Of a stretch of DNA of 64,000 nucleotides, positions 1-64,000 are shown in pieces (positions within the stretch are counted from its first letter, which is position 1; every line of letters starts with the position of its first letter). The translations under genes and the position numbers were made by a program. The notes below the pieces were generated by a model, which was not told the DNA's origin, ran no database searches, and saw nothing but the letters and a program-made list of their open reading frames with translations. The DNA comes from a virus, in IMG/VR virus record IMGVR_UViG_3300042463_000422, positions 5,966 to 69,965 of that record; one strand, given 5' to 3'.

Positions 1-292
1 CGTCCTTGTAGCCGACCTTCTCGATCTTCACCAAACCCTCCAAAGCAGCGATAGCCTTGGCCTCGTCGAGCCACGCGAAGTCGGTGGCGTACCACCCCTG
101 ACGCAGACGGAAGACTTTGACTGCCTCTGCTGGTTTTTGGTAGCCGCGCCACTCACTGCGACGTAGTGCTTCGGAGAGCGTGATTGGGGGTTTGATGCCT
201 CGATCGATGGCCTCAAGACGGATCGCGTCGTTGAGCTCTTCGTTGGTCAGATCGAGTGTCTCGTTTCTGGTGAGTTGACTGAATGGTTTCAT
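1..292 (-). CDS. hypothetical protein, truncated by window edge (MKPFSQLTRNETLDLTNEELNDAIRLEAIDRG...)
   Basis: Translated by hand; ATG at 292 just downstream of the promoter/palindrome at 305-333; open to position 1; not in the ORF track. Confidence 0.75.
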   Translation of the reverse strand, partial: MKPFSQLTRNETLDLTNEELNDAIRLEAIDRGIKPPITLSEALRRSEWRGYQKPAEAVKVFRLRQGWYATDFAWLDEAKAIAALEGLVKIEKVGYKD

Positions 293-304
293 GTTGCGGG
301 AACA

Positions 305-333
305 GGTGTAATACACCCGATATCCCGAGTCAA
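305..333 (-). promoter_or_regulatory. promoter/operator copy 1: TTGACT-N10-GGTGTATTACACC
   Basis: -35-like hexamer plus 13-bp palindrome at a fixed 10-bp spacing, repeated elsewhere in the window. Confidence 0.8.
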
Positions 334-482
334 GAGGCCTGATTGCGTTTTTTTCGGGGAATCGCAACGAACAGGACGCATACACCCAGCGAGAGGGCGA
401 TCGGCCACGTCGCGAGGATGAAGAGGCCGAGGCCGTAGGCCATGCACCAGAGCTCGAGGGCGATTTTCTTGATGAAATCCAT
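330..482 (-). CDS. 50-aa small membrane protein (MDFIKKIALELWCMAYGLGLFILATWPIALSLGVCVLFVAIPRKKRNQAS)
   Basis: Hand-translated; hydrophobic stretch plus basic tail; fills the gap between genes. Confidence 0.6.
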   Translation of the reverse strand: MDFIKKIALELWCMAYGLGLFILATWPIALSLGVCVLFVAIPRKKRNQAS

Positions 483-502
483 AGACTGAGAATCTCAAGC
501 CG

Positions 503-1045
503 TCACTCGCAAGACCACACTTCGTTCGAGAGTTTGAGCCCTGTCGGCCACTGGGGCTCCACAAACGACTTCTCCATGAAGAGCACCTTGTCGGTCGGCT
601 GGATCGTCAACCTCCCGTTGTAGAGCTTGATGAACATGAACTCCTTGGCCTGTGATGGGTGCCGAGAAAACCCGTCGTCGATGGGCGCTGCCGTGAAGAT
701 GTACTCACCGTCCAGCGTATTGACGCCGCATTTCGCTGAGCACTCAACCCCACGCAGGTAAGTGTACTCGATGGTGGAGAAATCTCGTCCGTAGCAGTCC
801 CATCGCTGAGCTTGCTGCGGAGTCCAGATCGCATCTGGCTTCTCGTTGAAGGCCATCAGGTGCGGCGGGATCGATCTGTAGACCGCCCCGCATTCCAGCA
901 TGACCGTGCATCCCCACATTCGGCCCGGTATCGAGACCAGACCGAACCAGACGCATGGCACGAACCCTTCACCGTTGCTGATGGCCGCTGCATCAACGTA
1001 GCAGTATTGGTGGTGCGGCAGTTGTCCTGACTGATGGTAGCTCAA
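503..1045 (-). CDS. phage hypothetical protein
   Basis: 180 aa; TTG start with AAGGAGG Shine-Dalgarno; protein-like composition. Confidence 0.8.
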   Translation of the reverse strand: MSYHQSGQLPHHQYCYVDAAAISNGEGFVPCVWFGLVSIPGRMWGCTVMLECGAVYRSIPPHLMAFNEKPDAIWTPQQAQRWDCYGRDFSTIEYTYLRGVECSAKCGVNTLDGEYIFTAAPIDDGFSRHPSQAKEFMFIKLYNGRLTIQPTDKVLFMEKSFVEPQWPTGLKLSNEVWSCE

Positions 1046-1064
1046 TCGATGTCCTCCTTCTTGG

Positions 1065-1316
1065 TTAAACCCACTCGGGCATCGCTTTCTTCAGCGCGGC
1101 AAGGGTGCAGTCTGTGCCGTCAGCGAGGTTGCGGTGCTGGTTAAGGGTGCTGAGGATGGCGGTCTCCAGCGCCCTGTTCCTATCCAGCAGCCTGTTGAGC
1201 TCCTTCACGATGGAAGTCGGTTTGGTGTCAGAAAGGATGGACAACTCAGGGGTGCCAATCAGGAAGCCGTGTCTCGGAGGAATGTTTGGAAGTCGCTCGA
1301 TGACATATCGCCTCAC
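1065..1316 (-). CDS. hypothetical protein
   Basis: GTG start overlapping the upstream TGA (GTGA) with AAGGAGG SD. Confidence 0.7.
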   Translation of the reverse strand: MRRYVIERLPNIPPRHGFLIGTPELSILSDTKPTSIVKELNRLLDRNRALETAILSTLNQHRNLADGTDCTLAALKKAMPEWV

Positions 1317-1504
1317 AGCTTGGCCTCCTTGACTCCCATGTAGGTCTTCCATTTCTTTGTGCGGATGCAGGCCAAACAATCTGTGTCTCTGGCATCATAC
1401 CCTGCAATGGCAGTAGAACTGACCAGACCACATGCAATGCGTCCGCTGTTAACGCGAAAGTGGGTTGGTCTGCCCAATCTGATGTCATATCTCACATATT
1501 TCAC
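1313..1504 (-). CDS. small Cys-containing hypothetical protein ending VKEAKL
   Basis: GTGA coupling and SD; H..CG..CxxC pattern. Confidence 0.65.
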   Translation of the reverse strand: MKYVRYDIRLGRPTHFRVNSGRIACGLVSSTAIAGYDARDTDCLACIRTKKWKTYMGVKEAKL

Positions 1505-1522
1505 AGCTTGGCCTCCTTGACT
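1313..1522. repeat. 22-bp direct repeat tcacagcttggcctccttgact at 1313-1334 and 1501-1522
   Basis: Exact match; carries SD plus overlapping stop/start. Confidence 0.9.
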
Positions 1523-1761
1523 TTGAACCAGTTCTCGGATGCGCTTTGGCAAGCCCGACAAGGCCCACCGCATCCACACCCACATCCCAGTCGTTCTTCG
1601 ACTGCATCCCCAGCCTCCTCCAGCCGCTTGATGCGTTCTTGCTGTTCCTCCAGACGCTGCGCTGCCTCAGCAATCGCAGCGTTAGCAACGCCGTCCTCTG
1701 ACTCGATGTCGTTGGCGAGCGTACGTATCGCCGCTACCAGTGTTTCGATGGGGGTTGTCAT
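1501..1761 (-). CDS. hypothetical protein (coiled coil RIKRLEEAGD + Cys cluster, ends VKEAKL)
   Basis: 86 aa ORF coupled to neighbours. Confidence 0.8.
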   Translation of the reverse strand: MTTPIETLVAAIRTLANDIESEDGVANAAIAEAAQRLEEQQERIKRLEEAGDAVEERLGCGCGCGGPCRACQSASENWFKVKEAKL

Positions 1762-1958
1762 TTCACCTCCTGCCGCTTGATGAACTCATCCAGAGCTACA
1801 TCTGCTATGTACTGGAGCTTGTAGCCGGTCTTCTGAGCGAACGCCTTGAAACGTGCGTGAGTCTCAGGTGAGACAAGCAACACCTTGTACGGGTCTCGCT
1901 CCCTGAGCGTCTTGACGGTGGCCTTCTTCGGTTCTGGAGGCTTGGTTTTGATTGGCAT
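1758..1958 (-). CDS. small ribbon-helix-helix-like DNA-binding protein
   Basis: KVLLVSPETHARFKAFAQKTGYKLQYIADVALDEFI fits a strand-helix-helix pattern. Confidence 0.6.
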   Translation of the reverse strand: MPIKTKPPEPKKATVKTLRERDPYKVLLVSPETHARFKAFAQKTGYKLQYIADVALDEFIKRQEVK

Positions 1959-1960
1959 GG

Positions 1961-2197
1961 TTATCCCCCGTAGCTCTTGATCTCGTCATTCATCGAGGAG
2001 ATCTGCGACTTCAGTTCTTCGATCTCGCCTTCAAGGTCTTTGGTCTTGTCTTTCAGCGCCTCGATCTCCTTGTCCTTCTCGTCGATGACATCATCGAGTC
2101 TGGTGACAACCTCGATGAGGGACTGGATCTTCCCGATGATGACGCTCTCTGCGTCGTTAATGACGCGGTCCTCGTGTGCGGTGGTGTTGGTTGGCAT
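1961..2197 (-). CDS. acidic coiled-coil hypothetical protein
   Basis: Heptad pattern over about 55 aa. Confidence 0.7.
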   Translation of the reverse strand: MPTNTTAHEDRVINDAESVIIGKIQSLIEVVTRLDDVIDEKDKEIEALKDKTKDLEGEIEELKSQISSMNDEIKSYGG

Positions 2198-2199
2198 GG

Positions 2200-3177
2200 T
2201 TACTGGTCCTTGTAGTTGCGGTTGATGATCTTGAATCCGAGTGGTCGTCCGATGCCCATGGCTTCTCCATCGATCGGGCGAACAACGATTCCCTCGGCAG
2301 GCTTGCCGTCAGGCAGCGTCACGATGTCGGCGACGCTTTGCAGGTGCTCAATGGTTTCATCGAGAGTAACGGTAACTACAGGAACCCATTTGCACTGGAA
2401 CTTGTCTCGGCACACCTGAGCCATATCGATGTATCGAAGCCATTTGCCATTGGTGAGATCACGGATCTGGTAGACGACGAGCGTAGGCTCAGTGAGCTTC
2501 AACTGGTTCCCCTGCACACCCGGCCCCATCAACTCGCCTTGGATGACGCAGTTGGCACCCGGCGGGATGGTCAGCTTCCTCGCAGCAATCCAAAACCCGT
2601 TCGAGGCTGATTCCTTGAGCGACAGGTTGCGGCTACAGACGTGCGTGATGTTACCATCGACAACCACGATGGTGCATGAAGAACCGTCCAGCTTCAGCGT
2701 GGCGACGCACGGCTTCGACAGCGTGTGCTTCACGATATCAGGATGGCTCAGGCCATTGTCCTCGTCGGTCTTCGGGGCGTAGGAGGTTGGGAAAGCTCCA
2801 GCCACCTCACCGGACAGGCACGCCGGGATCTCCTTCTCGTACTTCTTGATACCCAGTTCGCCGCCCACGTCAGCGCCCTCCTGCCAGCCACGGACGTGCT
2901 CAGGAAGTATCGAGAGCGGCTGGACAAGTCCCTGACTGTACTCACCGCGCAGGCGGATCGTGTTGAGCCGAATCGGCTTGTCGCCCTTCTTCAGGAACGC
3001 CGACCACTCGGCATCGGGCAAGATGGTGTCGATGGGGATGAAAACGACGGACTCACCGGCCTTGAACTCGCCCTTGCGGACGATGATCTGCCACCCGAGA
3101 ACCTTGGCGATTTCGAGCGAGTCTGCGTTGCTGTGAGGAACGATGTCCTTGATGACTTCGATGCTGGCTAGTTTCAT
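2200..3177 (-). CDS. ATP-dependent RNA ligase, DRB0094 family
   Basis: N-terminal PHSNADSLEIAKVLGWQIIVRKGEF, motif I KLDGSS, QGELMGPGVQGN, EGIVVR, FKIIN. Confidence 0.9.
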   Translation of the reverse strand: MKLASIEVIKDIVPHSNADSLEIAKVLGWQIIVRKGEFKAGESVVFIPIDTILPDAEWSAFLKKGDKPIRLNTIRLRGEYSQGLVQPLSILPEHVRGWQEGADVGGELGIKKYEKEIPACLSGEVAGAFPTSYAPKTDEDNGLSHPDIVKHTLSKPCVATLKLDGSSCTIVVVDGNITHVCSRNLSLKESASNGFWIAARKLTIPPGANCVIQGELMGPGVQGNQLKLTEPTLVVYQIRDLTNGKWLRYIDMAQVCRDKFQCKWVPVVTVTLDETIEHLQSVADIVTLPDGKPAEGIVVRPIDGEAMGIGRPLGFKIINRNYKDQ

Positions 3178-3204
3178 GTGGTTTCTTGGTGTGTTTCGAT
3201 GCTG

Positions 3205-3465
3205 TTAGTTCTGACCGAACTCAGCGTTTTCTGATCCGGCAATCTGTTTGGCCTTTTCCCTGACGATCTCTTTCTGCATTCGCACCCATTCATCAATCTG
3301 ACCAATGCGGGCATAGAAGTTCCCTGTGCCCATTGCGATGTGGGTCGTCTCTCCAGTGTCTGGATTGTGCGAATTGGTAAACACCTGGATGGTATCGAAC
3401 CTATCCGAGATGCTCTCGATCAGGCTCTGAATCAGTTCCGACTCTTCTTGGTATTTCTCGTCCAT
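3205..3465 (-). CDS. hypothetical protein (86 aa, MDEKYQEE...)
   Basis: Start re-set to ATG 3465 (GGAG SD); GNFYARIG motif. Confidence 0.7.
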   Translation of the reverse strand: MDEKYQEESELIQSLIESISDRFDTIQVFTNSHNPDTGETTHIAMGTGNFYARIGQIDEWVRMQKEIVREKAKQIAGSENAEFGQN

Positions 3466-3800
3466 TTTGTTTGCTCCCTTTTGTGACCGTTCATAATGCT
3501 GCTGATGTAGCTCTGTGCGACTCCGTACTTGGCTGATAGATCCTTGAGCAACACACCCTTCTTGCGCTCTGCAACGATTGCCCGGATTTTCTCCTCGCTG
3601 TGAACACATGGCCAATGCGAGTCCCCGCGTGTGTAGATGTCCTTGGTTGGCAGCTTCTCGAGATACTTGATCCTGTAGAATGTTCTCGTTGAGATGTGCC
3701 ACTTGCTCGTGATCTCGGCCACGGTGCAGCCCCTCTTCAAATCGTTGATGACACCCTTGATGTCATCCAACGGTAGACGAATCGGCTTACTGCTTATCAT
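3432..3800 (-). CDS. tandem HTH protein, resembling the DNA-binding tail of HNH homing endonucleases without the nuclease
   Basis: TVAEITSKWHISTRTFYRI and RGDSH...LKDLSAKYGVAQSYISSIMNG. Confidence 0.7.
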   Translation of the reverse strand: MISSKPIRLPLDDIKGVINDLKRGCTVAEITSKWHISTRTFYRIKYLEKLPTKDIYTRGDSHWPCVHSEEKIRAIVAERKKGVLLKDLSAKYGVAQSYISSIMNGHKREQTKWTRNTKKSRN

Positions 3801-3978
3801 CGTCTTTGAATGTAAAGTACTCAGTGAGCTCCCGCATGACTGCCATGTGGATGTTCTCAGTGAGGTTCTCAACAGTTCTCGGCTGGACTGACGGCGCAGC
3901 ACTCTCGGTGTTGCGGATTCCTTGACCAACTCCGTCAAGGACTAGGCGACTGATAATTGCGTACAGGTTTGGTTTCAT
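3787..3978 (-). CDS. phage hypothetical protein (63 aa, MKPNLYAIISRLV...)
   Basis: Start re-set to ATG 3978. Confidence 0.7.
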   Translation of the reverse strand: MKPNLYAIISRLVLDGVGQGIRNTESAAPSVQPRTVENLTENIHMAVMRELTEYFTFKDDDKQ

Positions 3979-4121
3979 GGTGTTGATGGTGTTAGGAGGA
4001 GAGCCCCCCAGTGCCATCGCGCACCAGGGGGCATAGACCACACGGGCCGGATTGATTCGATCATCCCACTCGGGAGTCGATCCGAACTCGCGACTTTCGG
4101 GCGGGGCAAACCGCCCAAAAA

Positions 4122-4364
4122 CTATTTCTCGATGCGAACCCCTTGTCCGTTGCCGTCGATCACCTCGACTGCTCGGATGTTTTTGAGGTTCGTGAAAATT
4201 GTATCTGCCAGTTTATGGATTGGCAGACCGGTTGACATGATCGCGTGACCGACCACGTCATTGTATTCGTACTCCTTGAGGAGCCCCGTCTCCGACCGCC
4301 AAACCGTCACGGTGCGACCACCTGTAAGGGAAAGACGGGTCACGCTGGAGATTGTCTTGCTCAT
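4122..4364 (-). CDS. hypothetical protein
   Basis: 80 aa ORF, ATGA coupled. Confidence 0.75.
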   Translation of the reverse strand: MSKTISSVTRLSLTGGRTVTVWRSETGLLKEYEYNDVVGHAIMSTGLPIHKLADTIFTNLKNIRAVEVIDGNGQGVRIEK

Positions 4365-4636
4365 TTCAGGCGCATCTCCAACTGGCCGATGGCATGATGC
4401 CAGGTCTCATCAAGGCTGATACGCTCAACCTTGCGGCTGTACTTCTGCCTGAAGCAGATCATGCCTTTTTCGACCCACGCCGTAACGCGGAGACCACCGA
4501 CTTGGAGCGTGCCGATTTGACGCTTTGCTGCGACTCGTCGGCTTGGAACAGGCGATGCCTGACGTACTGGGATCGAGTCATCTGCTTGGAGGCGGAAGAC
4601 TTGTCCAGTTCCTTCAATTGAGGCTTGGAGATCCAT
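4361..4636 (-). CDS. hypothetical protein; start uncertain, overlaps the RHH gene
   Basis: C-terminal half is protein-like and its stop is coupled to the next ATG. Confidence 0.45.
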   Translation of the reverse strand: MDLQASIEGTGQVFRLQADDSIPVRQASPVPSRRVAAKRQIGTLQVGGLRVTAWVEKGMICFRQKYSRKVERISLDETWHHAIGQLEMRLK

Positions 4637-4677
4637 ACTGCTAGTAGTGCTTGAGATTTTCCCCGTTGGTTAGGCAT
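4459..4677 (-). CDS. ribbon-helix-helix (CopG/Arc-like) regulator
   Basis: ALLAVWISKPQLKELDKSSASKQMTRSQYVRHRL; ATG 14 nt downstream of palindrome copy 2. Confidence 0.7.
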   Translation of the reverse strand: MPNQRGKSQALLAVWISKPQLKELDKSSASKQMTRSQYVRHRLFQADESQQSVKSARSKSVVSALRRGSKKA

Positions 4678-4690
4678 CTTCGTTTCGGAA

Positions 4691-4719
4691 GGTGTCTTAC
4701 ACCGAGGCGTGATTGTCAA
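4691..4719 (-). promoter_or_regulatory. promoter/operator copy 2: TTGACA-N10-GGTGTAAGACACC
   Basis: Same motif and spacing. Confidence 0.8.
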
Positions 4720-4730
4720 ATCTGAATTGG

Positions 4731-4922
4731 TCATTGGCTCGGCTGGAGCGGCTTAAATTTCGCGAGAAACTCAGCCTCAGTGCGCACATAAAACCGCAGT
4801 CTCTTGGTGTAGATGACGCATGGCTGACGAACCTCGCCAATCCTAAACTCCGCATCCGGACACACGACTTCGACCACGGTGTTTTGGTTGTGGACACTCT
4901 GGTACTTGTCTCCTGGATTCAT
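4731..4922 (-). CDS. DUF1653-like small protein
   Basis: Y..V.....V.VV ... VIY ... YVRTEAEFLAKF pattern. Confidence 0.6.
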   Translation of the reverse strand: MNPGDKYQSVHNQNTVVEVVCPDAEFRIGEVRQPCVIYTKRLRFYVRTEAEFLAKFKPLQPSQ

Positions 4923-5125
4923 ACGATGCACTTCTGGACTCCGAGTTTCTCGAGCGCCTTGATGATGCACACTCCGCACCACTTGCCGGCGATTCCGTGA
5001 AGGTCGACCCCGTTGTTCGGCGTCGTGTTGATGACCGGCATTGAACCTCCGTGAATCGGGCAGTGCGGAGGATCGAACTGCTCCAGCTTGGAAACATCGA
5101 TTTTCTTCTCTGGTTGGTTAGCCAT
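4919..5125 (-). CDS. small Zn-binding hypothetical protein
   Basis: CPIH and CGVC motifs. Confidence 0.7.
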   Translation of the reverse strand: MANQPEKKIDVSKLEQFDPPHCPIHGGSMPVINTTPNNGVDLHGIAGKWCGVCIIKALEKLGVQKCIV

Positions 5126-5133
5126 GTGGAAAA

Positions 5134-5162
5134 GGTGTAATACACCCAAAGCGTCATGTCAA
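5134..5162 (-). promoter_or_regulatory. promoter/operator copy 3: TTGACA-N10-GGTGTATTACACC
   Basis: Same motif and spacing. Confidence 0.8.
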
Positions 5163-5870
5163 GGACACGAATTGCATCAGGGCAGATCGGAGGTCAGGCC
5201 CGGTGTAGGACGGGCTTTTCATCAGCTTCCCGTCCTGATTCTTGATGCGGTAGCACCGGTCACTGGTCACGCCTGCTACCTTGGTCTCGGTCCACTTCAA
5301 GCTCTCGATTTTCAACTGGTTGTCATGCACCTCGGGCAGCGTCCACAGTTTGGTGTCGTTGCTGGTACACACAGCGCCTAGCGCATCCCAGAAGCGCACG
5401 GAGTAGTAGGTGGAGAGCGCGATCAGATCCAGCAACACCGCCTTGGCGTCAGAGGCCTGCAGCCTGTCCGTGTCCTCCACCCCTTTAATGAACAGGCCGA
5501 TACGCCCCTCCAGAGCGAGCACGTTCATGTCGGTTGACCTCGAGAACGAGATGTTGTCGAGCATGACGCCGTAGGCGTTAAGAAGACCCAGAATCGTGAA
5601 AGCCACGTCACCGATATCATCGGCGACATTTTCTCGGATGTTGTCGATCTTCTTGGTGATACCCTCCTCGAATAGTGCTGGAACCGAACTGAGCAGTTCG
5701 TTGTAGGTGGCGGCGTGGATGATGTACTCGTCATACCACTCGGACTTTACGAACCCCAGCTGCCTCTTGCAGAACTCGGGATCACGTTGCGTTGGTGTCT
5801 TCGTAACGGGCTGGGCTGCGACATCGCGCTGCCAGTTGAAGACGCGCTCTTGGTAGGATCTGATTTTCAT
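5154..5870 (-). CDS. MazG-like (all-alpha) NTP pyrophosphohydrolase
   Basis: SEWYDEY, ENVADDIGDVAF, SNDTK and C-terminal DGKLMKSPSYTGPDL. Confidence 0.8.
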   Translation of the reverse strand: MKIRSYQERVFNWQRDVAAQPVTKTPTQRDPEFCKRQLGFVKSEWYDEYIIHAATYNELLSSVPALFEEGITKKIDNIRENVADDIGDVAFTILGLLNAYGVMLDNISFSRSTDMNVLALEGRIGLFIKGVEDTDRLQASDAKAVLLDLIALSTYYSVRFWDALGAVCTSNDTKLWTLPEVHDNQLKIESLKWTETKVAGVTSDRCYRIKNQDGKLMKSPSYTGPDLRSALMQFVSLT

Positions 5871-7189
5871 TCGTCGAATAGTGATGTTGGATCGAATCGT
5901 GTGAGCTCTGGCCTGAAGCTGAACGGGATATCCACCCCTGCCTGACCCGCCCGTTGCTTGGCGATGAACAGGTTGATTCTCCTCGGTCCAGATTGGGCAG
6001 CCTCTGAGTCTTGTTGCTCAGCGGGGTAGAGCATTCCGACAAGGTCGGCATCTTGCTCAATGGCACCTGACTCGCGCAGATCGCTGAGCCGGGGTTTTCG
6101 GTTTCCATCACGCTCAATGGCGCGGTTCAGCTGGGCCAGAAGAACGATCGGTATCTTAAGTTCTTTGGCCAGCAGCTTCATGTTGCGGCTGATCGCATCG
6201 ATCTGCTCGCGTCTTTCCTTGCCCTCAGAGGCCGTGATCAACTGCAGGTAGTCGATGGCAAGCACCTTCAATCCTGAAGATCGAACCCAACGACGCGCCT
6301 TGGCAGCGATGCTCTGAGCGGTCTGATTGGGCTTGTCGTTGACCATGATCTTGTGCTTGGCCAGTCGGGCAGTAGCTGTTGTCAACTTCCTGAGCTCACC
6401 CTCATTCGGTTGATTGCGTTGATCGTACTTGCCGACATCCACCTGAGACTCAATTGCAAGCATGCGCATGCCGACCTCTTCGGCGCTCATCTCCAGGCTC
6501 ACGAAACCAGTCTGCACACCACTGGAGCAGAGTGAGGTCAAAAGACTCAAGGTGAACGCCGTCTTGCCGGCACCCGGGCGACCAGCAACCACGAACACCT
6601 GACCCGGACGCAATCCTCCCCTGAGGATTCTGTCCATGAAGGTCCACCCAGTTGGGATGGCGTCGCTCTTGCCGGCACAACGCTCCTGAATGAGGTCGAT
6701 GGCCGAAGTGGCTATCTGCTTGGCGGTGAAGTCGCTGTCAACGGAGTGCTCATTCCTGATCCCCATCAGTTTGGCTTCAAAACTGTCCAGCACCATGTCC
6801 ACCTTGGCAGCCCCGGAATAGGCCGTGTTGATGGCCTCTTGCGAGATCTCAATGAGCTTTCTGGCCCGCTGTTTGTCCCGTGCAATGTCCAGATAGTAGG
6901 GGAGGTTTGATGCGCTCGGGACAGCGTCCATCGCCTCGGACACGAACGCAATCCCGCCGACACGGTTGAACGAGTCGCCCTTGAGCCGGTTCGCGATCGT
7001 GACCATATCGATCGGAATGCGGTCGTCCCGCATCTTGATGATGATCTCCCACAGGTCATGGCATCGAACATCGTAGAACCAGTCCGCCTTGATGCCGCCG
7101 TTTATCGCGTCATCGATGGCGTTGTTGTTCAGCAAACAACACCCTATCACGCCAACTTCGGCTTCTTGTGAGAAAGGAGGCTCCCTCAC
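5867..7189 (-). CDS. dnaB: replicative DNA helicase
   Basis: PPFSQEAE N-terminus, AGRPGAGKT, SLEMS, IDYLQL, AQLNR, SDLRESGAIEQDAD, KQR. Confidence 0.97.
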   Translation of the reverse strand: MREPPFSQEAEVGVIGCCLLNNNAIDDAINGGIKADWFYDVRCHDLWEIIIKMRDDRIPIDMVTIANRLKGDSFNRVGGIAFVSEAMDAVPSASNLPYYLDIARDKQRARKLIEISQEAINTAYSGAAKVDMVLDSFEAKLMGIRNEHSVDSDFTAKQIATSAIDLIQERCAGKSDAIPTGWTFMDRILRGGLRPGQVFVVAGRPGAGKTAFTLSLLTSLCSSGVQTGFVSLEMSAEEVGMRMLAIESQVDVGKYDQRNQPNEGELRKLTTATARLAKHKIMVNDKPNQTAQSIAAKARRWVRSSGLKVLAIDYLQLITASEGKERREQIDAISRNMKLLAKELKIPIVLLAQLNRAIERDGNRKPRLSDLRESGAIEQDADLVGMLYPAEQQDSEAAQSGPRRINLFIAKQRAGQAGVDIPFSFRPELTRFDPTSLFDE

Positions 7190-8055
7190 TTGGCACCCCC
7201 GACCGCGGCCTTGAGCTCGAAGTACCGCTTCTTCATGGCTTCAAACTCCTGCTTCTGCGCTTCGGTCACCAGATCTCCGAACATCGCCTCGTGCCGTGGG
7301 TTCGCTACGTGCGCAGAAAGCCGCTCCACGAGGTTTTTAAGCTCATCTGGGGTGGAGACAGCGGACTTGCCATCAGGACGCGCTGTAGGGGCTGTAGCGC
7401 CCCAATGGTTCATCAAGGCCATCGGAGTCAGCACAGCATCGCGGAAGACGCGCCGATAGCCAGCGACGTGAGCATCGATCATCTCCTTGGTCAGGCTAGG
7501 CTCAGCCTTCTTGATTCCAGCCAGAGCAACCCCAACCCGCTTCCACTCGCCCTCGGTCATGCGTGTCACGTCCGATCCGCAAGCCTTGGCCAGATGGTCC
7601 GCAAGCTCGTTCCTTGGGCGCTCTTTCGCGGCACCGCCGCTCTCTTTCTTATGGTCTTCTTCTATAGTATTATTAGGTGACGGCTTTCCAGTTACTGGAA
7701 ACCCGCACTGGTTTTCCGCGCATAAAGGGGTGTTTTGAGCGGATTTCCAGTCAACGGATGGAGTGTCAGTGAATGTCCAAATCCTCTTGGAAAACCTCCC
7801 GTCAGCGGCCGTGTCTGTTTCCTCAAGGGATGCGTACCCAAGCTCTTTGAGCTCATTGAACACGGCCGCGATGGCATCACGCCCCTCGCAGCAATGCTCA
7901 GTTACCCACGCTTTGGTAACGACCCATTCGTCCATATTCGACAGGATCATGCACAGAAGCCCCTTGGCGCGAAGTGACATCTTGGAGCGCAGCAGCGAGT
8001 TGGGGATGATGGTGAAGCCGCCCTCCCGGCGCTGCACCCTGATGATTGTTTTCAT
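7186..8055 (-). CDS. phage replication initiator (N-terminal winged helix)
   Basis: FTIIPNSLL..MSLRAKGLL..ILS..DEW...GRDAI...ELKELGY; immediately upstream of dnaB. Confidence 0.85.
   Translation of the reverse strand: MKTIIRVQRREGGFTIIPNSLLRSKMSLRAKGLLCMILSNMDEWVVTKAWVTEHCCEGRDAIAAVFNELKELGYASLEETDTAADGRFSKRIWTFTDTPSVDWKSAQNTPLCAENQCGFPVTGKPSPNNTIEEDHKKESGGAAKERPRNELADHLAKACGSDVTRMTEGEWKRVGVALAGIKKAEPSLTKEMIDAHVAGYRRVFRDAVLTPMALMNHWGATAPTARPDGKSAVSTPDELKNLVERLSAHVANPRHEAMFGDLVTEAQKQEFEAMKKRYFELKAAVGGAK
7661..7751. repeat. candidate replication origin: GGnTTTCC(A/G) iterons plus AT-rich patch inside the initiator gene
   Basis: ggctttccagt 7682, inverted actggaaacc 7694, ggttttccgcg 7710, ggatttccagt 7741; AT-rich 7661-7677. 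Confidence 0.6.
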
Positions 8056-8234
8056 CGGTCGGTGAAAAAGCCCGTTTCAGTAAACTGGAAAAAAGAACCC
8101 CACGTAGTCCAAGGGGGAGAGATCGCTGGGGCGGATCAGCGAAACCTCGGAAAACGTGGGGCAAAAAACTGTGATTGAACCGCGCCTACTAAACATCCTC
8201 GACTCTCCTCTCACCGATCGCCGAGGACGCTGAA

Positions 8235-8263
8235 CTTGTAATACACCGCAGACAACCTGTCAA
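8235..8263 (-). promoter_or_regulatory. promoter/operator copy 4 (imperfect): TTGACA-N10-GGTGTATTACAAG
   Basis: Same spacing; upstream of the replication operon leader. Confidence 0.75.
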
Positions 8264-8742
8264 CAGTGTCTTCGGCCGTACTCCCAGATCAGGAGGGAGT
8301 CGGATGTCTTGAGCGTGATCGGAATGCCTGGAAATAGCTCCTGGGCGCGGCCCTTGAGCTTGTTCTTCCACTCTGTCTTCGAGAGCCCCTTGGAGTTTCC
8401 AAGGCCGAGTTCCTTCTGCCACGTTTGCGGAGGGACGCGCTCGATGCGGTAGCCCAGAGCCATGGCGGCACCAAGGACGATACCGAAATTCTCAAACATC
8501 ACTGCAGCCATTGAGCCGGGGATTCCCTTCCCGCCGCCCATTGGAACAAACCGCGGAAGCTGCTCGATGTGAAGAACAGTGTATCCCTTCAGCACCAGAT
8601 CGCTCAAGAGCTTGACCGTATCAGTCGGCTCCTGAGGCATTGGCACTGCGGTCATCGGTCCATCGCCGTTTTTCCATGCAATGCCTCCTGAGGCACCCGG
8701 GTCGATGGCAATGTGCCAGTAGTCACTTGGTGGGTTGATCAT
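8260..8742 (-). CDS. RuvC-like Holliday junction resolvase
   Basis: IAIDPGASGGIA, HIEQ, VPPQTWQK, AQELFP, SDSLLI. Confidence 0.88.
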   Translation of the reverse strand: MINPPSDYWHIAIDPGASGGIAWKNGDGPMTAVPMPQEPTDTVKLLSDLVLKGYTVLHIEQLPRFVPMGGGKGIPGSMAAVMFENFGIVLGAAMALGYRIERVPPQTWQKELGLGNSKGLSKTEWKNKLKGRAQELFPGIPITLKTSDSLLIWEYGRRHC

Positions 8743-8962
8743 CGGAGAATGCTTCGGGTGGATAGCTGATGAGACCTAATTTCACCATGCGCTGCATCAT
8801 GGGCCAGTTTGGACCACGGCGCGGATCGGCGTTGCACTTGGGTGCGTACCAAAGTTTACGGGCGCACTCAACGCAGGTTGGCCTGCCCGACCAGAAGTTC
8901 TTGGTCGGCTGAGTGCGCCCGCATCTGATGCAGGTTTTCGTTAACTCTTCTTTTTGGCCCAT
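8723..8962 (-). CDS. Zn-finger hypothetical protein
   Basis: KTCIRCG...NF...CVEC. Confidence 0.7.
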   Translation of the reverse strand: MGQKEELTKTCIRCGRTQPTKNFWSGRPTCVECARKLWYAPKCNADPRRGPNWPMMQRMVKLGLISYPPEAFSDDQPTK

Positions 8963-9903
8963 TCAGGAATGGATACACGACCGCGCACGCCATTTAGAGG
9001 ACGCTCCCAGACATCAGTCTTGAAGCACTCTGCGAGAGTTTCTAGGTGTCGCTTGTTGATGTCGCGTCCGGCCTCGATCGAGTCCTCATCGAGCTCGAGT
9101 GTAATGCACACGTATGGCGGCAACTTCTCCGCCACAACGAAGACCCACCGACTCTTCTTCACATCAGCGGTGAACGGATCGTCGGTCGCCGTCAGCATGT
9201 TGTACAGATCGATGTACCACGCAGCCTGTTGAGCGTAGCCCCACTTCTTGATGGAGTAGGAGAAGTCGTCAGGATTTGCGTAGCCTCGATCTACGGTCTT
9301 GAGGTCGGCGATCACCTCGGCATTTTTGCTCTTCGGGTCACAGATGATATCGGCCTTGCCCTTGATGCGAATCTTGCGCCCGTTGACCATAATGGTCTTG
9401 AACATGGCAACCTCTTTCATCGCGCCACTCATCAGCTGCATGGCGTCAGGATTCAACTGAACACCACCAGTGATGCCACTGATCTGAGCGGCCTCATCCT
9501 GAGAGAGCATGGTTTTGTGTCCGTGCTCCTTGTTCCAGTCTTCCCACCACTTGATTGCAGCGATCGTTTCGTCGCTTGGCTTCTTGGCGTTGATCTGCGC
9601 CGACGTTGGTTTCCTTGGAGCATCGACTGGCTCAAGAACTATCCGTTTGGCGTATTCTTCCGCCTCAAGAACCGACAGGTGAGTCAGAGTTCCAATGTAC
9701 TGAGCGCCCGTCTGCTCAGCACGGTATCCTCCGAACTTCTTGGAGTAGAAGTGGGCAGGCGAAATGGACATCTCCTTTAGGTCAGAGATGGCGATTGCTG
9801 GGTCGCGCCGGTACACCGTTTCATCTAGCAGATGATGGATTCCATCTGGGACAAGAGTCGGCTCCGGAAACGGAACAACAGCTTCGGTAGATTGAGTTTC
9901 CAT
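8941..9903 (-). CDS. RecE/exonuclease VIII-like PD-(D/E)XK nuclease (DUF3799)
   Basis: SISPAHFY, GTLTH..VLE, KGKADI, IADLKT, YAQQAAWY, FVVAEKLPPY. Confidence 0.9.
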   Translation of the reverse strand: METQSTEAVVPFPEPTLVPDGIHHLLDETVYRRDPAIAISDLKEMSISPAHFYSKKFGGYRAEQTGAQYIGTLTHLSVLEAEEYAKRIVLEPVDAPRKPTSAQINAKKPSDETIAAIKWWEDWNKEHGHKTMLSQDEAAQISGITGGVQLNPDAMQLMSGAMKEVAMFKTIMVNGRKIRIKGKADIICDPKSKNAEVIADLKTVDRGYANPDDFSYSIKKWGYAQQAAWYIDLYNMLTATDDPFTADVKKSRWVFVVAEKLPPYVCITLELDEDSIEAGRDINKRHLETLAECFKTDVWERPLNGVRGRVSIPEWAKKKS

Positions 9904-9923
9904 GGTTCAGTTCAATCAACGTG

Positions 9924-10790
9924 TCAGGCCGTGGCCTTGGCGAGGAATGCGGCCGTGTTTGACAGGATCTTCTCGGCGTTGGTTACAGACAGATCCCGGA
10001 ATGTTTGACCTTCTTTGATCCACCCAAGCGTGACGAGGAACGTGTTGGCCTTGGGTTCATTAGCGCCGATGACAGCGGTCAACTGCGTCTTCCATAACGG
10101 CTCACCACCAGACAGACGCCACGCTTCAAGCTGCGCACCGGTCTCCTCGGTAATCTGGAAGATCTTGTCGACGAAGAGGCCAGAGCGGTCCTTGCTGACA
10201 GCGGCTTGATGATTCAGAGCCACGTCGAACACGGTGGTGAACTCGTATTCGATTCCGTCGCGCATAATCGGGGCGAGGCCGACCTTCTTGATCTGTGTCT
10301 TGCCGCGATCGTCCTTCTCCTGAACGTAGTCCATCTTGGAGCGCATGCAGCAGATGACGTGGGCAGGAGACTGCAGCACGGCCTTGACGATTCCGCCGAA
10401 CTTGTCGCCGGCAATCTTCCAGTTGGTGTAGGAGTTTCCTCCGCGCTGATCGAGCTTGTCTTTGTAGTCGAGGATCCCCTCCCAGAAGTGCGACGCGCTA
10501 TCGATGACGATGGCACCGTACCCAGCTTCGACAGCCGCGTTGACCCCATCGACGAACTTCTCGTTGTCGAACGGAGGAGCAATATCGAGCGTGTCAAAAT
10601 CGAAGCGGTCAGCGTACAGGGACGCAGAACGATTCTCGGTATCGATGAGCGCGATCTTGCCGCTGGGTCCAACAAGACCCCGAGCGAGTCGCAGCGACGA
10701 GTAGGTTTTTCCGGAGCCGGACGGACCAGTGACCGCGAGTTTTAGGAAGACCTTCTCGCGGGTTGCTTTGCGAAACAGTGGTGTAGACAT
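9924..10790 (-). CDS. Sak4-like AAA ssDNA-annealing protein
   Basis: GPSGSGKT, IDTE, VIDSASHFW, MRSK, GIEYEF, KDRSGLF; next to the RecE-like gene. Confidence 0.9.
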   Translation of the reverse strand: MSTPLFRKATREKVFLKLAVTGPSGSGKTYSSLRLARGLVGPSGKIALIDTENRSASLYADRFDFDTLDIAPPFDNEKFVDGVNAAVEAGYGAIVIDSASHFWEGILDYKDKLDQRGGNSYTNWKIAGDKFGGIVKAVLQSPAHVICCMRSKMDYVQEKDDRGKTQIKKVGLAPIMRDGIEYEFTTVFDVALNHQAAVSKDRSGLFVDKIFQITEETGAQLEAWRLSGGEPLWKTQLTAVIGANEPKANTFLVTLGWIKEGQTFRDLSVTNAEKILSNTAAFLAKATA

Positions 10791-10822
10791 GGTTTTGAAT
10801 GACTTGGCTTAATGCCAAGCCG

Positions 10823-10850
10823 AGAGTAGGTGTAAAACACCATGAGTCAA
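10823..10850 (-). promoter_or_regulatory. promoter TTGACT-N16-TACTCT with palindrome copy 5 (GGTGTTTTACACC) in the spacer
   Basis: Palindrome at 10829-10841. Confidence 0.7.
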
Positions 10851-10853
10851 CAC

Positions 10854-11366
10854 CTATCGGGTCTGGAGATACGCGTCGCCAGCGGCAGCGAATCGGCCGA
10901 CCCGATCCCACAGCACATCAAGCGACGAGTCGTTGATGATGGTGTCGTGGATCGCGCCTCCGTCGTAGAGCTCCTGGAGTCGGGTTCTCTCCCAGTCGGT
11001 TGCGGGCTCCACTCCGGGGCGTCGGATTCTCAGGATAATGCCGCCTCGCTTAATCCATTCTTTGGCCTCACGCAGGCGAACCAGCCGGGTGTTCACGGCG
11101 TAGTTTGGAAGAGAGTCGAAGAACTCCTTCATCACCCCGTCGTAGTTTACCTCGCCCCACTGTTCCAAGATCGGGCGGATCTGCTTCTTTTGGGTGTCGT
11201 TCTCAGTGAATGCCGAGAACCCAAGATGCTGCTGCACCAGCGAGTCGATCTGGTGCTTGATGATGTCACCGAACGCAATGCGCTTCCATCCGAGGTTGAT
11301 GAGCCTCGTCGCGGCGGCGTCCTTACCTTCACGGGCGTAACCCGCGAACGCAATCAGGTTAGCCAT
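10854..11366 (-). CDS. deoxynucleoside monophosphate kinase
   Basis: IAFAGYAREGKDAAA P-loop, IAFGDIIK, RPILEQWG, IINDSSL. Confidence 0.85.
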   Translation of the reverse strand: MANLIAFAGYAREGKDAAATRLINLGWKRIAFGDIIKHQIDSLVQQHLGFSAFTENDTQKKQIRPILEQWGEVNYDGVMKEFFDSLPNYAVNTRLVRLREAKEWIKRGGIILRIRRPGVEPATDWERTRLQELYDGGAIHDTIINDSSLDVLWDRVGRFAAAGDAYLQTR

Positions 11367-11373
11367 GTGATGT

Positions 11374-11841
11374 TCAGTTCTGGAACTTCAGGGGAGTCTG
11401 GAAGTCGATGGTGAACACCGACGCATTGGAGGAAACGGTGCCGTCGAAGTTGATGTACGCCAGCAACGAGCTTGTGGCCGGATTGCCAGTGGGGAGATAG
11501 ATGATCGCGCCTTTAGCCGTGATAGTCGAACCGCCAGCGCCAAGACCCCACTGCACGTCGTTGATTTCGACCTGCACAAAATTCCCAACCTGATTGGTGG
11601 TGGTCGTAATGTTTCCGAGAGTCTTGCCACCAGTGTCATATCCGGACCCAGAGGCTTCCACAGCGCCAGCCGCAATTGCATCGCTCAGATATACGTGAGC
11701 CTTGGAGTGCGTGTAGCTCGAGCCCGATCCGAGAAGAAGCACCTTGTAAGGAGGTGTTGACCCGGAGGGAGTGGTGGCGAGAGTCATGGTCCCGGAGATG
11801 ATCTGCTCCAGAGCCTTGTTGTAGATGGTGGTCGTAGCCAT
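11374..11841 (-). CDS. virion/tail-associated-like beta protein
   Basis: IYN...KVLLL..Y...GY.TGGKTL...TITAKGAIIY...LLAYINF pattern recalled from phage minor structural proteins. Confidence 0.6.
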   Translation of the reverse strand: MATTTIYNKALEQIISGTMTLATTPSGSTPPYKVLLLGSGSSYTHSKAHVYLSDAIAAGAVEASGSGYDTGGKTLGNITTTTNQVGNFVQVEINDVQWGLGAGGSTITAKGAIIYLPTGNPATSSLLAYINFDGTVSSNASVFTIDFQTPLKFQN

Positions 11842-11892
11842 AAATCGTTTGGTGCCTACACGGTTTCCGTGTGAGGCGAAAGTCGGAGTCGT

Positions 11893-12297
11893 TTAGTCGC
11901 GGTACTTCGAGGTCTTGCTTGCGATCGATCTTGGTTGGCGGACGAACTGTTTTCCAGCCCTCATGCCAGCACGCTTCTTGGCGCTCGTCGCAGAATACTC
12001 CGAGTCGCTCAACGCCTCTCGAGCTTTTCTTGGCAGGTATCGCTCTCCTGTGGCACCACGGCCGACGACGGAGTTTTTGCCGCTCTTGGTCCCCCAATCT
12101 TCACGGGTCCATTTGGACAGGCTGTTCGACGGAGACTTGGAACCCTTGTATGAGCCGCCGCGATCCTTGTAACGGCTCACTGCAATCTGAGCCTTGCGGG
12201 CGCTCCACTGTCCGGACCTGCCGCCTTTCGACGACGCCTTCACCTCGCGGACAATCCGGTTCCAGAGAGACGGGTTGGACTTGGATGCAACTTTCAC
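11893..12297 (-). CDS. very basic protein, DUF5872-like
   Basis: KGGRSGQWSARKAQ..YKDRGGSY, SLSKWTREDW, TGERYLP, GKQFV. Confidence 0.8.
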   Translation of the reverse strand: MKVASKSNPSLWNRIVREVKASSKGGRSGQWSARKAQIAVSRYKDRGGSYKGSKSPSNSLSKWTREDWGTKSGKNSVVGRGATGERYLPRKAREALSDSEYSATSAKKRAGMRAGKQFVRQPRSIASKTSKYRD

Positions 12298-12611
12298 CAG
12301 AGAATCCTTCTCGCCCAGTAGTTCGCGGAGAACTTGTCGTTCTTGGTCAACTCGCCGCTCTTGTTGCGGATACCCCCTGATCGAGCGAGATAGTTGGCCC
12401 TGCGCTTGGGATTCTTGTGCTTTGTGAAGTCGCTGTATCCACGGTGGCCAAACGGGACGACCTTGACCTTGTTACCCTTTTTGGCGAGCACTCGTTTCTT
12501 GTTGGTGTCTCCAGCAGGGGCGGCCTTGGGCTTGTTGAAGCCGGGGAACCGCTCGCCACGATAGATGACGCCACCGGACGGAAGACGTTTGACACCCTTG
12601 ATTGCTGGCAT
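12294..12611 (-). CDS. very basic protein, DUF5754/Tlr6F-like
   Basis: FG..GYSDFTKHKNPKRRANYLAR...SANYWARRILW. Confidence 0.7.
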   Translation of the reverse strand: MPAIKGVKRLPSGGVIYRGERFPGFNKPKAAPAGDTNKKRVLAKKGNKVKVVPFGHRGYSDFTKHKNPKRRANYLARSGGIRNKSGELTKNDKFSANYWARRILW

Positions 12612-12614
12612 GGT

Positions 12615-13133
12615 TCAGTTCTCCTTGATTTCAACAGTATCGGCCCCGCCGTTGCCGGCGTTAACCATCACGTTGACCTGTGTTGGGCCAACCTGAGCAC
12701 GCGGAGCGAATCCTGGCAATACAACCATGGCCTCAGCTTTGGCGGTCTCAGCCGCCTGCTGGGCCGACTTGATCAGAAGTTCGGCCGCCTTGTTGGATTC
12801 GCTGATCAGTGATGCGTGGACCTTCATTACCCCAATCATCGATTCTGGATGAGGGAACTCACGGTTCTCGATCGCAGACTCACAGAAGTCCATCGCCCTG
12901 TCAGTGCGCGCCAGATTCATGGCGAGGCGCGATCTTCCAAGATGGATTGCGCCAACCTGAGATACGAACTCACCAAAGATTCCAGCGGCCTTCAGCTGCT
13001 TGGCGTCAATGATATTGAACCCCGCCTCGCGCGCGGCCTTCTCGGCAACCGCCATAGAGATCGGAGGCTTGCCGCCCACTGGGCGTGCTGGCTGAGTAGC
13101 GGAATCGTTTTGTTCAGCTGGGATTGGTGTCAT
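12615..13133 (-). CDS. hypothetical helical protein (possible small terminase)
   Basis: 172 aa near TerL; C-terminal TQVNVMVN; function inferred from position only. Confidence 0.6.
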   Translation of the reverse strand: MTPIPAEQNDSATQPARPVGGKPPISMAVAEKAAREAGFNIIDAKQLKAAGIFGEFVSQVGAIHLGRSRLAMNLARTDRAMDFCESAIENREFPHPESMIGVMKVHASLISESNKAAELLIKSAQQAAETAKAEAMVVLPGFAPRAQVGPTQVNVMVNAGNGGADTVEIKEN

Positions 13134-13530
13134 TGATCCAGGTTTTCTTGAGATTCATTTCCACAAGCCAGCACTCCTTGTCCTGTAACTTGGCAGCGAG
13201 GGGTATGTAACACCAGCACCCCACTGTCGTGCGCCCCCCATCCAGTTGTTTGATCGTTTCCCCGTGGTGTCCGCACGTCATCATCCGCTTGTTGTAAATC
13301 GGACATTTTGAACAGGCGCGCAGCCTTTTCCTCCAAGTACCCAGCGGAGTCCTCGATCCCGAGGAAATCATCAACGCTGCTGTCGCTGCCCTCGTCGCAT
13401 TCAAGAACCGGGGCAGTGCCAAGGATAGTGGGAGATGCTTGAACAAACTGCATACCCCGCTGACCACGACGCCAGAGTACTCGGCAAGTCGGTGCAGTTT
13501 CTTTTTGAATGTGAGCAGAGAGGATCTCAT
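13114..13530 (-). CDS. Cys-rich Zn-finger protein nested in another frame of the 409-aa gene
   Basis: RLRACSKCPIY...TCG...GCWC...ECW. Confidence 0.6.
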   Translation of the reverse strand: MRSSLLTFKKKLHRLAEYSGVVVSGVCSLFKHLPLSLALPRFLNATRAATAALMISSGSRTPLGTWRKRLRACSKCPIYNKRMMTCGHHGETIKQLDGGRTTVGCWCYIPLAAKLQDKECWLVEMNLKKTWINDTNPS

Positions 13531-14359
13531 AAACTGTCTCTTCAATCTGTGAAACACGGTTCGCCCAGCGTTTGACGTATGGTATTGGGCCAAGTTTGGC
13601 AGCCGCCTTCCCTTCTACATCGTCGCATGTCTTTTCCCAGTCTGAGTCGTGCAACACTTCAACAGTCCAGGAGAAAAGGGGGTTTCCACGACGTATGTGA
13701 CACTCAGTTAATTCAGACAATCTCACGATCCTCGATGCGGCCGTGAATGCCATAGACAGCAACCGTTTGGGTTCTCGGACCATGAGAGCCTTACGGAGCG
13801 TAGGATAACGTGCGAGCACGATCTCCTTCCAGTTGCGCCGGTAAGGAACCGCAGCCAACCGGATTGACCCAAGATTCAGCGTGTTGCCAGCAAGCAGCCA
13901 TCCCGGAACCGATTGAACAATTGCTAAATATGAGACGATTAGTAGTTCCTTACTAACACCAGAAGTTGACGCAACGTGATCAATAAACAGGTCGGATGAA
14001 TGGGTCTTCTTCGGCTGCTTCGGTTGCTTGACCTGCTCAGGTTCAAGCGTCGGCCGCTTTGCCTGGCACCCGTCCCAGATGTAGTAAAATTCTGGCGTGA
14101 TGCCCCCAGCTTTGGAGGCAACATGAGTGAACGAGCTAACCTCGAGGAGCCAGCCAGACTTCAGAGCGGTCGCGCCCCTGTGCGTCAGAACCCGCTCCAG
14201 TTCACCAGACTGAGCAAAACCAAGCGGCACTGCCGGGATGACGTGGACGTAACCAGCATCGTCCATAACGCAGTGATGGCACTTGACGGGTATGGACCAG
14301 CCAGAGTCGCCGACCACCCACAGTTCAATGTCTCGATCGTTGCAGTAGGTGAGCTTCAT
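13130..14359 (-). CDS. 409-aa protein with a central HU/IHF-like segment
   Basis: FIDHVASTSGVSKELL...WLLAGNTLNLGSIRL resembles the HU helix-helix-beta arm; ATGA-coupled at both ends. Confidence 0.65.
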   Translation of the reverse strand: MKLTYCNDRDIELWVVGDSGWSIPVKCHHCVMDDAGYVHVIPAVPLGFAQSGELERVLTHRGATALKSGWLLEVSSFTHVASKAGGITPEFYYIWDGCQAKRPTLEPEQVKQPKQPKKTHSSDLFIDHVASTSGVSKELLIVSYLAIVQSVPGWLLAGNTLNLGSIRLAAVPYRRNWKEIVLARYPTLRKALMVREPKRLLSMAFTAASRIVRLSELTECHIRRGNPLFSWTVEVLHDSDWEKTCDDVEGKAAAKLGPIPYVKRWANRVSQIEETVYEILSAHIQKETAPTCRVLWRRGQRGMQFVQASPTILGTAPVLECDEGSDSSVDDFLGIEDSAGYLEEKAARLFKMSDLQQADDDVRTPRGNDQTTGWGAHDSGVLVLHTPRCQVTGQGVLACGNESQENLDQ

Positions 14360-15831
14360 TGGGTGAAAACAACTGTCGGCTTCTTGGACACTGTAATGGC
14401 CCGTCGTTCTACATCCATGGGCGTCTCGCTGATGAGCATGTAGGTGAGAGCATCGAAGATGTGCTTGTTCTTGTCTCCATCGCGAATTGGCTCAGCCCGG
14501 TTTGGACCTGGCTTCATTTCTCGAACCATCTTGATCGTGTTGTGAAGCTGGGCCGATATGAATACGCGCCTATCGAAGAGCAGCTTCTTCAGAAGTCCGA
14601 TGCGCTGTTTCACGCTGCCAGAGCCTTTCGTAACGGCGTGCAGGACAATCTTGCCTTGTGACACCTGTCGAACCACAAGCTCGTCGTACACGTCGGAAGC
14701 GGCTCGATATCTCCACGCAGAGTTGTCGGACCAATGACGCCACAGGACATTGGTTGTTCCGTGGGTGTCCTTGAGGTAGTCCTCCCACCACTGCATCTTC
14801 TCCATGACCAACTCGGTGAAGTCAGCGATCGACACCTTGCGGTCGATAACAACCGCCTCGTCCAAAACATCGAAGATCGAGTTTCCGTCGTCTCCAGTAC
14901 GCTTGCAGCAGATTGAGCATGCGTGATTTACGTCACCCAAGTCCCAACCGGTAAAGAGCTCAAAGCAGTTCTTGGGAGGCACAATGATCTCGTGATCGTC
15001 CTCGGTGGCGCTGGTCACATTCCCAACGATGTGGGTGCCCGGAACAAAGACATCCGCAAAGTGGCCATCGCTGACATCCTCAACCCATTCACCCATGACA
15101 TAGCGAGCGTACAGCTGCTTGTCGTACATGTACTTGTTGATGAGGTCTTGCTTCTCCCGCGGATCTAGGAACGTGTTGTCGTTGAGGCTGAATTGGATGC
15201 GCTGGAACTGTGACTCAAACTGCTCGTTGTCGCTCGGTTTGCGTGTGAGCCAGATTCCGGCCAACCAGTGGTTCACTCCGTTCTCAGGCGGATTGAGGTC
15301 AGCGATGATCTGGTGGTTCTCGTATGGAATCTCAACGACACGCAGCTGGTCGGTCAGAACGTCGAACACGATTCGGTCCTCGAACTGGTCAGCTTCCGAT
15401 AGCCACAGCAGCGAGAATCGCGTCCCCTTGAACTTGGCTGATGCCTCCCAGACGTTCTCCAGTGAATGCAACTGAACCTCAGACTCGCCACCGTAAGCGT
15501 TGCGGACGCGGGCGTAAGACATCTTGGTCGCTACGTCCATCGTGGGCTCCTTGGTCCACTTCATGCCGATCTTGGCATCCATCCATTGAGGCAAGATGGT
15601 CTTCGTGAGGTCTGACCATACGCCGACCTTCCCGTTTTTCAGGGTCTTAGCAATGATGCCAACGGTGGCGTTGTTGTTCTCGAAAAGGTGGCGTGCAACA
15701 CGATGTGCAATCGCAAGCGATTTACCCGCTTTACGAGGGCCGTCCACCATGAGGTATCTGGCATACGAGTTGAATACCTCGAACCCTCGTGGTGAAAGAT
15801 CGGGCAACCACCGCCCTTGAGTGTCTTGCAT
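14356..15831 (-). CDS. terL: terminase large subunit
   Basis: Walker A GPRKAGKS, variant Walker B LLWLSEAD, DLNP, DNTFL, ARYVMGEW, nuclease GWDLG and KHIFDALTY. Confidence 0.92.
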   Translation of the reverse strand: MQDTQGRWLPDLSPRGFEVFNSYARYLMVDGPRKAGKSLAIAHRVARHLFENNNATVGIIAKTLKNGKVGVWSDLTKTILPQWMDAKIGMKWTKEPTMDVATKMSYARVRNAYGGESEVQLHSLENVWEASAKFKGTRFSLLWLSEADQFEDRIVFDVLTDQLRVVEIPYENHQIIADLNPPENGVNHWLAGIWLTRKPSDNEQFESQFQRIQFSLNDNTFLDPREKQDLINKYMYDKQLYARYVMGEWVEDVSDGHFADVFVPGTHIVGNVTSATEDDHEIIVPPKNCFELFTGWDLGDVNHACSICCKRTGDDGNSIFDVLDEAVVIDRKVSIADFTELVMEKMQWWEDYLKDTHGTTNVLWRHWSDNSAWRYRAASDVYDELVVRQVSQGKIVLHAVTKGSGSVKQRIGLLKKLLFDRRVFISAQLHNTIKMVREMKPGPNRAEPIRDGDKNKHIFDALTYMLISETPMDVERRAITVSKKPTVVFTQ

Positions 15832-15900
15832 AAGGTCGGTGCGACTTTCAGTTGTAAAAGAGCAGGATCACGGGAAATCCTCCATCGAAAGTCGCCATCT

Positions 15901-16209
15901 ATGGAATCGATCACACTCAAGCGGGACGGCCTCGACGAATCGATCAACTCGCTCGAAGAGGGGGAAGCCATGGAGATCCACGGTACTTTTACCGTCATCT
16001 CAAAGTCCGACACTGAGATCGTTGGCGAACTCACCGACGTGAAGAAGTGCGGGCACATGGGCGAGGATGAATACGAGCTCGACGACGAGGAAGGAGAAGA
16101 CGAGGGTGGTGAGTACGAGGGCGAGTCGAAAGGCAAACCCATGATGCACGGCAAGAAGGGCAAGGGCATGGGCATCCTCATTATGATCGGTGGCCCTAAG
16201 AAGAAGTAA
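15901..16209 (+). CDS. small acidic protein, first gene of the head operon
   Basis: ATG 15901; acidic tract then basic tail. Confidence 0.7.
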   Translation: MESITLKRDGLDESINSLEEGEAMEIHGTFTVISKSDTEIVGELTDVKKCGHMGEDEYELDDEEGEDEGGEYEGESKGKPMMHGKKGKGMGILIMIGGPKKK

Positions 16210-16220
16210 CCTCCTGACAC

Positions 16221-18680
16221 ATGGTCGATCTCGAAGTCCTCAAGAAGCGCGGCGGAACGGTCGAAGAACTCAAGAAGAAGTTCACGGCCGAGAAGCTCGA
16301 CGACAAGATCAAGGCGTTGATCGACATGAACTCGTCGCGTATCGACGAGGGCATCCAGCGCAACTTGAACGAGGCCAGGACTTGGTACGCGATCGACCAG
16401 GCGTTTGATGCTTCGCAGCGGCAGATTACCTACACCCTCGTTGAGGGCCTGCTTTCCAAGGGCACCTCTACGGAGAAGGTGATGGACGCCATGAAGTCGA
16501 TGGGCCTCACGTCGAGGCTGTCGAACATGCTGCTCCCGCTGTGTAATTCGGACGGCACCAAGAAGTGTGGGCCAGACGGCAAGCCGCTGATGAAGCTGGA
16601 CATGCCGACGTTCTTCCACATTTTCGTTCCGCTGGTTCAGGCGTACACGAAGATGCGCTGGGCCAAGCTGTTCAGTGATCGAGACATCTACCCGCTCTAC
16701 AAGTATGAGCCGGTGTCCACCACGATGCAGAACCGTGTGCGCTGTGAGATCATCACCAGCCGCATTCAGCGCATGGTTCAGGAAATGGGCTATCGCGAGG
16801 ACGAGCGTCAATCGATTCTGCAGATGCTCAAGTACGGCGTCTGCCTAAACTTCCCTGCTGAGGACTTCTACCGCGAGAAGCAGATCTATCTCGAGGACAA
16901 GAAGGAGGTTGAGCGCACTATCAAGGAGGGCGTCCGCTTCGAGATACCTCACCCAAGCCGCATGTTCTACGACCTCAACAGTCGTTTGAGCACTGCCAAC
17001 ACCGATACCGGGATCGAGTATGCTGGCTTCTGGAACGTGCTTCGGTACAAGGACGTAAAGAACAACAAGCAGTTCTGGAACACGGAGAACATCCAGTTCA
17101 AATACGGAAGCTGGGTTGAGTCGAAGTACAACTTCTATCGCGAAATCAACCCTTGCATGCTCAAGTTTCCGGACCCGACGGCGTTCAGCCCGGGAGCCGG
17201 TGACTCTGATCGTGTTCGCGAGGCGTACCGGTACACGACCAATCACCAAGACGAGGGTGTCACAGTGGTCAGCTACTTCCAGAAGCTCATTCCGTCTGAG
17301 TGGAACCTGTTTGACTACGATCACCCCGTGTGGATGCGATTCATCCATACTGGATCTCATACTGTCAGTCATGCTGTACCGCTGGCCTATAACCCGCTGG
17401 TTGCCTACCTCTATGACGCGGACATGGGCAACGCCAGAAACTCCTCACTCGCGTTGGAGATTCTTCCGTTCCAGGACCATCTGTCCAACATGCTCACCCA
17501 GTACATTCTGACGGTGAAGCAGAACCTAGAGCGCATCGTTTTCTGGAACTCGGATGTCGTTGACCAGAAGTACATCGACATCATCAACAACCTCGGTGAG
17601 AAGAAGTACCGCGGCGTCACTTTCGTTCCGTACTCCAAGCGGGAGTTGTCGTGGCAGCAGCAGTCTGAGCGTGATGCGTTTACGCCCGTCCAGTTGCCTC
17701 AAGGCTCTTCTGGCGAGATCGCAAGCGGCGTGAACCAGTTGCTCTCCATGATGGAGCGCGTACTTGGTTTCTCACCTCAGGAGGTTGGTCTTCCTGCCTC
17801 TCACGAGCAAACAGCCCAAGAGGTTCAGATCATTGCCAGCAACACGAGCAACCGACTGGAACTTACCGGCAGTTTCATCGACGCCGCCATCAAGGCCCGC
17901 AAGAAGCTCCTTTACGAGGCATTCTTGGCGTACTCAGACGATGAGGTGCTGGCTGATGTCGCTGAGGTTGACGATGTGAAGAAGCAGACCCTTGACAAGA
18001 TGGGTTTTGAAGTGGATGAGCCAGAGGGTCGCAACACGACTGCTGGTATTCGCGGCAGCAAGGACGCCCTCCGAGTCGACGGCTTCTCGAGTGATCGTGA
18101 GGGCGCTGACCGTATCGTGGATTCCAAGTTGGCCGGAACGATGATCCAGACGTTCCAGTCGATCTTCGCGAACCCGGTACTCGCCCAAGCGGCTGGTCTC
18201 GATCAGCTGGTCGACCTCTTCAATCAGGTGCTCGTCTACAGCGGTGCGCCCAAAGATTTCCGCCTGCGTGTTCAGCCTCAACAGGAACAACCATCGCCCG
18301 AGGAGGCTCAGCAACAGCAGGCGGCCCAAGAGCAGCAACAGGCTGCTCAGCAGCAGCAGATACAAGAGCAGTTGGCCCAAATGGCCAGCCAGATTGTGGA
18401 CGGGAAGCTGATGGAACTCAGCGAGGGTCTTCGGACCAATCTGGTGGAGCCAATGCAGGTTCAGTCGCAACAGACCACACAGGCAATTCAACAGCTTGCC
18501 CAGCAGCAGGATCAACAGAGTCAGGCGCTGGTCAGGCTGTTTCAGATAATCCAGTCGGCACAGCAAGATCCCAATGTTGGAAGTCCAAGTCAGGTCGCTG
18601 GAGGCTACCCAGTCGGGCAAGCTCCAGAAGTGGCTCCTGTCCCCGGAGTACTACCTCCTCAGGCAGGCGTTGTTGGCTGA
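16221..18680 (+). CDS. portal protein (probable)
   Basis: 819 aa; position; EQTAQEVQ motif; Gln-rich coiled-coil C-terminus as in podovirus portals. Confidence 0.75.
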   Translation: MVDLEVLKKRGGTVEELKKKFTAEKLDDKIKALIDMNSSRIDEGIQRNLNEARTWYAIDQAFDASQRQITYTLVEGLLSKGTSTEKVMDAMKSMGLTSRLSNMLLPLCNSDGTKKCGPDGKPLMKLDMPTFFHIFVPLVQAYTKMRWAKLFSDRDIYPLYKYEPVSTTMQNRVRCEIITSRIQRMVQEMGYREDERQSILQMLKYGVCLNFPAEDFYREKQIYLEDKKEVERTIKEGVRFEIPHPSRMFYDLNSRLSTANTDTGIEYAGFWNVLRYKDVKNNKQFWNTENIQFKYGSWVESKYNFYREINPCMLKFPDPTAFSPGAGDSDRVREAYRYTTNHQDEGVTVVSYFQKLIPSEWNLFDYDHPVWMRFIHTGSHTVSHAVPLAYNPLVAYLYDADMGNARNSSLALEILPFQDHLSNMLTQYILTVKQNLERIVFWNSDVVDQKYIDIINNLGEKKYRGVTFVPYSKRELSWQQQSERDAFTPVQLPQGSSGEIASGVNQLLSMMERVLGFSPQEVGLPASHEQTAQEVQIIASNTSNRLELTGSFIDAAIKARKKLLYEAFLAYSDDEVLADVAEVDDVKKQTLDKMGFEVDEPEGRNTTAGIRGSKDALRVDGFSSDREGADRIVDSKLAGTMIQTFQSIFANPVLAQAAGLDQLVDLFNQVLVYSGAPKDFRLRVQPQQEQPSPEEAQQQQAAQEQQQAAQQQQIQEQLAQMASQIVDGKLMELSEGLRTNLVEPMQVQSQQTTQAIQQLAQQQDQQSQALVRLFQIIQSAQQDPNVGSPSQVAGGYPVGQAPEVAPVPGVLPPQAGVVG

Positions 18681-18891
18681 GGTCACTGTTCTGCAGGCAA
18701 CTGCATCGAACGTCATCACGAGAAATGCTGATGCAATCCGCGTTCAAGCGGGGTTGGACACTCGTGCGTCTCAGTCGCTCACCCAAGCAGCGCGTCTTCA
18801 GACGTGCCTAGACATTCTCGCAACGGTGTCCTCAGAGGGATACCAGTTCAAAACCGCAGAAGTGCATATCACGGACAAGCATGACAACTGA
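18574..18891 (+). CDS. small head-associated protein
   Basis: 105 aa helical ORF between portal and scaffold; 107-bp overlap with portal. Confidence 0.6.
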   Translation: MLEVQVRSLEATQSGKLQKWLLSPEYYLLRQALLAEVTVLQATASNVITRNADAIRVQAGLDTRASQSLTQAARLQTCLDILATVSSEGYQFKTAEVHITDKHDN

Positions 18892-20428
18892 ACAACAGCA
18901 GTCGCAAGACGCAGACCAGACAGGACTCGGGCAGATGAATGCTGCCCGCAGCGCACCGGCAGAAAAGTCGCCGGCAGAAACTGCAGCCATGAACGAAGCC
19001 GCCAAAGAGGCGAGCATGATGCTGCTGGACAAGCTGCTTGGTGAGGAGAACCAGCAACAGTCCGAAGATGATCGGAAGGCCGCTGAGGAGCCTGGAAATG
19101 AGGAGTCTCCCGCGAAGAAGCCTGAGGAGAAAAGGCCCGTAAAGAAGACCGAAAAGAAGGCTGAACCGAAAGCGGAGCAGAAGGTCGTTGAGAAGCCCGC
19201 CCCCAAGGCAAGCGAGGAGGAATCCGAAGATCTTCCTGAAGATCCGAAACCTCGCCGAAGAATCACGGCCGAAAAGATCACGGAGATGGCCAGCAAGGCA
19301 GCCGCGGAGGCTACCGCTGAGACATTGCGTCAAATGGAGGAGCGCCGCCTCGAGACTGAGTACGCTCGGAAGCAGGAGGCGGCCCGCCGCGAGGAAGAGG
19401 TCGAGGTTCCTGAAGAGTTCCGTGATGAGGTTGACCGTCTTCGCGAGGTCCAGAAGCTGCACCCGAACGACTACAAGGGGCGCGATCTCGCCAAGGAGTT
19501 CCTCGAGAGTTCCAAGAAAGAACGGGACTACGAGAAGAAGTGGCGCAAGGAGAACCCGGGTGTCGAGTTCGACTGGGAAGACGAGGAGCACTCCAACTTC
19601 GTTGATCAAAACGCCGTCGAGGTTGACGAACGCCACCTGAAAAACGCTGAGCGTTCCATCATCAAAGAGCAGGCGATCAGGGAAGCTGAGGAGCGTTTCG
19701 CCAAGAAGTACGGCCAAGACATCGAAGAGGTCCGCCGATCACGTGCTGAGGCCCAGCTTGCGCCGTTGCGGCAGCAGGTTGACCAGATGGCGTCTCAGAG
19801 CCTCCTGGAGGTTCTGCGGCCTGACTTGGTAGACACGTTCGCCACTGACAGAGCCAAGGTGGTTGACGAGATTAAGAACGACCCCATTACAATGGAGGCT
19901 GTCTCTACGGTCGAGCAGTGGAGTCTTCCTGCACTCGATGCCGCTGTGCGCGTCATCAACAACCCGGATGGGTACAGCAACAAGTCGCCCGAGGTTCAGC
20001 GATTGGTCAACACGGCGCTGCACGTCGAGAAGGTGCTTTCGTCAGTCCCGCGTGAAGAGCGTCCTGTGGCGGAAGACGGCCGCAAGTTCGCCACGATGCG
20101 CGACTACGCCAACATGCCCGCCGCTCAGCGTTCCAAGTACTACACAGTGCGAGATGAGGAGTTGGTTCCCCAGCTGATCATCAAGACCGCGCAATATGAG
20201 GCCGGCCGCATAAAGTCCGACCTCGAAAATAAGGCCGAGGCATTCGCGAAACGCATGGGCTACACGAAAACGGAGAGCAAGCCCTCACAAAAGACGGAGC
20301 AAAAACAGGCTCGAGAGGCGAGTGCTCCCAGTGTCAGGGCTCAGGTGGCACAGCCTGATGCTGGCAATGATGACAACGGAAATGTCAACGGTCTCCCTAA
20401 AGCGTTTTGGCAGAGCATCGGACTGTGA
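18881..20428 (+). CDS. scaffolding protein (probable)
   Basis: Highly charged E/K-rich helical protein just before the capsid gene. Confidence 0.7.
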   Translation: MTTEQQQSQDADQTGLGQMNAARSAPAEKSPAETAAMNEAAKEASMMLLDKLLGEENQQQSEDDRKAAEEPGNEESPAKKPEEKRPVKKTEKKAEPKAEQKVVEKPAPKASEEESEDLPEDPKPRRRITAEKITEMASKAAAEATAETLRQMEERRLETEYARKQEAARREEEVEVPEEFRDEVDRLREVQKLHPNDYKGRDLAKEFLESSKKERDYEKKWRKENPGVEFDWEDEEHSNFVDQNAVEVDERHLKNAERSIIKEQAIREAEERFAKKYGQDIEEVRRSRAEAQLAPLRQQVDQMASQSLLEVLRPDLVDTFATDRAKVVDEIKNDPITMEAVSTVEQWSLPALDAAVRVINNPDGYSNKSPEVQRLVNTALHVEKVLSSVPREERPVAEDGRKFATMRDYANMPAAQRSKYYTVRDEELVPQLIIKTAQYEAGRIKSDLENKAEAFAKRMGYTKTESKPSQKTEQKQAREASAPSVRAQVAQPDAGNDDNGNVNGLPKAFWQSIGL

Positions 20429-20540
20429 TGGCGTTCTGCGCAAATTAGAGCAGCACAGATTGTAAAACAGAAAATGAGCGGGCCTATTCACAAACTGGCC
20501 CGTTTAGTGAAAAGATAAGCAGCGAAAGGAATAACTGAAT

Positions 20541-22310
20541 ATGCCTATTGCAACCCCAACCGACAACCTGTTCAGCAGGTGTCTTCCGGCCATCGGGACC
20601 AACATTGAGTCCTGTGGCGCTGTGACCGCGTGCGACGCCAAGGTCGTCACGTCCGGTGATCTCGCGTCGATCTACGGATCGAACGACACCAACTACCGCA
20701 TTCTCGGCAACTTGATTGCCGCGGACTTCGTGGGAAAGGCTGTCGGCGTCCGTCAGAACGGTCTCTATGACTTCCTCCAGGCCAACAAGCGCGTGATGGG
20801 CGGCAAGCGCCTGAGCGTGCAGCAGGTGGCTGGCGGCGTCTGGGAGCTCTCGCCCTTCATCAAGATGGGTCGGAAGCGTCAGGTCAACAGTGAGTACTGG
20901 ACCGCTCGCGTGGTCGCTGCCACTGGTGCTACCCCGTCTCAGACCGCTGATCTCGACCTGAAGATCTACTCGCAGAGCTCCATCCCTGCGGACTCTCGCT
21001 GGTTCCCGAATGGTCTTCGGATCTTCGTGTCCGGCAAGAATGTTGCCTCCGGCAGCCCTGCCGTTGGTGACACCACCTACCGCCTTGCGTTCGTTGTGAA
21101 GGCGTATGTTAGCGCCGGTTCCGATGCTAACGGAGCGTTCGTTCGCATCACCGTCACCCCGCAGAATGCTGGTTCCGTGTTTGCGGCTTCCGGTAATGCT
21201 GCTGCGGTTCAGGCCAAGGCGAAGATCCCGGCCAACCTCGCTGCGGACGCCGTCATCGGTCTTGTGGTGCGCGGAACTCCCAACGTCTCCGACTACGAGA
21301 GTCACTGTGCTGAGATCCCTGGCATCAACAACAACCAGCTGCTTCCGTTCTGGATCGAGACCACCCGGTACTCGATCTGCGAAGACGAGCTCACCCAGAA
21401 GTACCTCACGGCGCTTCGGGACTCGAACCCGTTCTTCAAGCAGTTTGGCGATGTTGAGACCGTTGAGCTCAACCGCCAGATCATTGAGGATTTCCAGCGC
21501 CGTCACGCCAACAGCTTCTTCTTCAACAAGCCGCTGAACACGAACCAGACGCTGGCGAACTACAACAACCTCCCTGCGATCAATGTGCCCACCGGCTCTT
21601 TGAACCTCGCTGTGGACGGTCGCTGCATTGGTCGCAAGGCCAACGCCACCGGCATCTACGAGCAGCTGGGCGAGTGCGGTCGCGTGCACGACATGGAGGC
21701 TGAAACCCTCGACCTGAACAAGCTGTTCAACACGCTGTACCGCCTCCAACGGGAGCGCGAAGCGGCTGGCACCAAGGCCGACATCATCGAGCTCTTCACC
21801 GACTCGTTCTACGCCAACCAGTTCATCATCGGCATGGTGAACTACTTCAAGGCGAAGTACGGCTCCGACGTGTTCCGCTTGACCATGCAGTTGAACCAGG
21901 GTGGCGAGCAGGGGCCGTTCGGCTTCCGCTTCTACCGCTTCACCCTCGACTACCCGCAGGTCGAGCTCCGCATCGTCACCCACCGCATGTTCGACGACAT
22001 GCTCGCTGCCCACAAGGCTGCTGGGTTCGAGACCGCTGGCCGTATGATGTGGGCCATCGACTGGCAGAACGTCTATCAGGGAATCATCGATTCCAACTCC
22101 GTCACCAACAAAACTGGCGACCTGAAGCAGCTTGCCGCTGTGGATGACTCGTACAGCTGCGTGATGAAGGTGCCGAGCCGGACCACCAAGCTGACCAGCA
22201 CCACCTACACGGCGGTTCTGGAAGCTGAGACCACCAGCTTCGTGCTGGAGAATCTGGCTGCCACTGCGCCGATTGGAAACAGCACGAACGACGGCAGTTT
22301 CTACGTCTAA
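20541..22310 (+). CDS. major capsid protein (probable)
   Basis: 589 aa; AAGGA SD, strongly biased codons, followed by a terminator; follows scaffold. Confidence 0.8.
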   Translation: MPIATPTDNLFSRCLPAIGTNIESCGAVTACDAKVVTSGDLASIYGSNDTNYRILGNLIAADFVGKAVGVRQNGLYDFLQANKRVMGGKRLSVQQVAGGVWELSPFIKMGRKRQVNSEYWTARVVAATGATPSQTADLDLKIYSQSSIPADSRWFPNGLRIFVSGKNVASGSPAVGDTTYRLAFVVKAYVSAGSDANGAFVRITVTPQNAGSVFAASGNAAAVQAKAKIPANLAADAVIGLVVRGTPNVSDYESHCAEIPGINNNQLLPFWIETTRYSICEDELTQKYLTALRDSNPFFKQFGDVETVELNRQIIEDFQRRHANSFFFNKPLNTNQTLANYNNLPAINVPTGSLNLAVDGRCIGRKANATGIYEQLGECGRVHDMEAETLDLNKLFNTLYRLQREREAAGTKADIIELFTDSFYANQFIIGMVNYFKAKYGSDVFRLTMQLNQGGEQGPFGFRFYRFTLDYPQVELRIVTHRMFDDMLAAHKAAGFETAGRMMWAIDWQNVYQGIIDSNSVTNKTGDLKQLAAVDDSYSCVMKVPSRTTKLTSTTYTAVLEAETTSFVLENLAATAPIGNSTNDGSFYV

Positions 22311-22324
22311 TCCGTGAATGCACC

Positions 22325-22359
22325 GGGCGGGTGGGTCTAACGGCTCACCCGCCCTTTTT
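22325..22359 (+). terminator. rho-independent terminator
   Basis: gggcgggtggg / ctcacccgccc stem followed by ttttt. Confidence 0.9.
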
Positions 22360-22409
22360 GTTGGATGACTTTCAGTTGCGACCCTCAACACCCTGATCAA
22401 AATCTCGCC

Positions 22410-22826
22410 ATGCGGTACTTTGGAAAATCTCTCGTTTACAACACCATTCAGGCGGCCGACGGACGCACCGTCCCGTTCATCGAGGGCGCTGCCGGCATCG
22501 GTCTTCTGGCCACTGAGGACGCGGTCTTTATCGCAGAACTCGAGCTCCGAATCCGCGAAAAGCGCGGCGGAATCTGGGAGATGACCCAAGAGGTTTACGA
22601 CGAGGAGTTAAAAAAAAAGAACGCCTCGCAATCGCTGCAGCCGTCGTTAACCAGACAGGGTCTAACTCTGGCGGTGGTTCAAGCTCAGGCACAACTCCAG
22701 TCAGGCGATCCTGCTGCGGCCGCGGCTCCCGCGTCTGAAAAACCGAATCAGGCTGATCAAACGCCGCCCACCTCACCAGACGAAGTCAAGGTTTCAAAGC
22801 CGACAGTTGGCAAATTGAAACGCTAA
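22410..22826 (+). CDS. hypothetical virion protein with a probable -1 frameshift site
   Basis: ATG 22410; TTA AAA AAA AAG at 22608-22619. Confidence 0.75.
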   Translation: MRYFGKSLVYNTIQAADGRTVPFIEGAAGIGLLATEDAVFIAELELRIREKRGGIWEMTQEVYDEELKKKNASQSLQPSLTRQGLTLAVVQAQAQLQSGDPAAAAAPASEKPNQADQTPPTSPDEVKVSKPTVGKLKR

Positions 22827-22841
22827 ACCAGGCCACATCCC

Positions 22842-23093
22842 ATGAGCGACATTCAAGCCAACCACATTGTTGCAGCCAAGTCTGGTGCCATGTCCATTGG
22901 CGGGATGGTCGCCATGGCTGTTTCTCACATTTTCAGCCTGCCTAGCTGGGTTCAGATGGCCGCAGCGGTGGCTACAATGTGCGCGAGCTTCTATGCCATC
23001 CGTTTGAGCCGGGTGAACATCAAGAAGATTGAGGCTGAGCTCAAGATACTACGAGCCAAGGCTAACCAGCTTGGGGTATCAATAGACGACTGA
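22842..23093 (+). CDS. holin-like membrane protein
   Basis: 83 aa, two hydrophobic segments, charged tail. Confidence 0.55.
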   Translation: MSDIQANHIVAAKSGAMSIGGMVAMAVSHIFSLPSWVQMAAAVATMCASFYAIRLSRVNIKKIEAELKILRAKANQLGVSIDD

Positions 23094-23749
23094 TGAAAAC
23101 ATTCCTGATCACGCTGATTCTCTTCATCGCTGGGTGCGGCGCTTTGGTGCCAAGCACCGCAAAGCGAACATCGGCCACATCGGAGGCTGCTACCTCTACG
23201 CTCAAGGGGTCTGAGCAGTTCTCGAAAATCGTTACAGGGCATAAGACTGAACCCAAAACTGCTGCAGAGTTCCATGTCGGAGGTCTTGGAAACAAGGTGA
23301 GCGTGACGATCCCCAAGGTGCCTGACCAGATCTCGGCACCTCCTCAGGTAACGGTTGTCGCAGTTCCGTCGGTTCCTAAAGAGGTGACTCAAGCTGCTCA
23401 AACTCAGGCGCAGCAACCGTACCGCGAGGAGGTTCACTACTCGTCAAACGTGGACGCAACCGACAAGGAAAAGACCACTGAGTCTACATCCAAGTCAGTT
23501 TCGATCCCGCTTGGCGTGAACCTGATCCTATTGGCGATCGGAATGTTGGCTGTCATATTTGCAATCAATAGGGTCAGGAAATCCAGCCTTGCCGTGAACG
23601 CTGCATACCAAGCGTTCGACTCTGCGCTTGCAGGGCAGATCAGGAGTGTTCGTGAGCGCGCCATTCTCTCGACGGATAACCAGACCATCAGCATGCTGAA
23701 TGCCCAGATCGCCGATCTTGAGGCACAACGTGGAAGACTCGCCCGATGA
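23093..23749 (+). CDS. lipoprotein with C-terminal TM helix (u-spanin-like architecture)
   Basis: MKTFLITLILFIAG|C lipobox; TM IPLGVNLILLAIGMLAVIFAI. Confidence 0.6.
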   Translation: MKTFLITLILFIAGCGALVPSTAKRTSATSEAATSTLKGSEQFSKIVTGHKTEPKTAAEFHVGGLGNKVSVTIPKVPDQISAPPQVTVVAVPSVPKEVTQAAQTQAQQPYREEVHYSSNVDATDKEKTTESTSKSVSIPLGVNLILLAIGMLAVIFAINRVRKSSLAVNAAYQAFDSALAGQIRSVRERAILSTDNQTISMLNAQIADLEAQRGRLAR

Positions 23750-24513
23750 ACTTCTCTCAATATTACGCCGAGATTAGCGCCGCCGTCTTTCCTGAGGGTG
23801 AGGCTGAAAACCTTGTCCACGTCCACAAGCTGGCTGTGAAGGATGCGCTCATCGACATCCAGACCAAAATCCCATGCCTGCGGACCAACCACGCTGATTA
23901 CGTTGGTCAGTCATCCACGCTGTTCCATTGCGGTGCGAGCACGTTCGATACAGTGGACGGTAACATTGAGCGCATCTACACGTCGGCGCTGGACGGTGGT
24001 TGCGATCCTGTTGAGGCCATGTTTGTGGACCATGAGCGCATGCTCGACATGATCCACAGCTATCGTTGCTGTCTTGCTGGCGATGCTTACGGGATGACCC
24101 CTCACGCGCCAAATGACGCTGTCGGTGCCCCGATCTACGCGCCTGGTAGTGCAAGTACCGACAAGGGGTTTCGCACCGGACCAGGAGCCCTCTACTGGTC
24201 CATCAATCGCGGCACCGTCTACGTGTTTCCGTCCATCGACAGCACTGAGCAGATCGTGGTTGAGTGGAACGGTATTCAGCGGACGTTCATCGACACGACC
24301 GTGATACCGGTGACGTTTGAGAGCCGCGACGTCATGCAGGCGGTTGAAGTCTACTTGGACGCACAAGTGGCTCGGCGCGAGACCAAGGATATGAGCGACT
24401 ACCAGACCGCAAACTCGCTGTACACGAGCGCAATTTCACAGTTGGCATACGACTGCCGTAAAGCTCAACAGGCAGTTCGTAGCCCCAAGGTGATGCCTCC
24501 CGATGTATGCTGA
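23746..24513 (+). CDS. head-tail adaptor / tail tubular A-like protein
   Basis: Helical ends, central beta region (YWSI..GTVYVFPS); position. Confidence 0.55.
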   Translation: MNFSQYYAEISAAVFPEGEAENLVHVHKLAVKDALIDIQTKIPCLRTNHADYVGQSSTLFHCGASTFDTVDGNIERIYTSALDGGCDPVEAMFVDHERMLDMIHSYRCCLAGDAYGMTPHAPNDAVGAPIYAPGSASTDKGFRTGPGALYWSINRGTVYVFPSIDSTEQIVVEWNGIQRTFIDTTVIPVTFESRDVMQAVEVYLDAQVARRETKDMSDYQTANSLYTSAISQLAYDCRKAQQAVRSPKVMPPDVC

Positions 24514-25493
24514 CGGTCAATGTTCGCCCCCCTCTCGCATCCCATGCACGCCTCTCCGGTAGACCGCTGAGGTTCTACACGCAAGCGACAGATCCATCCA
24601 CTGGTTATGGTCGCCTTGCTGAGGCCTGCATGCAGGCGCTCAACATGGTCCACGTCTCGCCGCTCGATTACCCGGACTTCATACTTTCCGATCCGAGTGC
24701 CGTGGCAATCTCCCCTATTCGGTTCACGATGTGGGAGCCAACTCAGCTTCCGCCAAGCTGCGCTGGTTTTATGACAGCCAAGGCGATCATCGTGCCGTGC
24801 AAGATGAACGTGCGTGTATTTAGGTCCAGTGGCTATCGCGGACTGATCCATTCGGTTCCGTTGTGGGGCGAAGCGCCATGGGCACCGATGCCGCCTGATG
24901 ACGTGTTCAAGTTCGTGTCCATTGGCCGAGACAACGGTGTCAGGTCTCGCAAGGGGATCGATGATCTGATTGAGTTGTTTGGATTGGCGTTCCCAACCGA
25001 GAAGGACGTGCGATTGACTGTTAAGAGTAGTCCTCATTGCCCGCGCAGAGATCCTTCAGATAAGCGTATAACTGTAATCCAAGAGGATTTCACTCGATCA
25101 AAGTACGAGGAAATGATCGCTGCTCATCACTGCGGCGTATTCCTGTCCGGCCTAGAGGGGTGGAACTTTCCAGCTTGTGAACTTATGGCGGCTGGCCGCC
25201 CGTCAATCCTAGTGCCGTGGGGAGGACCTGCTGATTTCACCACGCCAGAAACATCGTGGCATCTTCCGTACACAATGGTTCAGGCACCTGATGGCCATCC
25301 ATACCACGGTGTTGGTCAGGGAGCGAAGCCAACTAGGGAGGGCGTCATCGAAGCGTTGCGAGAAGCCTACCAGAATCGCGCCCTACTGAACGAGAAGGCG
25401 ACAAGGTCTTACGAGATGTCGTTCAAGTTCACCAAGTCCAAGTTCATGGAACGACTCCGTGTTGTCGCACTAGACATTCTCAGTAGTGTTTGA
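24507..25493 (+). CDS. glycosyltransferase (GT-B, GT4-like)
   Basis: STGYGR, FTMWEPT, RKGIDDLI..F, EGWNFPACELMAAGRP (E-x7-E). Confidence 0.9.
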   Translation: MLTVNVRPPLASHARLSGRPLRFYTQATDPSTGYGRLAEACMQALNMVHVSPLDYPDFILSDPSAVAISPIRFTMWEPTQLPPSCAGFMTAKAIIVPCKMNVRVFRSSGYRGLIHSVPLWGEAPWAPMPPDDVFKFVSIGRDNGVRSRKGIDDLIELFGLAFPTEKDVRLTVKSSPHCPRRDPSDKRITVIQEDFTRSKYEEMIAAHHCGVFLSGLEGWNFPACELMAAGRPSILVPWGGPADFTTPETSWHLPYTMVQAPDGHPYHGVGQGAKPTREGVIEALREAYQNRALLNEKATRSYEMSFKFTKSKFMERLRVVALDILSSV

Positions 25494-25496
25494 TCC

Positions 25497-26114
25497 ATGG
25501 CATCCAACGCCAAGGCAACCCTGATCAAGCGGTTGGCATCAACCCCTGGCAGGGGTAATGGTGCCAATACCGGCTTGGGTACTGCCGACGTTGTAATACC
25601 TGACTTTCCGCAGCTTCCTCAGAAGCTCAATGATGCCACTGTCAGGGAGTTTTCAGATGCCGTAAACCGGTGGCGGATCAGCCTTCAGGCTCAGTTCCCG
25701 ATTCCGACTCAGCAGGCGGCTGTGGTTACCGAGGCTCAGGCTGCTGACGTTTCTGATCAGATCTCCGGAGCGATTCAGTCTGCAGTCGCCAGCATCAATT
25801 CTCAGATCGATTCGCTGAATCAGCTGATCGTGTCGAACACGACCAACCTTCAGAACCAGATCGACTCAATCAGCACTGACGGCGGTGTTACGGTTGACGA
25901 GGTTGAGTCGCTCATTCAGTCGGCAAGGTACATCCACACTCAGGGTGTTGCATCGGCTTCATGGACAATCAATCACGGGCTGGGGTGGTTCCCATCAGTC
26001 ACCGTGGTTGATCAGTCCAAGAACGTCTTTTATGGAGACGTTCGATACATTGACTCGAACTCTCTCGTGGTCACGTTTTACGCAGAAGTGTCGGGAACCG
26101 CGTATCTAAATTAG
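25497..26114 (+). CDS. tail-associated protein
   Basis: Coiled coil plus C-terminal YIHTQ..ASASWTINHGLG.FPSVTVVD...SGTAYLN domain. Confidence 0.75.
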   Translation: MASNAKATLIKRLASTPGRGNGANTGLGTADVVIPDFPQLPQKLNDATVREFSDAVNRWRISLQAQFPIPTQQAAVVTEAQAADVSDQISGAIQSAVASINSQIDSLNQLIVSNTTNLQNQIDSISTDGGVTVDEVESLIQSARYIHTQGVASASWTINHGLGWFPSVTVVDQSKNVFYGDVRYIDSNSLVVTFYAEVSGTAYLN

Positions 26115-26121
26115 GACTGCC

Positions 26122-28251
26122 ATGCCCAAGTTTCTCTCAATCCTAGACATGTCGAACCTGCAGATTGTTAATCTGCAGATCCACAACAGCCCGACGGTCC
26201 CGTATGCAGCGAGCACTGGGAAAGGCTCGATGTGGATGGACACGTCGAACAACCGTCTCAACTGGAGCGACGGCGTTAACTGGCGAGCCATCTACCCGAT
26301 GGACACCCAAGCGACCGCTAACACCGCGGTGCTTCGTGATAGCTCTGGCGGGTTCTCAGCCGGAACTATTACCGCGACGCTTTTTGATGGCACGGCAACT
26401 CAAGCAAACAAGCTCACCAATGCTCGTAACATCGCCATCAGCGGAAAGGCTACGGCCGCTGGTGTTGGGTTCGATGGGACGGCGGCGATCAGCCTCAACG
26501 TCACGGCGCTTTCAGTTGTTCCCGGGGAAATCACGCTCGCGAACAACCAGATCATCGTCGGCAACGGAAGTGGTGTTGGTGCTGCGGTAGCTAAGAGCAC
26601 TTTCCTGCTGTCCGAATTAGGTGCTCCGACTGGCCCTGTTTCTTTCAACGGCCAGCTGATCACTAACGTCGCCGATCCTGTTTCTGGAACTGACGCAGCC
26701 AACCGCCAGTTCGTCGAGAGTTTCGCTCAAGGTCTTGACCCCAAGGCGTCTTGTCGTGTTGCCACCACCGCTGATCTCGGCGGCACCTACAACAACATTA
26801 CCAAGACGATGACGGGCGGACTGACTCCGCTCATCATTGATGGTGTTACGCTTGCTGCTGGTAACCGGGTGCTTGTCAAAAACGAAACCAGCGGGAGCGG
26901 TGCGAGCGAAAACGGTATCTACACGGTCACCAATGCTGGCAGTTACAGCGTGGCCTGGGTGCTGACCCGCGCCACTGATTTCGACACCAGTGCCAAAGCA
27001 AGCCCGGGATCGTTCACCTTCATCGAAGAGGGCACTGTCAACAAGGACACCGGCTGGGTGATGACTGCCGATGCCCCGGTGGCTCTCGACACCACGGCGC
27101 TCAACTGGACCCAGTTCTCCGGTGCAGGCTCGTACACGGCTGGTCGAGGTATTGTCCTCAACGGAACCCAGTTCCACTTCGCGCAGAACTCAGACTACAC
27201 GGCGAACACGATCCCGTACGCCACTGGCGCGACCACGATCGGGTTTATCGGAGCAGGCTCAGCAAACCAAGTGCTCCGTATTCCGTCCGGTGGAGGGGCT
27301 CCAGCGTTTGGTGCTATCGACATCAGTCAGGCCGCTGCCGTCACCGGAACGCTTGCGGCAGCCAACGGCGGCACGGGCCAGTCTTCGTACACGATTGGCG
27401 ACATCCTTTATGCCAGTGCCTCCAACGCGCTTTCCAAGCTGGCGGGGGTGGCTGTTGGCAACGCGCTGATCTCTGGCGGCGTTGGCGCTGCTCCTAGCTG
27501 GGGTAAGATCACACTTACCAGCCACGTCAGTGGAATCCTGCCGATTGGTAACGGCGGCACGGGCCTTTCGACGTGGACCACTAACGGGGTGTTCTACGGC
27601 GGTGCGAGCGCGATGGGTCAGACGCTTGCGCCAACATCTGGCCAACTTCTTGTTGGTAGCGTTGGAGGTGTTCCGACGTTCGTTGGCATGTCGGGCGATG
27701 CCACGCTGTCTGCGGCAGGTGGGCTCACAATCTCTGCGAATGCGGTCACATACGCCAAGTTCCAGCAGATCGCTGGCTTGTCTGTGTTTGGCAATTCGAG
27801 CCCTTCTGCGGCGAACGGAGGAGCGATCTCGGGAACAGCCAATCAGGTTCTCCGGGTTGACCCGACTGGCACCGCGCTTGGTTTCGGTGCGATCAACCTT
27901 GCGAGCGGCAGTGCTGTCACCGGAATCCTTCCCGGCGCGAACGGCGGCACTGGAACCCAGTACGCTCAGTTCACGACTGGCGGGTCCACGCTGCGCACCT
28001 ATTCGCTGCCGAATCTGAACGTCCAGTTGGCGGCTCAGGTGTCTGGTACGATCACCGGAAACAACAGCACCACGGTCTTCAGCGCCACCCACAACCTGAA
28101 CACCAAGAACGTCGTCGTCTCAGTGTTCGACTCCAGTGACGACAGAGTGTATGTGGACACCAAGACATTCGACGTGAACACCGTTCGCTTCACTTTCGCT
28201 GTCGCTCCCGCATCGGGAATCACATATCGCTGGGTCGTCGTCGGCTACTAA
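26122..28251 (+). CDS. tail fibre protein
   Basis: KASCRVATT, RVLVKN, ENGIY, LTRATDFD, WTQFSGAG, L(P/A)xxNGGTG repeats, HNLNTK C-terminus. Confidence 0.85.
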   Translation: MPKFLSILDMSNLQIVNLQIHNSPTVPYAASTGKGSMWMDTSNNRLNWSDGVNWRAIYPMDTQATANTAVLRDSSGGFSAGTITATLFDGTATQANKLTNARNIAISGKATAAGVGFDGTAAISLNVTALSVVPGEITLANNQIIVGNGSGVGAAVAKSTFLLSELGAPTGPVSFNGQLITNVADPVSGTDAANRQFVESFAQGLDPKASCRVATTADLGGTYNNITKTMTGGLTPLIIDGVTLAAGNRVLVKNETSGSGASENGIYTVTNAGSYSVAWVLTRATDFDTSAKASPGSFTFIEEGTVNKDTGWVMTADAPVALDTTALNWTQFSGAGSYTAGRGIVLNGTQFHFAQNSDYTANTIPYATGATTIGFIGAGSANQVLRIPSGGGAPAFGAIDISQAAAVTGTLAAANGGTGQSSYTIGDILYASASNALSKLAGVAVGNALISGGVGAAPSWGKITLTSHVSGILPIGNGGTGLSTWTTNGVFYGGASAMGQTLAPTSGQLLVGSVGGVPTFVGMSGDATLSAAGGLTISANAVTYAKFQQIAGLSVFGNSSPSAANGGAISGTANQVLRVDPTGTALGFGAINLASGSAVTGILPGANGGTGTQYAQFTTGGSTLRTYSLPNLNVQLAAQVSGTITGNNSTTVFSATHNLNTKNVVVSVFDSSDDRVYVDTKTFDVNTVRFTFAVAPASGITYRWVVVGY

Positions 28252-28263
28252 CCAATCTCCAGA

Positions 28264-31200
28264 ATGAAGTTCGAGAGCCAACTGCAGATCGTCACGGCAG
28301 CGGGGGTTCCCCCGTTCACGGTCAATCAGACCGCGCTGGTGATCAACCTCAACGCCGACCTGTTGGACGGGCAGCACGGGTCGTACTACGCGGCGGCATC
28401 GTCGCTTGGTAACTACCTTCCGCTGACTGGTGGAACACTCACCGGAACGCTGACTGGAACGGTTGGCATCTTCACAACGCTCAGAGCGACTGAGCTCACC
28501 AGCCTGCTCGGGTCGAATGGTCCGATCACGATCACTCCTGACGGCACCGGACACGTCCACATCAACTCGACGGACATCCGTATTGGCACGAACAACACGA
28601 ACGCCACGCTCGCAACTCGAGGCACTGGCGACCTGATACTCAGAACCCACGAGGGTTCCGCGAACGAGGGTTTCATCCGAATCTACGATGGCGCGAACGG
28701 CAACATCGAGATCACCCCCAACGGAACCGGCACGGTTGTTGTTGGGAGGCTGTCAGGAAGCACCGCGTCGTTCAGTGGTGCGTTGTCGATAACTGGACTG
28801 GGCACGTTCGCCAACAGTGCTGGCAACAGCTACAACGAGAATCTGAGGCTCCCTCGCGGCGGAAGCAGTTACGTCTCGGTTGCGCTTGCTTGCGACACTT
28901 CCGGGTCTGGAAGCATTGCTGGCCAGTTCAACCTCATCGTCTACCCGACCACCGTCAATCAGGGGGCATTTGCGATTCGTGCCAACGGCACTGATGCGCT
29001 GACAATGACGACAGGGGGTGCCGTCAACATCCCGACACTGTCTGGAACCACCGCCACATTCTCTGGCGTGGTAAGCGGAGCGAGCTTCAGTGGAGCAGGA
29101 ACTGGCCTCACTGGCACCGCCGCGTCACTGAACATTGGGGGCAACGCTGCGACTGCTACCTCGGCAGCACTGCTTGGTACAAACACTGGAACTAACCCCA
29201 GTTCACTCCAGTATTGGCAGTTGACAGGAAACTCAACCCTCAACCCAAACACCAGCTATTGGTACGCATTACGAATGGGTCATGGTGATGCTGACACCTA
29301 CTACTCAGCTACTATCGCGGTTGATTTCTTCAACGACGACATTCAGTTCCGACGGAAGACAAACGGCACCAACCAAAGCTGGAGATCCCTTCTCCACGCA
29401 GGGAACTTCTCATCCTACGCTCTCCCGCTTACTGGCGGAACCATCACCGGACAGCTGTCCATCAACGGCTCAACAGCTTCAGACATCCTGCGGCTTTACA
29501 TCACTGGATCAACCGTCTGGAAGCTCGGTGTAACCGACGCCAGCGGTAGCCTGTTCAACATCACGGCTGACTTCGGGAACTTCACGATCAACAAGAGCAA
29601 CGGCAACGTCGCCACACCGGGAGCGTTCGTATCGACTGTAGCCACTGGCACCGCTCCTCTGTCAGTCACGAGTACCACGGTCGTCAGCAACCTGAACTCC
29701 GACCTGCTCGATGGGCAGCACGGGTCATACTTCGAGGGCAGGGACACAACTGCCATCGGGTTCTCGGGCGGATCACTCACCCTGACACGAACTGCGGGCA
29801 ATCTTAGTGTCAGCCTTGACGGGCGCTACCTGCCACTCACTGGTGGTGTGCTTACAGGTGCGCTCACGGGCACGACTGCTGCATTCGGTGGCGACGTGTC
29901 GCTGAACGCTAAAGTCTCGTTCGGAAACCGTGCTGCGAGCTACAGCCTGTTTCATGGCGGCGCTCAAGATCTCGCGTGGAAGAAGATCGCGGACATCACG
30001 TTCGGCACCTCACTCTACTCGGGAGCGACATTCAAGGTTGAGGTCATCGACGCCAACACCAACTTCGGCGCGAACGCAGACTGCAAGCCGATGACGTTCT
30101 TTGTGTCGTGTCGTCGGAGCGGTGGTGTGCTGAACGATCTCGATAGCGCACTTGTGTTCGGCCCGGTCGCGGACTACGTGCGGGCGGTAAAGACGGCAAC
30201 AGGAGTGTACGAGCTTCAGATCCGGCAGATAGCCGACTGGATGGTACACACCTTCATCGTCGAGGTCATTAGCCAAGGGGCTGGCACGGTCACTTACGTC
30301 ACTGGAACACCTCCGAACGGATCTACCACTGGAACCATCTATCTGCCAACCACAGGTGGCTACACTCAGCGGTTCACGAATCTTGCTGTCACTGGTGCTA
30401 CTACGTTTGGAGGTGTCGCTGCGTTTAGTGCTGCCTCTGGAACGTACATCAACACAGGCGGAGGAAATGATGCGTTCGGTTACAACGCCACGGCAGGCCT
30501 AGGTCACTACATCAAGGGCACCGGAAACACATACATCTACGGCGGTGGCGCTTTCTTCGATGGAAGCACGACGCGCACGTTGTTGCATGCAGGCAACTTC
30601 AACTCCTACGCCCTCCCGCTGACGGGCGGCGCAATGACAGGAAGCTCGACGATCAGTGGCGACAACCACATGACGTTCGGGCCAAACTCTACGTGGAGTA
30701 ACTCGATCCGAATCGGTGGAAATGGGTACACAGCCACTGGGACGCAGATGGCTTCCGTTGCAACGACCAACGGAAACCTGCACCTCGATTCAGCGAAGCT
30801 AACGGCGAGAGGTATTTACCTTAATTGGTACGGTGGAGATGCTGGAACGTATTTCGGAAACGGGTCCAGTGGTCAGGTTGGCCGTGTTGATGGGTCTGGA
30901 AATGCGTCGTTCATTGGCACTGTCACATCTAACTACGGCACATTTTCCGCACCCGGATTGATCGTTGGTGACGCTCAGTACGGTCTGTACGCATCTGCTG
31001 GAAGCCTCTTCTACAAGAGCGCGTCCACGGGGAATCACGTCTGGCGCAACATCGCCAACTCGGCGAACACGATGACGCTGGACAACAGCGGCAACCTCAC
31101 GATTACCGGCACACTGACCGAGGGTGGATACCTCGCGTTCCCTGAGCGCGTCTACACGATCAACCTGAACGCGCAGTCAGCTGCGAACTTCTACCCGATC

Positions 31201-34200
31201 GTCATCAACGGGAGCCCCGGCAATGATCCGTGGCATCATCGGTTCTCTCTTGAGATGCCATCACTGGGTGGTGCGTCGGCGTACAACATGGACCACATCC
31301 ATGGTGAGGCTCGTGGTCAGGGGTGGTCCGACCAGACCGGCTTCTACCGCATCTTCCACAACTGCTACGAAAACAACGAGCGTTCTGTTCTTGGCTTGTG
31401 GAGAGGGACTCAGGATTGGTACGGCATCGTTCTCTACGTCCGAGGTGGGCAGACCTACTACGTGCGGACCACCTCGCGCTCTGTGGCAGGCTTCACCGCT
31501 GCAACCACTCAGGGTAATGCGACGTTCGCGATTAAGAATGCTGCTGGCGCTGACGTGTCTGGAACGTCTACCGCGATCGGGGAGCTCTTCAACCTGATCA
31601 ATACGCCTCAGGGGTTCCACAGCAGCTACAACAATTACATCGGCGGCACGCAGGTCGTCACGAACACGGGCACTTGGGGTATCAGCATTAGCGGCACCGC
31701 TGCGACTGCAACCACTGCCAATGGCCTGAACGCGGCCAACAACTATCAGGTCAACTCGATCGGCGTCGGAATAGCCGCGAGCGGAACGGCTGGATCCATC
31801 GGCTTAAATCAGGCGGGCACTCGGTCTTGGTCGATTACCCCAAGCGGAGGAAACCTCAACTTCGCCTCAGGGGATGGAAGTGGTGCTGCAAACTTCTCTG
31901 TTGCACTGCAACAAGGAGGCCAACAAGTCCTACACGCTGGCAACTACACTTCCTACGCGGCTGGTCTCGGGACGTACAACGTGTTGACCAACGTCAACCA
32001 GTTCCGGTCAAACATCGGAAACGGTTTTTACCTCGGTACGGCTAACAATCCTCCACTACAAGCATTCTCTAGCGACGGAGGTGCGGCGTTCATGTCGTTC
32101 CATCGATCCGGTTTCTACGCTGTCAACATGGGTCTGGACCCAGACAACGTCCTGCGAATCGGCGGATGGTCTGCTGCTGCCAATCGGTGGCAGCTAGACA
32201 TGTCCGGCAACGAGACCATCGCCGGAAGCCTGACTGCTGTTGGTGGAATCTTTAGTGGCCCAATCACTCAAGGCCCCTACTCGCGCAGACAGATCGACTT
32301 CACGTCGCCCGCTGCCAACTTTGGAAATTTCAAACAGTTCCTACGTTTGTGGGCAGCGAGCGGAAGTGGCTCAAATCTGTTTACGCTGCGAGTGTCTGTT
32401 AGATCTACTTGGAACTGGGCAACCGCATACGGCGGGATCGAAGCGGTGTACTCATTGTACATTCCGGGAGACGGAAGCATAAGCTCGATTCGAGATTTCA
32501 GAATCACTCATGTGTCCGGGCCTGCAACAGACACCATGCGTCTTGGGGATGCGGTGATTGAAAACGGCTTCGTCTCGATCCCGGTCTGGTGCGCTAACAC
32601 GAACCCGATTTGCGCCACCGTTGAGCAGTGGAACGGGACCGCAATCCTAGGAACCACAACCGCCGCTGTCTCCGAGGCGCTTCCAGCGTTCATTGCGCCC
32701 AGCTTCCGTGGAGGTCTCACCTCTAACGGTCCAACGACCATCACCGACTCGAACAGCGGCGTGTTGTTGTCGGCCGCAAACGACGCACGGTTCTACATTC
32801 GCTCGGGCACTGCTGGTGCTTGGCTCGACATCCGCTCAGAGACGAACGGGTACGCTGCAGTGAACCTGTATGGCGGCGGTGCGACCACAGGCCGTTGGTC
32901 GGCAGGCATGACCGGCGGCAACTCGAACTACCGAATCACGTCTGGTGCCCAAGGCGCTGGCACCGTGCTGCTGGAGATCAACGGTTCGACAAACGTCTCC
33001 AACTTCCCGAACGCGCTTCAGCAGGGTGGAAACCCGGTCCTCTCTGAGGCTGTCGTCACGTTCACTCCGACAGCCGTCGGCTGGTATCGCATTGCTATAG
33101 CTGGCGGCATTTCATCTGGAACGATCAGGATTACTGGCGTCTACGACAATCGCTCTGCAGCGATGGAGTTCGACTACACCGTCAACGGGTGGAATCAGAA
33201 TTGCAGTATCAACGTCAGGAACGTAAATAACTATGTTGGATCACTGATTACGCAGATTCGTGCGAGCAACGATGTCAGCACTGCGAACGGTTATCTCGAC
33301 ATCTACATTGCTACCGCGACCACTCCAGCTCCGCTGACGATTTACAACTTCGGACCATCCAGAGCAGGTCTTGTTGCATCGCCAGTTGTCGGCGCGGTCG
33401 TTGGAACAAACGTAGTCAGGATCGCCACCGTCATTAACGCCATGGGGTTTGTCACAACAGGTGTGCTCAATGGCGACACGCTTGGTATCGCTGGAAACGG
33501 GACTGTTGGAGGGACTCTGTCCGTCACAGGTGCCATCACCCAAGGCGGTAACCAAGTCCTGCATGCTGGAAATGTGTCCACCTACGCGCTCCCCATCAGT
33601 GGCGGCACACTGACGGGTGCAGTCAGTTTCCTTGGCACAGTCTACAACAACGTCGGGGGTGCAAGGTTCTTCGCAGGAAGTGGCGGATTCAACTACCTGT
33701 ACACGAACACCAGTGGCATGGTTTGGAGGAACCAAGCCGACAGCGCAACGGTCGCCACACTGACGGACGCAGGGGCTTTCAACGCTGCGGGTGCCATCAC
33801 CCAAGCAGGCAACCAAGTTGTCCACGCCGGAAACGTTTCGACGTACACGATCCCGTACCTTTCGGCAGTTGCAGAAGCGAGCCTAGACACGGCCACTGGA
33901 ACTGGGTTGCGAGTCATAAACAAGACTGGCTACAGCAGCACGCTGCTCACGCTCAACGTCGCAGGATCGACAGGTCCATTCCAACTGGACGCCAATTACA
34001 CCGGAGTCCTCAGGTGGCGCAACCAAACCGACAGCACGACGTGGACGGCTTGGAAGACGCTGATCCACGACGCAAACGTCTCCTCCTACGCACTCCCGAT
34101 CTCCGGCGGCACACTGACTGGAAATCTGGCTCTCAACACAGGGGTCATTTTCAATCGCGGCTCTGCTCCGAGCATCACCAACATCCAGTGCTCGATCTTC

Positions 34201-36216
34201 AACGAGCTCAACGGAATCGCGAGTTCAGAGTCGTTGAACTTCAGGGCGTACGGTGGATTCAAATGGCAGTACTGGGATGGATCTGCGACGTGGATGCAGT
34301 TGACCTCTGCAGGCCTGTCGATCACGGGAACACTGAACGCCACTGGAGCCATCACACAAGGCGGCAATCAAGTCCTGCACGCAGGCAACTACACCGGGTA
34401 CTTCAATAACTTCGTTCAGGGCGCGGGTTCGAGAGGTCGCTCAAGCGGCCGCACAAACGGTAGCGCAAACAACCTGACCGATCCATCTGGGTTCTACTTC
34501 GGAAACACTGTGACAGGAATGCCGTCCACGGACTGGTGGAACTGGCTGAACTGCATCGGCAACGACTGGTCCTCCCCGGACGGCTATGGCTACCAGTTGG
34601 CCTACTCGTTCTGGAGTGACGACATCAGGATGCGTCGGCTGACTTCTGGAACTTGGAATAGCTGGGTGTCGTTGATTCACAGCGGCAACTACACCAACTA
34701 TCCGCCTGCACGCTGGGCCACCGGCCGAACAATCGCCCTGACCGGAGATGTCACCGGAACCAGCGGTTTGTTCGACGGCACGGCCAATCTCTCGTTTGCT
34801 GCGACGATCGCAAACTCATCGGTAACCTACGCAAAGATCCAGAACGTCGCGGTGTCGAGCGTTCTTGGGAACAGCAGCGCATCAGTGGCTCAGGCTCCGC
34901 AGGCGCTCTCGATGGCCACACTGGCTGGCATGCTTAGCGGGCAGACGATGAACATCGTTGGAAGCTCAACCAGCGTGTCGGCAGCGGCGGATCAGGCGAT
35001 CGTCAATCAGCACAACGGAAGCGGCTCAGCATGGTACGGACGCATTCTCTCCAAGAACTCGACCAACGATAGGTCGGCGTTCCTTGGGACATACGGAAGC
35101 GTTGCGGGCGTCTTCGCTCACAACAACGCCTTAACCGCATGGGCTGACCTTTACATCAACACGGTGGATGGAAGCACTGGCGGCACCGTCCGAATGCCGT
35201 CATCCGTTCTGATCAACGGCAATCAGGCGCTCCACGCTGGAACAACAAGTGCCCCGAGTTTGAGTATTGGTGGCAATGCCGCGACAGCAACCAATCTCAG
35301 CACCAACAGAACCAACTGGTCCACGAATGGTGTGATCTCAGCTGTGGTCGGTCAGTTGGCTTGGAAGCACTACAACAACAACCACACGATCTTCGACGCT
35401 TCCAACTCTACGTCCCCAGCCGGAGGCGCGATCAGCAACACCAACGCGCAGGTCGCTTGGTCTTCAACCTACCCGACCCTGATGGGTTGGAATGGAGTCA
35501 ACACGTATGGCGTTCGAGTGGACTCGGCTAGGGTTGCTGATTCCTGCTCCGGTTCTGCGGCGCAGCTGAACGGTCAGGCCGCAAGCTACTACGAGAACCG
35601 CGACATCACTGCGGTCGGATTCGCGTCAGGAACACTGACTCTCACTCGCGCTGCGGGGAATCTCTCCGTCAGCCTCGACGGACGATACCTGACTGGAAAC
35701 CAGACGATCTCACTGACGGGGGCTGTAACAGGATCTGGCACCACGTCCATCGCGACTACGCTCGCGAACTCGACTGTCACCTACGCGAAGATTCAGAACG
35801 TGGGCGCGTCAAGCGTGCTGGGTAACAGTAGCGCGTCTGTCTCGCAAGCTCCGCAGGAGATCACGTTCGCCAACCTGAACAACCTCCTGTCTGGTGCAGC
35901 CAAGGCGTGGGTCACGTTCAACGAGAACCCGACCACCGGAGCGATCACGATCAACGCCAGCTTCAACGTCTCCAGTATAACGCGCATCAACTACGGGCAG
36001 TATCGGGTCAACTTCTCAACAGCGTTTGGCGATGCCAACTATGCTATTTCTGGAACTATTGGATTTGAGTCGAACGGAGGATACCTCTACGGCGGATTTC
36101 TAAACGTAGCCCGTAGTGCAACCCCGAAAACCACCACCTACTGTGAGGTCACCGCCAGTTACGGCGACGGCAACACATACAACGCACGCTATGTCCACGT
36201 CGTTATCGACCGATAA
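28264..36216 (+). CDS. giant modular tail fibre (2650 aa)
   Basis: G/T/N/S-rich; repeated DLLDGQHGSY, LHAGN...LPxxGGTLTG, VTYAKIQNV; C-terminal AKAWVTFN...FNVSSI domain. Confidence 0.88.
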   Translation: MKFESQLQIVTAAGVPPFTVNQTALVINLNADLLDGQHGSYYAAASSLGNYLPLTGGTLTGTLTGTVGIFTTLRATELTSLLGSNGPITITPDGTGHVHINSTDIRIGTNNTNATLATRGTGDLILRTHEGSANEGFIRIYDGANGNIEITPNGTGTVVVGRLSGSTASFSGALSITGLGTFANSAGNSYNENLRLPRGGSSYVSVALACDTSGSGSIAGQFNLIVYPTTVNQGAFAIRANGTDALTMTTGGAVNIPTLSGTTATFSGVVSGASFSGAGTGLTGTAASLNIGGNAATATSAALLGTNTGTNPSSLQYWQLTGNSTLNPNTSYWYALRMGHGDADTYYSATIAVDFFNDDIQFRRKTNGTNQSWRSLLHAGNFSSYALPLTGGTITGQLSINGSTASDILRLYITGSTVWKLGVTDASGSLFNITADFGNFTINKSNGNVATPGAFVSTVATGTAPLSVTSTTVVSNLNSDLLDGQHGSYFEGRDTTAIGFSGGSLTLTRTAGNLSVSLDGRYLPLTGGVLTGALTGTTAAFGGDVSLNAKVSFGNRAASYSLFHGGAQDLAWKKIADITFGTSLYSGATFKVEVIDANTNFGANADCKPMTFFVSCRRSGGVLNDLDSALVFGPVADYVRAVKTATGVYELQIRQIADWMVHTFIVEVISQGAGTVTYVTGTPPNGSTTGTIYLPTTGGYTQRFTNLAVTGATTFGGVAAFSAASGTYINTGGGNDAFGYNATAGLGHYIKGTGNTYIYGGGAFFDGSTTRTLLHAGNFNSYALPLTGGAMTGSSTISGDNHMTFGPNSTWSNSIRIGGNGYTATGTQMASVATTNGNLHLDSAKLTARGIYLNWYGGDAGTYFGNGSSGQVGRVDGSGNASFIGTVTSNYGTFSAPGLIVGDAQYGLYASAGSLFYKSASTGNHVWRNIANSANTMTLDNSGNLTITGTLTEGGYLAFPERVYTINLNAQSAANFYPIVINGSPGNDPWHHRFSLEMPSLGGASAYNMDHIHGEARGQGWSDQTGFYRIFHNCYENNERSVLGLWRGTQDWYGIVLYVRGGQTYYVRTTSRSVAGFTAATTQGNATFAIKNAAGADVSGTSTAIGELFNLINTPQGFHSSYNNYIGGTQVVTNTGTWGISISGTAATATTANGLNAANNYQVNSIGVGIAASGTAGSIGLNQAGTRSWSITPSGGNLNFASGDGSGAANFSVALQQGGQQVLHAGNYTSYAAGLGTYNVLTNVNQFRSNIGNGFYLGTANNPPLQAFSSDGGAAFMSFHRSGFYAVNMGLDPDNVLRIGGWSAAANRWQLDMSGNETIAGSLTAVGGIFSGPITQGPYSRRQIDFTSPAANFGNFKQFLRLWAASGSGSNLFTLRVSVRSTWNWATAYGGIEAVYSLYIPGDGSISSIRDFRITHVSGPATDTMRLGDAVIENGFVSIPVWCANTNPICATVEQWNGTAILGTTTAAVSEALPAFIAPSFRGGLTSNGPTTITDSNSGVLLSAANDARFYIRSGTAGAWLDIRSETNGYAAVNLYGGGATTGRWSAGMTGGNSNYRITSGAQGAGTVLLEINGSTNVSNFPNALQQGGNPVLSEAVVTFTPTAVGWYRIAIAGGISSGTIRITGVYDNRSAAMEFDYTVNGWNQNCSINVRNVNNYVGSLITQIRASNDVSTANGYLDIYIATATTPAPLTIYNFGPSRAGLVASPVVGAVVGTNVVRIATVINAMGFVTTGVLNGDTLGIAGNGTVGGTLSVTGAITQGGNQVLHAGNVSTYALPISGGTLTGAVSFLGTVYNNVGGARFFAGSGGFNYLYTNTSGMVWRNQADSATVATLTDAGAFNAAGAITQAGNQVVHAGNVSTYTIPYLSAVAEASLDTATGTGLRVINKTGYSSTLLTLNVAGSTGPFQLDANYTGVLRWRNQTDSTTWTAWKTLIHDANVSSYALPISGGTLTGNLALNTGVIFNRGSAPSITNIQCSIFNELNGIASSESLNFRAYGGFKWQYWDGSATWMQLTSAGLSITGTLNATGAITQGGNQVLHAGNYTGYFNNFVQGAGSRGRSSGRTNGSANNLTDPSGFYFGNTVTGMPSTDWWNWLNCIGNDWSSPDGYGYQLAYSFWSDDIRMRRLTSGTWNSWVSLIHSGNYTNYPPARWATGRTIALTGDVTGTSGLFDGTANLSFAATIANSSVTYAKIQNVAVSSVLGNSSASVAQAPQALSMATLAGMLSGQTMNIVGSSTSVSAAADQAIVNQHNGSGSAWYGRILSKNSTNDRSAFLGTYGSVAGVFAHNNALTAWADLYINTVDGSTGGTVRMPSSVLINGNQALHAGTTSAPSLSIGGNAATATNLSTNRTNWSTNGVISAVVGQLAWKHYNNNHTIFDASNSTSPAGGAISNTNAQVAWSSTYPTLMGWNGVNTYGVRVDSARVADSCSGSAAQLNGQAASYYENRDITAVGFASGTLTLTRAAGNLSVSLDGRYLTGNQTISLTGAVTGSGTTSIATTLANSTVTYAKIQNVGASSVLGNSSASVSQAPQEITFANLNNLLSGAAKAWVTFNENPTTGAITINASFNVSSITRINYGQYRVNFSTAFGDANYAISGTIGFESNGGYLYGGFLNVARSATPKTTTYCEVTASYGDGNTYNARYVHVVIDR

Positions 36217-36219
36217 GCC

Positions 36220-36702
36220 ATGAAAGTCATTGTGTTCAACGGCGATTCTGGGAGTGCTCAGATACTCACGCCAAACTATCCAAAAAGCATAACCCCTGAA
36301 GAGGAGGCGCAGTTATTGAGTCGTCTTCAGGTTACCGATGTGATGCCGCTTCCAGATGGCAGCCAGCGTCCGTCGTTCGTCAAGGAGGTTGATTCTCCTG
36401 AGATCACTCGCATGTCGATGCTGTACTCGTCTTGGAAGGTGTCAGATTCTGGAGACGTCTACTGGAATGCTGATGCTGGGCGAGAGATCAAGAGAGGTGT
36501 GTTCCGCGCCCTACGGAAGCCGCTGCTCGAAAAGCTCGACGTGCATTTCATGCGGGCTCTGGAAGACGGGGACACCGCGACCATTGCTGCGATCGCCGCC
36601 AAGAAGAAGGCTCTCCGCGATGTTACGTTGATCGATCTCTCGCAGTACGATACACCGGAGACACTGAACGCCTTCACACCCGAAGTGCTGAAAGAAAACT
36701 GA
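36220..36702 (+). CDS. tail fibre assembly-like protein
   Basis: R..RKPLLEKLDV.FMRALE...K.ALRDVT. Confidence 0.7.
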   Translation: MKVIVFNGDSGSAQILTPNYPKSITPEEEAQLLSRLQVTDVMPLPDGSQRPSFVKEVDSPEITRMSMLYSSWKVSDSGDVYWNADAGREIKRGVFRALRKPLLEKLDVHFMRALEDGDTATIAAIAAKKKALRDVTLIDLSQYDTPETLNAFTPEVLKEN

Positions 36703-36703
36703 T

Positions 36704-37015
36704 ATGCAACAGAACTACCGCCAGATCCAACCGGCCCCCGTGCTGGACAAAACCGCCAACGCCATCGCCATCCCGTACGTCAATGTGCAGCTGTTCCAGT
36801 CCTGCACGGCCCAGTACGAGGTGCGCCAGATCACCGAGATCCCACCCCTCCCAGACGGTCAGGTGCTACCTCCGATGTGGGGTCCGGTCCTGATGAACGG
36901 CAGCATCACCCTATCCGGCGATGACTACACGTCATGGGGCACTGACGACAACTTCCTGTATGAGAAGGTGGCCGAGAAGTTGGGTCTGACGCTGATCCCG
37001 CTGCCAACCGCTTGA
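36704..37015 (+). CDS. small fibre-associated protein
   Basis: G.ITLSGDDY..WG.DD..LY..VA.KLGLTL. Confidence 0.7.
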   Translation: MQQNYRQIQPAPVLDKTANAIAIPYVNVQLFQSCTAQYEVRQITEIPPLPDGQVLPPMWGPVLMNGSITLSGDDYTSWGTDDNFLYEKVAEKLGLTLIPLPTA

Positions 37016-37040
37016 CACATCGAATCCGGTGTTGTACACC
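37012..37040 (+). promoter_or_regulatory. promoter/operator copy 6: TTGACA-N10-GGTGTTGTACACC
   Basis: Same motif; only plus-strand copy. Confidence 0.8.
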
Positions 37041-37049
37041 TAAATCCGC

Positions 37050-37295
37050 ATGGCTGACACCACCGATATCGTCTCGAAGATCAACACTGAGCGGGAGCTT
37101 GTTCTGAGCAACATTCAGCAGCTTGAGCAGAACATCAACATCCTGACCCAGCAGTTGAATCAAGCGCAACAGAACCTCGTCGCCTCCAAGGGCGCTGTCA
37201 TCGGTTTCGACCGCCTTCTCGCTACATTCGCTCCCCCGGTCCCCGTTGGGACCGAGCCCGTCCTCAGTGAACCCACTGACCCGGCTACCAACTAA
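37050..37295 (+). CDS. small coiled-coil protein
   Basis: 81 aa, Gln/Leu heptads; own promoter and terminator. Confidence 0.75.
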   Translation: MADTTDIVSKINTERELVLSNIQQLEQNINILTQQLNQAQQNLVASKGAVIGFDRLLATFAPPVPVGTEPVLSEPTDPATN

Positions 37296-37316
37296 CAGGG
37301 AACAACCCTGACACAC

Positions 37317-37346
37317 GGCCCATCCTCGAAAGGGGGTGGGCCTTTT
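37317..37346 (+). terminator. rho-independent terminator
   Basis: ggcccatcctc GAAA gggggtgggcc tttt. Confidence 0.88.
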
Positions 37347-37399
37347 CATTTAGCGACTCCCGCTTGCTGCTGGAGTGTGCGCGGAGTACCACCGTGAGC

Positions 37400-38116
37400 A
37401 TGAGTTCGCCGATCACAGGCAGCAGTTTTACTATAGCGACGCTTGGAGAGAGCTTTTGCAACCGGATCACCAATCTTCTGGCGCTGTCGTCCAAGATGAA
37501 GCTGTGGTTCGACTGGGCTTTTGACAGTGCTGGAAACGCTACATCTGACTTCAAATCGATGTTTCTTCCTCCTCCCAACGTCATCATGCCGTTTTACATG
37601 TCGGACACGGAGGCTGCTGTTAAAACCGCTGTCGAGGCGCTCAACAAACCGACCGGAGACACTGGGCTTGCGTTCTGGAGGCTCTGCGACGGAACCAATG
37701 GCACTCCCGATCTGCGTGGCCGCGTGATTTCTGGTGCTGGTGCTGGGGTTTCGCTGACACAGCGCAACAACGGAGACATTTTTGGCTCAGAAAAAGTCAC
37801 CCTCGCCTCAAATCAAGTGCCTGTTCAGCCTCATTTTCACGGTGTTGGACGACGTGCCGCGGGTGGCTCGATCGATGCTGGCAACAACGACTTCGACTTC
37901 ATCATGCGCCAGTGGACACTTCCTGGAAATTACCACTACAACGAGCTTCAGGGTGACGGAAGTCTATCTGGCAACGGAAACTTCTCAAATACCGGCAATG
38001 CGGCCACCACTGGTCTCATCGCTGACGGTGAGGCTGCGGCCCCTGCTGCTGGTGTTTCTGTGTTTCAGCCCTCGATGGCCATCTGGTTCATCATGCGAAC
38101 CACTCGAACTGTATGA
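37400..38116 (+). CDS. tail collar domain protein
   Basis: WRLCDGTNGTPDLRGR..GAG, GSEKVTL...P.H.H, QPS....FIMR. Confidence 0.85.
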   Translation: MSSPITGSSFTIATLGESFCNRITNLLALSSKMKLWFDWAFDSAGNATSDFKSMFLPPPNVIMPFYMSDTEAAVKTAVEALNKPTGDTGLAFWRLCDGTNGTPDLRGRVISGAGAGVSLTQRNNGDIFGSEKVTLASNQVPVQPHFHGVGRRAAGGSIDAGNNDFDFIMRQWTLPGNYHYNELQGDGSLSGNGNFSNTGNAATTGLIADGEAAAPAAGVSVFQPSMAIWFIMRTTRTV

Positions 38117-38835
38117 AGAGACTTGGAGGCGTTAGAGAGACCGGTATTCAGCTGAATGCTGTATCACTGGATCTGCGATCCCCTGCTGGAAAGACCAGCG
38201 AGGGGTACTTTCGCCTTGTCGTCAACGCTATCAGCGACCGGGAGGGGCGGATGAGGCGTCTCGGTGGCTGGAGGCCGCTTGCGCTAGGGGCTCTTCCTGC
38301 AGGAAACGAGGATCTTCACGACCAGCTTCTGACCAACACGGTGTCTCCGAGCGTGATCAGCGGTACGGCGGTGATCTCGGTTGTTGGTGCTACCGTTGCG
38401 GTTCAAAACCCGGGATCAGTAGTGGCTCCGACAGTTACGGTTTCATTCACTGGAGGAACCGTTTTTGCCTACATCCCGATCATCTCCAACTTCCCGACGA
38501 TTTCGATCGTCCCTCCGGATGTTCATTCGTTCGTTCCGTGGACTGGCTATCTGTGGCGCGTGTCTACACGTACCACAGCTGCTGTAACAACCAGTTCTCC
38601 AGGATACGTTGATCTCCAGTACAACTCTATCCAGGCTGGAGGTAATCAGACCGTCCGAATGTACTCAAACACGAACGCTGCAGCGGGCCAGAACGTGTTT
38701 GCGTACGGGTGTGCGCCATCTGACGCGATCAATTTCACCGACGCTGGTGTTTCAGACAAGCTGATGGTCTGGAACTTAACAGCCCAAGACAGTAGCCTGC
38801 TTCCGCCCACCAACACTCAAATCGTTTGTGAATGA
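38113..38835 (+). CDS. tail protein; N-terminus resembles the start of a nozzle protein
   Basis: LDLRSP...FRLVVN...GRMRRLGGW. Confidence 0.6.
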   Translation: MKRLGGVRETGIQLNAVSLDLRSPAGKTSEGYFRLVVNAISDREGRMRRLGGWRPLALGALPAGNEDLHDQLLTNTVSPSVISGTAVISVVGATVAVQNPGSVVAPTVTVSFTGGTVFAYIPIISNFPTISIVPPDVHSFVPWTGYLWRVSTRTTAAVTTSSPGYVDLQYNSIQAGGNQTVRMYSNTNAAAGQNVFAYGCAPSDAINFTDAGVSDKLMVWNLTAQDSSLLPPTNTQIVCE

Positions 38836-40628
38836 GCGCACCTGAGTACATTACTTTTCTAGCCCACATGCGTGGCGAAAGCGGAGACACTCGTCTCTTG
38901 GCTGGAACGCGCTCTCGCCTCTACTCAAACACCGGTCTTGACGGAAACTGGCGTCTGCTGATTGGTGGTTTGGGCGGTGAAGTGCCGGCTGCTGGTGTTC
39001 CAGAGACGCGGTGGAAGCACGCCCAGATGGGTGGCATCACGATTTTCACCAACGGTATGGATCAGCCATACTGGTGGTCATGGGAGAAGCCTGCAGACTC
39101 AAACACTGGCTACTCCGCAGAGCTTTTGGACGACTTCGTGGCCATGGATATCACCACGGTGCGGTCCATTGGCGCTTGGCGCGGGTTTGTCTTCGTTGGA
39201 AACGTCATCAGCGAGGGCGCTGTCTACCAGAACCGCGTATTCTGGTCTGACTTCAATGATCCGCTGAGTTTTGTGCCCGGACCTGAGTCTTTGGCTGGCT
39301 ACATCGACCTCGGTGAGGACGAGCGTGTGCTTGCAATGGCTCCTCTTGGAGCGCAGTTCCGCGTCTACACCGACAAGGCCATCTACAACGTGGACTTGGT
39401 GGGCGGGGATGAGGTTTTCAATTTCCGCGAGGTTTATCGAGGCCCTCAAGTACTGCGGTTCGAGAACAGCTTGGTGAATCTGGGTGAACTGCACGTCTAC
39501 GGAGGAGAAGACACGATCTACGTCATCGGCGAGTTTGATCGCAGCCCGAGAATCCTCGACTGGCTGTACCGTGCGTGCGGTGCGATCTACAACGGCGTCA
39601 GTGCCGACTATCTTGGCGGCGTCACCACCTCTTCGTTCCCTGCTTTCGGCCCAATCAACCGCGGCGCATGTCACTTGCTGGTTGGTGGCTACGATGAGGC
39701 CGAGCGGATGGTGTGGTTCTCGTGGGCTCCTGACGCTGAGACGGTTCCTTCCAAGTCGCTGGTCCTTCAGATGGACATTGGCAAGGCCTGCTTGGTTGAG
39801 TCTGGTTTCACCTCGTTCGTTTCGCACCTGCCCAGCTATCAAGCCAATGTGAGGCGGTGGTTGGCTGACATCGGGGCGTGCCTTCCAGAACCGCTGCCGG
39901 GTGAGGGCAACCCGCTTCCGATCACGTTCGTTCCGGACACCAGCCTGACCTGCATTCGCAACACCACCGAGGACTACACGCTTCCGCCAAGCCCAACCGG
40001 TTCTCTGTGCGCCAAGATGGACGCGAATCCCAGCTTGGAGCCGGACTGCACCCCCTGTGGCAACGGCTACAAGTTCATCATGGCCTCCTCTCAGGACAAG
40101 TGCCTGAAAGAGTACACGCCTGATGTCTATGCCAGAACCTATTGCACCACTGATCCCAACAATCGGTCTGGTCTGGCGTGGACTACTACGAACCATCCGA
40201 CAACCGTGGTGAGCTACGCGGACTATGGCTACACCACTCTTCTCCAGACAGACTCTCAGGACATGGGGACGCCGAATAACAAGACGATCTCACGCATCGC
40301 TGTTGAGTATGACGCCCCAGACGTGCCTGACATCAACGCTGCGTTACTGCATGTAGACATTGGGTATGGCTCCCAGCCTCACCGGCTGATCTGGCAGACC
40401 TCAAACCCTCGAAAGATCGACCGCTTGTCTTCGCAAACTGAGAGCCAGATGGCGACCAACAACATTCGGCCGAATCGCATCGCGACGTACCAGTTCTTCA
40501 GGACTGGGTCTCAGATTGGGTTCCGGTTGATGATCGCAAACTCCAGTCGCAATCCGGTGATCGGCGGTTCGTCTTCTCTCAATGAGATGAGTGTCTCAAT
40601 GAGGTCGTCGCACGGAGACTATTTCTAG
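38832..40628 (+). CDS. tail nozzle / tubular protein B-like (beta-propeller)
   Basis: IFTNG.DQP, RVFWSD..DP.SF, YIDLGE, VYTDKAIY; precedes ejection proteins. Confidence 0.75.
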   Translation: MSAPEYITFLAHMRGESGDTRLLAGTRSRLYSNTGLDGNWRLLIGGLGGEVPAAGVPETRWKHAQMGGITIFTNGMDQPYWWSWEKPADSNTGYSAELLDDFVAMDITTVRSIGAWRGFVFVGNVISEGAVYQNRVFWSDFNDPLSFVPGPESLAGYIDLGEDERVLAMAPLGAQFRVYTDKAIYNVDLVGGDEVFNFREVYRGPQVLRFENSLVNLGELHVYGGEDTIYVIGEFDRSPRILDWLYRACGAIYNGVSADYLGGVTTSSFPAFGPINRGACHLLVGGYDEAERMVWFSWAPDAETVPSKSLVLQMDIGKACLVESGFTSFVSHLPSYQANVRRWLADIGACLPEPLPGEGNPLPITFVPDTSLTCIRNTTEDYTLPPSPTGSLCAKMDANPSLEPDCTPCGNGYKFIMASSQDKCLKEYTPDVYARTYCTTDPNNRSGLAWTTTNHPTTVVSYADYGYTTLLQTDSQDMGTPNNKTISRIAVEYDAPDVPDINAALLHVDIGYGSQPHRLIWQTSNPRKIDRLSSQTESQMATNNIRPNRIATYQFFRTGSQIGFRLMIANSSRNPVIGGSSSLNEMSVSMRSSHGDYF

Positions 40629-40676
40629 CATCAACACCGCTTCGGCGGTTCACTAACTCAAAGAACAGGACACGCT

Positions 40677-41615
40677 ATGGCTATTTCAAATCTCGGTGGA
40701 ATCATCGGGGCATTCACTGGCTCCAAGATGGAGCGGATGAACAAGAATCAGGGTCTCCAGAGCCAGATCGACACGTCTGTTGGCGGCATGGACAAGTATC
40801 GTCAAGAGGCGGACACCGCTCTTGGCAATTACACTGCCGCGAACCGAACCGCGATTGGCGAGGTCGGCCGACTCAACAAGCAGACCGAGGGTGAAACCAA
40901 CCAGATGCTTGGCGGTCTTCGTCAGGCCAGCTTCATGGGTGACCGCGAGCGTGCCCGAGAAGGCGACCTCGGTGCGCTTCAAGGATTTCTTGGTCAGCTG
41001 GGTGGTGGAATGTCCAAGGCCGACAAGATGGCCGCTTCCCGATTGGGCTATGCTGGCAAGGCTTCTGGCACCTACATGGACAAGCAGCGTGCCGGCTATG
41101 TTGGAGCGTTTGGTGCGCCTATCGCCCAGCAGATCTTTGGTGGCCTCAATCAGGCTGCCTCTGGTGCGGGCGCTGAGCGTGGCGCGAACGTCGGCCAGCA
41201 GATGGGTCTGATGCAGTACCGCAACCAGCTGCCGATGAACGTGGCCCAGATGGAGCTCAACCCACTGCAGGCTCGTCAGCAGGCTCGTCAGTCCGAGATC
41301 GGACAGCTGGGTGGTCTGTCTGACGTGAACAACTCGAACTTCGCTGGCTTCCAGGAGAAGCAGAACAAGTGGGCCAAGCTGGGTAGTGCTCTTGATTCGA
41401 GTGTCAACAGCGCCATCGACACCGGCATGAGCCTGTACAGCGGCGGAATGCTCGGCAGTGGCGGCATGCTTGGCGGCCTGATGGGTGGTCTCGGTGTACA
41501 GGGTCGCCAGCAGCAGGCTCCCACTCCGATGCCAGCTTATGGCTACCCGCAGCCGGCCTATGGTTACGGCAATCCGATGATGTACGGAATGCCGATGTAC
41601 GGCCGCCCCTACTGA
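40677..41615 (+). CDS. internal virion / DNA ejection protein
   Basis: G/A/Q/M-rich; position after nozzle. Confidence 0.7.
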   Translation: MAISNLGGIIGAFTGSKMERMNKNQGLQSQIDTSVGGMDKYRQEADTALGNYTAANRTAIGEVGRLNKQTEGETNQMLGGLRQASFMGDRERAREGDLGALQGFLGQLGGGMSKADKMAASRLGYAGKASGTYMDKQRAGYVGAFGAPIAQQIFGGLNQAASGAGAERGANVGQQMGLMQYRNQLPMNVAQMELNPLQARQQARQSEIGQLGGLSDVNNSNFAGFQEKQNKWAKLGSALDSSVNSAIDTGMSLYSGGMLGSGGMLGGLMGGLGVQGRQQQAPTPMPAYGYPQPAYGYGNPMMYGMPMYGRPY

Positions 41616-41649
41616 TCAACCCTGAACAACAATCAGACCTAATAAATTT

Positions 41650-42774
41650 ATGGCAGACGCTTATGGATCGACGCTGGACTCGCTGATGGCCAACAAGGCG
41701 GCTCAGCAGTCCGCTCAGCAGGCCGAGGCAAACTCGTACCGCAACTTCCTCAATCAGGTGTCCAACACCAATCTGCGCCGCCGTGAGGGCGAGGCCCTCG
41801 ACCGCCGTGGCATGGAAGAGTTGGGTATCAACCGCATGAACGTGTCCGGCCTGAACGATTATCGTCGTGGTCAGGTGGACATCGGCATGGAAGACGCCCG
41901 TACTCGCCGGTACGAGGGCGAGACCGGCCGTGAAAACGTCGGCGGTTTGAACCGGCTCCGTGAGGGTCAGGTTGAAATCGGTAGGACCGATGCCGGAAGC
42001 CGTCGACTCGACACCGAGAGCATGGGTCAGTACCGAACTGGTTTGACCCAGAATGAGGCTGACCGCATCGCTTCTGGTGAACGTCTTGGGATGCGCGGTT
42101 TCGACACGTCTGAGCGTAATGTTGGCCGGCAGGCTCAGGCTATTGAATTCGGCGCTGAGGCTGGTGTTCGCAGCACCGGAATCCAAGCTGGTGCCAGCAT
42201 GGCCGACTCTGCCAACCGGCTTAAGGCGGCTCAGCTGCAGTACGATCGACTCCCGCGTGCCGAACAGCTTGCGTTCGATCAAGGCGGTGTTGAGGGGCTG
42301 CAGCAGTTTCGTGCTGCTACCAACCCTGCCGGCGAGAATGCGCGTCTCATGCGGATGTCCTATCAGCAGGAGCAGGACGCCCAGCGTCGCAATGCGTACC
42401 AGTCCACGATGGACAAGTTGAACAGCGACTTCCAAGGAGACCAAGGATGGTTTGGAGGTTTCGACGAACCGCGCACCAAAGATATCCGAGCAGAGCAAGC
42501 ACGTATTAGGGCTTCGCGACCTGACCTCAAATTGACGGATGATCAGGTCTATGACGAGGCTCTCGGAAACGTCTCTCGCCGGATTGTTGATGCTCGCTTC
42601 GGTTCTCGCCCGAGCATTGATGAGATTATGCGAGAAGATCGGTACGACGCTGGTCAGCCGCCTCTTCCGGGCCGCCCCCCTGGCGTTCCTGGAGCCCCCG
42701 GGCTTTCTGAGCCTGGCCTTGCCCCGACCAACACCGTCCCTGGTCGTGTATTCATTCCGCGTGGGCGTCGCTAA
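41650..42774 (+). CDS. internal virion / DNA ejection protein
   Basis: R/Q/G-rich helical protein with internal repeat. Confidence 0.7.
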   Translation: MADAYGSTLDSLMANKAAQQSAQQAEANSYRNFLNQVSNTNLRRREGEALDRRGMEELGINRMNVSGLNDYRRGQVDIGMEDARTRRYEGETGRENVGGLNRLREGQVEIGRTDAGSRRLDTESMGQYRTGLTQNEADRIASGERLGMRGFDTSERNVGRQAQAIEFGAEAGVRSTGIQAGASMADSANRLKAAQLQYDRLPRAEQLAFDQGGVEGLQQFRAATNPAGENARLMRMSYQQEQDAQRRNAYQSTMDKLNSDFQGDQGWFGGFDEPRTKDIRAEQARIRASRPDLKLTDDQVYDEALGNVSRRIVDARFGSRPSIDEIMREDRYDAGQPPLPGRPPGVPGAPGLSEPGLAPTNTVPGRVFIPRGRR

Positions 42775-42853
42775 ACGTCTTAACGAGTAACTTCAGAGGC
42801 TGAAGAACAGCTTATAGTCACCCATCAATCAGTCCGGTAAAGACCACACACTC

Positions 42854-45800
42854 ATGCCCAAGATCATTGCAGTTGAAGGACAGGGAAACCTTCAGTTTGG
42901 CGACGATTGGTCCGACGAGCAGATCGATCAGTACATCGAAGACAAGTACTTCGGTGGCCAGTCGTCTGCACAGTCGCAAGCGATACCAGCTGCAGAGAAG
43001 CAGGGTGTGTGGGACTCGTTCACCAGCGGTTTCGGCCGCGGATTCGAGGCTGGCGGCATTCCGTTCTACAGCGGTGGTAAGGAGGCGGTGAAGTCGGTCG
43101 GTGTGCTGAGTGCGGCGCTCGCTGCTCGGGAAGGCACAGCATCTGACGAGCAGATGCAGAGGCTGCGTGAGTACAAGGCCGAGGAGGACAAGGCTGCTGC
43201 CGAGGCTGAAGGACGTGGATCGCTCGAGCGGATTGCATACGGTGTCGGCCGAGTTCTCGGTGAGGCCCCTGGCTTCGCTGGTGAACTGGCTCTGACCGGT
43301 GGTATTGCCACCGCTGGTGAGAAGGCCGCAGTCAAGGCTGCTGCAACTGCCGTCAAGGCGCTTGGCAAGGAGACCGCCTACACAGCAACCCGCAAAGCTG
43401 CAGACTGGGCTGCCGACAAGGTCAGTGGTCGGATCGTTCGCGGTGCTGCAGGCGCTGCTGCTCAGACCATCCCGTCTGGTGCGGCTCGCATTGTGTCTGG
43501 AACTGCTGAGCGGATGACTCCCGGATTCGAGCTCGAGGAGGCTCCCGGTGGAACCTACTTCACCGAGACCAAGCAGGCTGACCCGTTCGTTACTGCAGCC
43601 TACAAGGCGCTCGGAGATCAGTTCATTGAGGTGCTGAGTGAGCGGTCTGGTGGGTTCCTCACCGACATGCTCGGTACCGGTGCCCGCAAGGCTGGTCTCG
43701 GCAGCACAATCGACTGGGCCTCTGGCCTCAAAAAGGCAGTGGCAGGTCGAGTGGCTCAGAAGTACCCCGGGATGTTTGAGGGCAATAACTTCATCGATGC
43801 CATCGGCAAAACCACCAAGTGGGACGGCGTCTTCGGTGAGATGCTTGAGGAGCGTGCCGGTGAAGTTGGACGAGCCGCTCTTGGTGTGCAGGATTACCAA
43901 GCTCCGTCGATGGAGCAGCTGGCCACCGAGGCTCTTGGCTTCGGTTTGATCGATGCTGGTTTCAATGGCGCTCGATTGGCTGCGGCCCTGAGCAAGAAGA
44001 ACCTGTCCAAGGATCAACGCGCACGGACACAGCAGGCTCTCGATGCGGTCACTGCTGCTGAGATAATCACTCCGCAAACCGATCTTGTTGAGAATCAAGA
44101 GCCCATTTCTGGCGATGTTGCAGGTAGCACTGTAGCAATAACTCCTTCCGGTCGAATCATCAGAACCAACAGCGCCAAGCGCCGCGCTGAGCTAGAGGCA
44201 GGGCTTTTTCTCCAGCAAGATAGCGGGCAGGTTATTGACGATCAGGAGGTGGCCGATGAGCAGCGTGTTGGACAGTACCCTCCCGAGGGTTTTGGAACTG
44301 GCGTCATTCCTTCTGCGGAAGAGCAGCAGCGTCGAGCCGCTGTTCGAGCTCGTGTCGCAAGTAGGAACCGAGAAGCAGCAAACGCCGCACGCTTGCAGGC
44401 CATGGCCGCAGAAGAGCAGGCGCAGCGTGAGGCTGATGCCGCTGCCGCTGTGCCTCAGAGCAGAGAGTCCGCTGCTGACCAGTTAAACGCTGTCACGTCG
44501 CTGCTGGCTGATCAGGAGGCGCTCGTCAACCAGCCTCAGTCCCGGTTCGGCCCAGGTGCTCGCGGCGAGGTTCCCCAGACCATCCGCGACGCCGGTACGG
44601 ACGTGATGGCAAAGCTCCGAGCACTCCAACAGCGTGACCGCGAATTAAACGCCCAGATCGAAGCCGAGATTGCTGCACGCGCTGAGGCTAAGCGTCTTGC
44701 TGCCGAGAAGGCTGCACAAGAGCAAGCCGCTCGTGAGCAAGCTGCGGCCCAAGCCCGTGCTGCCGCCGAGAAGGCTGCTCAAGAGAAGGCTGCCGCTGAG
44801 GCTGCTGCCGCTAACACCCCGACTTCCCCGCCGACTGATATTTCGCTACCGGTGGGAACCGGGGCTGCTCCTGTGGGTGGTGTCCCAGTTGCAGCCCCGG
44901 TCGTTGCCTCCAATGGTACACAAATCCAAGCGCCTCCAGCGGCGGCTGTGGCCACGGTCCAGCCCGCCAAAACCGAAACGCCTAGTGGGCCAGCAGGTTC
45001 GCAAACAACCCAAGCCCAAAACCAGCTAACGCCTCCTGCATCTAGGGTTGCAGAAGTAAACGCGGAGGTGATCAGCGCAAAGCCGGATCACTATTACCGC
45101 TCCATTCAGACCCCAGAGGATCTTGATGGAACGCGCCACATGGATCTTGGGCGTATCTGGCCAGACACGTTCGTGATCGAAATGAGCCCTGAGCAGAAGG
45201 CTACAAATACAGGGGCTAACGACACGTTCCGTGGAAAGGTAAACCCCAACAACGTCACTCGGATTATCTACGATAATCGCTCCTACAGTGAATACCCTGC
45301 AGACTACGTTCAGGCTCTTCGCAGTCGATTCCCTAATGCAGAGTTCGTTGACGCCGTTCTAAATGACAAGGAAGACGGTTACGTTGTTCTCCGCAAAACC
45401 CCATCGATCAATGCCAATCAAGTCCAAGGACCAGTAGCCGCGCCCAAGTACAGTGATGGCACCGAGGTTAAGGCTGGCGACACCATTCGCTGGCGCACCG
45501 CTGCCGGTAAGAACGAGGTGCTTGGCACCATCGACTCCATCAAGGACGGGGTGCCGCAGGTTCGCGTCACGCAGCTGTCCAAGAAGGCTCCGAACACCCA
45601 GAAGATCGGCAACATCGAGCTCAGTGGTGTGTACCCGGTGATCAACTCCAACCTGCTCGAGAAGCGTGAGCCGGTGAAGGAGGAGGAGAAGAAGAAGATC
45701 GGCCGCCCGTCGAAGATCACCCAGACCGACGACGAGAATGTGGCAGCGATCTTGGAGGAGGGTGTGAACCATCCCATGTGGCCCAGGTTCTCTGAGCTCA

Positions 45801-48800
45801 TGAGGGGCGCTCTCAATGAGAACGAGGCTGACGAGGAGGCGTTGGATGCTCTTCGTGAGCAGGTTGGCACACGGGCGTCCGTGGCCATGGAGGCCGCGTT
45901 CAACCAGCAGACTGCATTCGACTTCATCGATGGCCAGCAAAGTGTAGTCAACGTCGAGATAGACGATGTATTAACAAACTACGATCGCGGCCTGAAGAAG
46001 TGGGTGCTCAAGAACATCGACAGTAAATCGCCTGTTGGGTTCTCACCCAAGAAGAACTTGGTCATCGCGGTTCGCAACTCCCGCAAGAAGTCGCTCGTCG
46101 AGAAGAAAACAACCGCGATGAGCTCGTCCGTCAACGAAGACGGCGAGGAGAGCTCACCGATCGAGCAGTTTGCTCAGCCTGTTAATAAAGAGAGTGCTGC
46201 TTCGCTGGCGTCCATCTTCAGGAATGTCGAGGCGCTTGCTGATGCCGTGGTCTCTGCAATCCAGAAGGCCGAGGCTGCTGTGCGTGGGCGTCAGCTGACC
46301 CCTGATGAGTTCACCAAGGCTGTCGTCAGTGGATTCAAATCACTGATTCCAAACGCCCCTGCAAACGTAGCCGCAACTCTTGAGAGTATCGGTCTCACTG
46401 CATCTGGAAACCTTCAAGACATCTACGACGAGAAGGGTATCGATGGCGTTGATAATGCCATCGCTGAAGGTGAAGCCCTCCTAGCCAACGCTGCCGCTCA
46501 GGACACTGGCAACCAGTCTCTCCAGCAGGGCGAGATAACCCTGGCCGACGCAATCAACACCGTGCTTGCTGGCAACACTGCTAGTAGCTGGATGCGCGGC
46601 ATCGCTGAGAAGCTACTCAAGGCCAAGCTCCGTGCCCGTGTGGTTGTGCTGTCCGACGCTGAGTTCGATCGCATCGCCCCGCGCCCCGGACAGGCCGCGT
46701 TCTACGACTCCAACCCTCAGTCCGACACGATCTACATCCGCCAGTCTGCTGCGTCGCACGACTACTTGGTCATGCACGAGGCGGTCCACGCGGCCACGGT
46801 GTACGCGCTGCGGACCAACGTGAGCTTCCGTAACGAGGTTCGCCGGTTGCGCGACGCTGCCGTCAACGCTCTTGGAGCGAACAGCTTCTACGGCCTGCAG
46901 GAGCACGGCTCCAACTTCAACAACCTGGCCGAGTTCGTCGGCGAGTCGATGTCCAGCCAGGAGTTCCGCGATGCGCTGAACGGTGTGGTCGACAAGGATG
47001 GTCAGTCGCTGTGGACCAAGTTCCTCAACCTGATCGGCCGCCTGTTCGGGTTCAAGGGTGAGCAGAAGACCCTGCTCGATCAGATCGTCAACCTGAGCAC
47101 CGAGCAGTTCGCGCCTAACATCGCCATCAGCGAGGGTGATCAGGGTGTTGGTGAGCTCATGTCTGCACCGCAGATTGAGAGCGCCGAGCAGCTGAACGAT
47201 CTAACATCTGTACCCGGACTCAACGCGGCGAACATCGCTGCGATCGAGAACCTGGCGGCGACGCAGGCCCAGATGGTTCCGGGTTCAATCGTTTCCCAGA
47301 TTGCAACGCTTCCTACCACGGTGCGTCGTAGCTTGAATTGGCTTGTTGAGCAGGCTGCTGCATCTCCATCACCTAAAGCCCTGTCCTCGATGCCAACCGT
47401 TACCGAGGAGGATGTGCAGGCCAAGCATGAGGCGGCGCACGCTGTCGACAAGCTGGCTCGAGATGTTGAGAACGAACGCAGCAAGGTGCTCGAAAGCCTT
47501 GAAGAGCAACGGAATCAGTACGCCGCTTTGATCAACGGCCTGAAGGCTAACCTTGCATCGGCCAACGCTGAAGTGGCTGCAACCACTGGTGTCGTTGACA
47601 ACCTTGTCGAAGACTACAAGGACTACGTTGAAGACGTGAAGTCGGTCAGCGGTGTGTTGAGCATGGCTCAAAAAACAGCCATCGAGAAAGAGGCTGAGAT
47701 TGTGCGCCGCACGCACAAGGAGTCCGACCAGATGCGCAAGGCGATCTCGGCGATTGCTGAAGGTGTCACTGACGCTGAGCTCAACAACGCTCAGACCAAC
47801 GACGACATCGTCAACATCATCGCCACTCGCAAGATGTTGGACGGAAAGGTTCTACCCGAGACGATCAACACGCTCTTCACTGTTGGCTCATCAGGCAAGA
47901 CCCCGCTTCAGTCCATGCGCCGGTTGATCCCCGCGTTGAAGATGATCAAGAAGATCAACTCCAACATCGCCGGGGTAAGGGCTTCAGTCGATGCGTTCGA
48001 GAAGGCTGTGTCTGGAATGACCGGCAACAAGCAGCGCAAGGTGAACCCTCGCGCATTCGCTCGCCTCTATCGCCGAGTCCTCCAGAAACAGTCTAAAGCC
48101 ATTGAGGAGGCGCGGCTGCTTGATAACACCATCAACCGGATGGAGCGCAAGATTCTCCGGTTGGTTCAGGAGCTCGACGTTTACGACAACTTGGTCGCGT
48201 CGCCTGAGTTCTCATCTCAGTACGAGGAGGCGATCCGAAACCTGAACATTCTATCCAGCAACGCTGGAGATTATGGTGGCGCAGAGGGTGCCAAGAGCGA
48301 CCGCAAGGTTACCTACAAAATTGGATCTCAACTGTACACCATTGAGTACAGCGCAGACCCAGTAACCAACGCGAACAACAACGCTGTTGTGATGAGCGCG
48401 CTTACTGCGATTGAGGCAGAGCTTAAGAAGCCGCTGAGCCCGATCGATCGCTACAAGCTGAAGTGGATGCGCACCAAGCTGACGTTGTTCTCAAATCCGA
48501 TGGGGGACGCCGCTCTTGCGATCAACAGTTTCGACATCATCAACCGGCTGCGTGTTGCAATCCCGATCCTCACGCCGCTGATCGATCGCGCTTACGTCTT
48601 ATCTTTGATGCCGGGCACTGTCGGCAAGGAGCTCCGAATCCTGCTCAAGGTTTCCATGTCGGTTGCGTCTGGTATTGAGGCGGCCCGCATGAATCCGCGG
48701 TACGGTGAGTACGCGATCAACCTTGCCGTCGACAACGCTATCAAGAGCCATCCCGGTCTCGACGCTCGCACTTGGGACAAGGAGGTTCTGAACGAGTTCC

Positions 48801-51800
48801 TCGGCAGCAATCAGGAGCGCACCGGTCGCAACCTCAAGGTTGGCGACACCACCGCATTCGGCCACGTCATCACCAAGGAGGATGTGAAAGCGGCTGAGCT
48901 TCAGGCCCGGTTCGCTGACGCGATCTATAAGGCGGCTCGCGGTTCTGAGAGCGGCGGCATCGCCATGTACTATCCGACTCTGGTTCAGGAGTCGTTCATT
49001 CAGAATGGCGAGAAGCGCACCCGATACCGTTACGCTTATGCGGGCGGCGCGTTCACGACCCCGATGATTCTGGATCGAAGCGAGCTTCCCGGAAGCGTGC
49101 TCGACATGGCGAAGCAGTGGTACAATTACGGTACTAGCCCATCAACAGCCTACTCCAACCGACTCGCGCTTCTGCAGGGTCGCAAGTGGTTGGTCAACTT
49201 CGCACTCAAGCACGTCATGGAGACAAGCCCTCTCTACAAGAGGAAGTCTCCGTACGCGAAGATCTATCAATCCCTCGCCGATCGCTATGCGTCTACAGGC
49301 AAGCTGCCCGGAACCCTAGATGATCTGGTCAATGACATCGACGCGATGACTCCGGCTCTCGGAGACGAGGTTGCGCGCAAGGCTGAGATAACCCAGCGAC
49401 TGGTCGAAGAGATCAATCAGTTCGTTGAATCGTACCTGACTCAGGTTCAGGGTTCTGATCGCGATGAAGAGACTGCTGCTCTGAAGACCGATGCGCTGTC
49501 GGCCAACTCTTTTAACTCGATCATCAGCGGGTCAAATAACTTCACCAAGCCTCGTGGTGAAATGGTTGCTCCGTCCAACTTCTACAACTTCACACTGTCG
49601 AGCGATAGCGCCAAGGGTGTGATCGCGCACTCGGCCATGATGCCGATTCGCATGCGCCAGTTGACGCTGATGGGAGATGCCAAGAAGGCGTTCGAGGTTG
49701 AGCTCGCAAAGATCAACGATGAGATCAAGAACCGAAAGGGGTCAGCAGGATATCTTAATCGCGAATGGACTGAGCCGAAGCGGAACGTGCTCTCTGGTAA
49801 AGCGTATCTGAATCAAGGCCAGTTGATTGATCTCGTTACGATGATCAACAACAGCCTCGATGTTCTTAAGCAGACGCTTGAGAAGCCTGCTGTTGGACGC
49901 CTTCAGACCACCGTTATCGAGGATATGCTGCAAGTTCGCCGAGTGATGCTGGTTGCTCAGCTGACATCGGCGATTATGAACTTCACTCAGGCCGTGACCG
50001 CGGGGCAGTTCACTCCGAGCATCTATCTTCAGGGCTACAAGCCGAAGAGCCTGGTCAAACAGAGCCTGCTGCAGATTGTCAGAGGCGCTTGGGATACCGC
50101 TGCCGCGCTGTCTTCCGAGAACAAGGCGGTGTCTGGATGGCTCAAGGCCAACAAGTCCAAGTCCATGTTCCTGATGCGCAAGTTCGCTGAGCGCACCGAG
50201 GAGTTCCAGAAGATGCAGGCTCGTTCCAATTTCGAGGGATTCGCTGCTCCCAGATTGGGTGTGTTTGAACGTGCTAGGATCATTCGACAACTCGGAGGGT
50301 ATGGATCTCAAGTTGAGGGTTTTGCTGACTCCAAGGGCTCCACGTCGCAGGCGCTTGAGAGCGTCTTCTCGAAGTGGTTTCTTCCGCACGTTGTGCTGGC
50401 AGTTCAGAACATCCCGGCATCGGTTGATCGAGTGGCAAACATGATCAACCTCATGTCCATTCAGGACTCGCTGAATCTTGTGATGCGTTCCGGCACATCA
50501 ATCATGGAGAAGCGAGCGGCGTCTGGCGCTGCCGGATGGGACAACTGGTCTGACCCGAAGAACCTGATCAGCGAGGCTGAGGCCGAGGCCGCTGGTTGGC
50601 AGCGTGAGACTCTGGTCAACATGCGTCAGGCGTTCTCTGGGCTTGGTGGCTTGGAGCGCGTGCTGCACGACTACTGGTTGCGGGTGCAGGCTGCCAAGGT
50701 TGCAGGCACTAGCATCGATGACGTCCCACCGATTGCTGATGAGGGATTCAACCGCGACATATCACGCGAGCTTCTCGGCATGACCAATGCCGCGATGGAG
50801 GGCATGCGTCCTGAGGCTATTCAGGGCCGCACCGTGTTGGGTCGCATCTACAACTTCCTGTTCACGTTCTCCAGCTGGGTGAACCGATACTTCAGCACGC
50901 TTGGAAACCTGACTGCTGTTGACCCGAAGCGTGGCTACATCAATTTCGCTGCTTACTCAGCGGTCTCGATGGCGCTTCTTCTGACTGTGCTTGCCATCTC
51001 TGGGGCATGGAACAACGAGATCCGTGGGTTCTTCTACGAATTCGTGAAGGGTCGGCCGTACGCAGTGACCCGCGTTGGTGATGTGCTCCGAGATACCACC
51101 CCCGGAAGCATTGCGAAGCTGGCAGCTGCGTCGATTGGCTTGATGGTCCCCTACGCTGGCGAGTCGATAGCCAATCTGGTGGGCGGTCAGAACTACCGGA
51201 ACTCTCCGACCGATATCGCCAGCTTCTCGCAGAGTGTGCAGCTGGCCAAGACGTTCTCATCCGCCATCGAGAGCGGCATGAAGACTGGTGACTGGACTGG
51301 AACACTGGTCAACACGTTGCGTCAGACGGTGCCAGGAACCGATGCTGTGCTTAACCGATTGCCGGGTGTGCGTGCTGCAGATGCATCGGCTGATGCAGGA
51401 CGTGCCGCCCGTGTCGCTGCTGGCCCGCTGGAGCTCTCCGACAAGGGTGGGCAGGGTGGAACACCCACCAAGTTCAGCAACCTCGTCAGAAGGGCAGAGG
51501 CTGCCGCCGCTGGTGGCAACCTTGAGGAAGCCAGAAGCCTGCTTGAGCAAGCCGCTGAGGAGAAGAAGAAGACTGGAGGCACCGATCCGTACGGTGCTGT
51601 GAAGTCTGCGATCGCCGGCCGATCTGTTGATCGGAAGACGTTCGGCCGAAAGCTGACGGACGACGAGCGTGAGGGGCTGCTCTCTCGCATGAGCGATGGT
51701 CAGCGTGCTGCCTATCAGAAGGCGGAAGACGCCAACAATGCACTTGCCGGCCTAGTTCCTGAATCGGGAAGCCGAGGCGAGTACGAGCGGGTTGGCGGAA

Positions 51801-52015
51801 AGCCGAAGACTGCGATCGATCGAATGAACACGAAGCTCAGGAAGATCCGCCGCTCCGCTACACCCAAGGCGTTGAGGGCGATCAACAAGAAGATCAAGTC
51901 CCTCAAGCCGAAGAAGCTGAAGATCTCGAAGCCGAAGAACGTGTCCGGCTCAAGGCTGCTGCGACCAAAAGCTCGGGGGGCGGGGGCTTCTGTGCTGCGC
52001 CCCGCCTCGATGTGA
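42854..52015 (+). CDS. giant ejection / polyvalent-type protein (3053 aa) with zincin HExxH motif
   Basis: Ala-rich helical; AAFY...IYI...MHEAVHAAT...EFVGE; last gene of the virion operon. Confidence 0.8.
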   Translation: MPKIIAVEGQGNLQFGDDWSDEQIDQYIEDKYFGGQSSAQSQAIPAAEKQGVWDSFTSGFGRGFEAGGIPFYSGGKEAVKSVGVLSAALAAREGTASDEQMQRLREYKAEEDKAAAEAEGRGSLERIAYGVGRVLGEAPGFAGELALTGGIATAGEKAAVKAAATAVKALGKETAYTATRKAADWAADKVSGRIVRGAAGAAAQTIPSGAARIVSGTAERMTPGFELEEAPGGTYFTETKQADPFVTAAYKALGDQFIEVLSERSGGFLTDMLGTGARKAGLGSTIDWASGLKKAVAGRVAQKYPGMFEGNNFIDAIGKTTKWDGVFGEMLEERAGEVGRAALGVQDYQAPSMEQLATEALGFGLIDAGFNGARLAAALSKKNLSKDQRARTQQALDAVTAAEIITPQTDLVENQEPISGDVAGSTVAITPSGRIIRTNSAKRRAELEAGLFLQQDSGQVIDDQEVADEQRVGQYPPEGFGTGVIPSAEEQQRRAAVRARVASRNREAANAARLQAMAAEEQAQREADAAAAVPQSRESAADQLNAVTSLLADQEALVNQPQSRFGPGARGEVPQTIRDAGTDVMAKLRALQQRDRELNAQIEAEIAARAEAKRLAAEKAAQEQAAREQAAAQARAAAEKAAQEKAAAEAAAANTPTSPPTDISLPVGTGAAPVGGVPVAAPVVASNGTQIQAPPAAAVATVQPAKTETPSGPAGSQTTQAQNQLTPPASRVAEVNAEVISAKPDHYYRSIQTPEDLDGTRHMDLGRIWPDTFVIEMSPEQKATNTGANDTFRGKVNPNNVTRIIYDNRSYSEYPADYVQALRSRFPNAEFVDAVLNDKEDGYVVLRKTPSINANQVQGPVAAPKYSDGTEVKAGDTIRWRTAAGKNEVLGTIDSIKDGVPQVRVTQLSKKAPNTQKIGNIELSGVYPVINSNLLEKREPVKEEEKKKIGRPSKITQTDDENVAAILEEGVNHPMWPRFSELMRGALNENEADEEALDALREQVGTRASVAMEAAFNQQTAFDFIDGQQSVVNVEIDDVLTNYDRGLKKWVLKNIDSKSPVGFSPKKNLVIAVRNSRKKSLVEKKTTAMSSSVNEDGEESSPIEQFAQPVNKESAASLASIFRNVEALADAVVSAIQKAEAAVRGRQLTPDEFTKAVVSGFKSLIPNAPANVAATLESIGLTASGNLQDIYDEKGIDGVDNAIAEGEALLANAAAQDTGNQSLQQGEITLADAINTVLAGNTASSWMRGIAEKLLKAKLRARVVVLSDAEFDRIAPRPGQAAFYDSNPQSDTIYIRQSAASHDYLVMHEAVHAATVYALRTNVSFRNEVRRLRDAAVNALGANSFYGLQEHGSNFNNLAEFVGESMSSQEFRDALNGVVDKDGQSLWTKFLNLIGRLFGFKGEQKTLLDQIVNLSTEQFAPNIAISEGDQGVGELMSAPQIESAEQLNDLTSVPGLNAANIAAIENLAATQAQMVPGSIVSQIATLPTTVRRSLNWLVEQAAASPSPKALSSMPTVTEEDVQAKHEAAHAVDKLARDVENERSKVLESLEEQRNQYAALINGLKANLASANAEVAATTGVVDNLVEDYKDYVEDVKSVSGVLSMAQKTAIEKEAEIVRRTHKESDQMRKAISAIAEGVTDAELNNAQTNDDIVNIIATRKMLDGKVLPETINTLFTVGSSGKTPLQSMRRLIPALKMIKKINSNIAGVRASVDAFEKAVSGMTGNKQRKVNPRAFARLYRRVLQKQSKAIEEARLLDNTINRMERKILRLVQELDVYDNLVASPEFSSQYEEAIRNLNILSSNAGDYGGAEGAKSDRKVTYKIGSQLYTIEYSADPVTNANNNAVVMSALTAIEAELKKPLSPIDRYKLKWMRTKLTLFSNPMGDAALAINSFDIINRLRVAIPILTPLIDRAYVLSLMPGTVGKELRILLKVSMSVASGIEAARMNPRYGEYAINLAVDNAIKSHPGLDARTWDKEVLNEFLGSNQERTGRNLKVGDTTAFGHVITKEDVKAAELQARFADAIYKAARGSESGGIAMYYPTLVQESFIQNGEKRTRYRYAYAGGAFTTPMILDRSELPGSVLDMAKQWYNYGTSPSTAYSNRLALLQGRKWLVNFALKHVMETSPLYKRKSPYAKIYQSLADRYASTGKLPGTLDDLVNDIDAMTPALGDEVARKAEITQRLVEEINQFVESYLTQVQGSDRDEETAALKTDALSANSFNSIISGSNNFTKPRGEMVAPSNFYNFTLSSDSAKGVIAHSAMMPIRMRQLTLMGDAKKAFEVELAKINDEIKNRKGSAGYLNREWTEPKRNVLSGKAYLNQGQLIDLVTMINNSLDVLKQTLEKPAVGRLQTTVIEDMLQVRRVMLVAQLTSAIMNFTQAVTAGQFTPSIYLQGYKPKSLVKQSLLQIVRGAWDTAAALSSENKAVSGWLKANKSKSMFLMRKFAERTEEFQKMQARSNFEGFAAPRLGVFERARIIRQLGGYGSQVEGFADSKGSTSQALESVFSKWFLPHVVLAVQNIPASVDRVANMINLMSIQDSLNLVMRSGTSIMEKRAASGAAGWDNWSDPKNLISEAEAEAAGWQRETLVNMRQAFSGLGGLERVLHDYWLRVQAAKVAGTSIDDVPPIADEGFNRDISRELLGMTNAAMEGMRPEAIQGRTVLGRIYNFLFTFSSWVNRYFSTLGNLTAVDPKRGYINFAAYSAVSMALLLTVLAISGAWNNEIRGFFYEFVKGRPYAVTRVGDVLRDTTPGSIAKLAAASIGLMVPYAGESIANLVGGQNYRNSPTDIASFSQSVQLAKTFSSAIESGMKTGDWTGTLVNTLRQTVPGTDAVLNRLPGVRAADASADAGRAARVAAGPLELSDKGGQGGTPTKFSNLVRRAEAAAAGGNLEEARSLLEQAAEEKKKTGGTDPYGAVKSAIAGRSVDRKTFGRKLTDDEREGLLSRMSDGQRAAYQKAEDANNALAGLVPESGSRGEYERVGGKPKTAIDRMNTKLRKIRRSATPKALRAINKKIKSLKPKKLKISKPKNVSGSRLLRPKARGAGASVLRPASM

Positions 52016-52316
52016 ACGACAGGGGGCTGACGGTCTTCCGCGGGTCGAGAGACCTGCGGAGGAAGTATCGGTGACGCCAGAGGTTGCGGAGTGTGACGCC
52101 GCAGCCTCGCATGAATGCGTCAGCATCTCCGATGGAGACCTTGTCCCACGACTTCATCAGCGACAGGTCGCGCACCTTTTCATAGGAGAGTCCGCTACGC
52201 TTGGCGATGTCGTGATGTGTGAGGCGCTTGGCCCCTCGACCTTTACCCTCCCGCGCCAAGAGCCGGATGATCTGGGGAGGGAATGCACTGAGCATTTGGG
52301 AGATCGTGTCTTTCAT
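51903..52316 (-). CDS. HTH-like basic protein
   Basis: LTHHDIAKRSGLSYEKVRDLS; convergent overlap with the giant gene. Confidence 0.65.
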   Translation of the reverse strand: MKDTISQMLSAFPPQIIRLLAREGKGRGAKRLTHHDIAKRSGLSYEKVRDLSLMKSWDKVSIGDADAFMRGCGVTLRNLWRHRYFLRRSLDPRKTVSPLSFTSRRGAAQKPPPPELLVAAALSRTRSSASRSSASSA

Positions 52317-52333
52317 CTGCAGCTGACTGTAAA

Positions 52334-52487
52334 TGGATGACCCATCGGATTGAACGGCTGGATTTCAACAAGGTTCCAGTGAGTAGGTTTGCATCCACCC
52401 CACCGTCTCTCAGCCAAAGTACCCGAACCTCTGGACCCTAGGCCCAGCGTGTCTTATGCCCGTCGGCTTTCTCTACACCATGGATCA
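52334..52487 (-). ncRNA. 154-nt tRNA-like RNA with expanded D and T arms and a CCA end
   Basis: Acceptor UGAUCCA/UGGGUCA+U+CCA; D stem GUGU/ACAC; anticodon stem CUGGG/UCCAG; T stem UCGG/CCGA with GUUCAAU. Confidence 0.7.
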
Positions 52488-52491
52488 AAAT

Positions 52492-52566
52492 TGGTAGCGG
52501 GGGGTGGACTCGAACCACCGACCGTCTGCTTATGAGGCAGCCTAGCTACCACTGCTACACCCCGCC
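52492..52566 (-). tRNA. tRNA-Met(CAT), initiator-like body
   Basis: GGCGGGG UG UAGC AGUGGUA GCUA G GCUGC CUCAUAA GCAGA CGGUC GGUGG UUCGAGU CCACC CCCCGCU A CCA. Confidence 0.93.
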
Positions 52567-52575
52567 ACGAAAGCA

Positions 52576-52663
52576 ACTGGGGCGCTCCGTTTTATGCGGT
52601 TACGGAGCAGGGATACCATGTGACCAGCGAACCACCACCGCCGCAATCCCTGCTTGCCCCAGT
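52576..52663 (-). ncRNA. three-way-junction RNA with potential loop-loop pairing
   Basis: ACUGGGGC/GCCCCAGU, AGGGAU/AUCCCU, GCUCCGU/ACGGAGC; loops UGCGG and CCGCA. Confidence 0.55.
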
Positions 52664-52670
52664 AGAAAAT

Positions 52671-52790
52671 GTGCCCGTTGTTGTCTCAGTGTGAGGAGGC
52701 TAGAAGATCCTTCCCCCTCGGGCGCACTGCGGATGCCGGTCTTTCCCGACTGTCACTGCTTGTCATCGCAGACTTGAGTCAACCAGTGCT
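52671..52790 (-). ncRNA. structured RNA, first element of the ncRNA cassette
   Basis: CUGCG/CGCAG, GUCGG-GAAAGA-CCGGC, GAGGGGG/CCUCCUC, GCCCG/CGGGC. Confidence 0.5.
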
Positions 52791-52795
52791 CACTA

Positions 52796-52824
52796 GGTGT
52801 AGTACACCATGTGGGCGGTGTCAA
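52796..52824 (-). promoter_or_regulatory. promoter/operator copy 7: TTGACA-N10-GGTGTACTACACC
   Basis: Directly upstream of the ncRNA/tRNA cassette. Confidence 0.8.
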
Positions 52825-52832
52825 CGAGTGCT

Positions 52833-53300
52833 TTAGAAAGGCACGTCGTCGTCCATACTGACAGGACCATCGTTGGAAACACCCGCAGCAGCCTGCCGCT
52901 GGCTGACAGGGGCCTGCTGTTGATTGAAGCGTTGGACATTGGAACCGCCACCAGTCGGAGGAGTGGACGGCCGAGACAGCAGCTGGAGGTTCTCACCAAA
53001 GATGCCGAGCTTGCTCCGCTTCTCGCCCGTCTTCTTATCCTCCCACTGGTCGAGCTTGAGGCGTCCGTCGATCAGGATGGGGTCACCCTTCTTGACGTAC
53101 TTACTGACCACGTCGGAAACCTTCCCGATGAAGTCAACGTCGACGAACGTGGTTTCCTCCTTCTTCTCACCACTCTCAGTGGAGAACTTGCGGGAGACTG
53201 CCAGTCCGATCTTTGCGATAGAGGTGCCCTTGGGGGTGACCCTGACTTCGGGATCACGGGTGACGTTGCCCATGAGGACGACCTTGTTGTACGATGCCAT
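52833..53300 (-). CDS. ssb: single-stranded DNA-binding protein
   Basis: NKVVLMGNVTRDPE, GRLKLDQWEDK, DDDVPF tail. Confidence 0.97.
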   Translation of the reverse strand: MASYNKVVLMGNVTRDPEVRVTPKGTSIAKIGLAVSRKFSTESGEKKEETTFVDVDFIGKVSDVVSKYVKKGDPILIDGRLKLDQWEDKKTGEKRSKLGIFGENLQLLSRPSTPPTGGGSNVQRFNQQQAPVSQRQAAAGVSNDGPVSMDDDVPF

Positions 53301-53339
53301 GTTATTCCTTTTGGTTAGTGATAGCGCACGAAGCGCGTG

Positions 53340-54521
53340 CTAACTAAAGATGCTCACGTCCCTGATGTCAACGACCAGTCTGAACCCACAGGTGGGCTCG
53401 CCGCGTTCGTCGCATGGGATGGTGACTGCTCGCTTTCCTTCAGCGTTTACAAGGGTCTTCACGAACTGCACCGGCTCTCCGTCCGGCAGGTTGATCCGCC
53501 CCTTCTTCACGATGTAGATGCGCTCAGGTTTGAACGTGAACGCGCTGGATTGGGAGACGCGCTGGCCGTTGGTGACCACTGTGATCTCCTGCATGTTGCC
53601 TGCTTTGACGCGAGCCTCGGACACGCCTTGTCTTATGGCGTCGGTATCAACGTGAACGTACTGGGAGAAGATCCGCGGATCGAGGTGACCCGAGACCTTG
53701 GTTGCCAGAATGGTGCTCATGCCGCTGTTGGCCAGCATTGAGACGAATGAGTGGCGGAGGCTGTGGAACCGCTTGCTGCGATCGATGCCCGCCTTGTCTG
53801 CGATGTACCTGAATGCGTCACTGCCACTGCTGGCAATGACGTGTCGGTCCATGTTGACCCTGCTGCCTGCTTGATCCGACACGAAGTCGGTTGGGCTGGC
53901 AGTGGGGGATTCAGCACGCAGGGCCTGCAACGCCCTGCCAAGCTCGTCTGTTGGGTTGAATGGTATGATCGACTCGGTTCCTGTCTTCACACGCCTGATG
54001 CGGATGAAGCATTTGTCCATGTCGATGTCACCCCACCGCAGCATCATGCAGTCCGCGATGGACATGCCGGTGTTCCATCCAAGAAGTATGACCCAGTCCA
54101 TCCAGTGGCCGGCCGCTGTGTGTCGCAGCTTGATGTACTCTTCGTGAGTGATGGCGTTGACGCTCCGCTCGTCGCGGATGGTTGGAGTTCGCACGGCGTG
54201 GTGCGGACTGGTATTTACTCGACCAGTGGTCTCAAGCCACCTCAGGAACCGACGCACCGAGTTCCAGTACTCCTGAGCAGTGCGCGGCTTGTGGTTCTCG
54301 AAGAGCCGGGTGCAGTAGGTCTGCAGGTTCTCCGACGTGATGGTGTCGTGATGGCACGCCTTCATCCAAGATATCCACTTATTGATCCAAAGTTTCGAGA
54401 AGTGGATTGTAGCTGGGCGGCGACCCGGGAAGTCGCTGTTGTGATATGTCACAGCAAGATGCGCAAGCTGTGATGGGTTCATGTAGATCACATGTCCTTG
54501 GTACGTAGTTTCTGTGGTCAT
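53340..54521 (-). CDS. tyrosine recombinase/integrase family protein (first catalytic Arg replaced by Ser)
   Basis: SAM-like N-terminus, TGMSIAD, KT, FHSLRHSF, SGH, QYVH. Confidence 0.88.
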   Translation of the reverse strand: MTTETTYQGHVIYMNPSQLAHLAVTYHNSDFPGRRPATIHFSKLWINKWISWMKACHHDTITSENLQTYCTRLFENHKPRTAQEYWNSVRRFLRWLETTGRVNTSPHHAVRTPTIRDERSVNAITHEEYIKLRHTAAGHWMDWVILLGWNTGMSIADCMMLRWGDIDMDKCFIRIRRVKTGTESIIPFNPTDELGRALQALRAESPTASPTDFVSDQAGSRVNMDRHVIASSGSDAFRYIADKAGIDRSKRFHSLRHSFVSMLANSGMSTILATKVSGHLDPRIFSQYVHVDTDAIRQGVSEARVKAGNMQEITVVTNGQRVSQSSAFTFKPERIYIVKKGRINLPDGEPVQFVKTLVNAEGKRAVTIPCDERGEPTCGFRLVVDIRDVSIFS

Positions 54522-54593
54522 TGTATTAGTATTCTAAGTATTGTGATAACGATGTAGATCTCAGCTATCCACATCACGAGTATCCCGAAGAGC

Positions 54594-54872
54594 TTAAGCG
54601 AGCCCTTCATCGAATGTCCTCGATACTCTAGGCTTTAGATCCTTGTAGTAGGACCAGACACCACGCATAAACTGAAGGCGTGATCGACACCCGACTGAGG
54701 AGTCAACGATCGCCTTGAGGTGTAGGTTCATCTTGTCCATAGACTGCATCGTTGTCGCTGCCTTCAACTCCTTGATCTCCGATTCCATCTTATCGATGGC
54801 GGACATTATGATCTGCGCATTGTAGTCGAGCTTACCTTTAGTGAGTTTGAACAAGTCTTCGTCTGAAATCAT
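54594..54872 (-). CDS. hypothetical helical protein
   Basis: 92 aa ORF. Confidence 0.7.
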   Translation of the reverse strand: MISDEDLFKLTKGKLDYNAQIIMSAIDKMESEIKELKAATTMQSMDKMNLHLKAIVDSSVGCRSRLQFMRGVWSYYKDLKPRVSRTFDEGLA

Positions 54873-54884
54873 GGCGGTGTCGTG

Positions 54885-55466
54885 TTACTTGTTTGCTTCC
54901 TTCTCGACCGATACGCACAGGTTGAAGAGCCAGTCGCGGATCGCGATCAGCTTCCGCTTCACCCATGAGGGCTGAGCAGTCTTCGGAGCGTCAGGCTTGC
55001 GGACAGTTGTGACGCTAGGGTTGATCAGTGACGATGCCGTGTAAGCCTTCTGTCTCGCGAGCTCTTGATCTTGCATCATCGACTGTGAGATCAGGTCAGC
55101 AGTGTAGATCACAGCAGCGTTGCGCATTGCAGCCGCCTCTTTGGCAGCACGCTCGAGGTCCAGCTTGCGCTGGTAACGCTTGAGCCCTTGAGGGCTGGGG
55201 CTCGCATGCCTGAGGTGTTCAGGAGCAAAGCGGCGGCGAGCCGTGCAAACGGGAGGGCAGGTTACACTGTTCTCTTTGGCGATCTGGTGGTCAGGCTTGG
55301 TCCAGTCAACCTTGGTCCAGTCGATGCGGTACTTCTCGCGCTTGAACTTGCGGAGGTGTGTCTGCTTTCGGTAGTAGGCGATCAAGGACGGAGTCACCCC
55401 GAGGGATTCTGAAATCTCTCGGTTGGTTAGATCCCAGTTGATGGATTGAATATCGATGCGGTTCAT
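54885..55466 (-). CDS. tandem HTH protein (DW-type repeats)
   Basis: INWDLTNREISESLGVT..YR and VDWTKPDHQIAKENSVT..AR. Confidence 0.7.
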   Translation of the reverse strand: MNRIDIQSINWDLTNREISESLGVTPSLIAYYRKQTHLRKFKREKYRIDWTKVDWTKPDHQIAKENSVTCPPVCTARRRFAPEHLRHASPSPQGLKRYQRKLDLERAAKEAAAMRNAAVIYTADLISQSMMQDQELARQKAYTASSLINPSVTTVRKPDAPKTAQPSWVKRKLIAIRDWLFNLCVSVEKEANK

Positions 55467-55544
55467 GTGTATTGTGTGTTCAGTTTTTTGCTCGGCGTCA
55501 TTGCCGACAGAACCCAACAGCTGCGACTGATGGGTCTATGTCGA

Positions 55545-56261
55545 TCATGCTGCGACCATCTGCTCGATCTGGTGTCTGACCACGAACCCAGTGGTGTCCT
55601 TCTTGGCCTCGCCCTTGGGCTTGAGTCCAACGACTGTTCCGCGAGGATCAATGAACCTCAGGTCATGCTGGTCGCCGTCGATGACAGGCCAGCTGTTCCA
55701 GCGAGAGGGTCTCTCACCCTCGAAGATGACGGCCACGTTCCCGCCACGGGCAAGGATGTCGAGGCAGTCCTCGTTGTTGCTCCCGCTGTAGGAGAACGTG
55801 AGCTTGTAGTTGGGCGGCAGGTCGCCCTTGAGCATCTTGCCAACGCGATACGCCGACTTGGTGTAGTCGTAGAACTGTACGTGTGGGTGCTTCTTTATGA
55901 CGCTGTGCTGACCAAGTTCCCAAGCGATGTCACTCGTCCCATTGAGGCGGACGCAGGGCTTGAGGCCGTCGCGCTCAGCATCGAGCTTCAGCTGCTTGAT
56001 GTCGTAGTTCAGTGCGTTCATGAAGTCGTCGCGCTGAGAGAAGAACCAGCGCGTCTTGCGAATGCGGGCCAGCTGGACGTTGGCGAACTTGCCGCGACCG
56101 GACGTGTTGAGACACGCCTCGGTGCAGCCAGCATTGCGCCATGGGCAGACCTCAAACCCAGACAGGTTGCCCGGTGCGAGGTAGAGGATTCCAGTGAGGT
56201 AGCCAAGGGCTGTTCCCTTGGGTGTCTTGGCGTCAGTGTTGACGCCCAGCAGTTGGTACAT
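55545..56261 (-). CDS. gp88-like Cys-cluster protein
   Basis: ILYLAP, VCP...GC...CL..SGRG, VRLNGTSDI, FYDYTK, LTFS, IDGD.HDLRF.D, VGLK.KG. Confidence 0.85.
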   Translation of the reverse strand: MYQLLGVNTDAKTPKGTALGYLTGILYLAPGNLSGFEVCPWRNAGCTEACLNTSGRGKFANVQLARIRKTRWFFSQRDDFMNALNYDIKQLKLDAERDGLKPCVRLNGTSDIAWELGQHSVIKKHPHVQFYDYTKSAYRVGKMLKGDLPPNYKLTFSYSGSNNEDCLDILARGGNVAVIFEGERPSRWNSWPVIDGDQHDLRFIDPRGTVVGLKPKGEAKKDTTGFVVRHQIEQMVAA

Positions 56262-56276
56262 AGTTCCTTGTGAGTA

Positions 56277-56305
56277 GGTGTAATACACCTGTTGAGGTTA
56301 CGCAA
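56277..56305 (-). promoter_or_regulatory. promoter/operator copy 8: TTGCGT-N10-GGTGTATTACACC
   Basis: Same spacing. Confidence 0.75.
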
Positions 56306-56366
56306 GTCCGTTGTTGGCCTTGCCTACAACCCGTCACCCTTTCGAGTCACGGGCTGTGTGGCAGGG

Positions 56367-56573
56367 TCAGAAGACGAAGAAGTCCTCAGCCTTGTAGCTC
56401 GACGTGACACCGTCAGCCCAGAAGAGCGAGGCCCAGTCGTCGTTGATGATGCAGTGGACGAACCACTTGCCGTTCTTGTCCTGCTTCAACTGGTAGGCAC
56501 CAGTCTTCCAGCAGACACGCATACCGTTCTTCACTGCCGAGATGGCCTCGGCGATGGTGTGGAAGTGGTTCAC
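56367..56573 (-). CDS. small hypothetical early protein
   Basis: GTGA coupled; TIAEAISAVKNGMRVCW. Confidence 0.75.
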   Translation of the reverse strand: MNHFHTIAEAISAVKNGMRVCWKTGAYQLKQDKNGKWFVHCIINDDWASLFWADGVTSSYKAEDFFVF

Positions 56574-56860
56574 TTCACACCCCCCGCCTCACGGGTGATC
56601 TTCTCTGCATCTTGGCGCACGTCTTCAAGGCCAGAGTCAGACGTGATCAGTCGATCCTTGATCATGCGTGCAACCGAATCGCACACCGAATCAAAATTAG
56701 CCTGACACCAGTCGATGCCTTTAGCCTCGGCGTCAGCTATGCCGATCGCCCCGGCTGCGATCTTCTCGGAGGTGCTGATCTGGCCAGACGATTCGATGCG
56801 CGCTGCCAGCTGTGCCGCTGCGAATGCTACGTTGAAGACGTGGGTGTGGACGATGCTCAC
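56570..56860 (-). CDS. hypothetical early protein
   Basis: GTGA coupled, GGAGG SD. Confidence 0.75.
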   Translation of the reverse strand: MSIVHTHVFNVAFAAAQLAARIESSGQISTSEKIAAGAIGIADAEAKGIDWCQANFDSVCDSVARMIKDRLITSDSGLEDVRQDAEKITREAGGVK

Positions 56861-57282
56861 AGCGCACCTCCCTTGGCCTTGGAGATGGCGGCTGAATCCA
56901 GCCTGAGCGTCAGCTTGTATTCAGGTTGGTCAGACCGCAGCGGCTTTGATGAATCCCGATCTTGGAACCCAAGCCTCCTGTGAAAGTCGGCTGGTAGACG
57001 AGTGCTGAGCTCAAACGAGCCAATGAACGTGCATGGAGTAGACGGCATCGCTATCACCACAAGCCTCCTCCCATCACCCAACCCCCATTCCAGACGGAAC
57101 TCACCCGTGTCTAGGTCCTTGAGTATTTTGGCTGGGATTATGGCTCGATCGAGAACATTCACTGCCACTTTTCCCGGCAGAATCCCACGCCTTTCCCAAG
57201 GGCGATTGCTCCATAGGTTTCCCGGTAACCCTCCGTCCCAGTATTCCTGAAGCGTCAGCTTGTCACCTTTATTAAGGCTCAC
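56857..57282 (-). CDS. hypothetical early protein
   Basis: GTG start at 57282 with GGAGG SD; ends AISKAKGGAL. Confidence 0.65.
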   Translation of the reverse strand: MSLNKGDKLTLQEYWDGGLPGNLWSNRPWERRGILPGKVAVNVLDRAIIPAKILKDLDTGEFRLEWGLGDGRRLVVIAMPSTPCTFIGSFELSTRLPADFHRRLGFQDRDSSKPLRSDQPEYKLTLRLDSAAISKAKGGAL

Positions 57283-57596
57283 TTGGCACCTCCCTTGGCC
57301 TTGGCGATGGCTTCCCTGCACTTCTGCTGCGTTGCCATGCTTAGCGTGATGCGGCTTCTCGGGTGGATATCTGCTTTCGGATTCGTAATGTCCTCAAGGC
57401 ATTGCTCAAGCGCAGCGAGCATATCAGGCGCGGCGTCACGCAACGGCTCAGCGATGGACACCAGCGCCTCGCACTCAGGGCACTCACCGTTTGGGAAAGT
57501 GTCTCCGGGTTCAATCCTCTGGAAGACCTCGATACCAACCGAGTCGAGTTCACTGGTGTCGCCTGACCAGTCGCAGTTTGGGCAGCTGCATTTCAC
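57279..57596 (-). CDS. Zn-ribbon plus AAPDML...AIAKAKG module protein
   Basis: CPNC...ECPEC; GTG start. Confidence 0.75.
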   Translation of the reverse strand: MKCSCPNCDWSGDTSELDSVGIEVFQRIEPGDTFPNGECPECEALVSIAEPLRDAAPDMLAALEQCLEDITNPKADIHPRSRITLSMATQQKCREAIAKAKGGAK

Positions 57597-57787
57597 AGCG
57601 CACCTCCAGTGTTGGTGATCGCGTTGGTTGCTATCGCGCTGATCATGGTCAGCAGCTTCGCGAAGTCGGGTGCTTCGTGCCGCTGCCATGGCAGTGTGTT
57701 TGCTGGAGTGGCCAGCACCCTGATTCGCTGCATTGCCTCGACCAGTTGACGGTCGGGCTTGGTTTGGTCTTTGTGTATGGTGATCAT
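57593..57787 (-). CDS. hypothetical early protein
   Basis: 64 aa, coupled. Confidence 0.65.
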   Translation of the reverse strand: MITIHKDQTKPDRQLVEAMQRIRVLATPANTLPWQRHEAPDFAKLLTMISAIATNAITNTGGAL

Positions 57788-58134
57788 TTGTTCATGTGGT
57801 TGTTGAGCTTCTCCTGTAGTGCCTTGAGCTCGTCGTCGTGGATGTCGAGCGACTCAGCGATACCAACGAACAGGTCGGCATCACCAAGTGTCATACGCGC
57901 TGCCTCCAGTAGGGTGACTAGCTCCTCGTCGGTGAATGGGTGAACGTGGACAACATCGCTCCCTGTTACCATCGTCTTGAAGAAGCCATTGTCGTCGGAC
58001 GTACCCAGTTTCAGTTCCGTCGCACCGGAATAGATGGCATCAACGGTTTCGGAGCTCCATTCGGTTTGCTCCTCCAGCACGCTCAGCGTGTGGATCGCGA
58101 AATCAATTAGTCGCTTCTGTAAGTCTGATGTCAT
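57784..58134 (-). CDS. acidic hypothetical early protein
   Basis: 116 aa, coupled. Confidence 0.75.
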   Translation of the reverse strand: MTSDLQKRLIDFAIHTLSVLEEQTEWSSETVDAIYSGATELKLGTSDDNGFFKTMVTGSDVVHVHPFTDEELVTLLEAARMTLGDADLFVGIAESLDIHDDELKALQEKLNNHMNK

Positions 58135-58150
58135 GGTGATTGAGTGATTG

Positions 58151-58351
58151 TTAGTTGATGGTTCCGTCGGGTTCGATCTCGCGGTACTCGTTGGAGAATC
58201 GATTCGTCTTCTTGCGCATAAGCATGATGGCTATCTCTTGGCTGGGCTGTTTTTCAGGAGTAGGCATATCGACCATCCACCTGTAGAACTTGAATCCCTG
58301 TTTGTTGAGCTTCTTCTCTGCGTCTAGTTGAGCTTGTGTTGGTTTGTACAT
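58151..58351 (-). CDS. hypothetical early protein (MYKPTQAQ...EIEPDGTIN)
   Basis: AAGGA SD, ATG 58351. Confidence 0.75.
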   Translation of the reverse strand: MYKPTQAQLDAEKKLNKQGFKFYRWMVDMPTPEKQPSQEIAIMLMRKKTNRFSNEYREIEPDGTIN

Positions 58352-58391
58352 AGTTCCTTGGATCTGCCGCCACACCGTGTGGAAGCAGACC

Positions 58392-58416
58392 AAAAGAGCC
58401 GGGTGTCACCCCGGCT
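58392..58416 (-). terminator. rho-independent terminator-like hairpin
   Basis: AGCCGGG-GUGACA-CCCGGCU-CUUUU after the GATase stop. Confidence 0.7.
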
Positions 58417-58422
58417 GGTGTG

Positions 58423-59406
58423 TTACTTGTGCAGGTCACCGTTCAGGTGAGCCTCGACCTGAGCCTCGATGTTAGGATCGAAGTCAGGGAATGACTCGCG
58501 CTGGGTGTCGCGAGGAACGCTGATCGCCTTGCTTGGGTTGACCGCCTCGCGGGGCGCAAGTTTGTCATCCCACATGTCGGTCTGCCGTCCGTACCTCCTC
58601 GACATGTAGGCGTCGCGAGAGGTGCGAATACCCATCGACCGATCCCATGCAGTATCGCGAACCGAGTCGGCGAACCCGCACCACTTCTCATTGAGGATCA
58701 GCGAGGCGCGAGACCCACCAAGCGAGAACTCAGCAACAGTCTTGGGCATCATCGAGACCGACTTGGTTGCGAGCTTGATGCCAGCAGCACGGGCGATGTG
58801 CATGGCGTCATGCCCACTGGTACTGAACAAGTGGTTGTCCTTGCCGTCACTGACCCAGTCGAGATTCCCCGACCCGCACTTGGCGACGATCAGTCGCTTG
58901 GTATTCGAGTCGATGATTCCGAACACGCCATAGCCAGACCAGTGCTTGTTGGTGGCGGACCACTTGTTGTTAGTCTTGCGATGCAACCACCACTGGAAGA
59001 ACTCCTCGGTGTCGCATCCGTTCTTAGCCTTGGGACCGGGACCGTCACCAACCCATCGCAGTATCCCGTTGTGGGCGAGGTGGATGCCATTGGATTGGAA
59101 CGGATGGCAGTTATCGACGATCACCTTGTTGGTGGAGGTCCGACCGTGAACCACCAGAGCGGTCACGACCGGAGGGATCTCACCCTCCTCGATCTGGGTG
59201 GTGTTGATGAATGGCGGAACCTTGACTCCGAACCCGCAGTAGGATTCAGGTTTGAGGTATCGACCGTAGGCCACACCTTTCGGGCCGTAGGCCGTGAAGC
59301 CAAACCCGTCACGCTGAGTGACAGCGAAGACGTTGTTGGCCTCGGCGATCATGCGGAGCACTTGCTCACGGGAGAACTTGCCGGCTGCGATGAATAGTTT
59401 GCACAT
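58423..59406 (-). CDS. class II (Ntn) glutamine amidotransferase
   Basis: N-terminal MC, DGFG, HGRTST, NCHPF, LAHNGIL, DTE. Confidence 0.92.
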   Translation of the reverse strand: MCKLFIAAGKFSREQVLRMIAEANNVFAVTQRDGFGFTAYGPKGVAYGRYLKPESYCGFGVKVPPFINTTQIEEGEIPPVVTALVVHGRTSTNKVIVDNCHPFQSNGIHLAHNGILRWVGDGPGPKAKNGCDTEEFFQWWLHRKTNNKWSATNKHWSGYGVFGIIDSNTKRLIVAKCGSGNLDWVSDGKDNHLFSTSGHDAMHIARAAGIKLATKSVSMMPKTVAEFSLGGSRASLILNEKWCGFADSVRDTAWDRSMGIRTSRDAYMSRRYGRQTDMWDDKLAPREAVNPSKAISVPRDTQRESFPDFDPNIEAQVEAHLNGDLHK

Positions 59407-59442
59407 AGATATCAGTGATTAAGATGTTGTGTTGACGGTGTT

Positions 59443-60573
59443 TTACTCGACGTTGCCACCGGGAGCGAAGTCCAAGGCTGATGCGACACGGGCATCTACT
59501 GCACCGACGTTGCCGTGCAGACGCTGGTTGCGGAGGACGCACCAGGAAGCCATCCACGAGGGTAGGATGGCGAGGAAGCCGGACCAGTTGGTCGGCACGC
59601 TGTTGTTCTTGTTGGCGCAGTGATCGAACAGGTGCCTACACAACAGTGCCCACGACTCGATCTTCACCACGTTGGTCGAGCCATTGGCGCAGCGGAACTC
59701 GATGGTCTTGTACTTCTTGTACGCCTCGAAGTTGATCGCAGCGTAGCGACCAGCACTCGCATTGTATCGATCAGAGTCAGGGTTGTTGTTTACCCACTTG
59801 CAGTACTTGTTACGAAGCCGTGATTCACTCACCAGCTTCTTGAGCATGGGGTACAGCAGCGTGAGCCGATCGTAGGTTTGCGACGCGGTGAGAAGCATCC
59901 TGTCGTCGGACGGCTCGGTAGGAAGGTGACGGGCATCGATGTGGATGTGGACACCGCACTTCTTGTTAATCCGATACCCCTGCAGCTGCTTCTCCAGTGA
60001 GAGCAGACCCATGAGCCGACCATTGCTGGCCCAGGTCATGCGCTTGATTTCGATGCCGCCGCTGTCGAGTGATCCATCGTTGCCGACCTCGGTCAGACCA
60101 TTGTCTACCGGGAATTTTCCGTATGGGTAGTAGCACTCGATCTCGACCGACACCAGTCGGCCGACCAGCTTGGGTGCCTGCTTGGCAGCTTCCATCGCAG
60201 ACAGTTTTGAGACCGGCTTGGTCGGTGGGAAGAGCTTGTTGCGATGGTGAGCTAACTGGATGCGATTGCTTCCAGCATAGTCACCGATCAAGCTATCAGG
60301 AAGGGTGCTGTTCTTGAGTGAGTAGAACGACTTGGCGTTCCGCATCATTGACGCCAGCAGCGTGTCCTTGGCTCGCACCGGAGCACCGTGGACAGGGGCA
60401 AGGCTGTGGCCATAAGACGTTCTGTCCACAAGGTGGATGCACTGCTTGTAGCGGTGAGCGTCGCTTGAGTAGACGCCTGGGTATTTACTACCAGCAGCGA
60501 CCTCCGTCTTCTTAACGTAATTGAGGCCGCCGGTGTAACCCGCAGAGCGGAACATGGAGATGACTTGATACAT
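59443..60573 (-). CDS. putative amidoligase (amidoligase_2 / COOH-NH2 ligase)
   Basis: SVEIE, DGSL, IEI, CGVHIHID, RYAAIN, TIEFR..GS; start re-set to MYQV. Confidence 0.9.
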   Translation of the reverse strand: MYQVISMFRSAGYTGGLNYVKKTEVAAGSKYPGVYSSDAHRYKQCIHLVDRTSYGHSLAPVHGAPVRAKDTLLASMMRNAKSFYSLKNSTLPDSLIGDYAGSNRIQLAHHRNKLFPPTKPVSKLSAMEAAKQAPKLVGRLVSVEIECYYPYGKFPVDNGLTEVGNDGSLDSGGIEIKRMTWASNGRLMGLLSLEKQLQGYRINKKCGVHIHIDARHLPTEPSDDRMLLTASQTYDRLTLLYPMLKKLVSESRLRNKYCKWVNNNPDSDRYNASAGRYAAINFEAYKKYKTIEFRCANGSTNVVKIESWALLCRHLFDHCANKNNSVPTNWSGFLAILPSWMASWCVLRNQRLHGNVGAVDARVASALDFAPGGNVE

Positions 60574-60689
60574 AGGTGACTGAGTTGATGTTCTGACGCG
60601 GTGACGTTGTGTCACCGGCTTGGTCGTGGTTGACCACAGCACACAACCCATCTCTGTGAGAGCGATGGGTTGGCTGCTTTGGTCAGCAG

Positions 60690-60971
60690 TTAGTCGGTCC
60701 AGAGGATGTCCAGATCGGCCGATTGCCAGACGATGCAGGTGTCCGGGTCTCGGCCGTCTGTGATTATGCAAGCCTCCCAATCGAAGAGTCCGCGGAGTGG
60801 CTTGGATGTCTCGATGATGTGCTCAGTGTCTTCACCGAACTCACGCTTGGTCCACTTGCGGACCAGAGTTTCGAGGTCCAGTGGCTCATTGGCAGCAATC
60901 TCCATGATGGATTGCGTGCCCTCGCGCCGGTTGGTGACCAGCAGGTACTGGTCTGGGTATGTGGTGCTCAT
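60690..60971 (-). CDS. acidic hypothetical early protein
   Basis: 93 aa, ATGA coupled. Confidence 0.7.
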   Translation of the reverse strand: MSTTYPDQYLLVTNRREGTQSIMEIAANEPLDLETLVRKWTKREFGEDTEHIIETSKPLRGLFDWEACIITDGRDPDTCIVWQSADLDILWTD

Positions 60972-61321
60972 GCGAGTTCTTCCACCCAGTCGCGTTGCTT
61001 ACCGGCCGGTGTAACGCGGTGCATTATGGCACCACCCACCATTGACTCCCACCCGCTGAACCGGTGGGTCAGACCGCCCTTGACGCCCCATGTCAGGAAC
61101 TCCGTGGGCTGTAGCTTGTCGGGGGTCTTGGCGACCTCTCGATAGATCTCCTCGCGCACCACCTCGATGGCGGAGGCTGCAGACTCAGCGATGACGGGCG
61201 AGAACACCCGCTTCTTGGACCAGAACAGGCCGCTGGTCACGGCGACGACGGTGAACTTGAAGTACCGCCGCCCCTTGTAGGTGTCGAGGCAGGCGGTGGC
61301 AGGGATGGGACGTGGTTTCAT
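60968..61321 (-). CDS. hypothetical early protein
   Basis: 117 aa. Confidence 0.7.
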   Translation of the reverse strand: MKPRPIPATACLDTYKGRRYFKFTVVAVTSGLFWSKKRVFSPVIAESAASAIEVVREEIYREVAKTPDKLQPTEFLTWGVKGGLTHRFSGWESMVGGAIMHRVTPAGKQRDWVEELA

Positions 61322-61324
61322 AGG

Positions 61325-61750
61325 TTAGACGGCTGCTGCTTCACAGAGGTCTTCCCAGACGGAGTCCTGTCTGGACTTGGCTACGGTTTTGAGGTGCTCG
61401 AATTGAGCGGGCTTCATTGCGTCGAAGCCTTCAAGCCGGGCCATACGGAGAGCATTTTGGAGGGTGAATTCCATACGCCTGTTCTCAATCAGAACAACAT
61501 CGAGGTCTTGTTCTATGTACGCTGACTCAACACGGTCAATGTACATCACAATACGTCCACTGTTATTGCTCTGAGTGACCTCCACTTTGATGATCTTAGT
61601 GGCTACTATATAGGTATCACTATTCGACACATAGCACATGCCGATCAGTGACATTAGGTTGTTGTAGATCTCATCGTTGTCGAGTTTCACGATGAGGTTG
61701 CCGATGCTGTTGTGCAGAGCTTTTAGCTCTTCAATAGTACTTGTCTTCAT
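61325..61750 (-). CDS. hypothetical protein, visibly AT-rich
   Basis: 141 aa; atypical codons. Confidence 0.7.
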   Translation of the reverse strand: MKTSTIEELKALHNSIGNLIVKLDNDEIYNNLMSLIGMCYVSNSDTYIVATKIIKVEVTQSNNSGRIVMYIDRVESAYIEQDLDVVLIENRRMEFTLQNALRMARLEGFDAMKPAQFEHLKTVAKSRQDSVWEDLCEAAAV

Positions 61751-61753
61751 AGG

Positions 61754-62110
61754 TTAGTTCTTGGCGAGTTCAGGTGACAGGTGGCGGTTGACCTTGGTCC
61801 AGTAGGACTTGGTCGCAGACTTGGTGTGACCGGTGGGGCCACCATTCCAGATTCGGGCAGCGTCTTCAGGGCTTTTGCCCTTGGCCCACTTTCGCAGGTA
61901 GAGGTCACAGACCTTCCGGGCATCGGCACGATTGGTCATGCCATTCCATGTGTAGGACGTGCCGTAGAAGTGATTAACGTCTTTAACGACCTCGCGGTGG
62001 ATTTGGAGAGCGCCGATCGCCTTGCCGCCATCACCGACAGCGGTGTCAGGGTTGCGATAGCCGCCTGATTCGACAGCCATGAGGGCTGAGATGAGTGCAC
62101 TGTAGTTCAT
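61754..62110 (-). CDS. lysozyme-superfamily hydrolase (i-type/destabilase-like)
   Basis: AVESGG..AVGDGGKAIGALQIH...DVN, ARIWNGGP, T..YW.KV. Confidence 0.85.
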   Translation of the reverse strand: MNYSALISALMAVESGGYRNPDTAVGDGGKAIGALQIHREVVKDVNHFYGTSYTWNGMTNRADARKVCDLYLRKWAKGKSPEDAARIWNGGPTGHTKSATKSYWTKVNRHLSPELAKN

Positions 62111-62313
62111 CGGAGGATGCCCTCCGCTTTAAGGTGTGCCTCGAATAGCGGCAATGCCGCTTTGGCGGTCCTTGCCTTGATGCCCAGTGCCTTGACCATG
62201 GACAAGGCTGAGGGGCCGTGTGAACGACGCATACCCAAGCTCTCCAGCTTGAGCGCGCCCTTGATAGCGAGCATCCGATAGGCGTGGATGCCATCGGGAG
62301 TGTTGATAGTCAT
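62107..62313 (-). CDS. small basic phage protein (MTINTPDGIHAYRMLAIKGALKLE..GM)
   Basis: ATG 62313, ATGA-coupled to lysozyme. Confidence 0.75.
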   Translation of the reverse strand: MTINTPDGIHAYRMLAIKGALKLESLGMRRSHGPSALSMVKALGIKARTAKAALPLFEAHLKAEGILR

Positions 62314-62363
62314 AGTGAACAGAAGAACCCGCCAAAACCGGACGGGAACGGAACGAGGAACGT

Positions 62364-62418
62364 CGCTGGGCTTGTGACCAGCGTGCCGCATTACCGGGCC
62401 GAAGCCCGTCACTCTGCG
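62364..62418 (-). ncRNA. twister ribozyme, circularly permuted (P5-type)
   Basis: CGCA GAG UGA CGGGC UUCG GCCCG G U|AA UGC GGC A CGCUG GUCACAAGCC CAGCG; P1, P2, P4, T1 (UCAC/GUGA) and T2 (GGC/GCC) all pair. Confidence 0.88.
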
Positions 62419-62419
62419 A

Positions 62420-62605
62420 TTAGAACCGAAGCAGTAGGCCAGCGACCAGTAGGCCGACGACGCCTGCGATTGTGGGTGTCTCGCCGTGCTCCACGATCAC
62501 CCGCACTTCACGGGTGCCGACACGGACGACGTGGTGATTGGCTTTGGGCCACGCTTGGCGGGCGTAGCCGATGCCCCAAGGGCGTGACCTGCATTCGAGG
62601 ATCAC
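62420..62605 (-). CDS. small protein with C-terminal TM segment
   Basis: GTGA coupled, GGAGG SD; IAGVVGLLVAGLLL. Confidence 0.6.
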   Translation of the reverse strand: MILECRSRPWGIGYARQAWPKANHHVVRVGTREVRVIVEHGETPTIAGVVGLLVAGLLLRF

Positions 62606-62775
62606 GCGAGCCTCCGATCATGGAAAGCCAACTCGCTCCTGAGTTGGCGGATGTACCGCTGAGCAACACGGTCATCAGCGAGAGCCGTGTTGATCGAATG
62701 CTCCAAGCGGAGCTTCAGTTGCCGAACCCGGCGAACAGTCTCGGCTGGATTGAGTGGGATGAACTTGGCGCTCAT
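62602..62775 (-). CDS. 57-aa basic helical protein (MSAKFIPLNPAETVRRVRQLKLRLEHS...)
   Basis: Hand-translated; ATG directly after the upstream TAA; not in the ORF track. Confidence 0.65.
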   Translation of the reverse strand: MSAKFIPLNPAETVRRVRQLKLRLEHSINTALADDRVAQRYIRQLRSELAFHDRRLA

Positions 62776-62982
62776 TTAGTTGGCGTGAGTGGTGAGCTTT
62801 TCCAGAGCCTCGACGGTGATAGTCCCGTAGGACTTCGAGAACTGAGCACGGACGTCCGGATCATTCTCAATGAGCATCGCCATGGCTCGCACGGCGGCAC
62901 CGATAGCCAGAGCCTCGGTCACTTCGATTGACTGACTACGCCCGTTGAGGGCCTTGGATACAATTGAATCGATGGGAAACAT
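62776..62982 (-). CDS. 68-aa hypothetical protein whose AUG lies in hammerhead stem I
   Basis: MFPIDSIVSKALNG... Confidence 0.7.
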   Translation of the reverse strand: MFPIDSIVSKALNGRSQSIEVTEALAIGAAVRAMAMLIENDPDVRAQFSKSYGTITVEALEKLTTHAN

Positions 62983-63038
62983 AGGACGGGCCAGAAGCCC
63001 GTTTCGGCCCACTTGTGGCGGGGCCATCGTCAGCTATG
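62980..63038 (-). ncRNA. hammerhead ribozyme, type I
   Basis: CAUAG CUGACGA U GGCCC-loop-GGGCC GAAA CGGGC UUCUG GCCCG UC| CUAUG; full core and three stems. Confidence 0.9.
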
Positions 63039-63049
63039 GCCGGGACCGC

Positions 63050-63451
63050 TCAGGCGAGGAAGGCCTCGGCCTCGGCGATGGTGGCAAACTTGCCACGGTT
63101 GACCAGTTGCTGGGCGAGGGTAACCGGCTTGGCCACCTCTTCAGCCTTGATGAACTTAATCTGGGCAGAGTTCTTCCGCACGTCGACCGTATCGGCCACG
63201 AAGCCCTTGGACGCCAAGGCGGAGACGGTTGCGGCAACGGTCGCAGCACGGGCCGCAGATTCATCGGAAAGGGCAGCGTTGACGTAGTCCTTGAGGGCAT
63301 TGCCCTTGAGTCCAAGGGTCTTGCCGGTTTCCTTGAGGGTCTTGGCGCAGGCGGTCCCGATGAAGTAACGGGTACCCATATTGCGACCCTTGAATCCGAG
63401 AATGGGCGCGGAGGTGGAAGGCAGGGTGGCGACGGCGTTGGTGACGGACAT
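63050..63451 (-). CDS. Ala/Lys-rich early protein (133 aa, MSVTNAVATL...)
   Basis: Strong codon bias; ATG 63451. Confidence 0.8.
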   Translation of the reverse strand: MSVTNAVATLPSTSAPILGFKGRNMGTRYFIGTACAKTLKETGKTLGLKGNALKDYVNAALSDESAARAATVAATVSALASKGFVADTVDVRKNSAQIKFIKAEEVAKPVTLAQQLVNRGKFATIAEAEAFLA

Positions 63452-63469
63452 ATTGATTGAGAGTTGCAA

Positions 63470-64000
63470 GCGTTGGCCCGTATCGGCCCAAGTCTGAAGA
63501 CTTGGAATAAACCGCACGGTGGACACCCTAGGCGACGTGGACGCCGCTTGCATCTAGGGCAAACCGGTTGACCCCAACGGGATCGGACCGGCAAAGAGAA
63601 TGGACCCAACGGGTCCGGGTAAGGGTTGAAGTGTGCAGTGACCCTGCACGGGTATGGGTAGACTTTACCTTTAACGGCATACCTATAGGTACACCGGGCC
63701 GCTTGCCATTGCTGAAGAACCACGGTCGCGCCCTCCATGGTCAATGACCATGTAGGCTACCCTCAGTGCCAACTCGCTCCGATAGCTCATTGCCCAATTC
63801 GACCGCAGACTGTCAGGTGGATTCCGACACACCCCTTGCGGGGCCTTGAACCGACTCACGGGACCGGCCACACCCTTGAGAGGGCCGCCGTCTCCGACCT
63901 TACGGTTGAGCTTTGAAAGAACCGTCAGCACCGCCTCGCTTTCGCTTGGCACTACCGACACCACCCCTAGGAAACGCCTTCCTTTTCTCCGAATTGTGGG
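63470..64000 (-). ncRNA. large structured non-coding region / leader RNA (may extend beyond the window)
   Basis: About 12 hairpins, GNRA loops in minus orientation, long-range AGUGCCAA/UUGGCACU pair; no credible ORF. Confidence 0.5.

What the first reader, a model, noticed from the sequence alone, without database searches (positions are those of the whole stretch)
52334..52487. 154-nt CCA-ended tRNA-like RNA with structured insertions in the D loop and T arm
Seen: 4 nt after tRNA-Met there is a 7-bp acceptor stem (U1-A72, Gln-like UGAUCCAUGGUGUA start) with U73-CCA. The D stem encloses a 22-nt loop with an extra GCC-GACG-GGC hairpin. The anticodon loop is CCUAGGG (UAG in anticodon position but C33). 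A 4-bp T stem encloses about 65 extra nt closed by GGCUG/CAGCC before GUUCAAU. Inference: a tRNA mimic (decoy for anticodon nucleases or synthetases, Y-RNA-like scaffold) or a precursor with non-canonical intervening sequences. Standard tRNA finders would probably miss it.
Basis: partly seen in the sequence, partly recalled or inferred. Interest (0 to 1): 0.82.

Follow-up and report, generated by a model that had tools for sequence, protein, structure and literature searches.

The report
Expanded tRNA-shaped RNA in lake phage
A small group of freshwater phages carries, right behind a normal tRNA gene, a conserved 154-base RNA that keeps the stems and CCA tail of a tRNA but has lost the decoding loop and gained two large structured additions, so it is probably a tRNA look-alike of unknown job.

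Summary
On the minus strand, 4 nt after tRNA-Met (52492-52566), window 52334-52487 folds as described: a 7-bp acceptor stem plus UCCA, a 4-bp D stem with a hairpin in its loop, a 5-bp "anticodon" stem, a 4-nt variable region, and a 5-bp T stem whose loop is replaced by a 72-nt arm. ARAGORN and Rfam do not call it.

It is a real structured RNA. Ten distinct homologs, all from related uncultivated phage or metagenome contigs, keep 98.9% of pair cells. Five pairs show changes on both sides, in the acceptor stem, the D-loop hairpin and the distal hairpin.

The "anticodon" loop varies in length and sequence, so it does not decode. The additions are under structural selection, so they are not introns.

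It lies in a transcription unit: repeated phage promoter motif, structured leader RNA, tRNA-Met, this RNA, then an XRE-like regulator gene.

Best reading: a non-decoding tRNA mimic cut out by RNase P. It parallels T4 RNAC/RNAD in position, but no sequence match to them was found. Its function is unknown; a decoy or scaffold role is only inferred.

I class it as a new variant of a known kind. Interest is moderate to high.

The parts
52796..52824 (-). Promoter-like motif for the RNA cluster: TTGACA (52819-52824), a 17-nt spacer ending in the palindrome GGTGTAcTACACC (52796-52808).
   Evidence: The palindrome GGTGT-N3-ACACC occurs 9 times in the window against 2.0 expected; 0 of 100 shuffles reach 9. 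In 6 of the 9 sites a TTGAC(A/T) lies upstream, 5 of them at the same 17-nt spacing (read by eye). The motif is conserved in 7 of 7 aligned phages. The generic sigma-70 scan found nothing here.
52576..52663 (-). Structured leader RNA upstream of tRNA-Met: an 8-bp closing helix, a long arm and a short hairpin, forming a three-way junction.
   Evidence: RNAalifold on A6. Pair count: 28 pairs, 97.3% paired, 4 pairs (7 cells) changed on both sides, 0 of 500 shuffles reach the covariation score, slid controls give 0 such pairs. No Rfam match at E<=10.
52492..52566 (-). tRNA-Met (anticodon CAU) with an encoded CCA.
   Evidence: ARAGORN. Rfam RF00005 at 58.8 bits. Present in 6 of 6 related IMG/VR loci.
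52488..52491 (-). 4-nt spacer AUUU between the CCA of tRNA-Met and U1 of the element. The predicted RNase P cut lies between 52488 and 52487.
   Evidence: Sequence. The spacer is 3-4 nt in all 10 homologs. The cleavage site is inferred, not shown.
52334..52487 (-). The whole tRNA-shaped RNA, 154 nt.
   Evidence: CM R1 scores it 202 bits, with no second copy in the window.
52481..52487 (-). Acceptor stem, 5' strand (UGAUCCA). It pairs with 52338-52344.
   Evidence: 7 of 7 pairs are kept in 10 of 10 sequences. U1-A72 becomes C-G in 2 sequences and A7-U66 becomes G-C in 3. Two more pairs change on one side only.
52449..52478 (-). D arm: a 4-bp stem GUGU/ACAC and a 22-nt loop holding the GCC-GACG-GGC hairpin.
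   Evidence: The stem is invariant. In 2 sequences the hairpin pair C-G becomes A-U and G-C becomes G-U. The loop letters AGAGAA and GACG are invariant.
52431..52447 (-). "Anticodon" arm: a 5-bp stem CUGGG/UCCAG with a loop that varies in length and sequence.
   Evidence: The stem is kept in 10 of 10 sequences (G.U becomes A-U in 2). The loop has four forms of 7-8 nt.
52427..52430 (-). Variable region AGGU (AGGC in 2 sequences).
   Evidence: A44, G45 and G46 are invariant.
52350..52421 (-). 72-nt arm in place of the T loop. It consists of an internal loop (UACUU / GUUCAA), the helix GGCUG/CAGCC, a second internal loop (GAGAGAC / GGAAC...UGAAAUCC) and a 7+2-bp distal hairpin.
   Evidence: Distal hairpin: 2 pairs changed on both sides (one has four pair types), and 2 changed on one side only. 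GGCUG/CAGCC is paired in 98% of cells. The internal-loop letters are invariant or nearly so.
52422..52426 (-). T stem, 5' strand (UCGGG). It pairs with 52345-52349 (UCCGA).
   Evidence: 5 pairs, 96% of cells paired. G53.U61 becomes G-C in 2 sequences. U49-A65 is broken (G.A) in 2.
52334..52344 (-). Acceptor stem 3' strand UGGGUCA, then U73 and CCA.
   Evidence: UCCA is invariant in 10 of 10 sequences.
51903..52316 (-). ORF137, the last gene of the unit. Its ATG lies 17 nt after the CCA. It is a likely XRE-type helix-turn-helix regulator.
   Evidence: It has 17 homologs, none named, and follows the element in 6 of 6 IMG/VR relatives. It has no Pfam or PHROG hit. The AlphaFold model has pLDDT 72. 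Foldseek's best matches are XRE/C-protein HTH folds, but only at E >= 0.02.

Best explanation
This is the gene of a non-decoding RNA with tRNA architecture, carried by a narrow clade of freshwater phages.

Shown:
- It is a conserved structured RNA on the minus strand.
- Its junction layout is that of a class I tRNA: 7-bp acceptor, 2 nt, 4-bp D stem, 1 nt, 5-bp stem, 4-nt variable region, 5-bp T stem, 0 nt, then NCCA.
- The decoding loop is not conserved.
- The D loop and T loop are replaced by conserved structured modules.
- It sits 4 nt behind tRNA-Met, downstream of a repeated phage promoter motif.

Inferred:
- It is made as part of a leader / tRNA-Met / element / ORF137 transcript.
- Host RNase P recognises the 12-bp acceptor/T-stem stack plus UCCA and cuts before U1. 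This cut also frees tRNA-Met with a 4-nt trailer.
- The 3' end is cut in the A/U-rich UUUACAG and trimmed back to the encoded CCA. The product is a stable 154-nt RNA.

More speculative:
- The tRNA-like end lets it engage proteins that read the tRNA acceptor/CCA end.
- The two conserved expansion modules give it a specific partner.
- It would then act as a mimic (decoy or scaffold) rather than in translation.
For: Structure and covariation:
- 10 distinct sequences, 38 pairs, 98.9% of cells paired.
- 5 pairs (13 cells) changed on both sides.
- 0 of 500 shuffles reach the covariation score; slid controls give 0-2 such pairs. The 7-sequence set gives the same picture.

Strand: five helix positions are G.U in 7-8 of 10 sequences. 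They would be A.C mismatches on the other strand.

tRNA likeness:
- The layout is read directly from the sequence.
- U8, A14, G26/A26, A44, G45 and G46 are kept. Their roles in the tRNA core are recalled textbook knowledge.
- The element's own model, run with filters off on 6 kb of phage T4, ranks real tRNAs first, second and seventh: tRNA-Gly 13.5 bits at E 0.008, tRNA-Ser 8.7 bits, tRNA-Arg 5.1 bits.

Not decoding: the loop has four forms of 7-8 nt.

Position: a 3-4-nt spacer after the CCA of tRNA-Met in 10 of 10 sequences. T4 has the same layout: tRNA-Arg, 1 nt, rnaD, 6 nt, rnaC.

Transcription unit: the promoter motif is over-represented (9 sites against 2.0 expected) and correctly oriented about 230 nt upstream of tRNA-Met.

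RNA libraries: contigs 88-99% alike from 3 of 4 riverine metatranscriptome runs cover the element. In one run its contig has depth 24.1, against 10.5 for the upstream contig and 3.2 for the downstream one.

RNase P separating closely spaced tRNAs in E. coli: title and start of abstract of PMC2190699, seen in the listing.
Against: - A single-sequence fold is no better than shuffles (z = -0.97).
- The family is narrow: 84-97% identity and about 6 lineages. Only 5 pairs covary, and relatedness can inflate the shuffle control.
- Flanking non-structural sequence, such as UUUACAGUCAG after the CCA, is just as conserved.
- No tRNA finder or Rfam model matches the element.
- The model does not hit the phage's own tRNA-Met at E<=2, and the T4 tRNA hits are weak.
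- G18 G19 and a 7-nt T loop are absent, so the tRNA elbow that RNase P also reads is missing.
- There is no read-level evidence for discrete 5' and 3' ends. The RNA-library data are contigs, may include DNA, and give one depth per contig.
- No partner is known. The phage has no Ro/TROVE gene and no CCA-adding enzyme gene.
Confidence: 0.6

Rival explanations
1. It is a cis-acting part of the ORF137 messenger. A tRNA-like "punctuation" or 5' stability element would direct RNase P to cut the polycistronic RNA and then stay attached as a structured 5' cap on the regulator's mRNA. It would have no function of its own in trans.
For: The CCA lies only 17 nt before the ORF137 ATG, and the intervening letters are invariant. 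The element and ORF137 co-occur in 6 of 6 IMG/VR relatives. In one RNA run a single 1327-nt contig spans ORF137, the element, tRNA-Met and the leader.
Against: tRNA-Met itself already supplies an RNase P site 4 nt away. The invariant UCCA and the two elaborate conserved modules are more than a processing signal needs. In run X20 the contig with the element has 7.5 times the depth of the ORF137 contig (24.1 against 3.2; weak evidence).
Confidence: 0.2
2. It is a decaying tRNA gene, a pseudogene that picked up insertions and is conserved only because the phages are close relatives.
For: The clade is narrow, with 84-97% identity. No tRNA finder accepts it. The anticodon loop drifts. The neighbouring non-structural sequence is equally conserved.
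Against: Changes fall so as to keep the helices. Five pairs changed on both sides and 8 changed on one side only, against 3 pairs with unpaired cells (4 cells). This includes both "insertions". Slid and shuffled controls are far lower.
Confidence: 0.07
3. It is a precursor of a working tRNA. The D-loop and T-arm additions would be removed and the ends rejoined, for example by the phage's own RNA ligase.
For: The phage encodes an RNA ligase (PF09414 plus the PHA02142 OB domain, window 2200-3177 minus strand). ARAGORN with introns allowed and an 80% threshold proposes a tRNA-Ser(GGA) with a 73-nt intron.
Against: That ARAGORN model has a mismatched T arm and cuts through helices that covary. The loop in anticodon position is not conserved. 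Removing the additions leaves no G18 G19 and no 7-nt T loop. No bulge-helix-bulge motifs were seen by eye. The additions are under structural selection.
Confidence: 0.05
4. The unit exists as a head-to-tail form, either a circular RNA of about 155 nt or a tandem gene duplicate in some strains.
For: In 1 of 4 RNA runs (X20), a contig of depth 24.1 joins 52489 back to 52335 ("goes back 155", 35 letters on the shorter side). That is almost exactly the element plus 2 spacer letters and minus the last A. The phage has an RNA ligase. The depth is about 2.3 times that of the upstream contig, as a duplicate would give.
Against: The evidence is one contig in one run, and the tool could not tell whether other letters lie between the two sides of the joint. 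The other 3 runs show no such joint. Each of the 10 DNA contigs has a single copy. Template switching on an abundant small RNA could produce the same junction.
Confidence: 0.08

Closest known systems
Phage T4 small stable RNAs RNAC and RNAD (species 1 and 2)
   Same: They are phage-encoded and 119 and 139 nt long. They lie directly behind a tRNA gene on the same strand, with 1-nt and 6-nt spacers. RNAC ends in a tRNA-type T hairpin, CCGGG-UUCGAAU-CCCGG. Their roles are still unknown (passages read in PMC3014915, and PMC9697503).
   Different: The element's model does not hit rnaC or rnaD above noise. As annotated, neither T4 RNA ends in CCA. By RNAfold they do not form a cloverleaf. The element lacks a hairpin T loop. 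The phage lineages are unrelated.
Canonical tRNA (Rfam RF00005)
   Same: The helix lengths and linker lengths of the four-way junction are the same. So are the encoded NCCA end, the conserved U8, A14, G26, A44, G45 and G46, and the position in a tRNA transcription unit.
   Different: There is no 7-nt T loop, no G18 G19, and C33 in place of U33. The "anticodon" loop varies in length. It is 154 nt long and is rejected by ARAGORN and Rfam.
Bacterial Y RNA YrlA (the tRNA-like module that binds Ro/Rsr)
   Same: It is a non-coding RNA that mimics tRNA and is also reported in phages (title and abstract start of PMC4201824, seen in the listing).
   Different: There is no Rfam Y-RNA match at E<=10 and no TROVE/Ro gene in the phage. 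In YrlA the RNA ends form the Ro-binding stem, not an acceptor stem with CCA (recalled).
tmRNA tRNA-like domain
   Same: An acceptor stem plus CCA, with a large insertion inside a tRNA frame.
   Different: ARAGORN's tmRNA search is negative, even at a 60% threshold. Position 3:70 is A-U rather than G.U. There is no tag reading frame. The D and "anticodon" arms are present.
Candidate structured RNAs predicted from IMG/VR (PMC10690425)
   Same: A catalogue of 8495 covarying candidate RNAs from the same database, some described as tRNA-like (abstract and passages read).
   Different: Whether this element is among them could not be checked, because supplementary tables are closed. The five tRNA-like examples named in the text all overlap ARAGORN tRNA calls; this element does not.

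Membership tests
tRNA | 7-bp acceptor stem with a discriminator base and a CCA end | tested here: met
   UGAUCCA/UGGGUCA plus UCCA. All 7 pairs are kept in 10 of 10 sequences.
tRNA | 7-nt anticodon loop with U33 and a conserved anticodon | tested here: not met
   C33. The loop is 7 or 8 nt and has four different sequences among the 10 homologs.
tRNA | 7-nt T loop (T54 Psi55 C56) closed by G53-C61 | tested here: not met
   72 nt lie between G53 and U61. UUCAA is present, but as one side of an internal loop.
tRNA | D loop with G18 G19 | tested here: not met
   The D loop is AGAGAAA, the hairpin, then AUAAG. There is no free GG.
tRNA | Recognised by ARAGORN or the Rfam tRNA models | tested here: not met
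   Only a sub-threshold intron model at -ps80 turns up.
tmRNA | G3.U70, a tag-peptide reading frame, pseudoknots, and detection by ARAGORN | tested here: not met
   A3-U70. ARAGORN's tmRNA search is negative. Rfam is negative.
Y RNA / YrlA | Rfam model match and a neighbouring Ro (TROVE) gene | tested here: not met
   No Rfam match. PF05731 is absent from the 69,965-bp phage record, while the control genomes ring.
T4 RNAC/RNAD-type phage stable RNAs (a kind, not a homology family) | Encoded a few nt downstream of a phage tRNA on the same strand, 100-160 nt long, non-decoding | tested here: met
   A 4-nt spacer and 154 nt, against 1 and 6 nt and 119 and 139 nt in T4.
T4 RNAC/RNAD-type phage stable RNAs (a kind, not a homology family) | Accumulates as a discrete stable RNA processed from the tRNA precursor | not testable with these tools
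   Only contigs from RNA libraries were available. No read ends could be seen.
T4 RNAC/RNAD-type phage stable RNAs (a kind, not a homology family) | Sequence or structure homology to rnaC or rnaD | tested here: not met
   R1 with filters off gives at most 4.1 bits inside rnaC and 0.9-1.6 bits inside rnaD.
Known self-cleaving ribozymes or riboswitches in the T-arm insert | Rfam covariance-model match | tested here: not met
   No match at E<=10 over 52000-52900.

The most novel reading that the evidence does not exclude
This would be a new class of phage RNA built on a tRNA scaffold. RNase P would release it from a tRNA operon. Its acceptor/CCA end would act as bait, and its two conserved expansion modules would hold a specific grip on a host factor that acts on tRNA ends. 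That factor could be a defence toxin that modifies or cuts tRNA, or a processing enzyme. The RNA might also exist as a head-to-tail (circular) form made by the phage RNA ligase. Together with the structured leader RNA upstream, the locus would be a small cassette of anti-host RNAs placed under the same promoter as a repressor-like gene.
Probability: 0.15. Interest if true: 0.85.

Novelty: new variant of a known kind. Interest (0 to 1): 0.6.

Why it matters
Phage tRNA genes are now known to matter in the contest with host defences that attack tRNA. The non-decoding RNAs that ride in phage tRNA clusters, however, have had no function assigned since T4 RNAC and RNAD were found.

This element is a clean second example, with clearer tRNA architecture than the T4 RNAs. 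It has comparative support for each of its added modules and a defined genetic context of promoter motif, leader RNA, tRNA, mimic and regulator.

If it proves to be a processed, stable RNA, it offers a tractable case for three questions. What does a tRNA mimic do for a DNA phage? How far can the tRNA frame be expanded and still be handled by RNase P? Do standard annotation pipelines systematically miss such RNAs?

Tried and rejected
Searches that gave no further homologs:
- blastn of 52200-52700 against 50,697 phage records. 144 records matched, but all 20 listed rows cover only query positions 124-214, which is the tRNA-Met. 0 records cover at least 80% of the query.
- The exact 16-mer of the element in IMG/VR gave 43 stretches. 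Only the six known contigs are real by the model: 6 hits among 68 sources searched.
- A looser D-loop pattern gave 40 stretches; 0 of the 34 new loci are real.
- The two-block pattern in GTDB genomes gave 27 stretches, 0 real. No prophage copy or host was found.
- The next-nearest phages by SSB (L008-L013) searched with filters off: 0 of 6.
- ORF137 used as a synteny probe, alone and as a 16-sequence profile, returned the same six contigs.

Ideas rejected:
- Known ribozyme or riboswitch in the insert: no Rfam match.
- Hammerhead-like reading of CUGAGAG...GAAC, judged by eye: the core letters do not fit.
- Pseudoknot between GGUUC (variable region) and GAACC (T-arm loop), judged by eye: not kept in L135 or L006.
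- attP remnant of a host tRNA. The 3' end cannot be read as a regular tRNA 3' half, and there is no host match. That tRNA-Met itself is the attachment site remains possible and untested.
- ARAGORN's tRNA-Ser with an intron: see rivals.
- Second copy in the window: none.

RNA-run notes:
- Run X22 shows no cover over 52242-52509.
- All runs were contigs, so they say nothing about RNA ends.
- The share of words held by the RNA runs was small, 0.10-0.14.

The more distant ORF137 homologs (P0011-P0017, 56-71% identity) could therefore not be inspected for the RNA.
- Supplements of PMC10690425 could not be seen.

Literature: searches found no description of this RNA.

Full report
WHAT IS THERE

The window is most of a 69,965-bp virus record with direct terminal repeats. 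ARAGORN finds one tRNA in it, tRNA-Met(CAU), on the minus strand at 52492-52566. Rfam agrees and adds only a Twister-P5 ribozyme 10 kb away.

A 4-nt spacer AUUU is followed by a 7-bp acceptor stem UGAUCCA/UGGGUCA with U73-CCA. Next come U8 G9 and a 4-bp D stem whose 22-nt loop holds a GCC-GACG-GGC hairpin. After one linker base comes a 5-bp stem with loop CCUAGGG, then a 4-nt variable region AGGU. The 5-bp T stem (UCGGG/UCCGA) has its loop replaced by 72 nt closed by GGCUG/CAGCC.

RNAfold finds the same helices, but the energy is not unusual (z = -0.97; 32 of 200 shuffles fold as well). No Rfam family matches the element, even at E<=10.

IS IT MORE THAN CHANCE?

Public phage genomes match only the tRNA-Met part. 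Using the neighbouring SSB and ORF137 proteins as probes, I found six related IMG/VR contigs that carry the element at 84-97% identity, each directly behind a tRNA-Met.

A covariance model built from these found nothing else in 68 + 34 loci fetched from IMG/VR by two patterns. It found four copies in metagenome contigs, one of them identical to a known one. It found none in 27 pattern hits from 185,579 prokaryote species genomes. It also found none in the next-nearest phages. The family is therefore narrow, with ten distinct sequences.

On these ten, the tRNA-like structure of 38 pairs is paired in 98.9% of cells. Five pairs (13 cells) changed on both sides:
- U1-A72 to C-G in 2 sequences;
- A7-U66 to G-C in 3 sequences;
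- one pair of the D-loop hairpin;
- two pairs of the distal hairpin, one of which has four pair types.

Eight more pairs change on one side only, between G.U and G-C or A-U. Three pairs have unpaired cells, 4 cells in all. No shuffle of 500 reaches the covariation score, and sliding the partners by 1-3 columns gives 0-2 covarying pairs and 29-45% pairing (the 7-sequence version is).

Five positions are G.U in most sequences, which fixes the strand as minus.

The D stem and four of the five pairs in each of the "anticodon" stem and the GGCUG/CAGCC helix never vary, so they are neither supported nor contradicted.

ANATOMY

The helix and linker lengths are those of a class I tRNA. The core letters U8, A14, G26 (A in some), A44, G45 and G46 are kept. 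Their roles in tRNA folding are recalled textbook knowledge.

With filters off, the element's own model ranks real T4 tRNAs first, second and seventh in a 6-kb stretch. The scores are low, 13.5 bits at best, and the model does not hit the phage's own tRNA-Met.

Three things are not tRNA-like:
- The loop in anticodon position has C33 and four different forms of 7-8 nt.
- The D loop has no G18 G19.
- There is no hairpin T loop. The UUCAA letters form one side of an internal loop, opposite UACUU.

The best-conserved unpaired letters lie in the two additions: AGAGAA and the GACG loop in the D arm, and UACUU/GUUCAA and GAGAGAC/GGAAC...UGAAAUCC in the T arm. These are the likely functional surfaces.

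SURROUNDINGS

The element lies near the end of a minus-strand gene block:
- tyrosine integrase (53340-54521);
- SSB (52833-53300);
- the RNA cluster;
- ORF137 (51903-52316), which converges on a 3053-residue plus-strand gene.

Just after the SSB stop there is a TTGACA, 17 nt, and a palindrome GGTGTAcTACACC. This palindrome occurs 9 times in the window against 2.0 expected. In 6 of the 9 sites a TTGAC(A/T) lies upstream, 5 of them at the same 17-nt spacing. I read it as a phage promoter or operator. The simple sigma-70 scan did not call it.

Between it and tRNA-Met lies a second structured RNA (52576-52663) with its own covariation: 28 pairs, 97.3% paired, 4 pairs changed on both sides, and 0 of 500 shuffles reaching the covariation score.

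ORF137 has 17 unnamed relatives. Its model resembles XRE-type helix-turn-helix regulators, but weakly (pLDDT 72; Foldseek E >= 0.02).

The phage also encodes an RNA ligase. It has no Ro/TROVE gene and no CCA-adding enzyme gene.

EXPRESSION

DNA runs that hold the stretch are lake-water metagenomes. Six riverine metatranscriptome runs hold 10-14% of its sampled words. I laid four of them.

Contigs 88-99% alike cover the element in three of the four runs. In one run a single contig spans ORF137 through to SSB.

In run X20 the contig carrying the element has depth 24.1, against 10.5 upstream and 3.2 downstream. That contig also joins 52489 back to 52335, a 155-nt cycle that nearly equals the element.

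These are contigs from RNA libraries that may contain DNA. They show presence, not RNA ends. The junction could be a circular RNA, a tandem duplicate in that strain, or an artefact.

HOW IT MOST LIKELY WORKS

Shown: it is a conserved RNA of tRNA architecture that cannot decode, placed in a tRNA transcription unit.

Inferred: RNase P cuts before U1, using the 12-bp acceptor/T-stem stack and the UCCA. The same cut releases tRNA-Met with a short trailer, as in closely spaced bacterial tRNA operons (PMC2190699, title and abstract start only). The 3' end is trimmed back to the encoded CCA.

Speculative: the free RNA uses its tRNA-like end and its two conserved modules to bind a factor that normally handles tRNA.

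My estimates are about 0.9 that it is a real structured RNA, 0.6 that it is a separately processed tRNA mimic, and about 0.15-0.2 that it is a decoy.

The rivals are a cis element of the ORF137 mRNA (0.2), a decaying tRNA gene (0.07), a spliced precursor (0.05) and a head-to-tail form (0.08, which is not exclusive of the main reading).

COMPARISON WITH WHAT IS KNOWN

The closest in kind are T4 RNAC and RNAD. They have the same placement behind a tRNA and a similar size, and their roles are unknown. They show no sequence or model similarity to this element and no cloverleaf fold.

The element fails the defining tests for tRNA, tmRNA and YrlA (see the membership table).

A catalogue of IMG/VR candidate RNAs exists (PMC10690425). 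I could not check its tables.

Five literature searches found no description of this RNA.

VERDICT

I class it as a new variant of a known kind, with interest 0.6.

LIMITS

- The clade is narrow.
- There are no read-level RNA data.
- The host is unknown.
- Two tools and all paper supplements were closed.

Noticed in passing
window 52576-52663 (-): A second conserved structured RNA lies between the promoter motif and tRNA-Met. It is a three-way junction with 28 pairs, 97.3% paired, and 4 pairs changed on both sides. It has no Rfam match.
   Followed up: partly
window 305, 4691, 5134, 10829, 37028, 41757, 52796, 56277 (exact) and 13202 (1 mismatch): The palindrome GGTGT-N3-ACACC is over-represented (9 sites against 2.0 expected). 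In 6 of the 9 sites a TTGAC(A/T) lies upstream, 5 of them at a 17-nt spacing. It is a likely phage promoter or operator, possibly the target of the XRE-like ORF137.
   Followed up: partly
window 62366-62418 (-): A Twister-P5 self-cleaving ribozyme matches at 59.7 bits (gathering score 37.6) in the early-gene block of the phage.
   Followed up: no
window 52335-52489, RNA run X20: One metatranscriptome contig (depth 24.1) joins 52489 back to 52335. This is a 155-nt head-to-tail cycle that almost equals the element. It could be a circular RNA, a tandem duplicate or an artefact.
   Followed up: partly
window 2200-3177 (-): The phage encodes an RNA ligase (PF09414 plus the PHA02142 OB-fold domain). 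No link to the tRNA-like RNA was shown.
   Followed up: no
window 28264-36216 (+) and 42854-52015 (+): There are two giant open reading frames of 2650 and 3053 residues in the structural block. The second overlaps the 3' end of the convergent ORF137 by 113 nt.
   Followed up: no
window 52492-52566 (-) and 53340-54521 (-): A full tRNA-Met gene lies about 770 nt from a tyrosine integrase gene. The tRNA gene might double as the phage attachment site. No host copy was found to test this.
   Followed up: no
L135 (metagenome contig) 9628-9988 (-): This contig combines an L006-type tRNA-like element with a window-type leader RNA. This suggests recombination between lineages inside the RNA cluster.
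   Followed up: no

What the first reader, a model, noticed from the sequence alone, without database searches (positions are those of the whole stretch)
62364..63038. Hammerhead plus twister ribozyme pair bracketing three early genes: a self-excising, potentially circularisable mRNA cassette
Seen: on the early (minus) transcript a complete hammerhead would cut after C62985, and a complete twister would cut between U62393 and A62392. Between them lie exactly three small ORFs (62776-62982, 62602-62775, 62420-62605). Established: both ribozyme classes leave a 5'-OH and a 2',3'-cyclic phosphate, the ends joined by RtcB and exploited in the engineered Tornado circular-RNA system. Inference: the phage cuts its early polycistron without protein, as T7 does with RNase III, releasing a 592-nt RNA that may be stable or be circularised. 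The phage's own DRB0094-family ligase is expected to need 3'-OH/5'-P ends, and no end-healing kinase is visible here, so host RtcB is the likelier ligase.
Basis: partly seen in the sequence, partly recalled or inferred. Interest (0 to 1): 0.92.

Follow-up and report, generated by a model that had tools for sequence, protein, structure and literature searches.

The report
Hammerhead–twister pair flanking phage gene cassette
Two genuine self-cleaving RNA motifs, a hammerhead and a twister, bracket a small swappable block of genes in a lake phage; this is a clean new example of a known phage habit, and nothing here shows that the cut-out RNA becomes a circle.

Summary
Observation confirmed. A Twister-P5 ribozyme lies at 62366-62418 (-), scoring 59.7 bits against a gathering score of 37.6. 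A type-I hammerhead lies at 62980-63038 (-). Its core is complete but has one extra U after A9. It scores below Rfam's threshold (14.7 vs 34 bits). My descriptor finds it once in the window, against 0.005 hits expected per shuffled window.

All 10 related contigs with enough upstream sequence show the same order: hammerhead, then 288-1063 nt holding small ORFs (one to four where listed), then twister. Five distinct hammerheads pair canonically in 70 of 70 helix cells. Eight of 14 helix positions carry compensatory changes.

The most likely role is protein-free cutting of a polycistronic phage mRNA into units with 5'-OH and 2',3'-cyclic-phosphate ends.

Perreault et al. 2011 (PMC3088659) already described ribozymes flanking variable gene blocks in prophages. 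They proposed this processing role, and they looked for circular products without finding any.

Circularisation has no support here. The cassette ends are not complementary, the phage has no RtcB, and no usable RNA data exist.

Verdict: a new member of a known kind, of moderate interest.

The parts
63050..63553 (-). Upstream gene (167-aa ORF; the true start may be internal). Its stop codon lies 11 nt before the hammerhead.
   Evidence: ORF list and translation. Homologues lie directly upstream of the hammerhead in L003 (44%), L013 (74%) and L016 (44%). No Pfam or PHROG family.
62980..63038 (-). Type-I hammerhead ribozyme, expanded subtype. Stem I is CAUAG/CUAUG, the core is CUGACGA + extra U ... 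GAAA, and predicted cleavage is 3' of C62985. The 3' strand of stem I contains the ORF1 AUG.
   Evidence: Sequence. Hammerhead_1 aligns at 14.7 bits, below gathering. Unique descriptor hit. Shuffles give 0.005 hits per window. Covariation in 5 distinct copies. The same subtype occurs in L016, L141 and L142.
62776..62982 (-). Cassette ORF1 (68 aa); its AUG lies 2 nt after the predicted hammerhead cut.
   Evidence: Weak protein match in L013 (32% over 59 aa, E = 3.6e-5). 80% nucleotide block shared with L141. No family.
62602..62775 (-). Cassette ORF2 (57 aa); its ATG directly follows the ORF1 TAA.
   Evidence: 84% nucleotide block shared with L142. No homologue in the other relatives. No family.
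62420..62605 (-). Cassette ORF3 (61 aa, GTG start overlapping the ORF2 stop, GGAGG upstream, hydrophobic C-terminus).
   Evidence: Homologues in L016 (85%) and L003 (48%), and at the start of L143.
62366..62418 (-). Twister-P5 ribozyme; predicted cleavage between U62393 and A62392.
   Evidence: Rfam RF02684, 59.7 bits against gathering 37.6, full model. Above gathering in relatives L003, L004, L005/L013, L015 and L016. P1 varies with compensatory changes.
62314..62365 (-). Conserved 3' extension of the twister: GUUCC repeats, then a terminator-like hairpin at 62346-62328 with a U-rich tail, ending just before the next ATG.
   Evidence: Nearly invariant in 5 relatives (alignment A2). Flagged by the terminator scan. 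L139 and L143 carry a variant whose hairpin pairs through compensatory changes. The motif occurs only in this phage group among all loci fetched.
62107..62313 (-). First gene after the twister block (68 aa from ATG 62313).
   Evidence: phrog_19182, E = 1.1e-8. 94% identical homologue in L003. Absent at this position in L004, L016 and L013.

Best explanation
Two unrelated self-cleaving ribozymes sit in the two intergenic gaps of a minus-strand phage operon. As the RNA is made, the type-I hammerhead cuts after C62985 and the Twister-P5 cuts between U62393 and A62392. This splits the transcript into three pieces:
- an upstream mRNA whose 3' end is the folded hammerhead body with a 2',3'-cyclic phosphate;
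- a 592-nt tricistronic RNA that starts 5'-HO-CU-AUG and ends in the twister P1 hairpin with a cyclic phosphate;
- a downstream RNA that starts with a 5'-OH, the rest of the twister and a conserved hairpin.

The likely purpose is to give each block defined, structured, nuclease-resistant ends whatever genes lie inside, uncoupling its stability and translation from its neighbours.

Shown here: the motifs, their positions, their conservation and their covariation. Inferred: cleavage itself, co-transcription, and the consequences for stability and translation.
For: - The twister scores above Rfam's gathering score in the window and in L003, L004, L005/L013, L015 and L016.
- The hammerhead is a unique descriptor hit, against 0.005 expected per shuffled window.
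- Twelve contigs carry this twister. All 10 with enough upstream sequence have a same-strand hammerhead 288-1063 nt upstream; the other 2 end too early to tell.
- In five distinct hammerheads the core is intact: only the free N7 position varies. 70 of 70 helix cells are canonical pairs, and 8 of 14 helix positions show double compensatory changes. L141 keeps the extra U and changes stem II from G-C to A-U.
- Both ribozymes sit within 1-11 nt of the preceding stop codon.
- Cargo genes are mosaic while the ribozyme blocks stay fixed.
- In a wider sample of 93 P5-pattern twisters on 79 viral loci, 12 have a strict-descriptor hammerhead within 2.5 kb on the same strand and 0 on the opposite strand.
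- Literature: prophage hammerhead arrays flank variable gene blocks and cleave in vitro and in E. coli, with polycistron processing proposed (PMC3088659, passages). The review PMC6765202, section 13, says the same. An extra residue between A9 and G10.1 is tolerated, and a U there raised trans-cleavage 3-4-fold in CChMVd (PMC3705267, passage).
Against: - There is no RNA-level evidence of any kind. No RNA holder is listed, and the laid contigs were uninformative.
- The window's hammerhead is below Rfam's gathering score (14.7 vs 34 bits). With my own model built from the compact relatives it scores as noise (10.3 bits, E = 1.1).
- It carries an inserted U next to the core, a class of deviation that Perreault et al. 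initially rejected in their screen.
- Loop-loop or pseudoknot contacts needed for fast cleavage in vivo were not established.
- Co-transcription of the flanks is assumed. The terminator-like hairpin after the twister might end many transcripts.
- Covariation comes from essentially two hammerhead subtypes plus a few point changes, so the number of independent events is small.
Confidence: 0.72

Rival explanations
1. One reading: the excised 592-nt RNA is joined end to end by host RtcB into a circular tricistronic mRNA, a natural counterpart of the engineered Tornado system.
For: Both ribozyme classes leave a 5'-OH and a 2',3'-cyclic phosphate, which are the ends RtcB joins (PMC8782182 introduction, passages). 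The phage's own ligase belongs to PF09414. No kinase (PF13671) or RtcB was found in the phage, so a host enzyme would be needed.
Against: - In none of the five cassettes do the first 30 nt pair with the last 45 nt better than shuffled controls. Shuffles at least as good as the real ends numbered 180, 84, 147, 196 and 81 of 200.
- A closed circle would place no Shine-Dalgarno sequence before the ORF1 AUG.
- Perreault et al. looked for circular or spliced products of prophage hammerhead arrays and detected none (PMC3088659).
- The host, and hence the presence of RtcB, is unknown.
- Three full-text searches listed no natural phage case.
Confidence: 0.07
2. The ribozyme blocks are mainly conserved 'joints' for modular gene exchange. 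Their fixed sequences supply homology for recombination that swaps cargo genes between related phages. RNA cleavage would be secondary, or would act as an insulator for whatever cargo arrives. This reading does not exclude the best explanation.
For: - Homology blocks between the window and 9 relatives start at the twister's 5' edge (WIN-oriented 1579-1583) in 7 of 9 comparisons. They end at or just after the next ATG (1688-1703) in 6 of 9, and at the hammerhead's 3' edge (1024) in 2 of 9.
- The twister plus about 60 nt is nearly invariant where the flanking genes are unrelated (L013) or about 45% identical (L004).
- Cargo is mosaic.
Against: - Breakpoints at gene borders are usual in phage mosaics and need no special element.
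- ORF-level shuffling also occurs inside the cassette, away from any ribozyme.
- Intact catalytic cores and compensatory helix changes show selection on RNA structure, not just on DNA homology.
Confidence: 0.3
3. The twister acts with the conserved hairpin and U-rich tract as a 3'-end module. Transcripts terminate at the hairpin and the twister trims them. This would release a small RNA of about 70 nt (A62392 to about 62320) and leave the cassette with a cyclic-phosphate end. Downstream genes would then need read-through or their own promoter.
For: - The terminator-like hairpin at 62346-62328 has a U-rich tail.
- It is conserved in relatives, and the L139/L143 variant keeps the pairing through compensatory changes.
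- It occurs only in this phage group.
Against: - The U tract is interrupted (UUCUUCU), so the hairpin would be a weak terminator.
- No sigma-70-like promoter follows it: 0 were found in 61000-64000.
- The next ATG lies 15 nt after the hairpin, which suits a 5'-UTR hairpin equally well.
- There are no RNA ends to test it.
Confidence: 0.2
4. The hammerhead is an inactive relic or a chance look-alike. Only the twister cuts, so nothing is excised.
For: Below Rfam's gathering score. Extra U beside the core. The MFE fold of the isolated 71 nt does not give the hammerhead fold, and its z-score is only -0.74.
Against: - Chance expectation is 0.005 per window.
- The hammerhead is present in 10 of 10 informative relatives.
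- The core is intact and 8 of 14 helix positions are compensated.
- The extra U is retained in L141 alongside a compensatory stem II change.
- A U at that position is tolerated or even favourable in a natural hammerhead (PMC3705267).
Confidence: 0.07

Closest known systems
Clustered hammerhead ribozymes flanking genes in prophages (Perreault et al. 2011, PMC3088659; passages read)
   Same: Several same-strand self-cleaving ribozymes bracket single genes or short gene blocks whose identity is not constant. The context is a phage with an integrase. Processing of long phage transcripts was proposed, and circular or spliced products were considered.
   Different: Here the pair is heterologous (type-I hammerhead plus Twister-P5). 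It is constant across a whole phage lineage, and a conserved hairpin follows the twister. Nothing has been tested experimentally.
Twister ribozyme, type P5 (Rfam RF02684), and the shared twister/hammerhead gene neighbourhood (Roth et al. 2014, as summarised in PMC6765202; the primary paper is not held)
   Same: Full-length match above the gathering score. The twister lies on the same strand as a hammerhead in a phage context. My own sample reproduces the association.
   Different: None for the twister itself. The specific 3' extension with a hairpin is confined to this phage group.
Tornado engineered circular-RNA system (recalled; not read here)
   Same: Two flanking ribozymes leave a 5'-OH and a 2',3'-cyclic phosphate on the released RNA.
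   Different: Tornado relies on a designed stem that brings the two ends together for RtcB. No such end complementarity exists in any of the five natural cassettes.
Type-I hammerhead filling an intergenic UTR just before an ORF, in fusarivirus PtFV1 (PMC13725137, passages), and HHphage of haloviruses HF1/HF2 (PMC3088659)
   Same: The ribozyme spans almost the whole intergenic gap and cuts a few nt before the next start codon: 7 nt in PtFV1, 13 nt in HF1/HF2, 2 nt here.
   Different: Those are a eukaryotic RNA virus and an archaeal virus. Here the AUG is itself part of stem I, and only in the expanded subtype (window, L016, L141, L142). Compact-subtype relatives have a leader of about 60 nt.
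RNase III processing of the T7 early polycistron
   Same: Intergenic cuts separate the cistrons of a phage operon and leave structured ends.
   Different: T7 uses a host protein enzyme and leaves 5'-P/3'-OH ends. Here the RNA would cut itself and leave 5'-OH and cyclic-phosphate ends.

Membership tests
Twister ribozyme, type P5 (RF02684) | Covariance-model score at or above Rfam's gathering score over the full model | tested here: met
   59.7 bits against 37.6, model positions 1-58 of 58.
Twister ribozyme, type P5 (RF02684) | Helices maintained by compensatory change in relatives | tested here: met
   P1 is GGGC/GCCC, GGGGCC/GGUCCC, GGGGC/GCCCC or CAGGG/CCCUG in different relatives. P2 and P4 never vary in this set, so they say nothing either way.
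Twister ribozyme, type P5 (RF02684) | The two pseudoknots (T1, T2) of the twister fold | not tested
   The Rfam model carries no pseudoknots, and I did not map them by hand.
Twister ribozyme, type P5 (RF02684) | Self-cleavage at the U-A step | not testable with these tools
   Needs in vitro transcription. The site U62393|A62392 is assigned from the alignment plus recalled knowledge.
Hammerhead ribozyme, type I (RF00163) | Covariance-model score at or above Rfam's gathering score | tested here: not met
   14.7 bits against 34; seen only in a 101-nt scan and absent from larger scans. Relatives score 22.4 bits (L003) and 22.7 bits (L016), also below threshold.
Hammerhead ribozyme, type I (RF00163) | Conserved core C3 U4 G5 A6 N7 G8 A9, G12 A13 A14, A15.1-U16.1, H17 | tested here: met
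   All are present in the window and in 4 further distinct copies. The window has one extra U between A9 and G10.1, a known natural variation (PMC3705267; PMC4209133).
Hammerhead ribozyme, type I (RF00163) | Three helices around the core with no mispair next to it (criterion of Perreault et al. 2011) | tested here: inconclusive
   Stems I and III pair up to the core, and G10.1-C11.1 is present. Stem II needs a one-nucleotide bulge beside the core in the window and in L016.
Hammerhead ribozyme, type I (RF00163) | Helices supported by covariation; motif rarer than chance | tested here: met
   70 of 70 cells are canonical and 8 of 14 positions are compensated. Shuffles give 0.005 hits per 64 kb.
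Hammerhead ribozyme, type I (RF00163) | Tertiary contact between stems I and II (loop-loop or pseudoknot) | not tested
I did not test it across relatives.
Ribozyme clusters flanking gene blocks in phage transcripts (Perreault 2011) | Two or more same-strand self-cleaving ribozymes bracketing short gene blocks of non-constant identity, in a phage or prophage | tested here: met
   (cargo 288-1063 nt, mosaic). Integrase and terminase. L004 has a third, twister-P1-like element (47.5 bits, below gathering 67.2).
Ribozyme clusters flanking gene blocks in phage transcripts (Perreault 2011) | All elements lie on one transcript and cleave | not testable with these tools
   No RNA data.
Ribozyme-plus-RtcB circular RNA (Tornado-like) | Ends of the released RNA held together by a complementary stem | tested here: not met
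   End-to-end duplex energies are no better than shuffles in 5 of 5 cassettes.
Ribozyme-plus-RtcB circular RNA (Tornado-like) | RtcB available; junction-spanning RNA exists | not testable with these tools
   The phage lacks RtcB. The host is unknown. No RNA holder is listed.

The most novel reading that the evidence does not exclude
In hosts that carry RtcB, the hammerhead- and twister-released cassette is closed into a circular polycistronic mRNA. That would make this lake-phage lineage the first natural 'Tornado': a DNA phage that makes exonuclease-proof circular messages for a swappable set of small genes, with the two ribozyme blocks doubling as the recombination joints through which cargo is exchanged.
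Probability: 0.07. Interest if true: 0.85.

Novelty: new member of a known kind. Interest (0 to 1): 0.4.

Why it matters
The role of self-cleaving ribozymes in bacteria and phages is still called 'largely elusive' (PMC6765202, section 13). This lineage offers a tidy natural experiment. The same two ribozyme blocks stay fixed while the cargo between them changes from 288 to 1063 nt.

Two hammerhead subtypes place the cut either 2 nt or about 60 nt before the first ORF. That makes three ideas directly testable with a handful of constructs:
- ribozymes as insulators that give any cargo defined ends;
- cleavage-dependent exposure of a start codon buried in stem I;
- ribozyme blocks as recombination joints.

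It does not open a new category.

Tried and rejected
REJECTED OR UNINFORMATIVE
- N4-like identity. I guessed this from the 2650- and 3053-aa ORFs and the direct terminal repeats. I dropped it because PHROGs give an integrase, a DnaB-like helicase and a terminase, and nothing for the 3053-aa ORF. A tblastn of the 709-aa ORF gave only partial tail-fibre-like hits below 60% identity.
- blastn of 61500-64000 against GenBank phages: no match.
- My covariance model R1, built from three compact hammerheads. It recovers the compact copies at 77-79 bits, L016 at 14 bits, and the window's copy only as noise (10.3 bits, E = 1.1) among 35 hits with filters off. It could not give a joint alignment, so covariation was counted by script and not with the count of structure pairs. 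The MAFFT alignment A1 of the five hammerheads is misaligned between subtypes.
- RNAfold of the isolated hammerhead region does not return the hammerhead fold (z = -0.74). This is uninformative for a small three-way junction.
- Host search. The exact twister 28-mer has 0 hits in 185,579 species genomes. A TerL search gave an 81%-identical hit on an 11-kb contig binned in an Armatimonadetes MAG, and a 35% hit in a Hydrogenedentales MAG. This is too weak to name a host or to ask whether it has RtcB.
- RNA evidence. No RNA holder is listed. Laying the two small-share runs labelled RNA-Seq (X23, X24) gave only assembled contigs over 62203-62422 from relatives, with no joints and no ends. This says nothing about expression, cleavage or circles.
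- No third ribozyme in the window's leader, 63040-64000.
- L006-L011, distant loci found through the 118-aa protein, have no ribozyme hit. They are probably not the same operon.
- L139 and L143 end before the expected hammerhead position and were dropped from the 10-of-10 count.

LITERATURE LIMITS
- The Roth 2014 and Weinberg 2015 primary papers are not held. Statements about them come from the review PMC6765202 or are recalled.
- Supplements are closed. Perreault 2011's Figures S1-S3 and Dataset S1 might already list similar hammerhead-twister neighbours or the circular-RNA assays.
- 'Not in print' for a natural phage ribozyme-pair circle rests on the listings only.
Full report
WHAT THE WINDOW IS

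The window is bases 5966-69965 of a complete 69,965-bp viral record with direct terminal repeats. PHROG matches give a large terminase subunit, a DnaB-like helicase and a tail-fibre domain. They also give an integrase at 53340-54521 (-), which lies beside a tRNA at 52495-52566 (-). My first guess of an N4-like phage, based on the ORFs of 2650 and 3053 aa, found no support and I dropped it. DNA holders of the stretch are lake-water metagenomes. The host is unknown.

THE TWO RIBOZYMES

Rfam's Twister-P5 model matches 62366-62418 (-) over its full length at 59.7 bits, against a gathering score of 37.6.

The hammerhead is not found by Rfam at its gathering score:
- Nothing appears in the 64-kb or 1.1-kb scans.
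- In a 101-nt scan Hammerhead_1 aligns full-length at 14.7 bits (gathering 34), with every core letter matched.

Read directly, the element runs as follows:
- stem I CAUAG (63038-63034);
- CUGACGA, then one extra U;
- stem II GGCCC/GGGCC with a 10-nt loop;
- GAAA;
- stem III ACGGGC/GCCCGU;
- C17 = 62985;
- stem I CUAUG (62984-62980).

A descriptor search for all three hammerhead topologies finds this site and no other on either strand of the window. Two hundred dinucleotide shuffles of the window gave a mean of 0.005 hits.

The extra U is a known natural variation. In the CChMVd (+) hammerhead an extra residue at this place is tolerated, and a U there raised trans-cleavage 3-4-fold (PMC3705267, passage). 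Penelope-element hammerheads also conserve a nucleotide there (PMC4209133, passage).

ANATOMY

- The real upstream gene is 63050-63553 (-). The overlapping 236-aa frame is spurious.
- The hammerhead starts 11 nt after that gene's stop codon and ends with the AUG of ORF1.
- ORF1 (62776-62982), ORF2 (62602-62775) and ORF3 (62420-62605) are packed end to end.
- The twister starts 2 nt after the ORF3 stop codon, with one base between.
- The stretch between the two predicted cuts is 592 nt.
- None of the three proteins has a Pfam or PHROG family.

RELATIVES

Protein-guided and exact-pattern scans brought in five further viral contigs and six metagenome contigs that carry the same twister. That makes 12 twister-bearing contigs including the window.

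Ten of these have enough upstream sequence to judge, and all ten have a same-strand type-I hammerhead upstream. The cut-to-cut cargo lengths are:

| Locus | Cargo (nt) |
|---|---|
| L013 and L015 | 288 |
| L141 | 355 |
| L138 | 434 |
| L140 | 488 |
| window | 592 |
| L016 | 680 |
| L004 | 963 |
| L142 | 970 |
| L003 | 1063 |

L139 and L143 end too early to tell.

There are two hammerhead subtypes:
- a compact 47-nt form (L003, L004, L013/L015, L138, L140);
- an expanded form of about 60 nt (window, L016, L141, L142).

Across five distinct copies the core is intact and only the free N7 position varies. All 70 helix cells are canonical pairs, and 8 of 14 helix positions carry double compensatory changes. 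L141 keeps the extra U and changes a stem II pair from G-C to A-U. This covariation rests on two subtypes plus a few point changes, so the number of independent events is small. Together with the chance control and the constant position, it still makes a real hammerhead by far the best reading.

CARGO AND JOINTS

The cargo is mosaic:
- The ORF3 family occurs in the window, L016 and L003.
- A 71-aa family occurs in L016, L003 and L004.
- ORF1 has relatives in L013 and L141.
- ORF2 has a relative only in L142.

Nucleotide homology between the window and nine relatives behaves as follows:
- it starts at the twister's 5' edge in 7 of 9 comparisons;
- it stops at or just after the next ATG in 6 of 9;
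- it stops at the hammerhead's 3' edge in 2 of 9.

The twister and about 60 nt after it are nearly invariant even where the neighbouring genes are unrelated. That extension holds GUUCC repeats and a terminator-like hairpin at 62346-62328 with a U-rich tail. In L139 and L143 both the twister P1 and this hairpin differ but still pair, so the hairpin is a real RNA feature.

WIDER SAMPLE

A degenerate P5 pattern returned 119 stretches of viral contigs. Seventy-nine of these loci were analysed, holding 93 twisters. Twelve twisters had a strict-descriptor hammerhead within 2.5 kb on the same strand (5 upstream, 7 downstream) and none on the opposite strand. Ten loci had several twisters in tandem.

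So same-strand ribozyme clustering is general in phages, and the order of the two classes is not fixed.

WHAT IS KNOWN

- Perreault et al. 2011 (PMC3088659, passages read) state that multiple hammerheads flank individual genes or short gene blocks of non-constant identity in prophages.
- They say this implies processing of long phage transcripts.
- They considered spliced or circular products but did not detect them.
- Such arrays cleaved in vitro and in E. coli.
- The review PMC6765202 (sections read) records that twister was recognised through the gene neighbourhood it shares with hammerheads. It says processing of polycistronic transcripts has been suggested and that the role remains open.
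- Paired hammerheads near phage-like genes are active in vivo in D. vulgaris (PMC8782182, passages).

What is added here is:
- a heterologous pair held constant across a lineage;
- the start codon inside stem I in one subtype;
- the twister-hairpin block;
- the breakpoints at ribozyme edges.

MECHANISM

Most likely (0.72), both ribozymes cut co-transcriptionally and divide the operon RNA into three pieces with 5'-OH and 2',3'-cyclic-phosphate ends and structured termini. This would insulate each block's stability and translation from its neighbours. Cleavage, co-transcription and these consequences are all inferred, not shown.

CIRCULARISATION

- In five cassettes, the first 30 and last 45 nt pair no better than shuffled controls.
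- The phage has an RNA_ligase-family gene (PF09414 with a PHA02142 OB domain) at 2200-3177, but no RtcB and no AAA_33 kinase.
- No RNA run holds the phage, and the two small-share runs gave only contigs of relatives.

The circle is not excluded, but nothing supports it. I put it at 0.07.

VERDICT

This is a new member of a known kind, with interest 0.4.

Noticed in passing
window 62314-62365 (-); L139 and L143 after the twister: A conserved block follows the twister: GUUCC repeats plus a terminator-like hairpin with a U-rich tail, ending just before the next ATG. The L139/L143 variant keeps the hairpin through compensatory changes. It may be a weak terminator, a 5'-UTR hairpin or a protein site.
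   Followed up: partly
The same holds in L016, but not in compact-subtype relatives, whose stem III is ACCCC/GGGGU.
   Followed up: partly
L003 4606-4618, L004 2962-2974, L013 10905-10917: In compact-subtype relatives the 3' strand of stem I can also pair with a sequence 5 nt downstream (UGUGGAUAACACG/A, UGCGGAUCACGCA). This gives three-way covariation with the 5' strand of stem I. It may be a post-cleavage refolding or a switch hairpin. The ~60-nt leader after the cut is conserved although the first ORF differs.
   Followed up: partly
L004 2397-2462: A third ribozyme-like element: twister-P1 at 47.5 bits, below gathering 67.2, E = 1.8e-7. It lies upstream of the 144-aa gene that precedes the hammerhead, so this relative has three elements delimiting two successive blocks. 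The window has none in 63040-64000.
   Followed up: partly
L030 2723-5402; L076 54-993: Unrelated viral contigs carry tandem arrays of P5-pattern twisters on one strand. L030 has five, spaced about 540-950 nt apart (four at roughly 550 nt). L076 has three, spaced 410-505 nt apart.
   Followed up: no
window 63554-64000 (-): The region upstream of the first gene is conserved at the nucleotide level in L003, L013 and L016 (spurious ORFs share residues). It has no Rfam match.
   Followed up: partly
window 2200-3177 (-): An RNA-ligase-family gene (PF09414 plus the PHA02142 OB-fold domain PF21189). No RtcB or AAA_33 kinase was found in the genome.
   Followed up: partly
window 59443-60780 (-); 55545-56288 (-); 53340-54521 (-): Amidoligase_2-domain protein, GP88-family protein, and an integrase next to a tRNA. 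The phage looks temperate.
   Followed up: no
L136 3001-4473: A terminase 81% identical to the window's lies on an 11-kb contig binned into an uncultured Armatimonadetes MAG. This is a weak host hint only.
   Followed up: no

What the first reader, a model, noticed from the sequence alone, without database searches (positions are those of the whole stretch)
62364..62418. Minimal permuted twister ribozyme with P1 capped by UUCG and no visible P3 or P5
Seen: 55 nt starting 2 nt after the upstream stop codon. The conserved elements (UAA, GAG, GUnnCAAGCC, both pseudoknots) are present, but the strand break lies between P4 and P2 and I find no P5 helix joining the flanks. Inference: a very compact natural permutation that forms the 3' end of the upstream RNA and the 5' leader of the small gene and lysozyme.
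Basis: partly seen in the sequence, partly recalled or inferred. Interest (0 to 1): 0.75.

Follow-up and report, generated by a model that had tools for sequence, protein, structure and literature searches.

The report
Ordinary type-P5 twister ribozyme in phage
The flagged 53 bases are a genuine twister self-cleaving ribozyme of the already described type-P5 layout, sitting between two genes of a lake-water phage, where it most likely cuts the shared messenger RNA in two; it is a typical member of its family, not a new form.

Summary
Window 62418..62366 (minus strand) matches Rfam Twister-P5 (RF02684) over the whole model: 59.7 bits against a cut-off of 37.6, E 6.7e-10. The claimed novelty does not hold. 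A break between P4 and P2 defines the published type P5, and P3 and P5 are optional stems (PMC5408937).

Compared with 126 viral type-P5 hits, this copy is typical:
- Length: 53 nt, as in 18 of 126.
- Flank pairing: no more than in controls.
- T1 pair: U-A, as in 90 of 126.
- Upstream stop codon: within 40 nt in 77 of 106 hits; 1 nt here.

The host record is a complete 69,965-nt phage genome. Eight related contigs carry the same ribozyme core. Their P1 changes keep the helix, and metagenome variants show a compensatory P4 change.

The ribozyme is fused to a conserved ~50-nt leader. This unit stays fixed while the genes on both sides differ between contigs. Cleavage itself is untested, because no RNA runs hold the sequence.

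Verdict: a new member of a known kind, of low to moderate interest.

The parts
62366..62418 (-). Type-P5 twister self-cleaving ribozyme (53 nt)
   Evidence: Rfam RF02684, 59.7 bits against a cut-off of 37.6, E 6.7e-10, full model 1-58. The core is identical in 8 related contigs.
62392..62393 (-). Predicted scissile bond, U62393|A62392 (the UAA between P1 and P2)
   Evidence: Model alignment. The family's cleavage site is a conserved A preceded by a less conserved U adjoining P1 (PMC5408937). Cleavage was not tested.
62394..62409 (-). P1 hairpin: an A.G position, then 5 pairs, closed by a UUCG loop
   Evidence: Relatives lengthen this stem, and at one pair they show G-C, G.U or A-U. All four metagenome runs carry a P1 three nt longer.
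62366..62381 (-). P4 stem (CUG/CAG) with loop L4 (GUCACAAGCC), which supplies the 3' halves of pseudoknots T1 and T2
   Evidence: The P4 middle pair U62380-A62367 becomes C-G within the same contigs of runs X8 and X10. The T1 middle pair is paired in 122 of 126 viral hits.
62314..62365 (-). Conserved leader joined to the ribozyme: a pyrimidine-rich tract with three GUUCC units, a hairpin at 62346..62328, then a U/C-rich stretch up to the ATG
   Evidence: Window and the L002 contig are identical over 83 of 83 nt of ribozyme plus leader. The 28-nt leader core occurs once in the window, with 0 expected. It occurs in 5 viral and 3 metagenome contigs, always directly after a twister. The hairpin was listed by the terminator-like scan, which overall was not above chance.
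62420..62605 (-). Upstream 61-aa ORF with a hydrophobic C-terminus; its TAA stop (62422-62420) ends 1 nt before the ribozyme
   Evidence: Of 12 variant sites in metagenome contigs, 8 are third codon positions, 4 are first and 0 are second. One variant turns the GTG start into ATG (my reading, table 3). No Pfam or PHROG hit.
62107..62313 (-). Downstream 68-aa gene of unknown function
   Evidence: phrog_19182, E 1.1e-8. It follows the ribozyme-leader unit in the window, L133 and L137 but not in the other leader-bearing contigs whose downstream sequence is held.
61754..62110 (-). 118-aa lysozyme-like gene (i-type lysozyme/destabilase-like)
   Evidence: Family profile A2 against PDB 8bbu 'Lysozyme', E 6.4e-16 over the full length. 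Pfam Destabilase and SLT each match 3 of 9 family members. The window's own protein has no Pfam hit and only a weak single-sequence PDB hit, E 1.2e-4.

Best explanation
The element is a type-P5 twister self-cleaving ribozyme encoded on the minus strand of a complete ~70-kb lake-water phage genome, inside a run of same-strand small genes.

Inferred mechanism. Once transcribed as part of the polycistronic RNA, it folds into P2-P1-P4 with pseudoknots T1 and T2 and cuts itself between U62393 and A62392. The upstream RNA, which carries the 61-aa ORF, would end in a 2',3'-cyclic phosphate just after the stable UUCG-capped P1 hairpin. The downstream RNA would begin with a 5'-hydroxyl A, followed by the P4 hairpin and a conserved ~50-nt leader that runs to the next start codon.

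The ribozyme plus leader acts as one conserved unit that gives a defined 5' end to whichever gene follows it: the 68-aa gene here, the lysozyme-like gene or a 128-aa gene in relatives. This uncouples the fate of the upstream and downstream messages.

Shown here: family membership, conservation, structure-preserving variation, position relative to genes. Inferred: transcription across the element, cleavage in vivo, and any effect on RNA stability or translation.
For: Family membership:
- Full-length Rfam hit well above the cut-off, and the only ribozyme in the window.

Structure-preserving variation in close relatives:
- The P4 pair U-A becomes C-G within single contigs of runs X8 and X10, and all four runs carry a longer P1.
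- One P1 pair is G-C, G.U or A-U across 9 loci while the core stays identical.

The wider viral set supports the same structure:
- T1 middle pair paired in 122 of 126 hits, and P4 fully paired in 104 of 126 with 21 different 5' strands.
- P1 has 4 or more consecutive pairs in 106 of 126 hits, with 114 distinct sequences, against 2.1% in shuffles.

Constraint at the nucleotide level:
- 83 of 83 nt are identical to the L002 contig, although the neighbouring lysozyme-like proteins are 79% identical and the upstream genes do not align.

Position fits an mRNA-processing role:
- It is on the same strand as all supported genes.
- A same-strand ORF of 60 or more codons ends within 40 nt upstream in 77 of 106 viral hits, against 26 of 106 antisense and 16.8% at random positions. 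In 54 of those 77 the stop ends within 2 nt of the ribozyme's first base (some overlap it). The window's distance is 1 nt.
- Other phage contigs hold same-strand arrays of 2 to 6 Twister-P5 among small genes.

Literature:
- Processing of polycistronic transcripts and a link to phage genes have been suggested for bacterial twisters and hammerheads (PMC6765202 passages).
Against: There is no RNA evidence: none of the 24 listed sequencing runs is on record as RNA. There is no biochemical test of this sequence.

Folding energies of the precursor and of the 3' product are no better than shuffles, with z-scores of +0.93 and +0.71. This is expected for a small pseudoknotted RNA, but it gives no support.

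In an E. coli reporter, cleavage of a 5'-UTR by an engineered twister did not seem to change mRNA stability or protein level (PMC5052635 discussion passage). A stability effect of the new ends is therefore not assured.

The leader's function is unknown. I found no partner sequence for it and no promoter-like site.

The 126 viral hits were selected with a pattern that fixes the core motifs and allows no room for P3. They include groups of related phages, so the counts are not independent events.
Confidence: 0.85

Rival explanations
1. Translation-coupled cleavage. Because the upstream stop codon ends 1 nt before P2, a terminating ribosome would cover the 5' strand of P2 and the T1 strand and block folding. 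Cleavage would then happen only on untranslated RNA or after ribosome release, linking upstream translation to processing. This refines the main reading and is not exclusive of it.
For: Stop codons cluster tightly against the ribozyme's 5' edge. In 54 of the 77 viral hits with an upstream ORF end, the stop ends within 2 nt of the ribozyme's first base. The commonest arrangements among 126 hits are TAA at 0 nt (21) or 1 nt (18), and TAG overlapping ribozyme positions 1-2 (18). The window has TAA at 1 nt.
Against: Dense packing of phage genomes alone could place the ribozyme against the stop codon. The A/U-rich bases at -3 to -1 could instead serve the fold: the type-P1 consensus has UAAA at the equivalent junction (alignment). 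Nothing here tests ribosome occupancy.
Confidence: 0.2
2. The conserved block is kept for a DNA-level reason, such as a recombination junction between exchangeable gene modules or a promoter. The ribozyme would then be a passenger, or active but of little consequence.
For: Identity begins at the ribozyme's 5' end and ends near the next start codon, while the genes on both sides differ. Nine loci show at least 4 unrelated upstream genes and 3 downstream arrangements in 5 combinations. Metagenome contig pieces break at 62336 and 62422, and in three runs the two pieces lie 418 letters apart within the same contig (table 8).
Against: Changes inside the block follow RNA pairing: the compensatory P4 pair and helix-preserving P1 variants. 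A pure DNA signal does not predict this. No sigma-70-like promoter was found in 61500-64000. Both roles could coexist.
Confidence: 0.1
3. The conserved sequence is a protein-coding N-terminal extension. The frame 62412..62107 is open through the ribozyme and leader and continues into the 68-aa gene.
For: The frame is open in the window (101-aa ORF). In L002 it is open and in frame with the lysozyme-like gene (166-aa ORF).
Against: In L003 the same conserved stretch is out of frame with the following 128-aa gene (ORFs 2431..2667 and 2601..2987). Identity of 83 of 83 nt with no synonymous change next to genes at 79% protein identity points to nucleotide-level constraint, not protein-level. The full covariance-model match explains the conservation.
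Confidence: 0.02
4. Chance resemblance or a decayed, inactive relic of a twister.
For: No activity data exist. The literature notes that many computationally predicted ribozyme candidates did not cleave when tested (PMC8782182 introduction passage).
Against: E 6.7e-10 with every model position matched and 0 of 14 control genomes matching. The core is invariant in 8 related contigs, with compensatory changes in the stems.
Confidence: 0.03

Closest known systems
Type-P5 twister ribozyme (Rfam RF02684, clan CL00120). The class was described by Roth et al. 2014; I recall that citation, and the paper was not held.
   Same: All modelled features match: P2, L1 (GAGNG), a closed P1 hairpin, the UAA cleavage loop, L2 GC, P4/L4 (GUCNCAAGCC), both pseudoknots, and termini between P4 and P2. 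Its length, the A.G opening position of P1, the U-A T1 pair and the lack of a P5 helix are common or majority states among 126 viral hits.
   Different: Nothing structural. Particular to this small phage lineage is the ~50-nt conserved leader fused to the 3' end. Among all loci held, it was found only in the window's genome (L001) and in loci of the L002 and L003 contigs, plus six further contigs that carry the exact 28-nt core.
Type-P1 and type-P3 twisters (O. sativa, env22 and env9 crystal-structure constructs)
   Same: The same catalytic core and double-pseudoknot fold, with a U-A scissile dinucleotide (PMC5408937 passages).
   Different: They are circularly permuted relative to this one, with termini in P1 or P3, and P3 is present in 78% of annotated twisters. 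Here P1 is closed by a tetraloop and P3 is absent. A sub-threshold twister-P1-like hit (47.5 bits against a cut-off of 67.2) lies about 1.5 kb upstream in relative L002, but the window has no counterpart.
Hammerhead and other small self-cleaving ribozymes near phage genes in bacteria and phages
   Same: They are intergenic, on the same strand as neighbouring small or phage-like genes, and have been proposed to process polycistronic mRNAs (PMC6765202; three type II hammerheads near phage-like genes in D. vulgaris, PMC8782182).
   Different: A different fold and active site. No hammerhead, pistol, hatchet or twister-sister was found in this window at E up to 1.

Membership tests
Twister ribozyme, type P5 (Rfam RF02684) | Covariance-model score at or above the curated gathering score, over the whole model | tested here: met
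   59.7 bits against 37.6, model 1-58 of 58, not truncated.
Twister ribozyme, type P5 (Rfam RF02684) | [quoted passage not shown] | tested here: met
   P2 has 4 pairs, P1 has 5 pairs plus an A.G position, and P4 has 3 pairs. The minimum-free-energy fold recovers P1 and P4. Local variants keep the pairing.
Twister ribozyme, type P5 (Rfam RF02684) | Strongly conserved nucleotides in L1 and L4, and the conserved A 3' of the scissile bond | tested here: met
   GAG-G in L1, UAAUGC, GC in L2 and GUC-CAAGCC in L4 all match the consensus line. The two variable positions, model 8 and 49, are U and A and pair with each other.
Twister ribozyme, type P5 (Rfam RF02684) | Pseudoknot T1 (L1 with L4) | tested here: met
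   GUG 62412-62410 is complementary to CAC 62376-62374. The middle pair covaries across viral hits (U-A 90, G-C 22, A-U 5, G.U/U.G 4, C-G 1) and is paired in 122 of 126.
Twister ribozyme, type P5 (Rfam RF02684) | Pseudoknot T2 (conserved GC of L2 with two bulged L4 nucleotides) | tested here: inconclusive
   GC 62386-62385 and GC 62371-62370 are present, as the structural description requires (PMC5408937). These bases are invariant here and were fixed by my search pattern, so covariation could not be tested.
Twister ribozyme, type P5 (Rfam RF02684) | Permutation: P1 closed by a loop, with RNA termini at the P5 position between P4 and P2 | tested here: met
   The order P2-L1-P1 hairpin-UAA-P2-L2-P4 is read. 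The definition of the types comes from PMC5408937. A P5 helix is optional, and is absent here and in the viral set at large.
Twister ribozyme, type P5 (Rfam RF02684) | Site-specific self-cleavage giving 2',3'-cyclic phosphate and 5'-OH ends | not testable with these tools
   No listed sequencing run is on record as RNA. This needs an in vitro cleavage assay or end-specific RNA sequencing.

The most novel reading that the evidence does not exclude
The twister and its ~50-nt leader form a portable 'cut-and-lead' cassette. This fixed unit sits at a mosaic junction of a lake-phage lineage. It ends the message of whichever small (often membrane-anchored) gene lies upstream and supplies a standard hairpin-capped 5'-OH leader to whichever gene lies downstream.

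More generally, phage type-P5 twisters are placed so that the upstream stop codon touches the ribozyme. Translation termination and ribozyme folding would then be mechanically coupled.
Probability: 0.25. Interest if true: 0.5.

Novelty: new member of a known kind. Interest (0 to 1): 0.25.

Why it matters
The finding adds one more well-supported natural type-P5 twister, in a complete freshwater phage genome, with natural variants that support its helices. That alone is routine.

Two by-products could be more useful, because the biological role of bacterial and phage twisters is still described as largely speculative (PMC5408937; PMC6765202):
- In viral contigs, type-P5 twisters sit directly against the upstream stop codon (77 of 106 hits against about 17-25% in controls), and they can occur in same-strand arrays between small genes.
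- In this lineage the ribozyme is welded to a conserved leader and marks a junction where genes are exchanged.

Both are cheap to test and bear on what these ribozymes are for. I could not check whether the stop-codon adjacency is already in print. The two founding papers were not held, supplementary files were not consulted, and the search listing showed no paper on it.

Tried and rejected
- RNA evidence: the look-up of sequencing runs listed 24 holders, all DNA lake-water or other metagenomes, with no RNA holder listed. Cleavage in vivo could not be examined.
- P5 search: the best flank helix in the window is 3 pairs. Across 126 viral hits, flank pairing equals the mismatched-flank control: helices of 4 or more pairs in 23 against 22.8 expected, and mean duplex energy -2.15 against -2.09 kcal/mol. 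I rejected the idea of a hidden P5.
- Leader partner: a duplex scan of the leader against the minus-strand RNA of 52800-64000 gave only distant hits that look like chance. No conclusion.
- Leader as terminator: a hairpin plus U/C-rich tail was listed, but 5 terminator-like sites against 2.2 +/- 1.7 expected is not significant. Sigma-70 promoter scan: 0 sites.
- Shine-Dalgarno: the leader lacks one, but so do most genes of this phage (6 of 26 and 5 of 42 ORFs have an SD-like 4-mer, background 13-14%). This is not a special feature.
- RtcB, which joins the ends that ribozymes make: no match in the phage genome.
- GenBank phage collection, blastn of 61700-63100: no match.
- Folding-energy z-scores were not significant.
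- The coding-extension reading was rejected because the frame fails in L003.
- Six of eight lysozyme-homologue loci (L004-L009, 34-46% identity) have no twister. The ribozyme is not tied to the lysozyme family as such.
- PHROG search of the six largest ORFs did not place the phage in a known group. The 3053-aa ORF had no hit, so an N4-like idea was dropped.
- Roth 2014 and Weinberg 2015 were not held, so statements about them are recalled.

Full report
**Observation.** The sequence at the flagged place matches the Rfam model Twister-P5 (RF02684) on the minus strand, window 62418..62366. The score is 59.7 bits against a gathering score of 37.6, with E 6.7e-10, and covers all 58 model positions without truncation. 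A permissive scan of the whole window (E up to 1) found no other ribozyme: only a tRNA and two weak hits far below their cut-offs. The search of the window's own genome gave the same single hit, and the family matched none of 14 control genomes.

From the model alignment the parts are:
- P2: 62418-62415 with 62390-62387.
- L1: GAGUG, 62414-62410.
- P1: a hairpin at 62409-62394 closed by UUCG.
- Cleavage site: UAA at 62393-62391, scissile bond U62393|A62392.
- L2: starts with GC at 62386-62385.
- P4/L4: 62381-62366.

T1 is GUG 62412-62410 with CAC 62376-62374. The two halves of T2 (GC and GC) are in place as the structural literature describes (PMC5408937 passages). The upstream TAA is 62422-62420.

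**What the permutation is.** The review PMC5408937 (passages read) makes two relevant statements. Twisters have three essential stems (P1, P2, P4) and optional P0, P3 and P5. Three circular permutations are named by the stem holding the termini: type P1, P3 or P5. A break between P4 and P2 with P1 closed by a loop is type P5, so this is not a new permutation. The Rfam type-P5 consensus structure contains neither P3 nor P5 pairs.

**How typical this copy is.** From these I took 136 hits with 20-nt flanks; hits closer than 20 nt to a locus end were dropped. After removing duplicates, 126 remained.
- Length: 50 to 73 nt, and 53 nt occurs 18 times.
- Flank pairing: helices of 4 or more pairs within 4 nt of the ribozyme ends occur in 23 of 126, against 22.8 expected when 5' and 3' flanks of different hits are combined. 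Duplex energies are the same as the control. The window's best is 3 pairs.
- T1 middle pair: U-A, as in the window, in 90 of 126, and some standard pair in 122 of 126.
- P4: fully paired in 104 of 126, with 21 different 5' strands.
- P1: 114 distinct sequences, and 4 or more consecutive pairs in 106 of 126, against 2.1% of shuffles. The A.G opening position seen in the window is the commonest state, 63 of 126.

Two caveats apply. The pattern fixes the core motifs and leaves no room for P3. Related phages are over-represented, so these are counts of sequences, not of independent events.

**Genome and genes.** The window is bases 5966-69965 of a 69,965-nt virus record with direct terminal repeats, rated 100% complete. 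It has no match in the GenBank phage collection over 61700-63100. DNA runs that hold it are labelled lake-water metagenomes, plus one labelled only 'metagenome'.

Around the ribozyme all supported genes are on the minus strand:
- Four small ORFs lie upstream. The last has 61 aa and a hydrophobic C-terminus.
- The ribozyme follows.
- Next is a 68-aa gene (phrog_19182, E 1.1e-8).
- Next is a 118-aa gene.
- Further small genes and an amidoligase-like gene follow.

The 118-aa protein has no Pfam hit of its own. A profile of it and eight homologues matches i-type lysozyme 8bbu at E 6.4e-16 over its full length, with an invariant Glu and Asp. Pfam Destabilase and SLT each match 3 of the 9 members. 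'Lysozyme' is therefore a fair name.

The 61-aa upstream ORF looks like a real gene. In metagenome variants, 8 of 12 differing sites are third codon positions and none are second positions, and one variant changes its GTG start to ATG (my reading, table 3).

**Relatives.** Of eight viral loci encoding a homologue of the lysozyme-like protein, only the two closest (79-80% identity) carry a Twister-P5. The six more distant ones do not. A three-way alignment shows that similarity begins at the ribozyme's 5' end. It runs through the ribozyme and about 50 further bases to the next start codon. The upstream genes do not align, and the gene after the leader differs (ORFs). Window and the L002 contig are identical over 83 of 83 nt.

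The 28-nt core of the leader occurs once in the window, with 0 expected. Exact copies occur in five viral and three metagenome contigs. In all nine loci, window included, a twister abuts it with no gap.

The ribozyme core is identical in all nine. Only the distal part of P1 varies, in length and at one pair that is G-C, G.U or A-U.

The upstream gene is of at least four unrelated kinds. Downstream there is the 68-aa gene, the lysozyme-like gene directly, or a 128-aa gene. These occur in five combinations.

Contigs of four lake-water runs add three points:
- A variant has U62380-A62367 of P4 changed to C-G within the same contig.
- All four runs have a P1 three nt longer.
- Contig pieces break at 62336 and 62422. 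In three runs the two pieces lie 418 letters apart in the same contig, which means extra DNA between the upstream ORF and the ribozyme.

The ribozyme plus leader is thus a fixed unit in a mosaic region, and its internal changes obey RNA pairing.

**Position relative to genes in general.** Of the 126 hits, 106 have at least 400 nt on both sides. In 77 of these, a same-strand open frame of 60 or more codons ends within 40 nt upstream. The controls give 26 of 106 on the antisense strand and 16.8% at random same-strand positions. In 54 of the 77 the stop ends within 2 nt of the ribozyme's first base. The window's distance is 1 nt.

The commonest arrangements are TAA at 0 or 1 nt, and TAG overlapping the first two ribozyme bases. 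Five multi-copy loci scanned with Rfam hold 20 Twister-P5 hits, all above the cut-off and all on one strand within each locus: six in L024, five in L062, four in L050. A single ribozyme pressed against the stop codon of a small gene is therefore the ordinary phage arrangement.

**Mechanism.** I take the element to be transcribed within the minus-strand polycistronic RNA and to cut itself at U62393|A62392. The 5' product would end in the GC-rich UUCG hairpin P1 with a cyclic phosphate. The 3' product would start with a 5'-OH, the P4 hairpin and the conserved leader.

This matches the role suggested in the literature for bacterial twisters and hammerheads, namely processing of polycistronic transcripts into parts of different stability or translation, with a likely link to phages (PMC6765202 passages).

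None of this is shown for this sequence. No RNA run holds it. In an E. coli reporter, cleavage of a 5'-UTR by a twister did not seem to affect mRNA stability or protein level (PMC5052635 passage).

The leader's role is unknown. It has a hairpin followed by a U/C-rich stretch (not above chance) and no Shine-Dalgarno motif. The phage's genes generally lack such motifs, so that is not special.

**Rivals.**
- A protein-coding reading of the conserved block fails because the frame does not continue into the next gene in L003, and because the identity is at the nucleotide level.
- A purely DNA-level reading (recombination junction or promoter) fits the mosaic pattern but not the compensatory changes. 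It may coexist with ribozyme function.
- Translation-coupled folding is suggested by the stop-codon adjacency but is untested. Genome compaction, or a structural use of the A/U-rich junction, would explain the same data.
- Chance or decay is excluded in practice by the score and the conservation.

**Verdict.** This is a new, well-supported member of the known type-P5 twister family, typical in every feature I measured. The lineage-specific ribozyme-leader cassette and the general stop-codon adjacency are the only points that go beyond routine annotation. I could not establish whether the latter is already published: the founding papers were not held, supplements were not consulted, and the listing showed nothing on it.

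Noticed in passing
L012-L131 (viral contigs); window 62419-62422: Viral type-P5 twisters sit directly against the stop codon of a same-strand upstream ORF: 77 of 106 hits within 40 nt, and 54 of those within 2 nt of the ribozyme's first base. Controls give 26 of 106 antisense and 16.8% at random positions. TAA at 0 or 1 nt, or TAG overlapping the first two ribozyme bases, are the commonest forms.
   Followed up: partly
L024 2681-5405; L062 5713-8091; L050 51-1584; L031 519-3143; L015 10447-10913: Same-strand arrays of 2 to 6 Twister-P5 hits, all above the Rfam cut-off, spaced roughly 0.35 to 1.3 kb apart among small genes. These look like ribozyme-punctuated operons in other phage contigs.
   Followed up: partly
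L002 1397-1462 (+): A sub-threshold twister-P1-like match (47.5 bits against a cut-off of 67.2, E 1.4e-7). P2, P3, P4 and the L4 motif are intact but the model's P1 is mismatched. It lies 22 nt before the ATG of a 144-aa ORF, about 1.5 kb upstream of that phage's Twister-P5. The window has no counterpart at E up to 1.
   Followed up: partly
window 62336 and 62422: Contigs from lake-water metagenomes break or diverge at both edges of the ribozyme-leader unit. In runs X8, X12 and X14 the two matching pieces lie 418 letters apart within one contig, so some variants carry extra DNA between the 61-aa ORF and the ribozyme (tables 7 and 8). The content of that DNA was not seen.
   Followed up: no
window 62423-62605 (-); L034, L136, L138 upstream ORFs: Three of the four unrelated gene types found just upstream of the ribozyme encode small proteins ending in a hydrophobic stretch. 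In four loci the lysozyme-like gene follows the ribozyme directly. This would fit a holin-like gene, then the ribozyme, then an endolysin. It is read from the sequences only; no membrane-helix prediction or family match was obtained.
   Followed up: no
window, all ORFs of 90 aa or more: Few genes of this phage have a Shine-Dalgarno-like 4-mer before the start codon: 6 of 26 plus-strand and 5 of 42 minus-strand ORFs, against a background of 13-14%. This suggests a host that does not rely on SD pairing.
   Followed up: partly
window 52492-52566 (-): A phage-encoded tRNA-Met with anticodon CAT.
   Followed up: yes
window 62986-63002 (-) and 63602-63616 (-): Two further GC-rich hairpins with pyrimidine-rich tails on the minus strand. 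The first ends 3 nt before a possible ATG start at 62982 of the 83-aa ORF. The second lies in the non-coding stretch upstream of the gene run. The terminator-like scan as a whole was not above chance.
   Followed up: no
window 42854-52015 (+) and 28264-36216 (+): Two very large ORFs of 3053 and 2650 aa. The first has no PHROG match at 1e-5. The second matches a tail-fibre family only at its C-terminus.
   Followed up: partly
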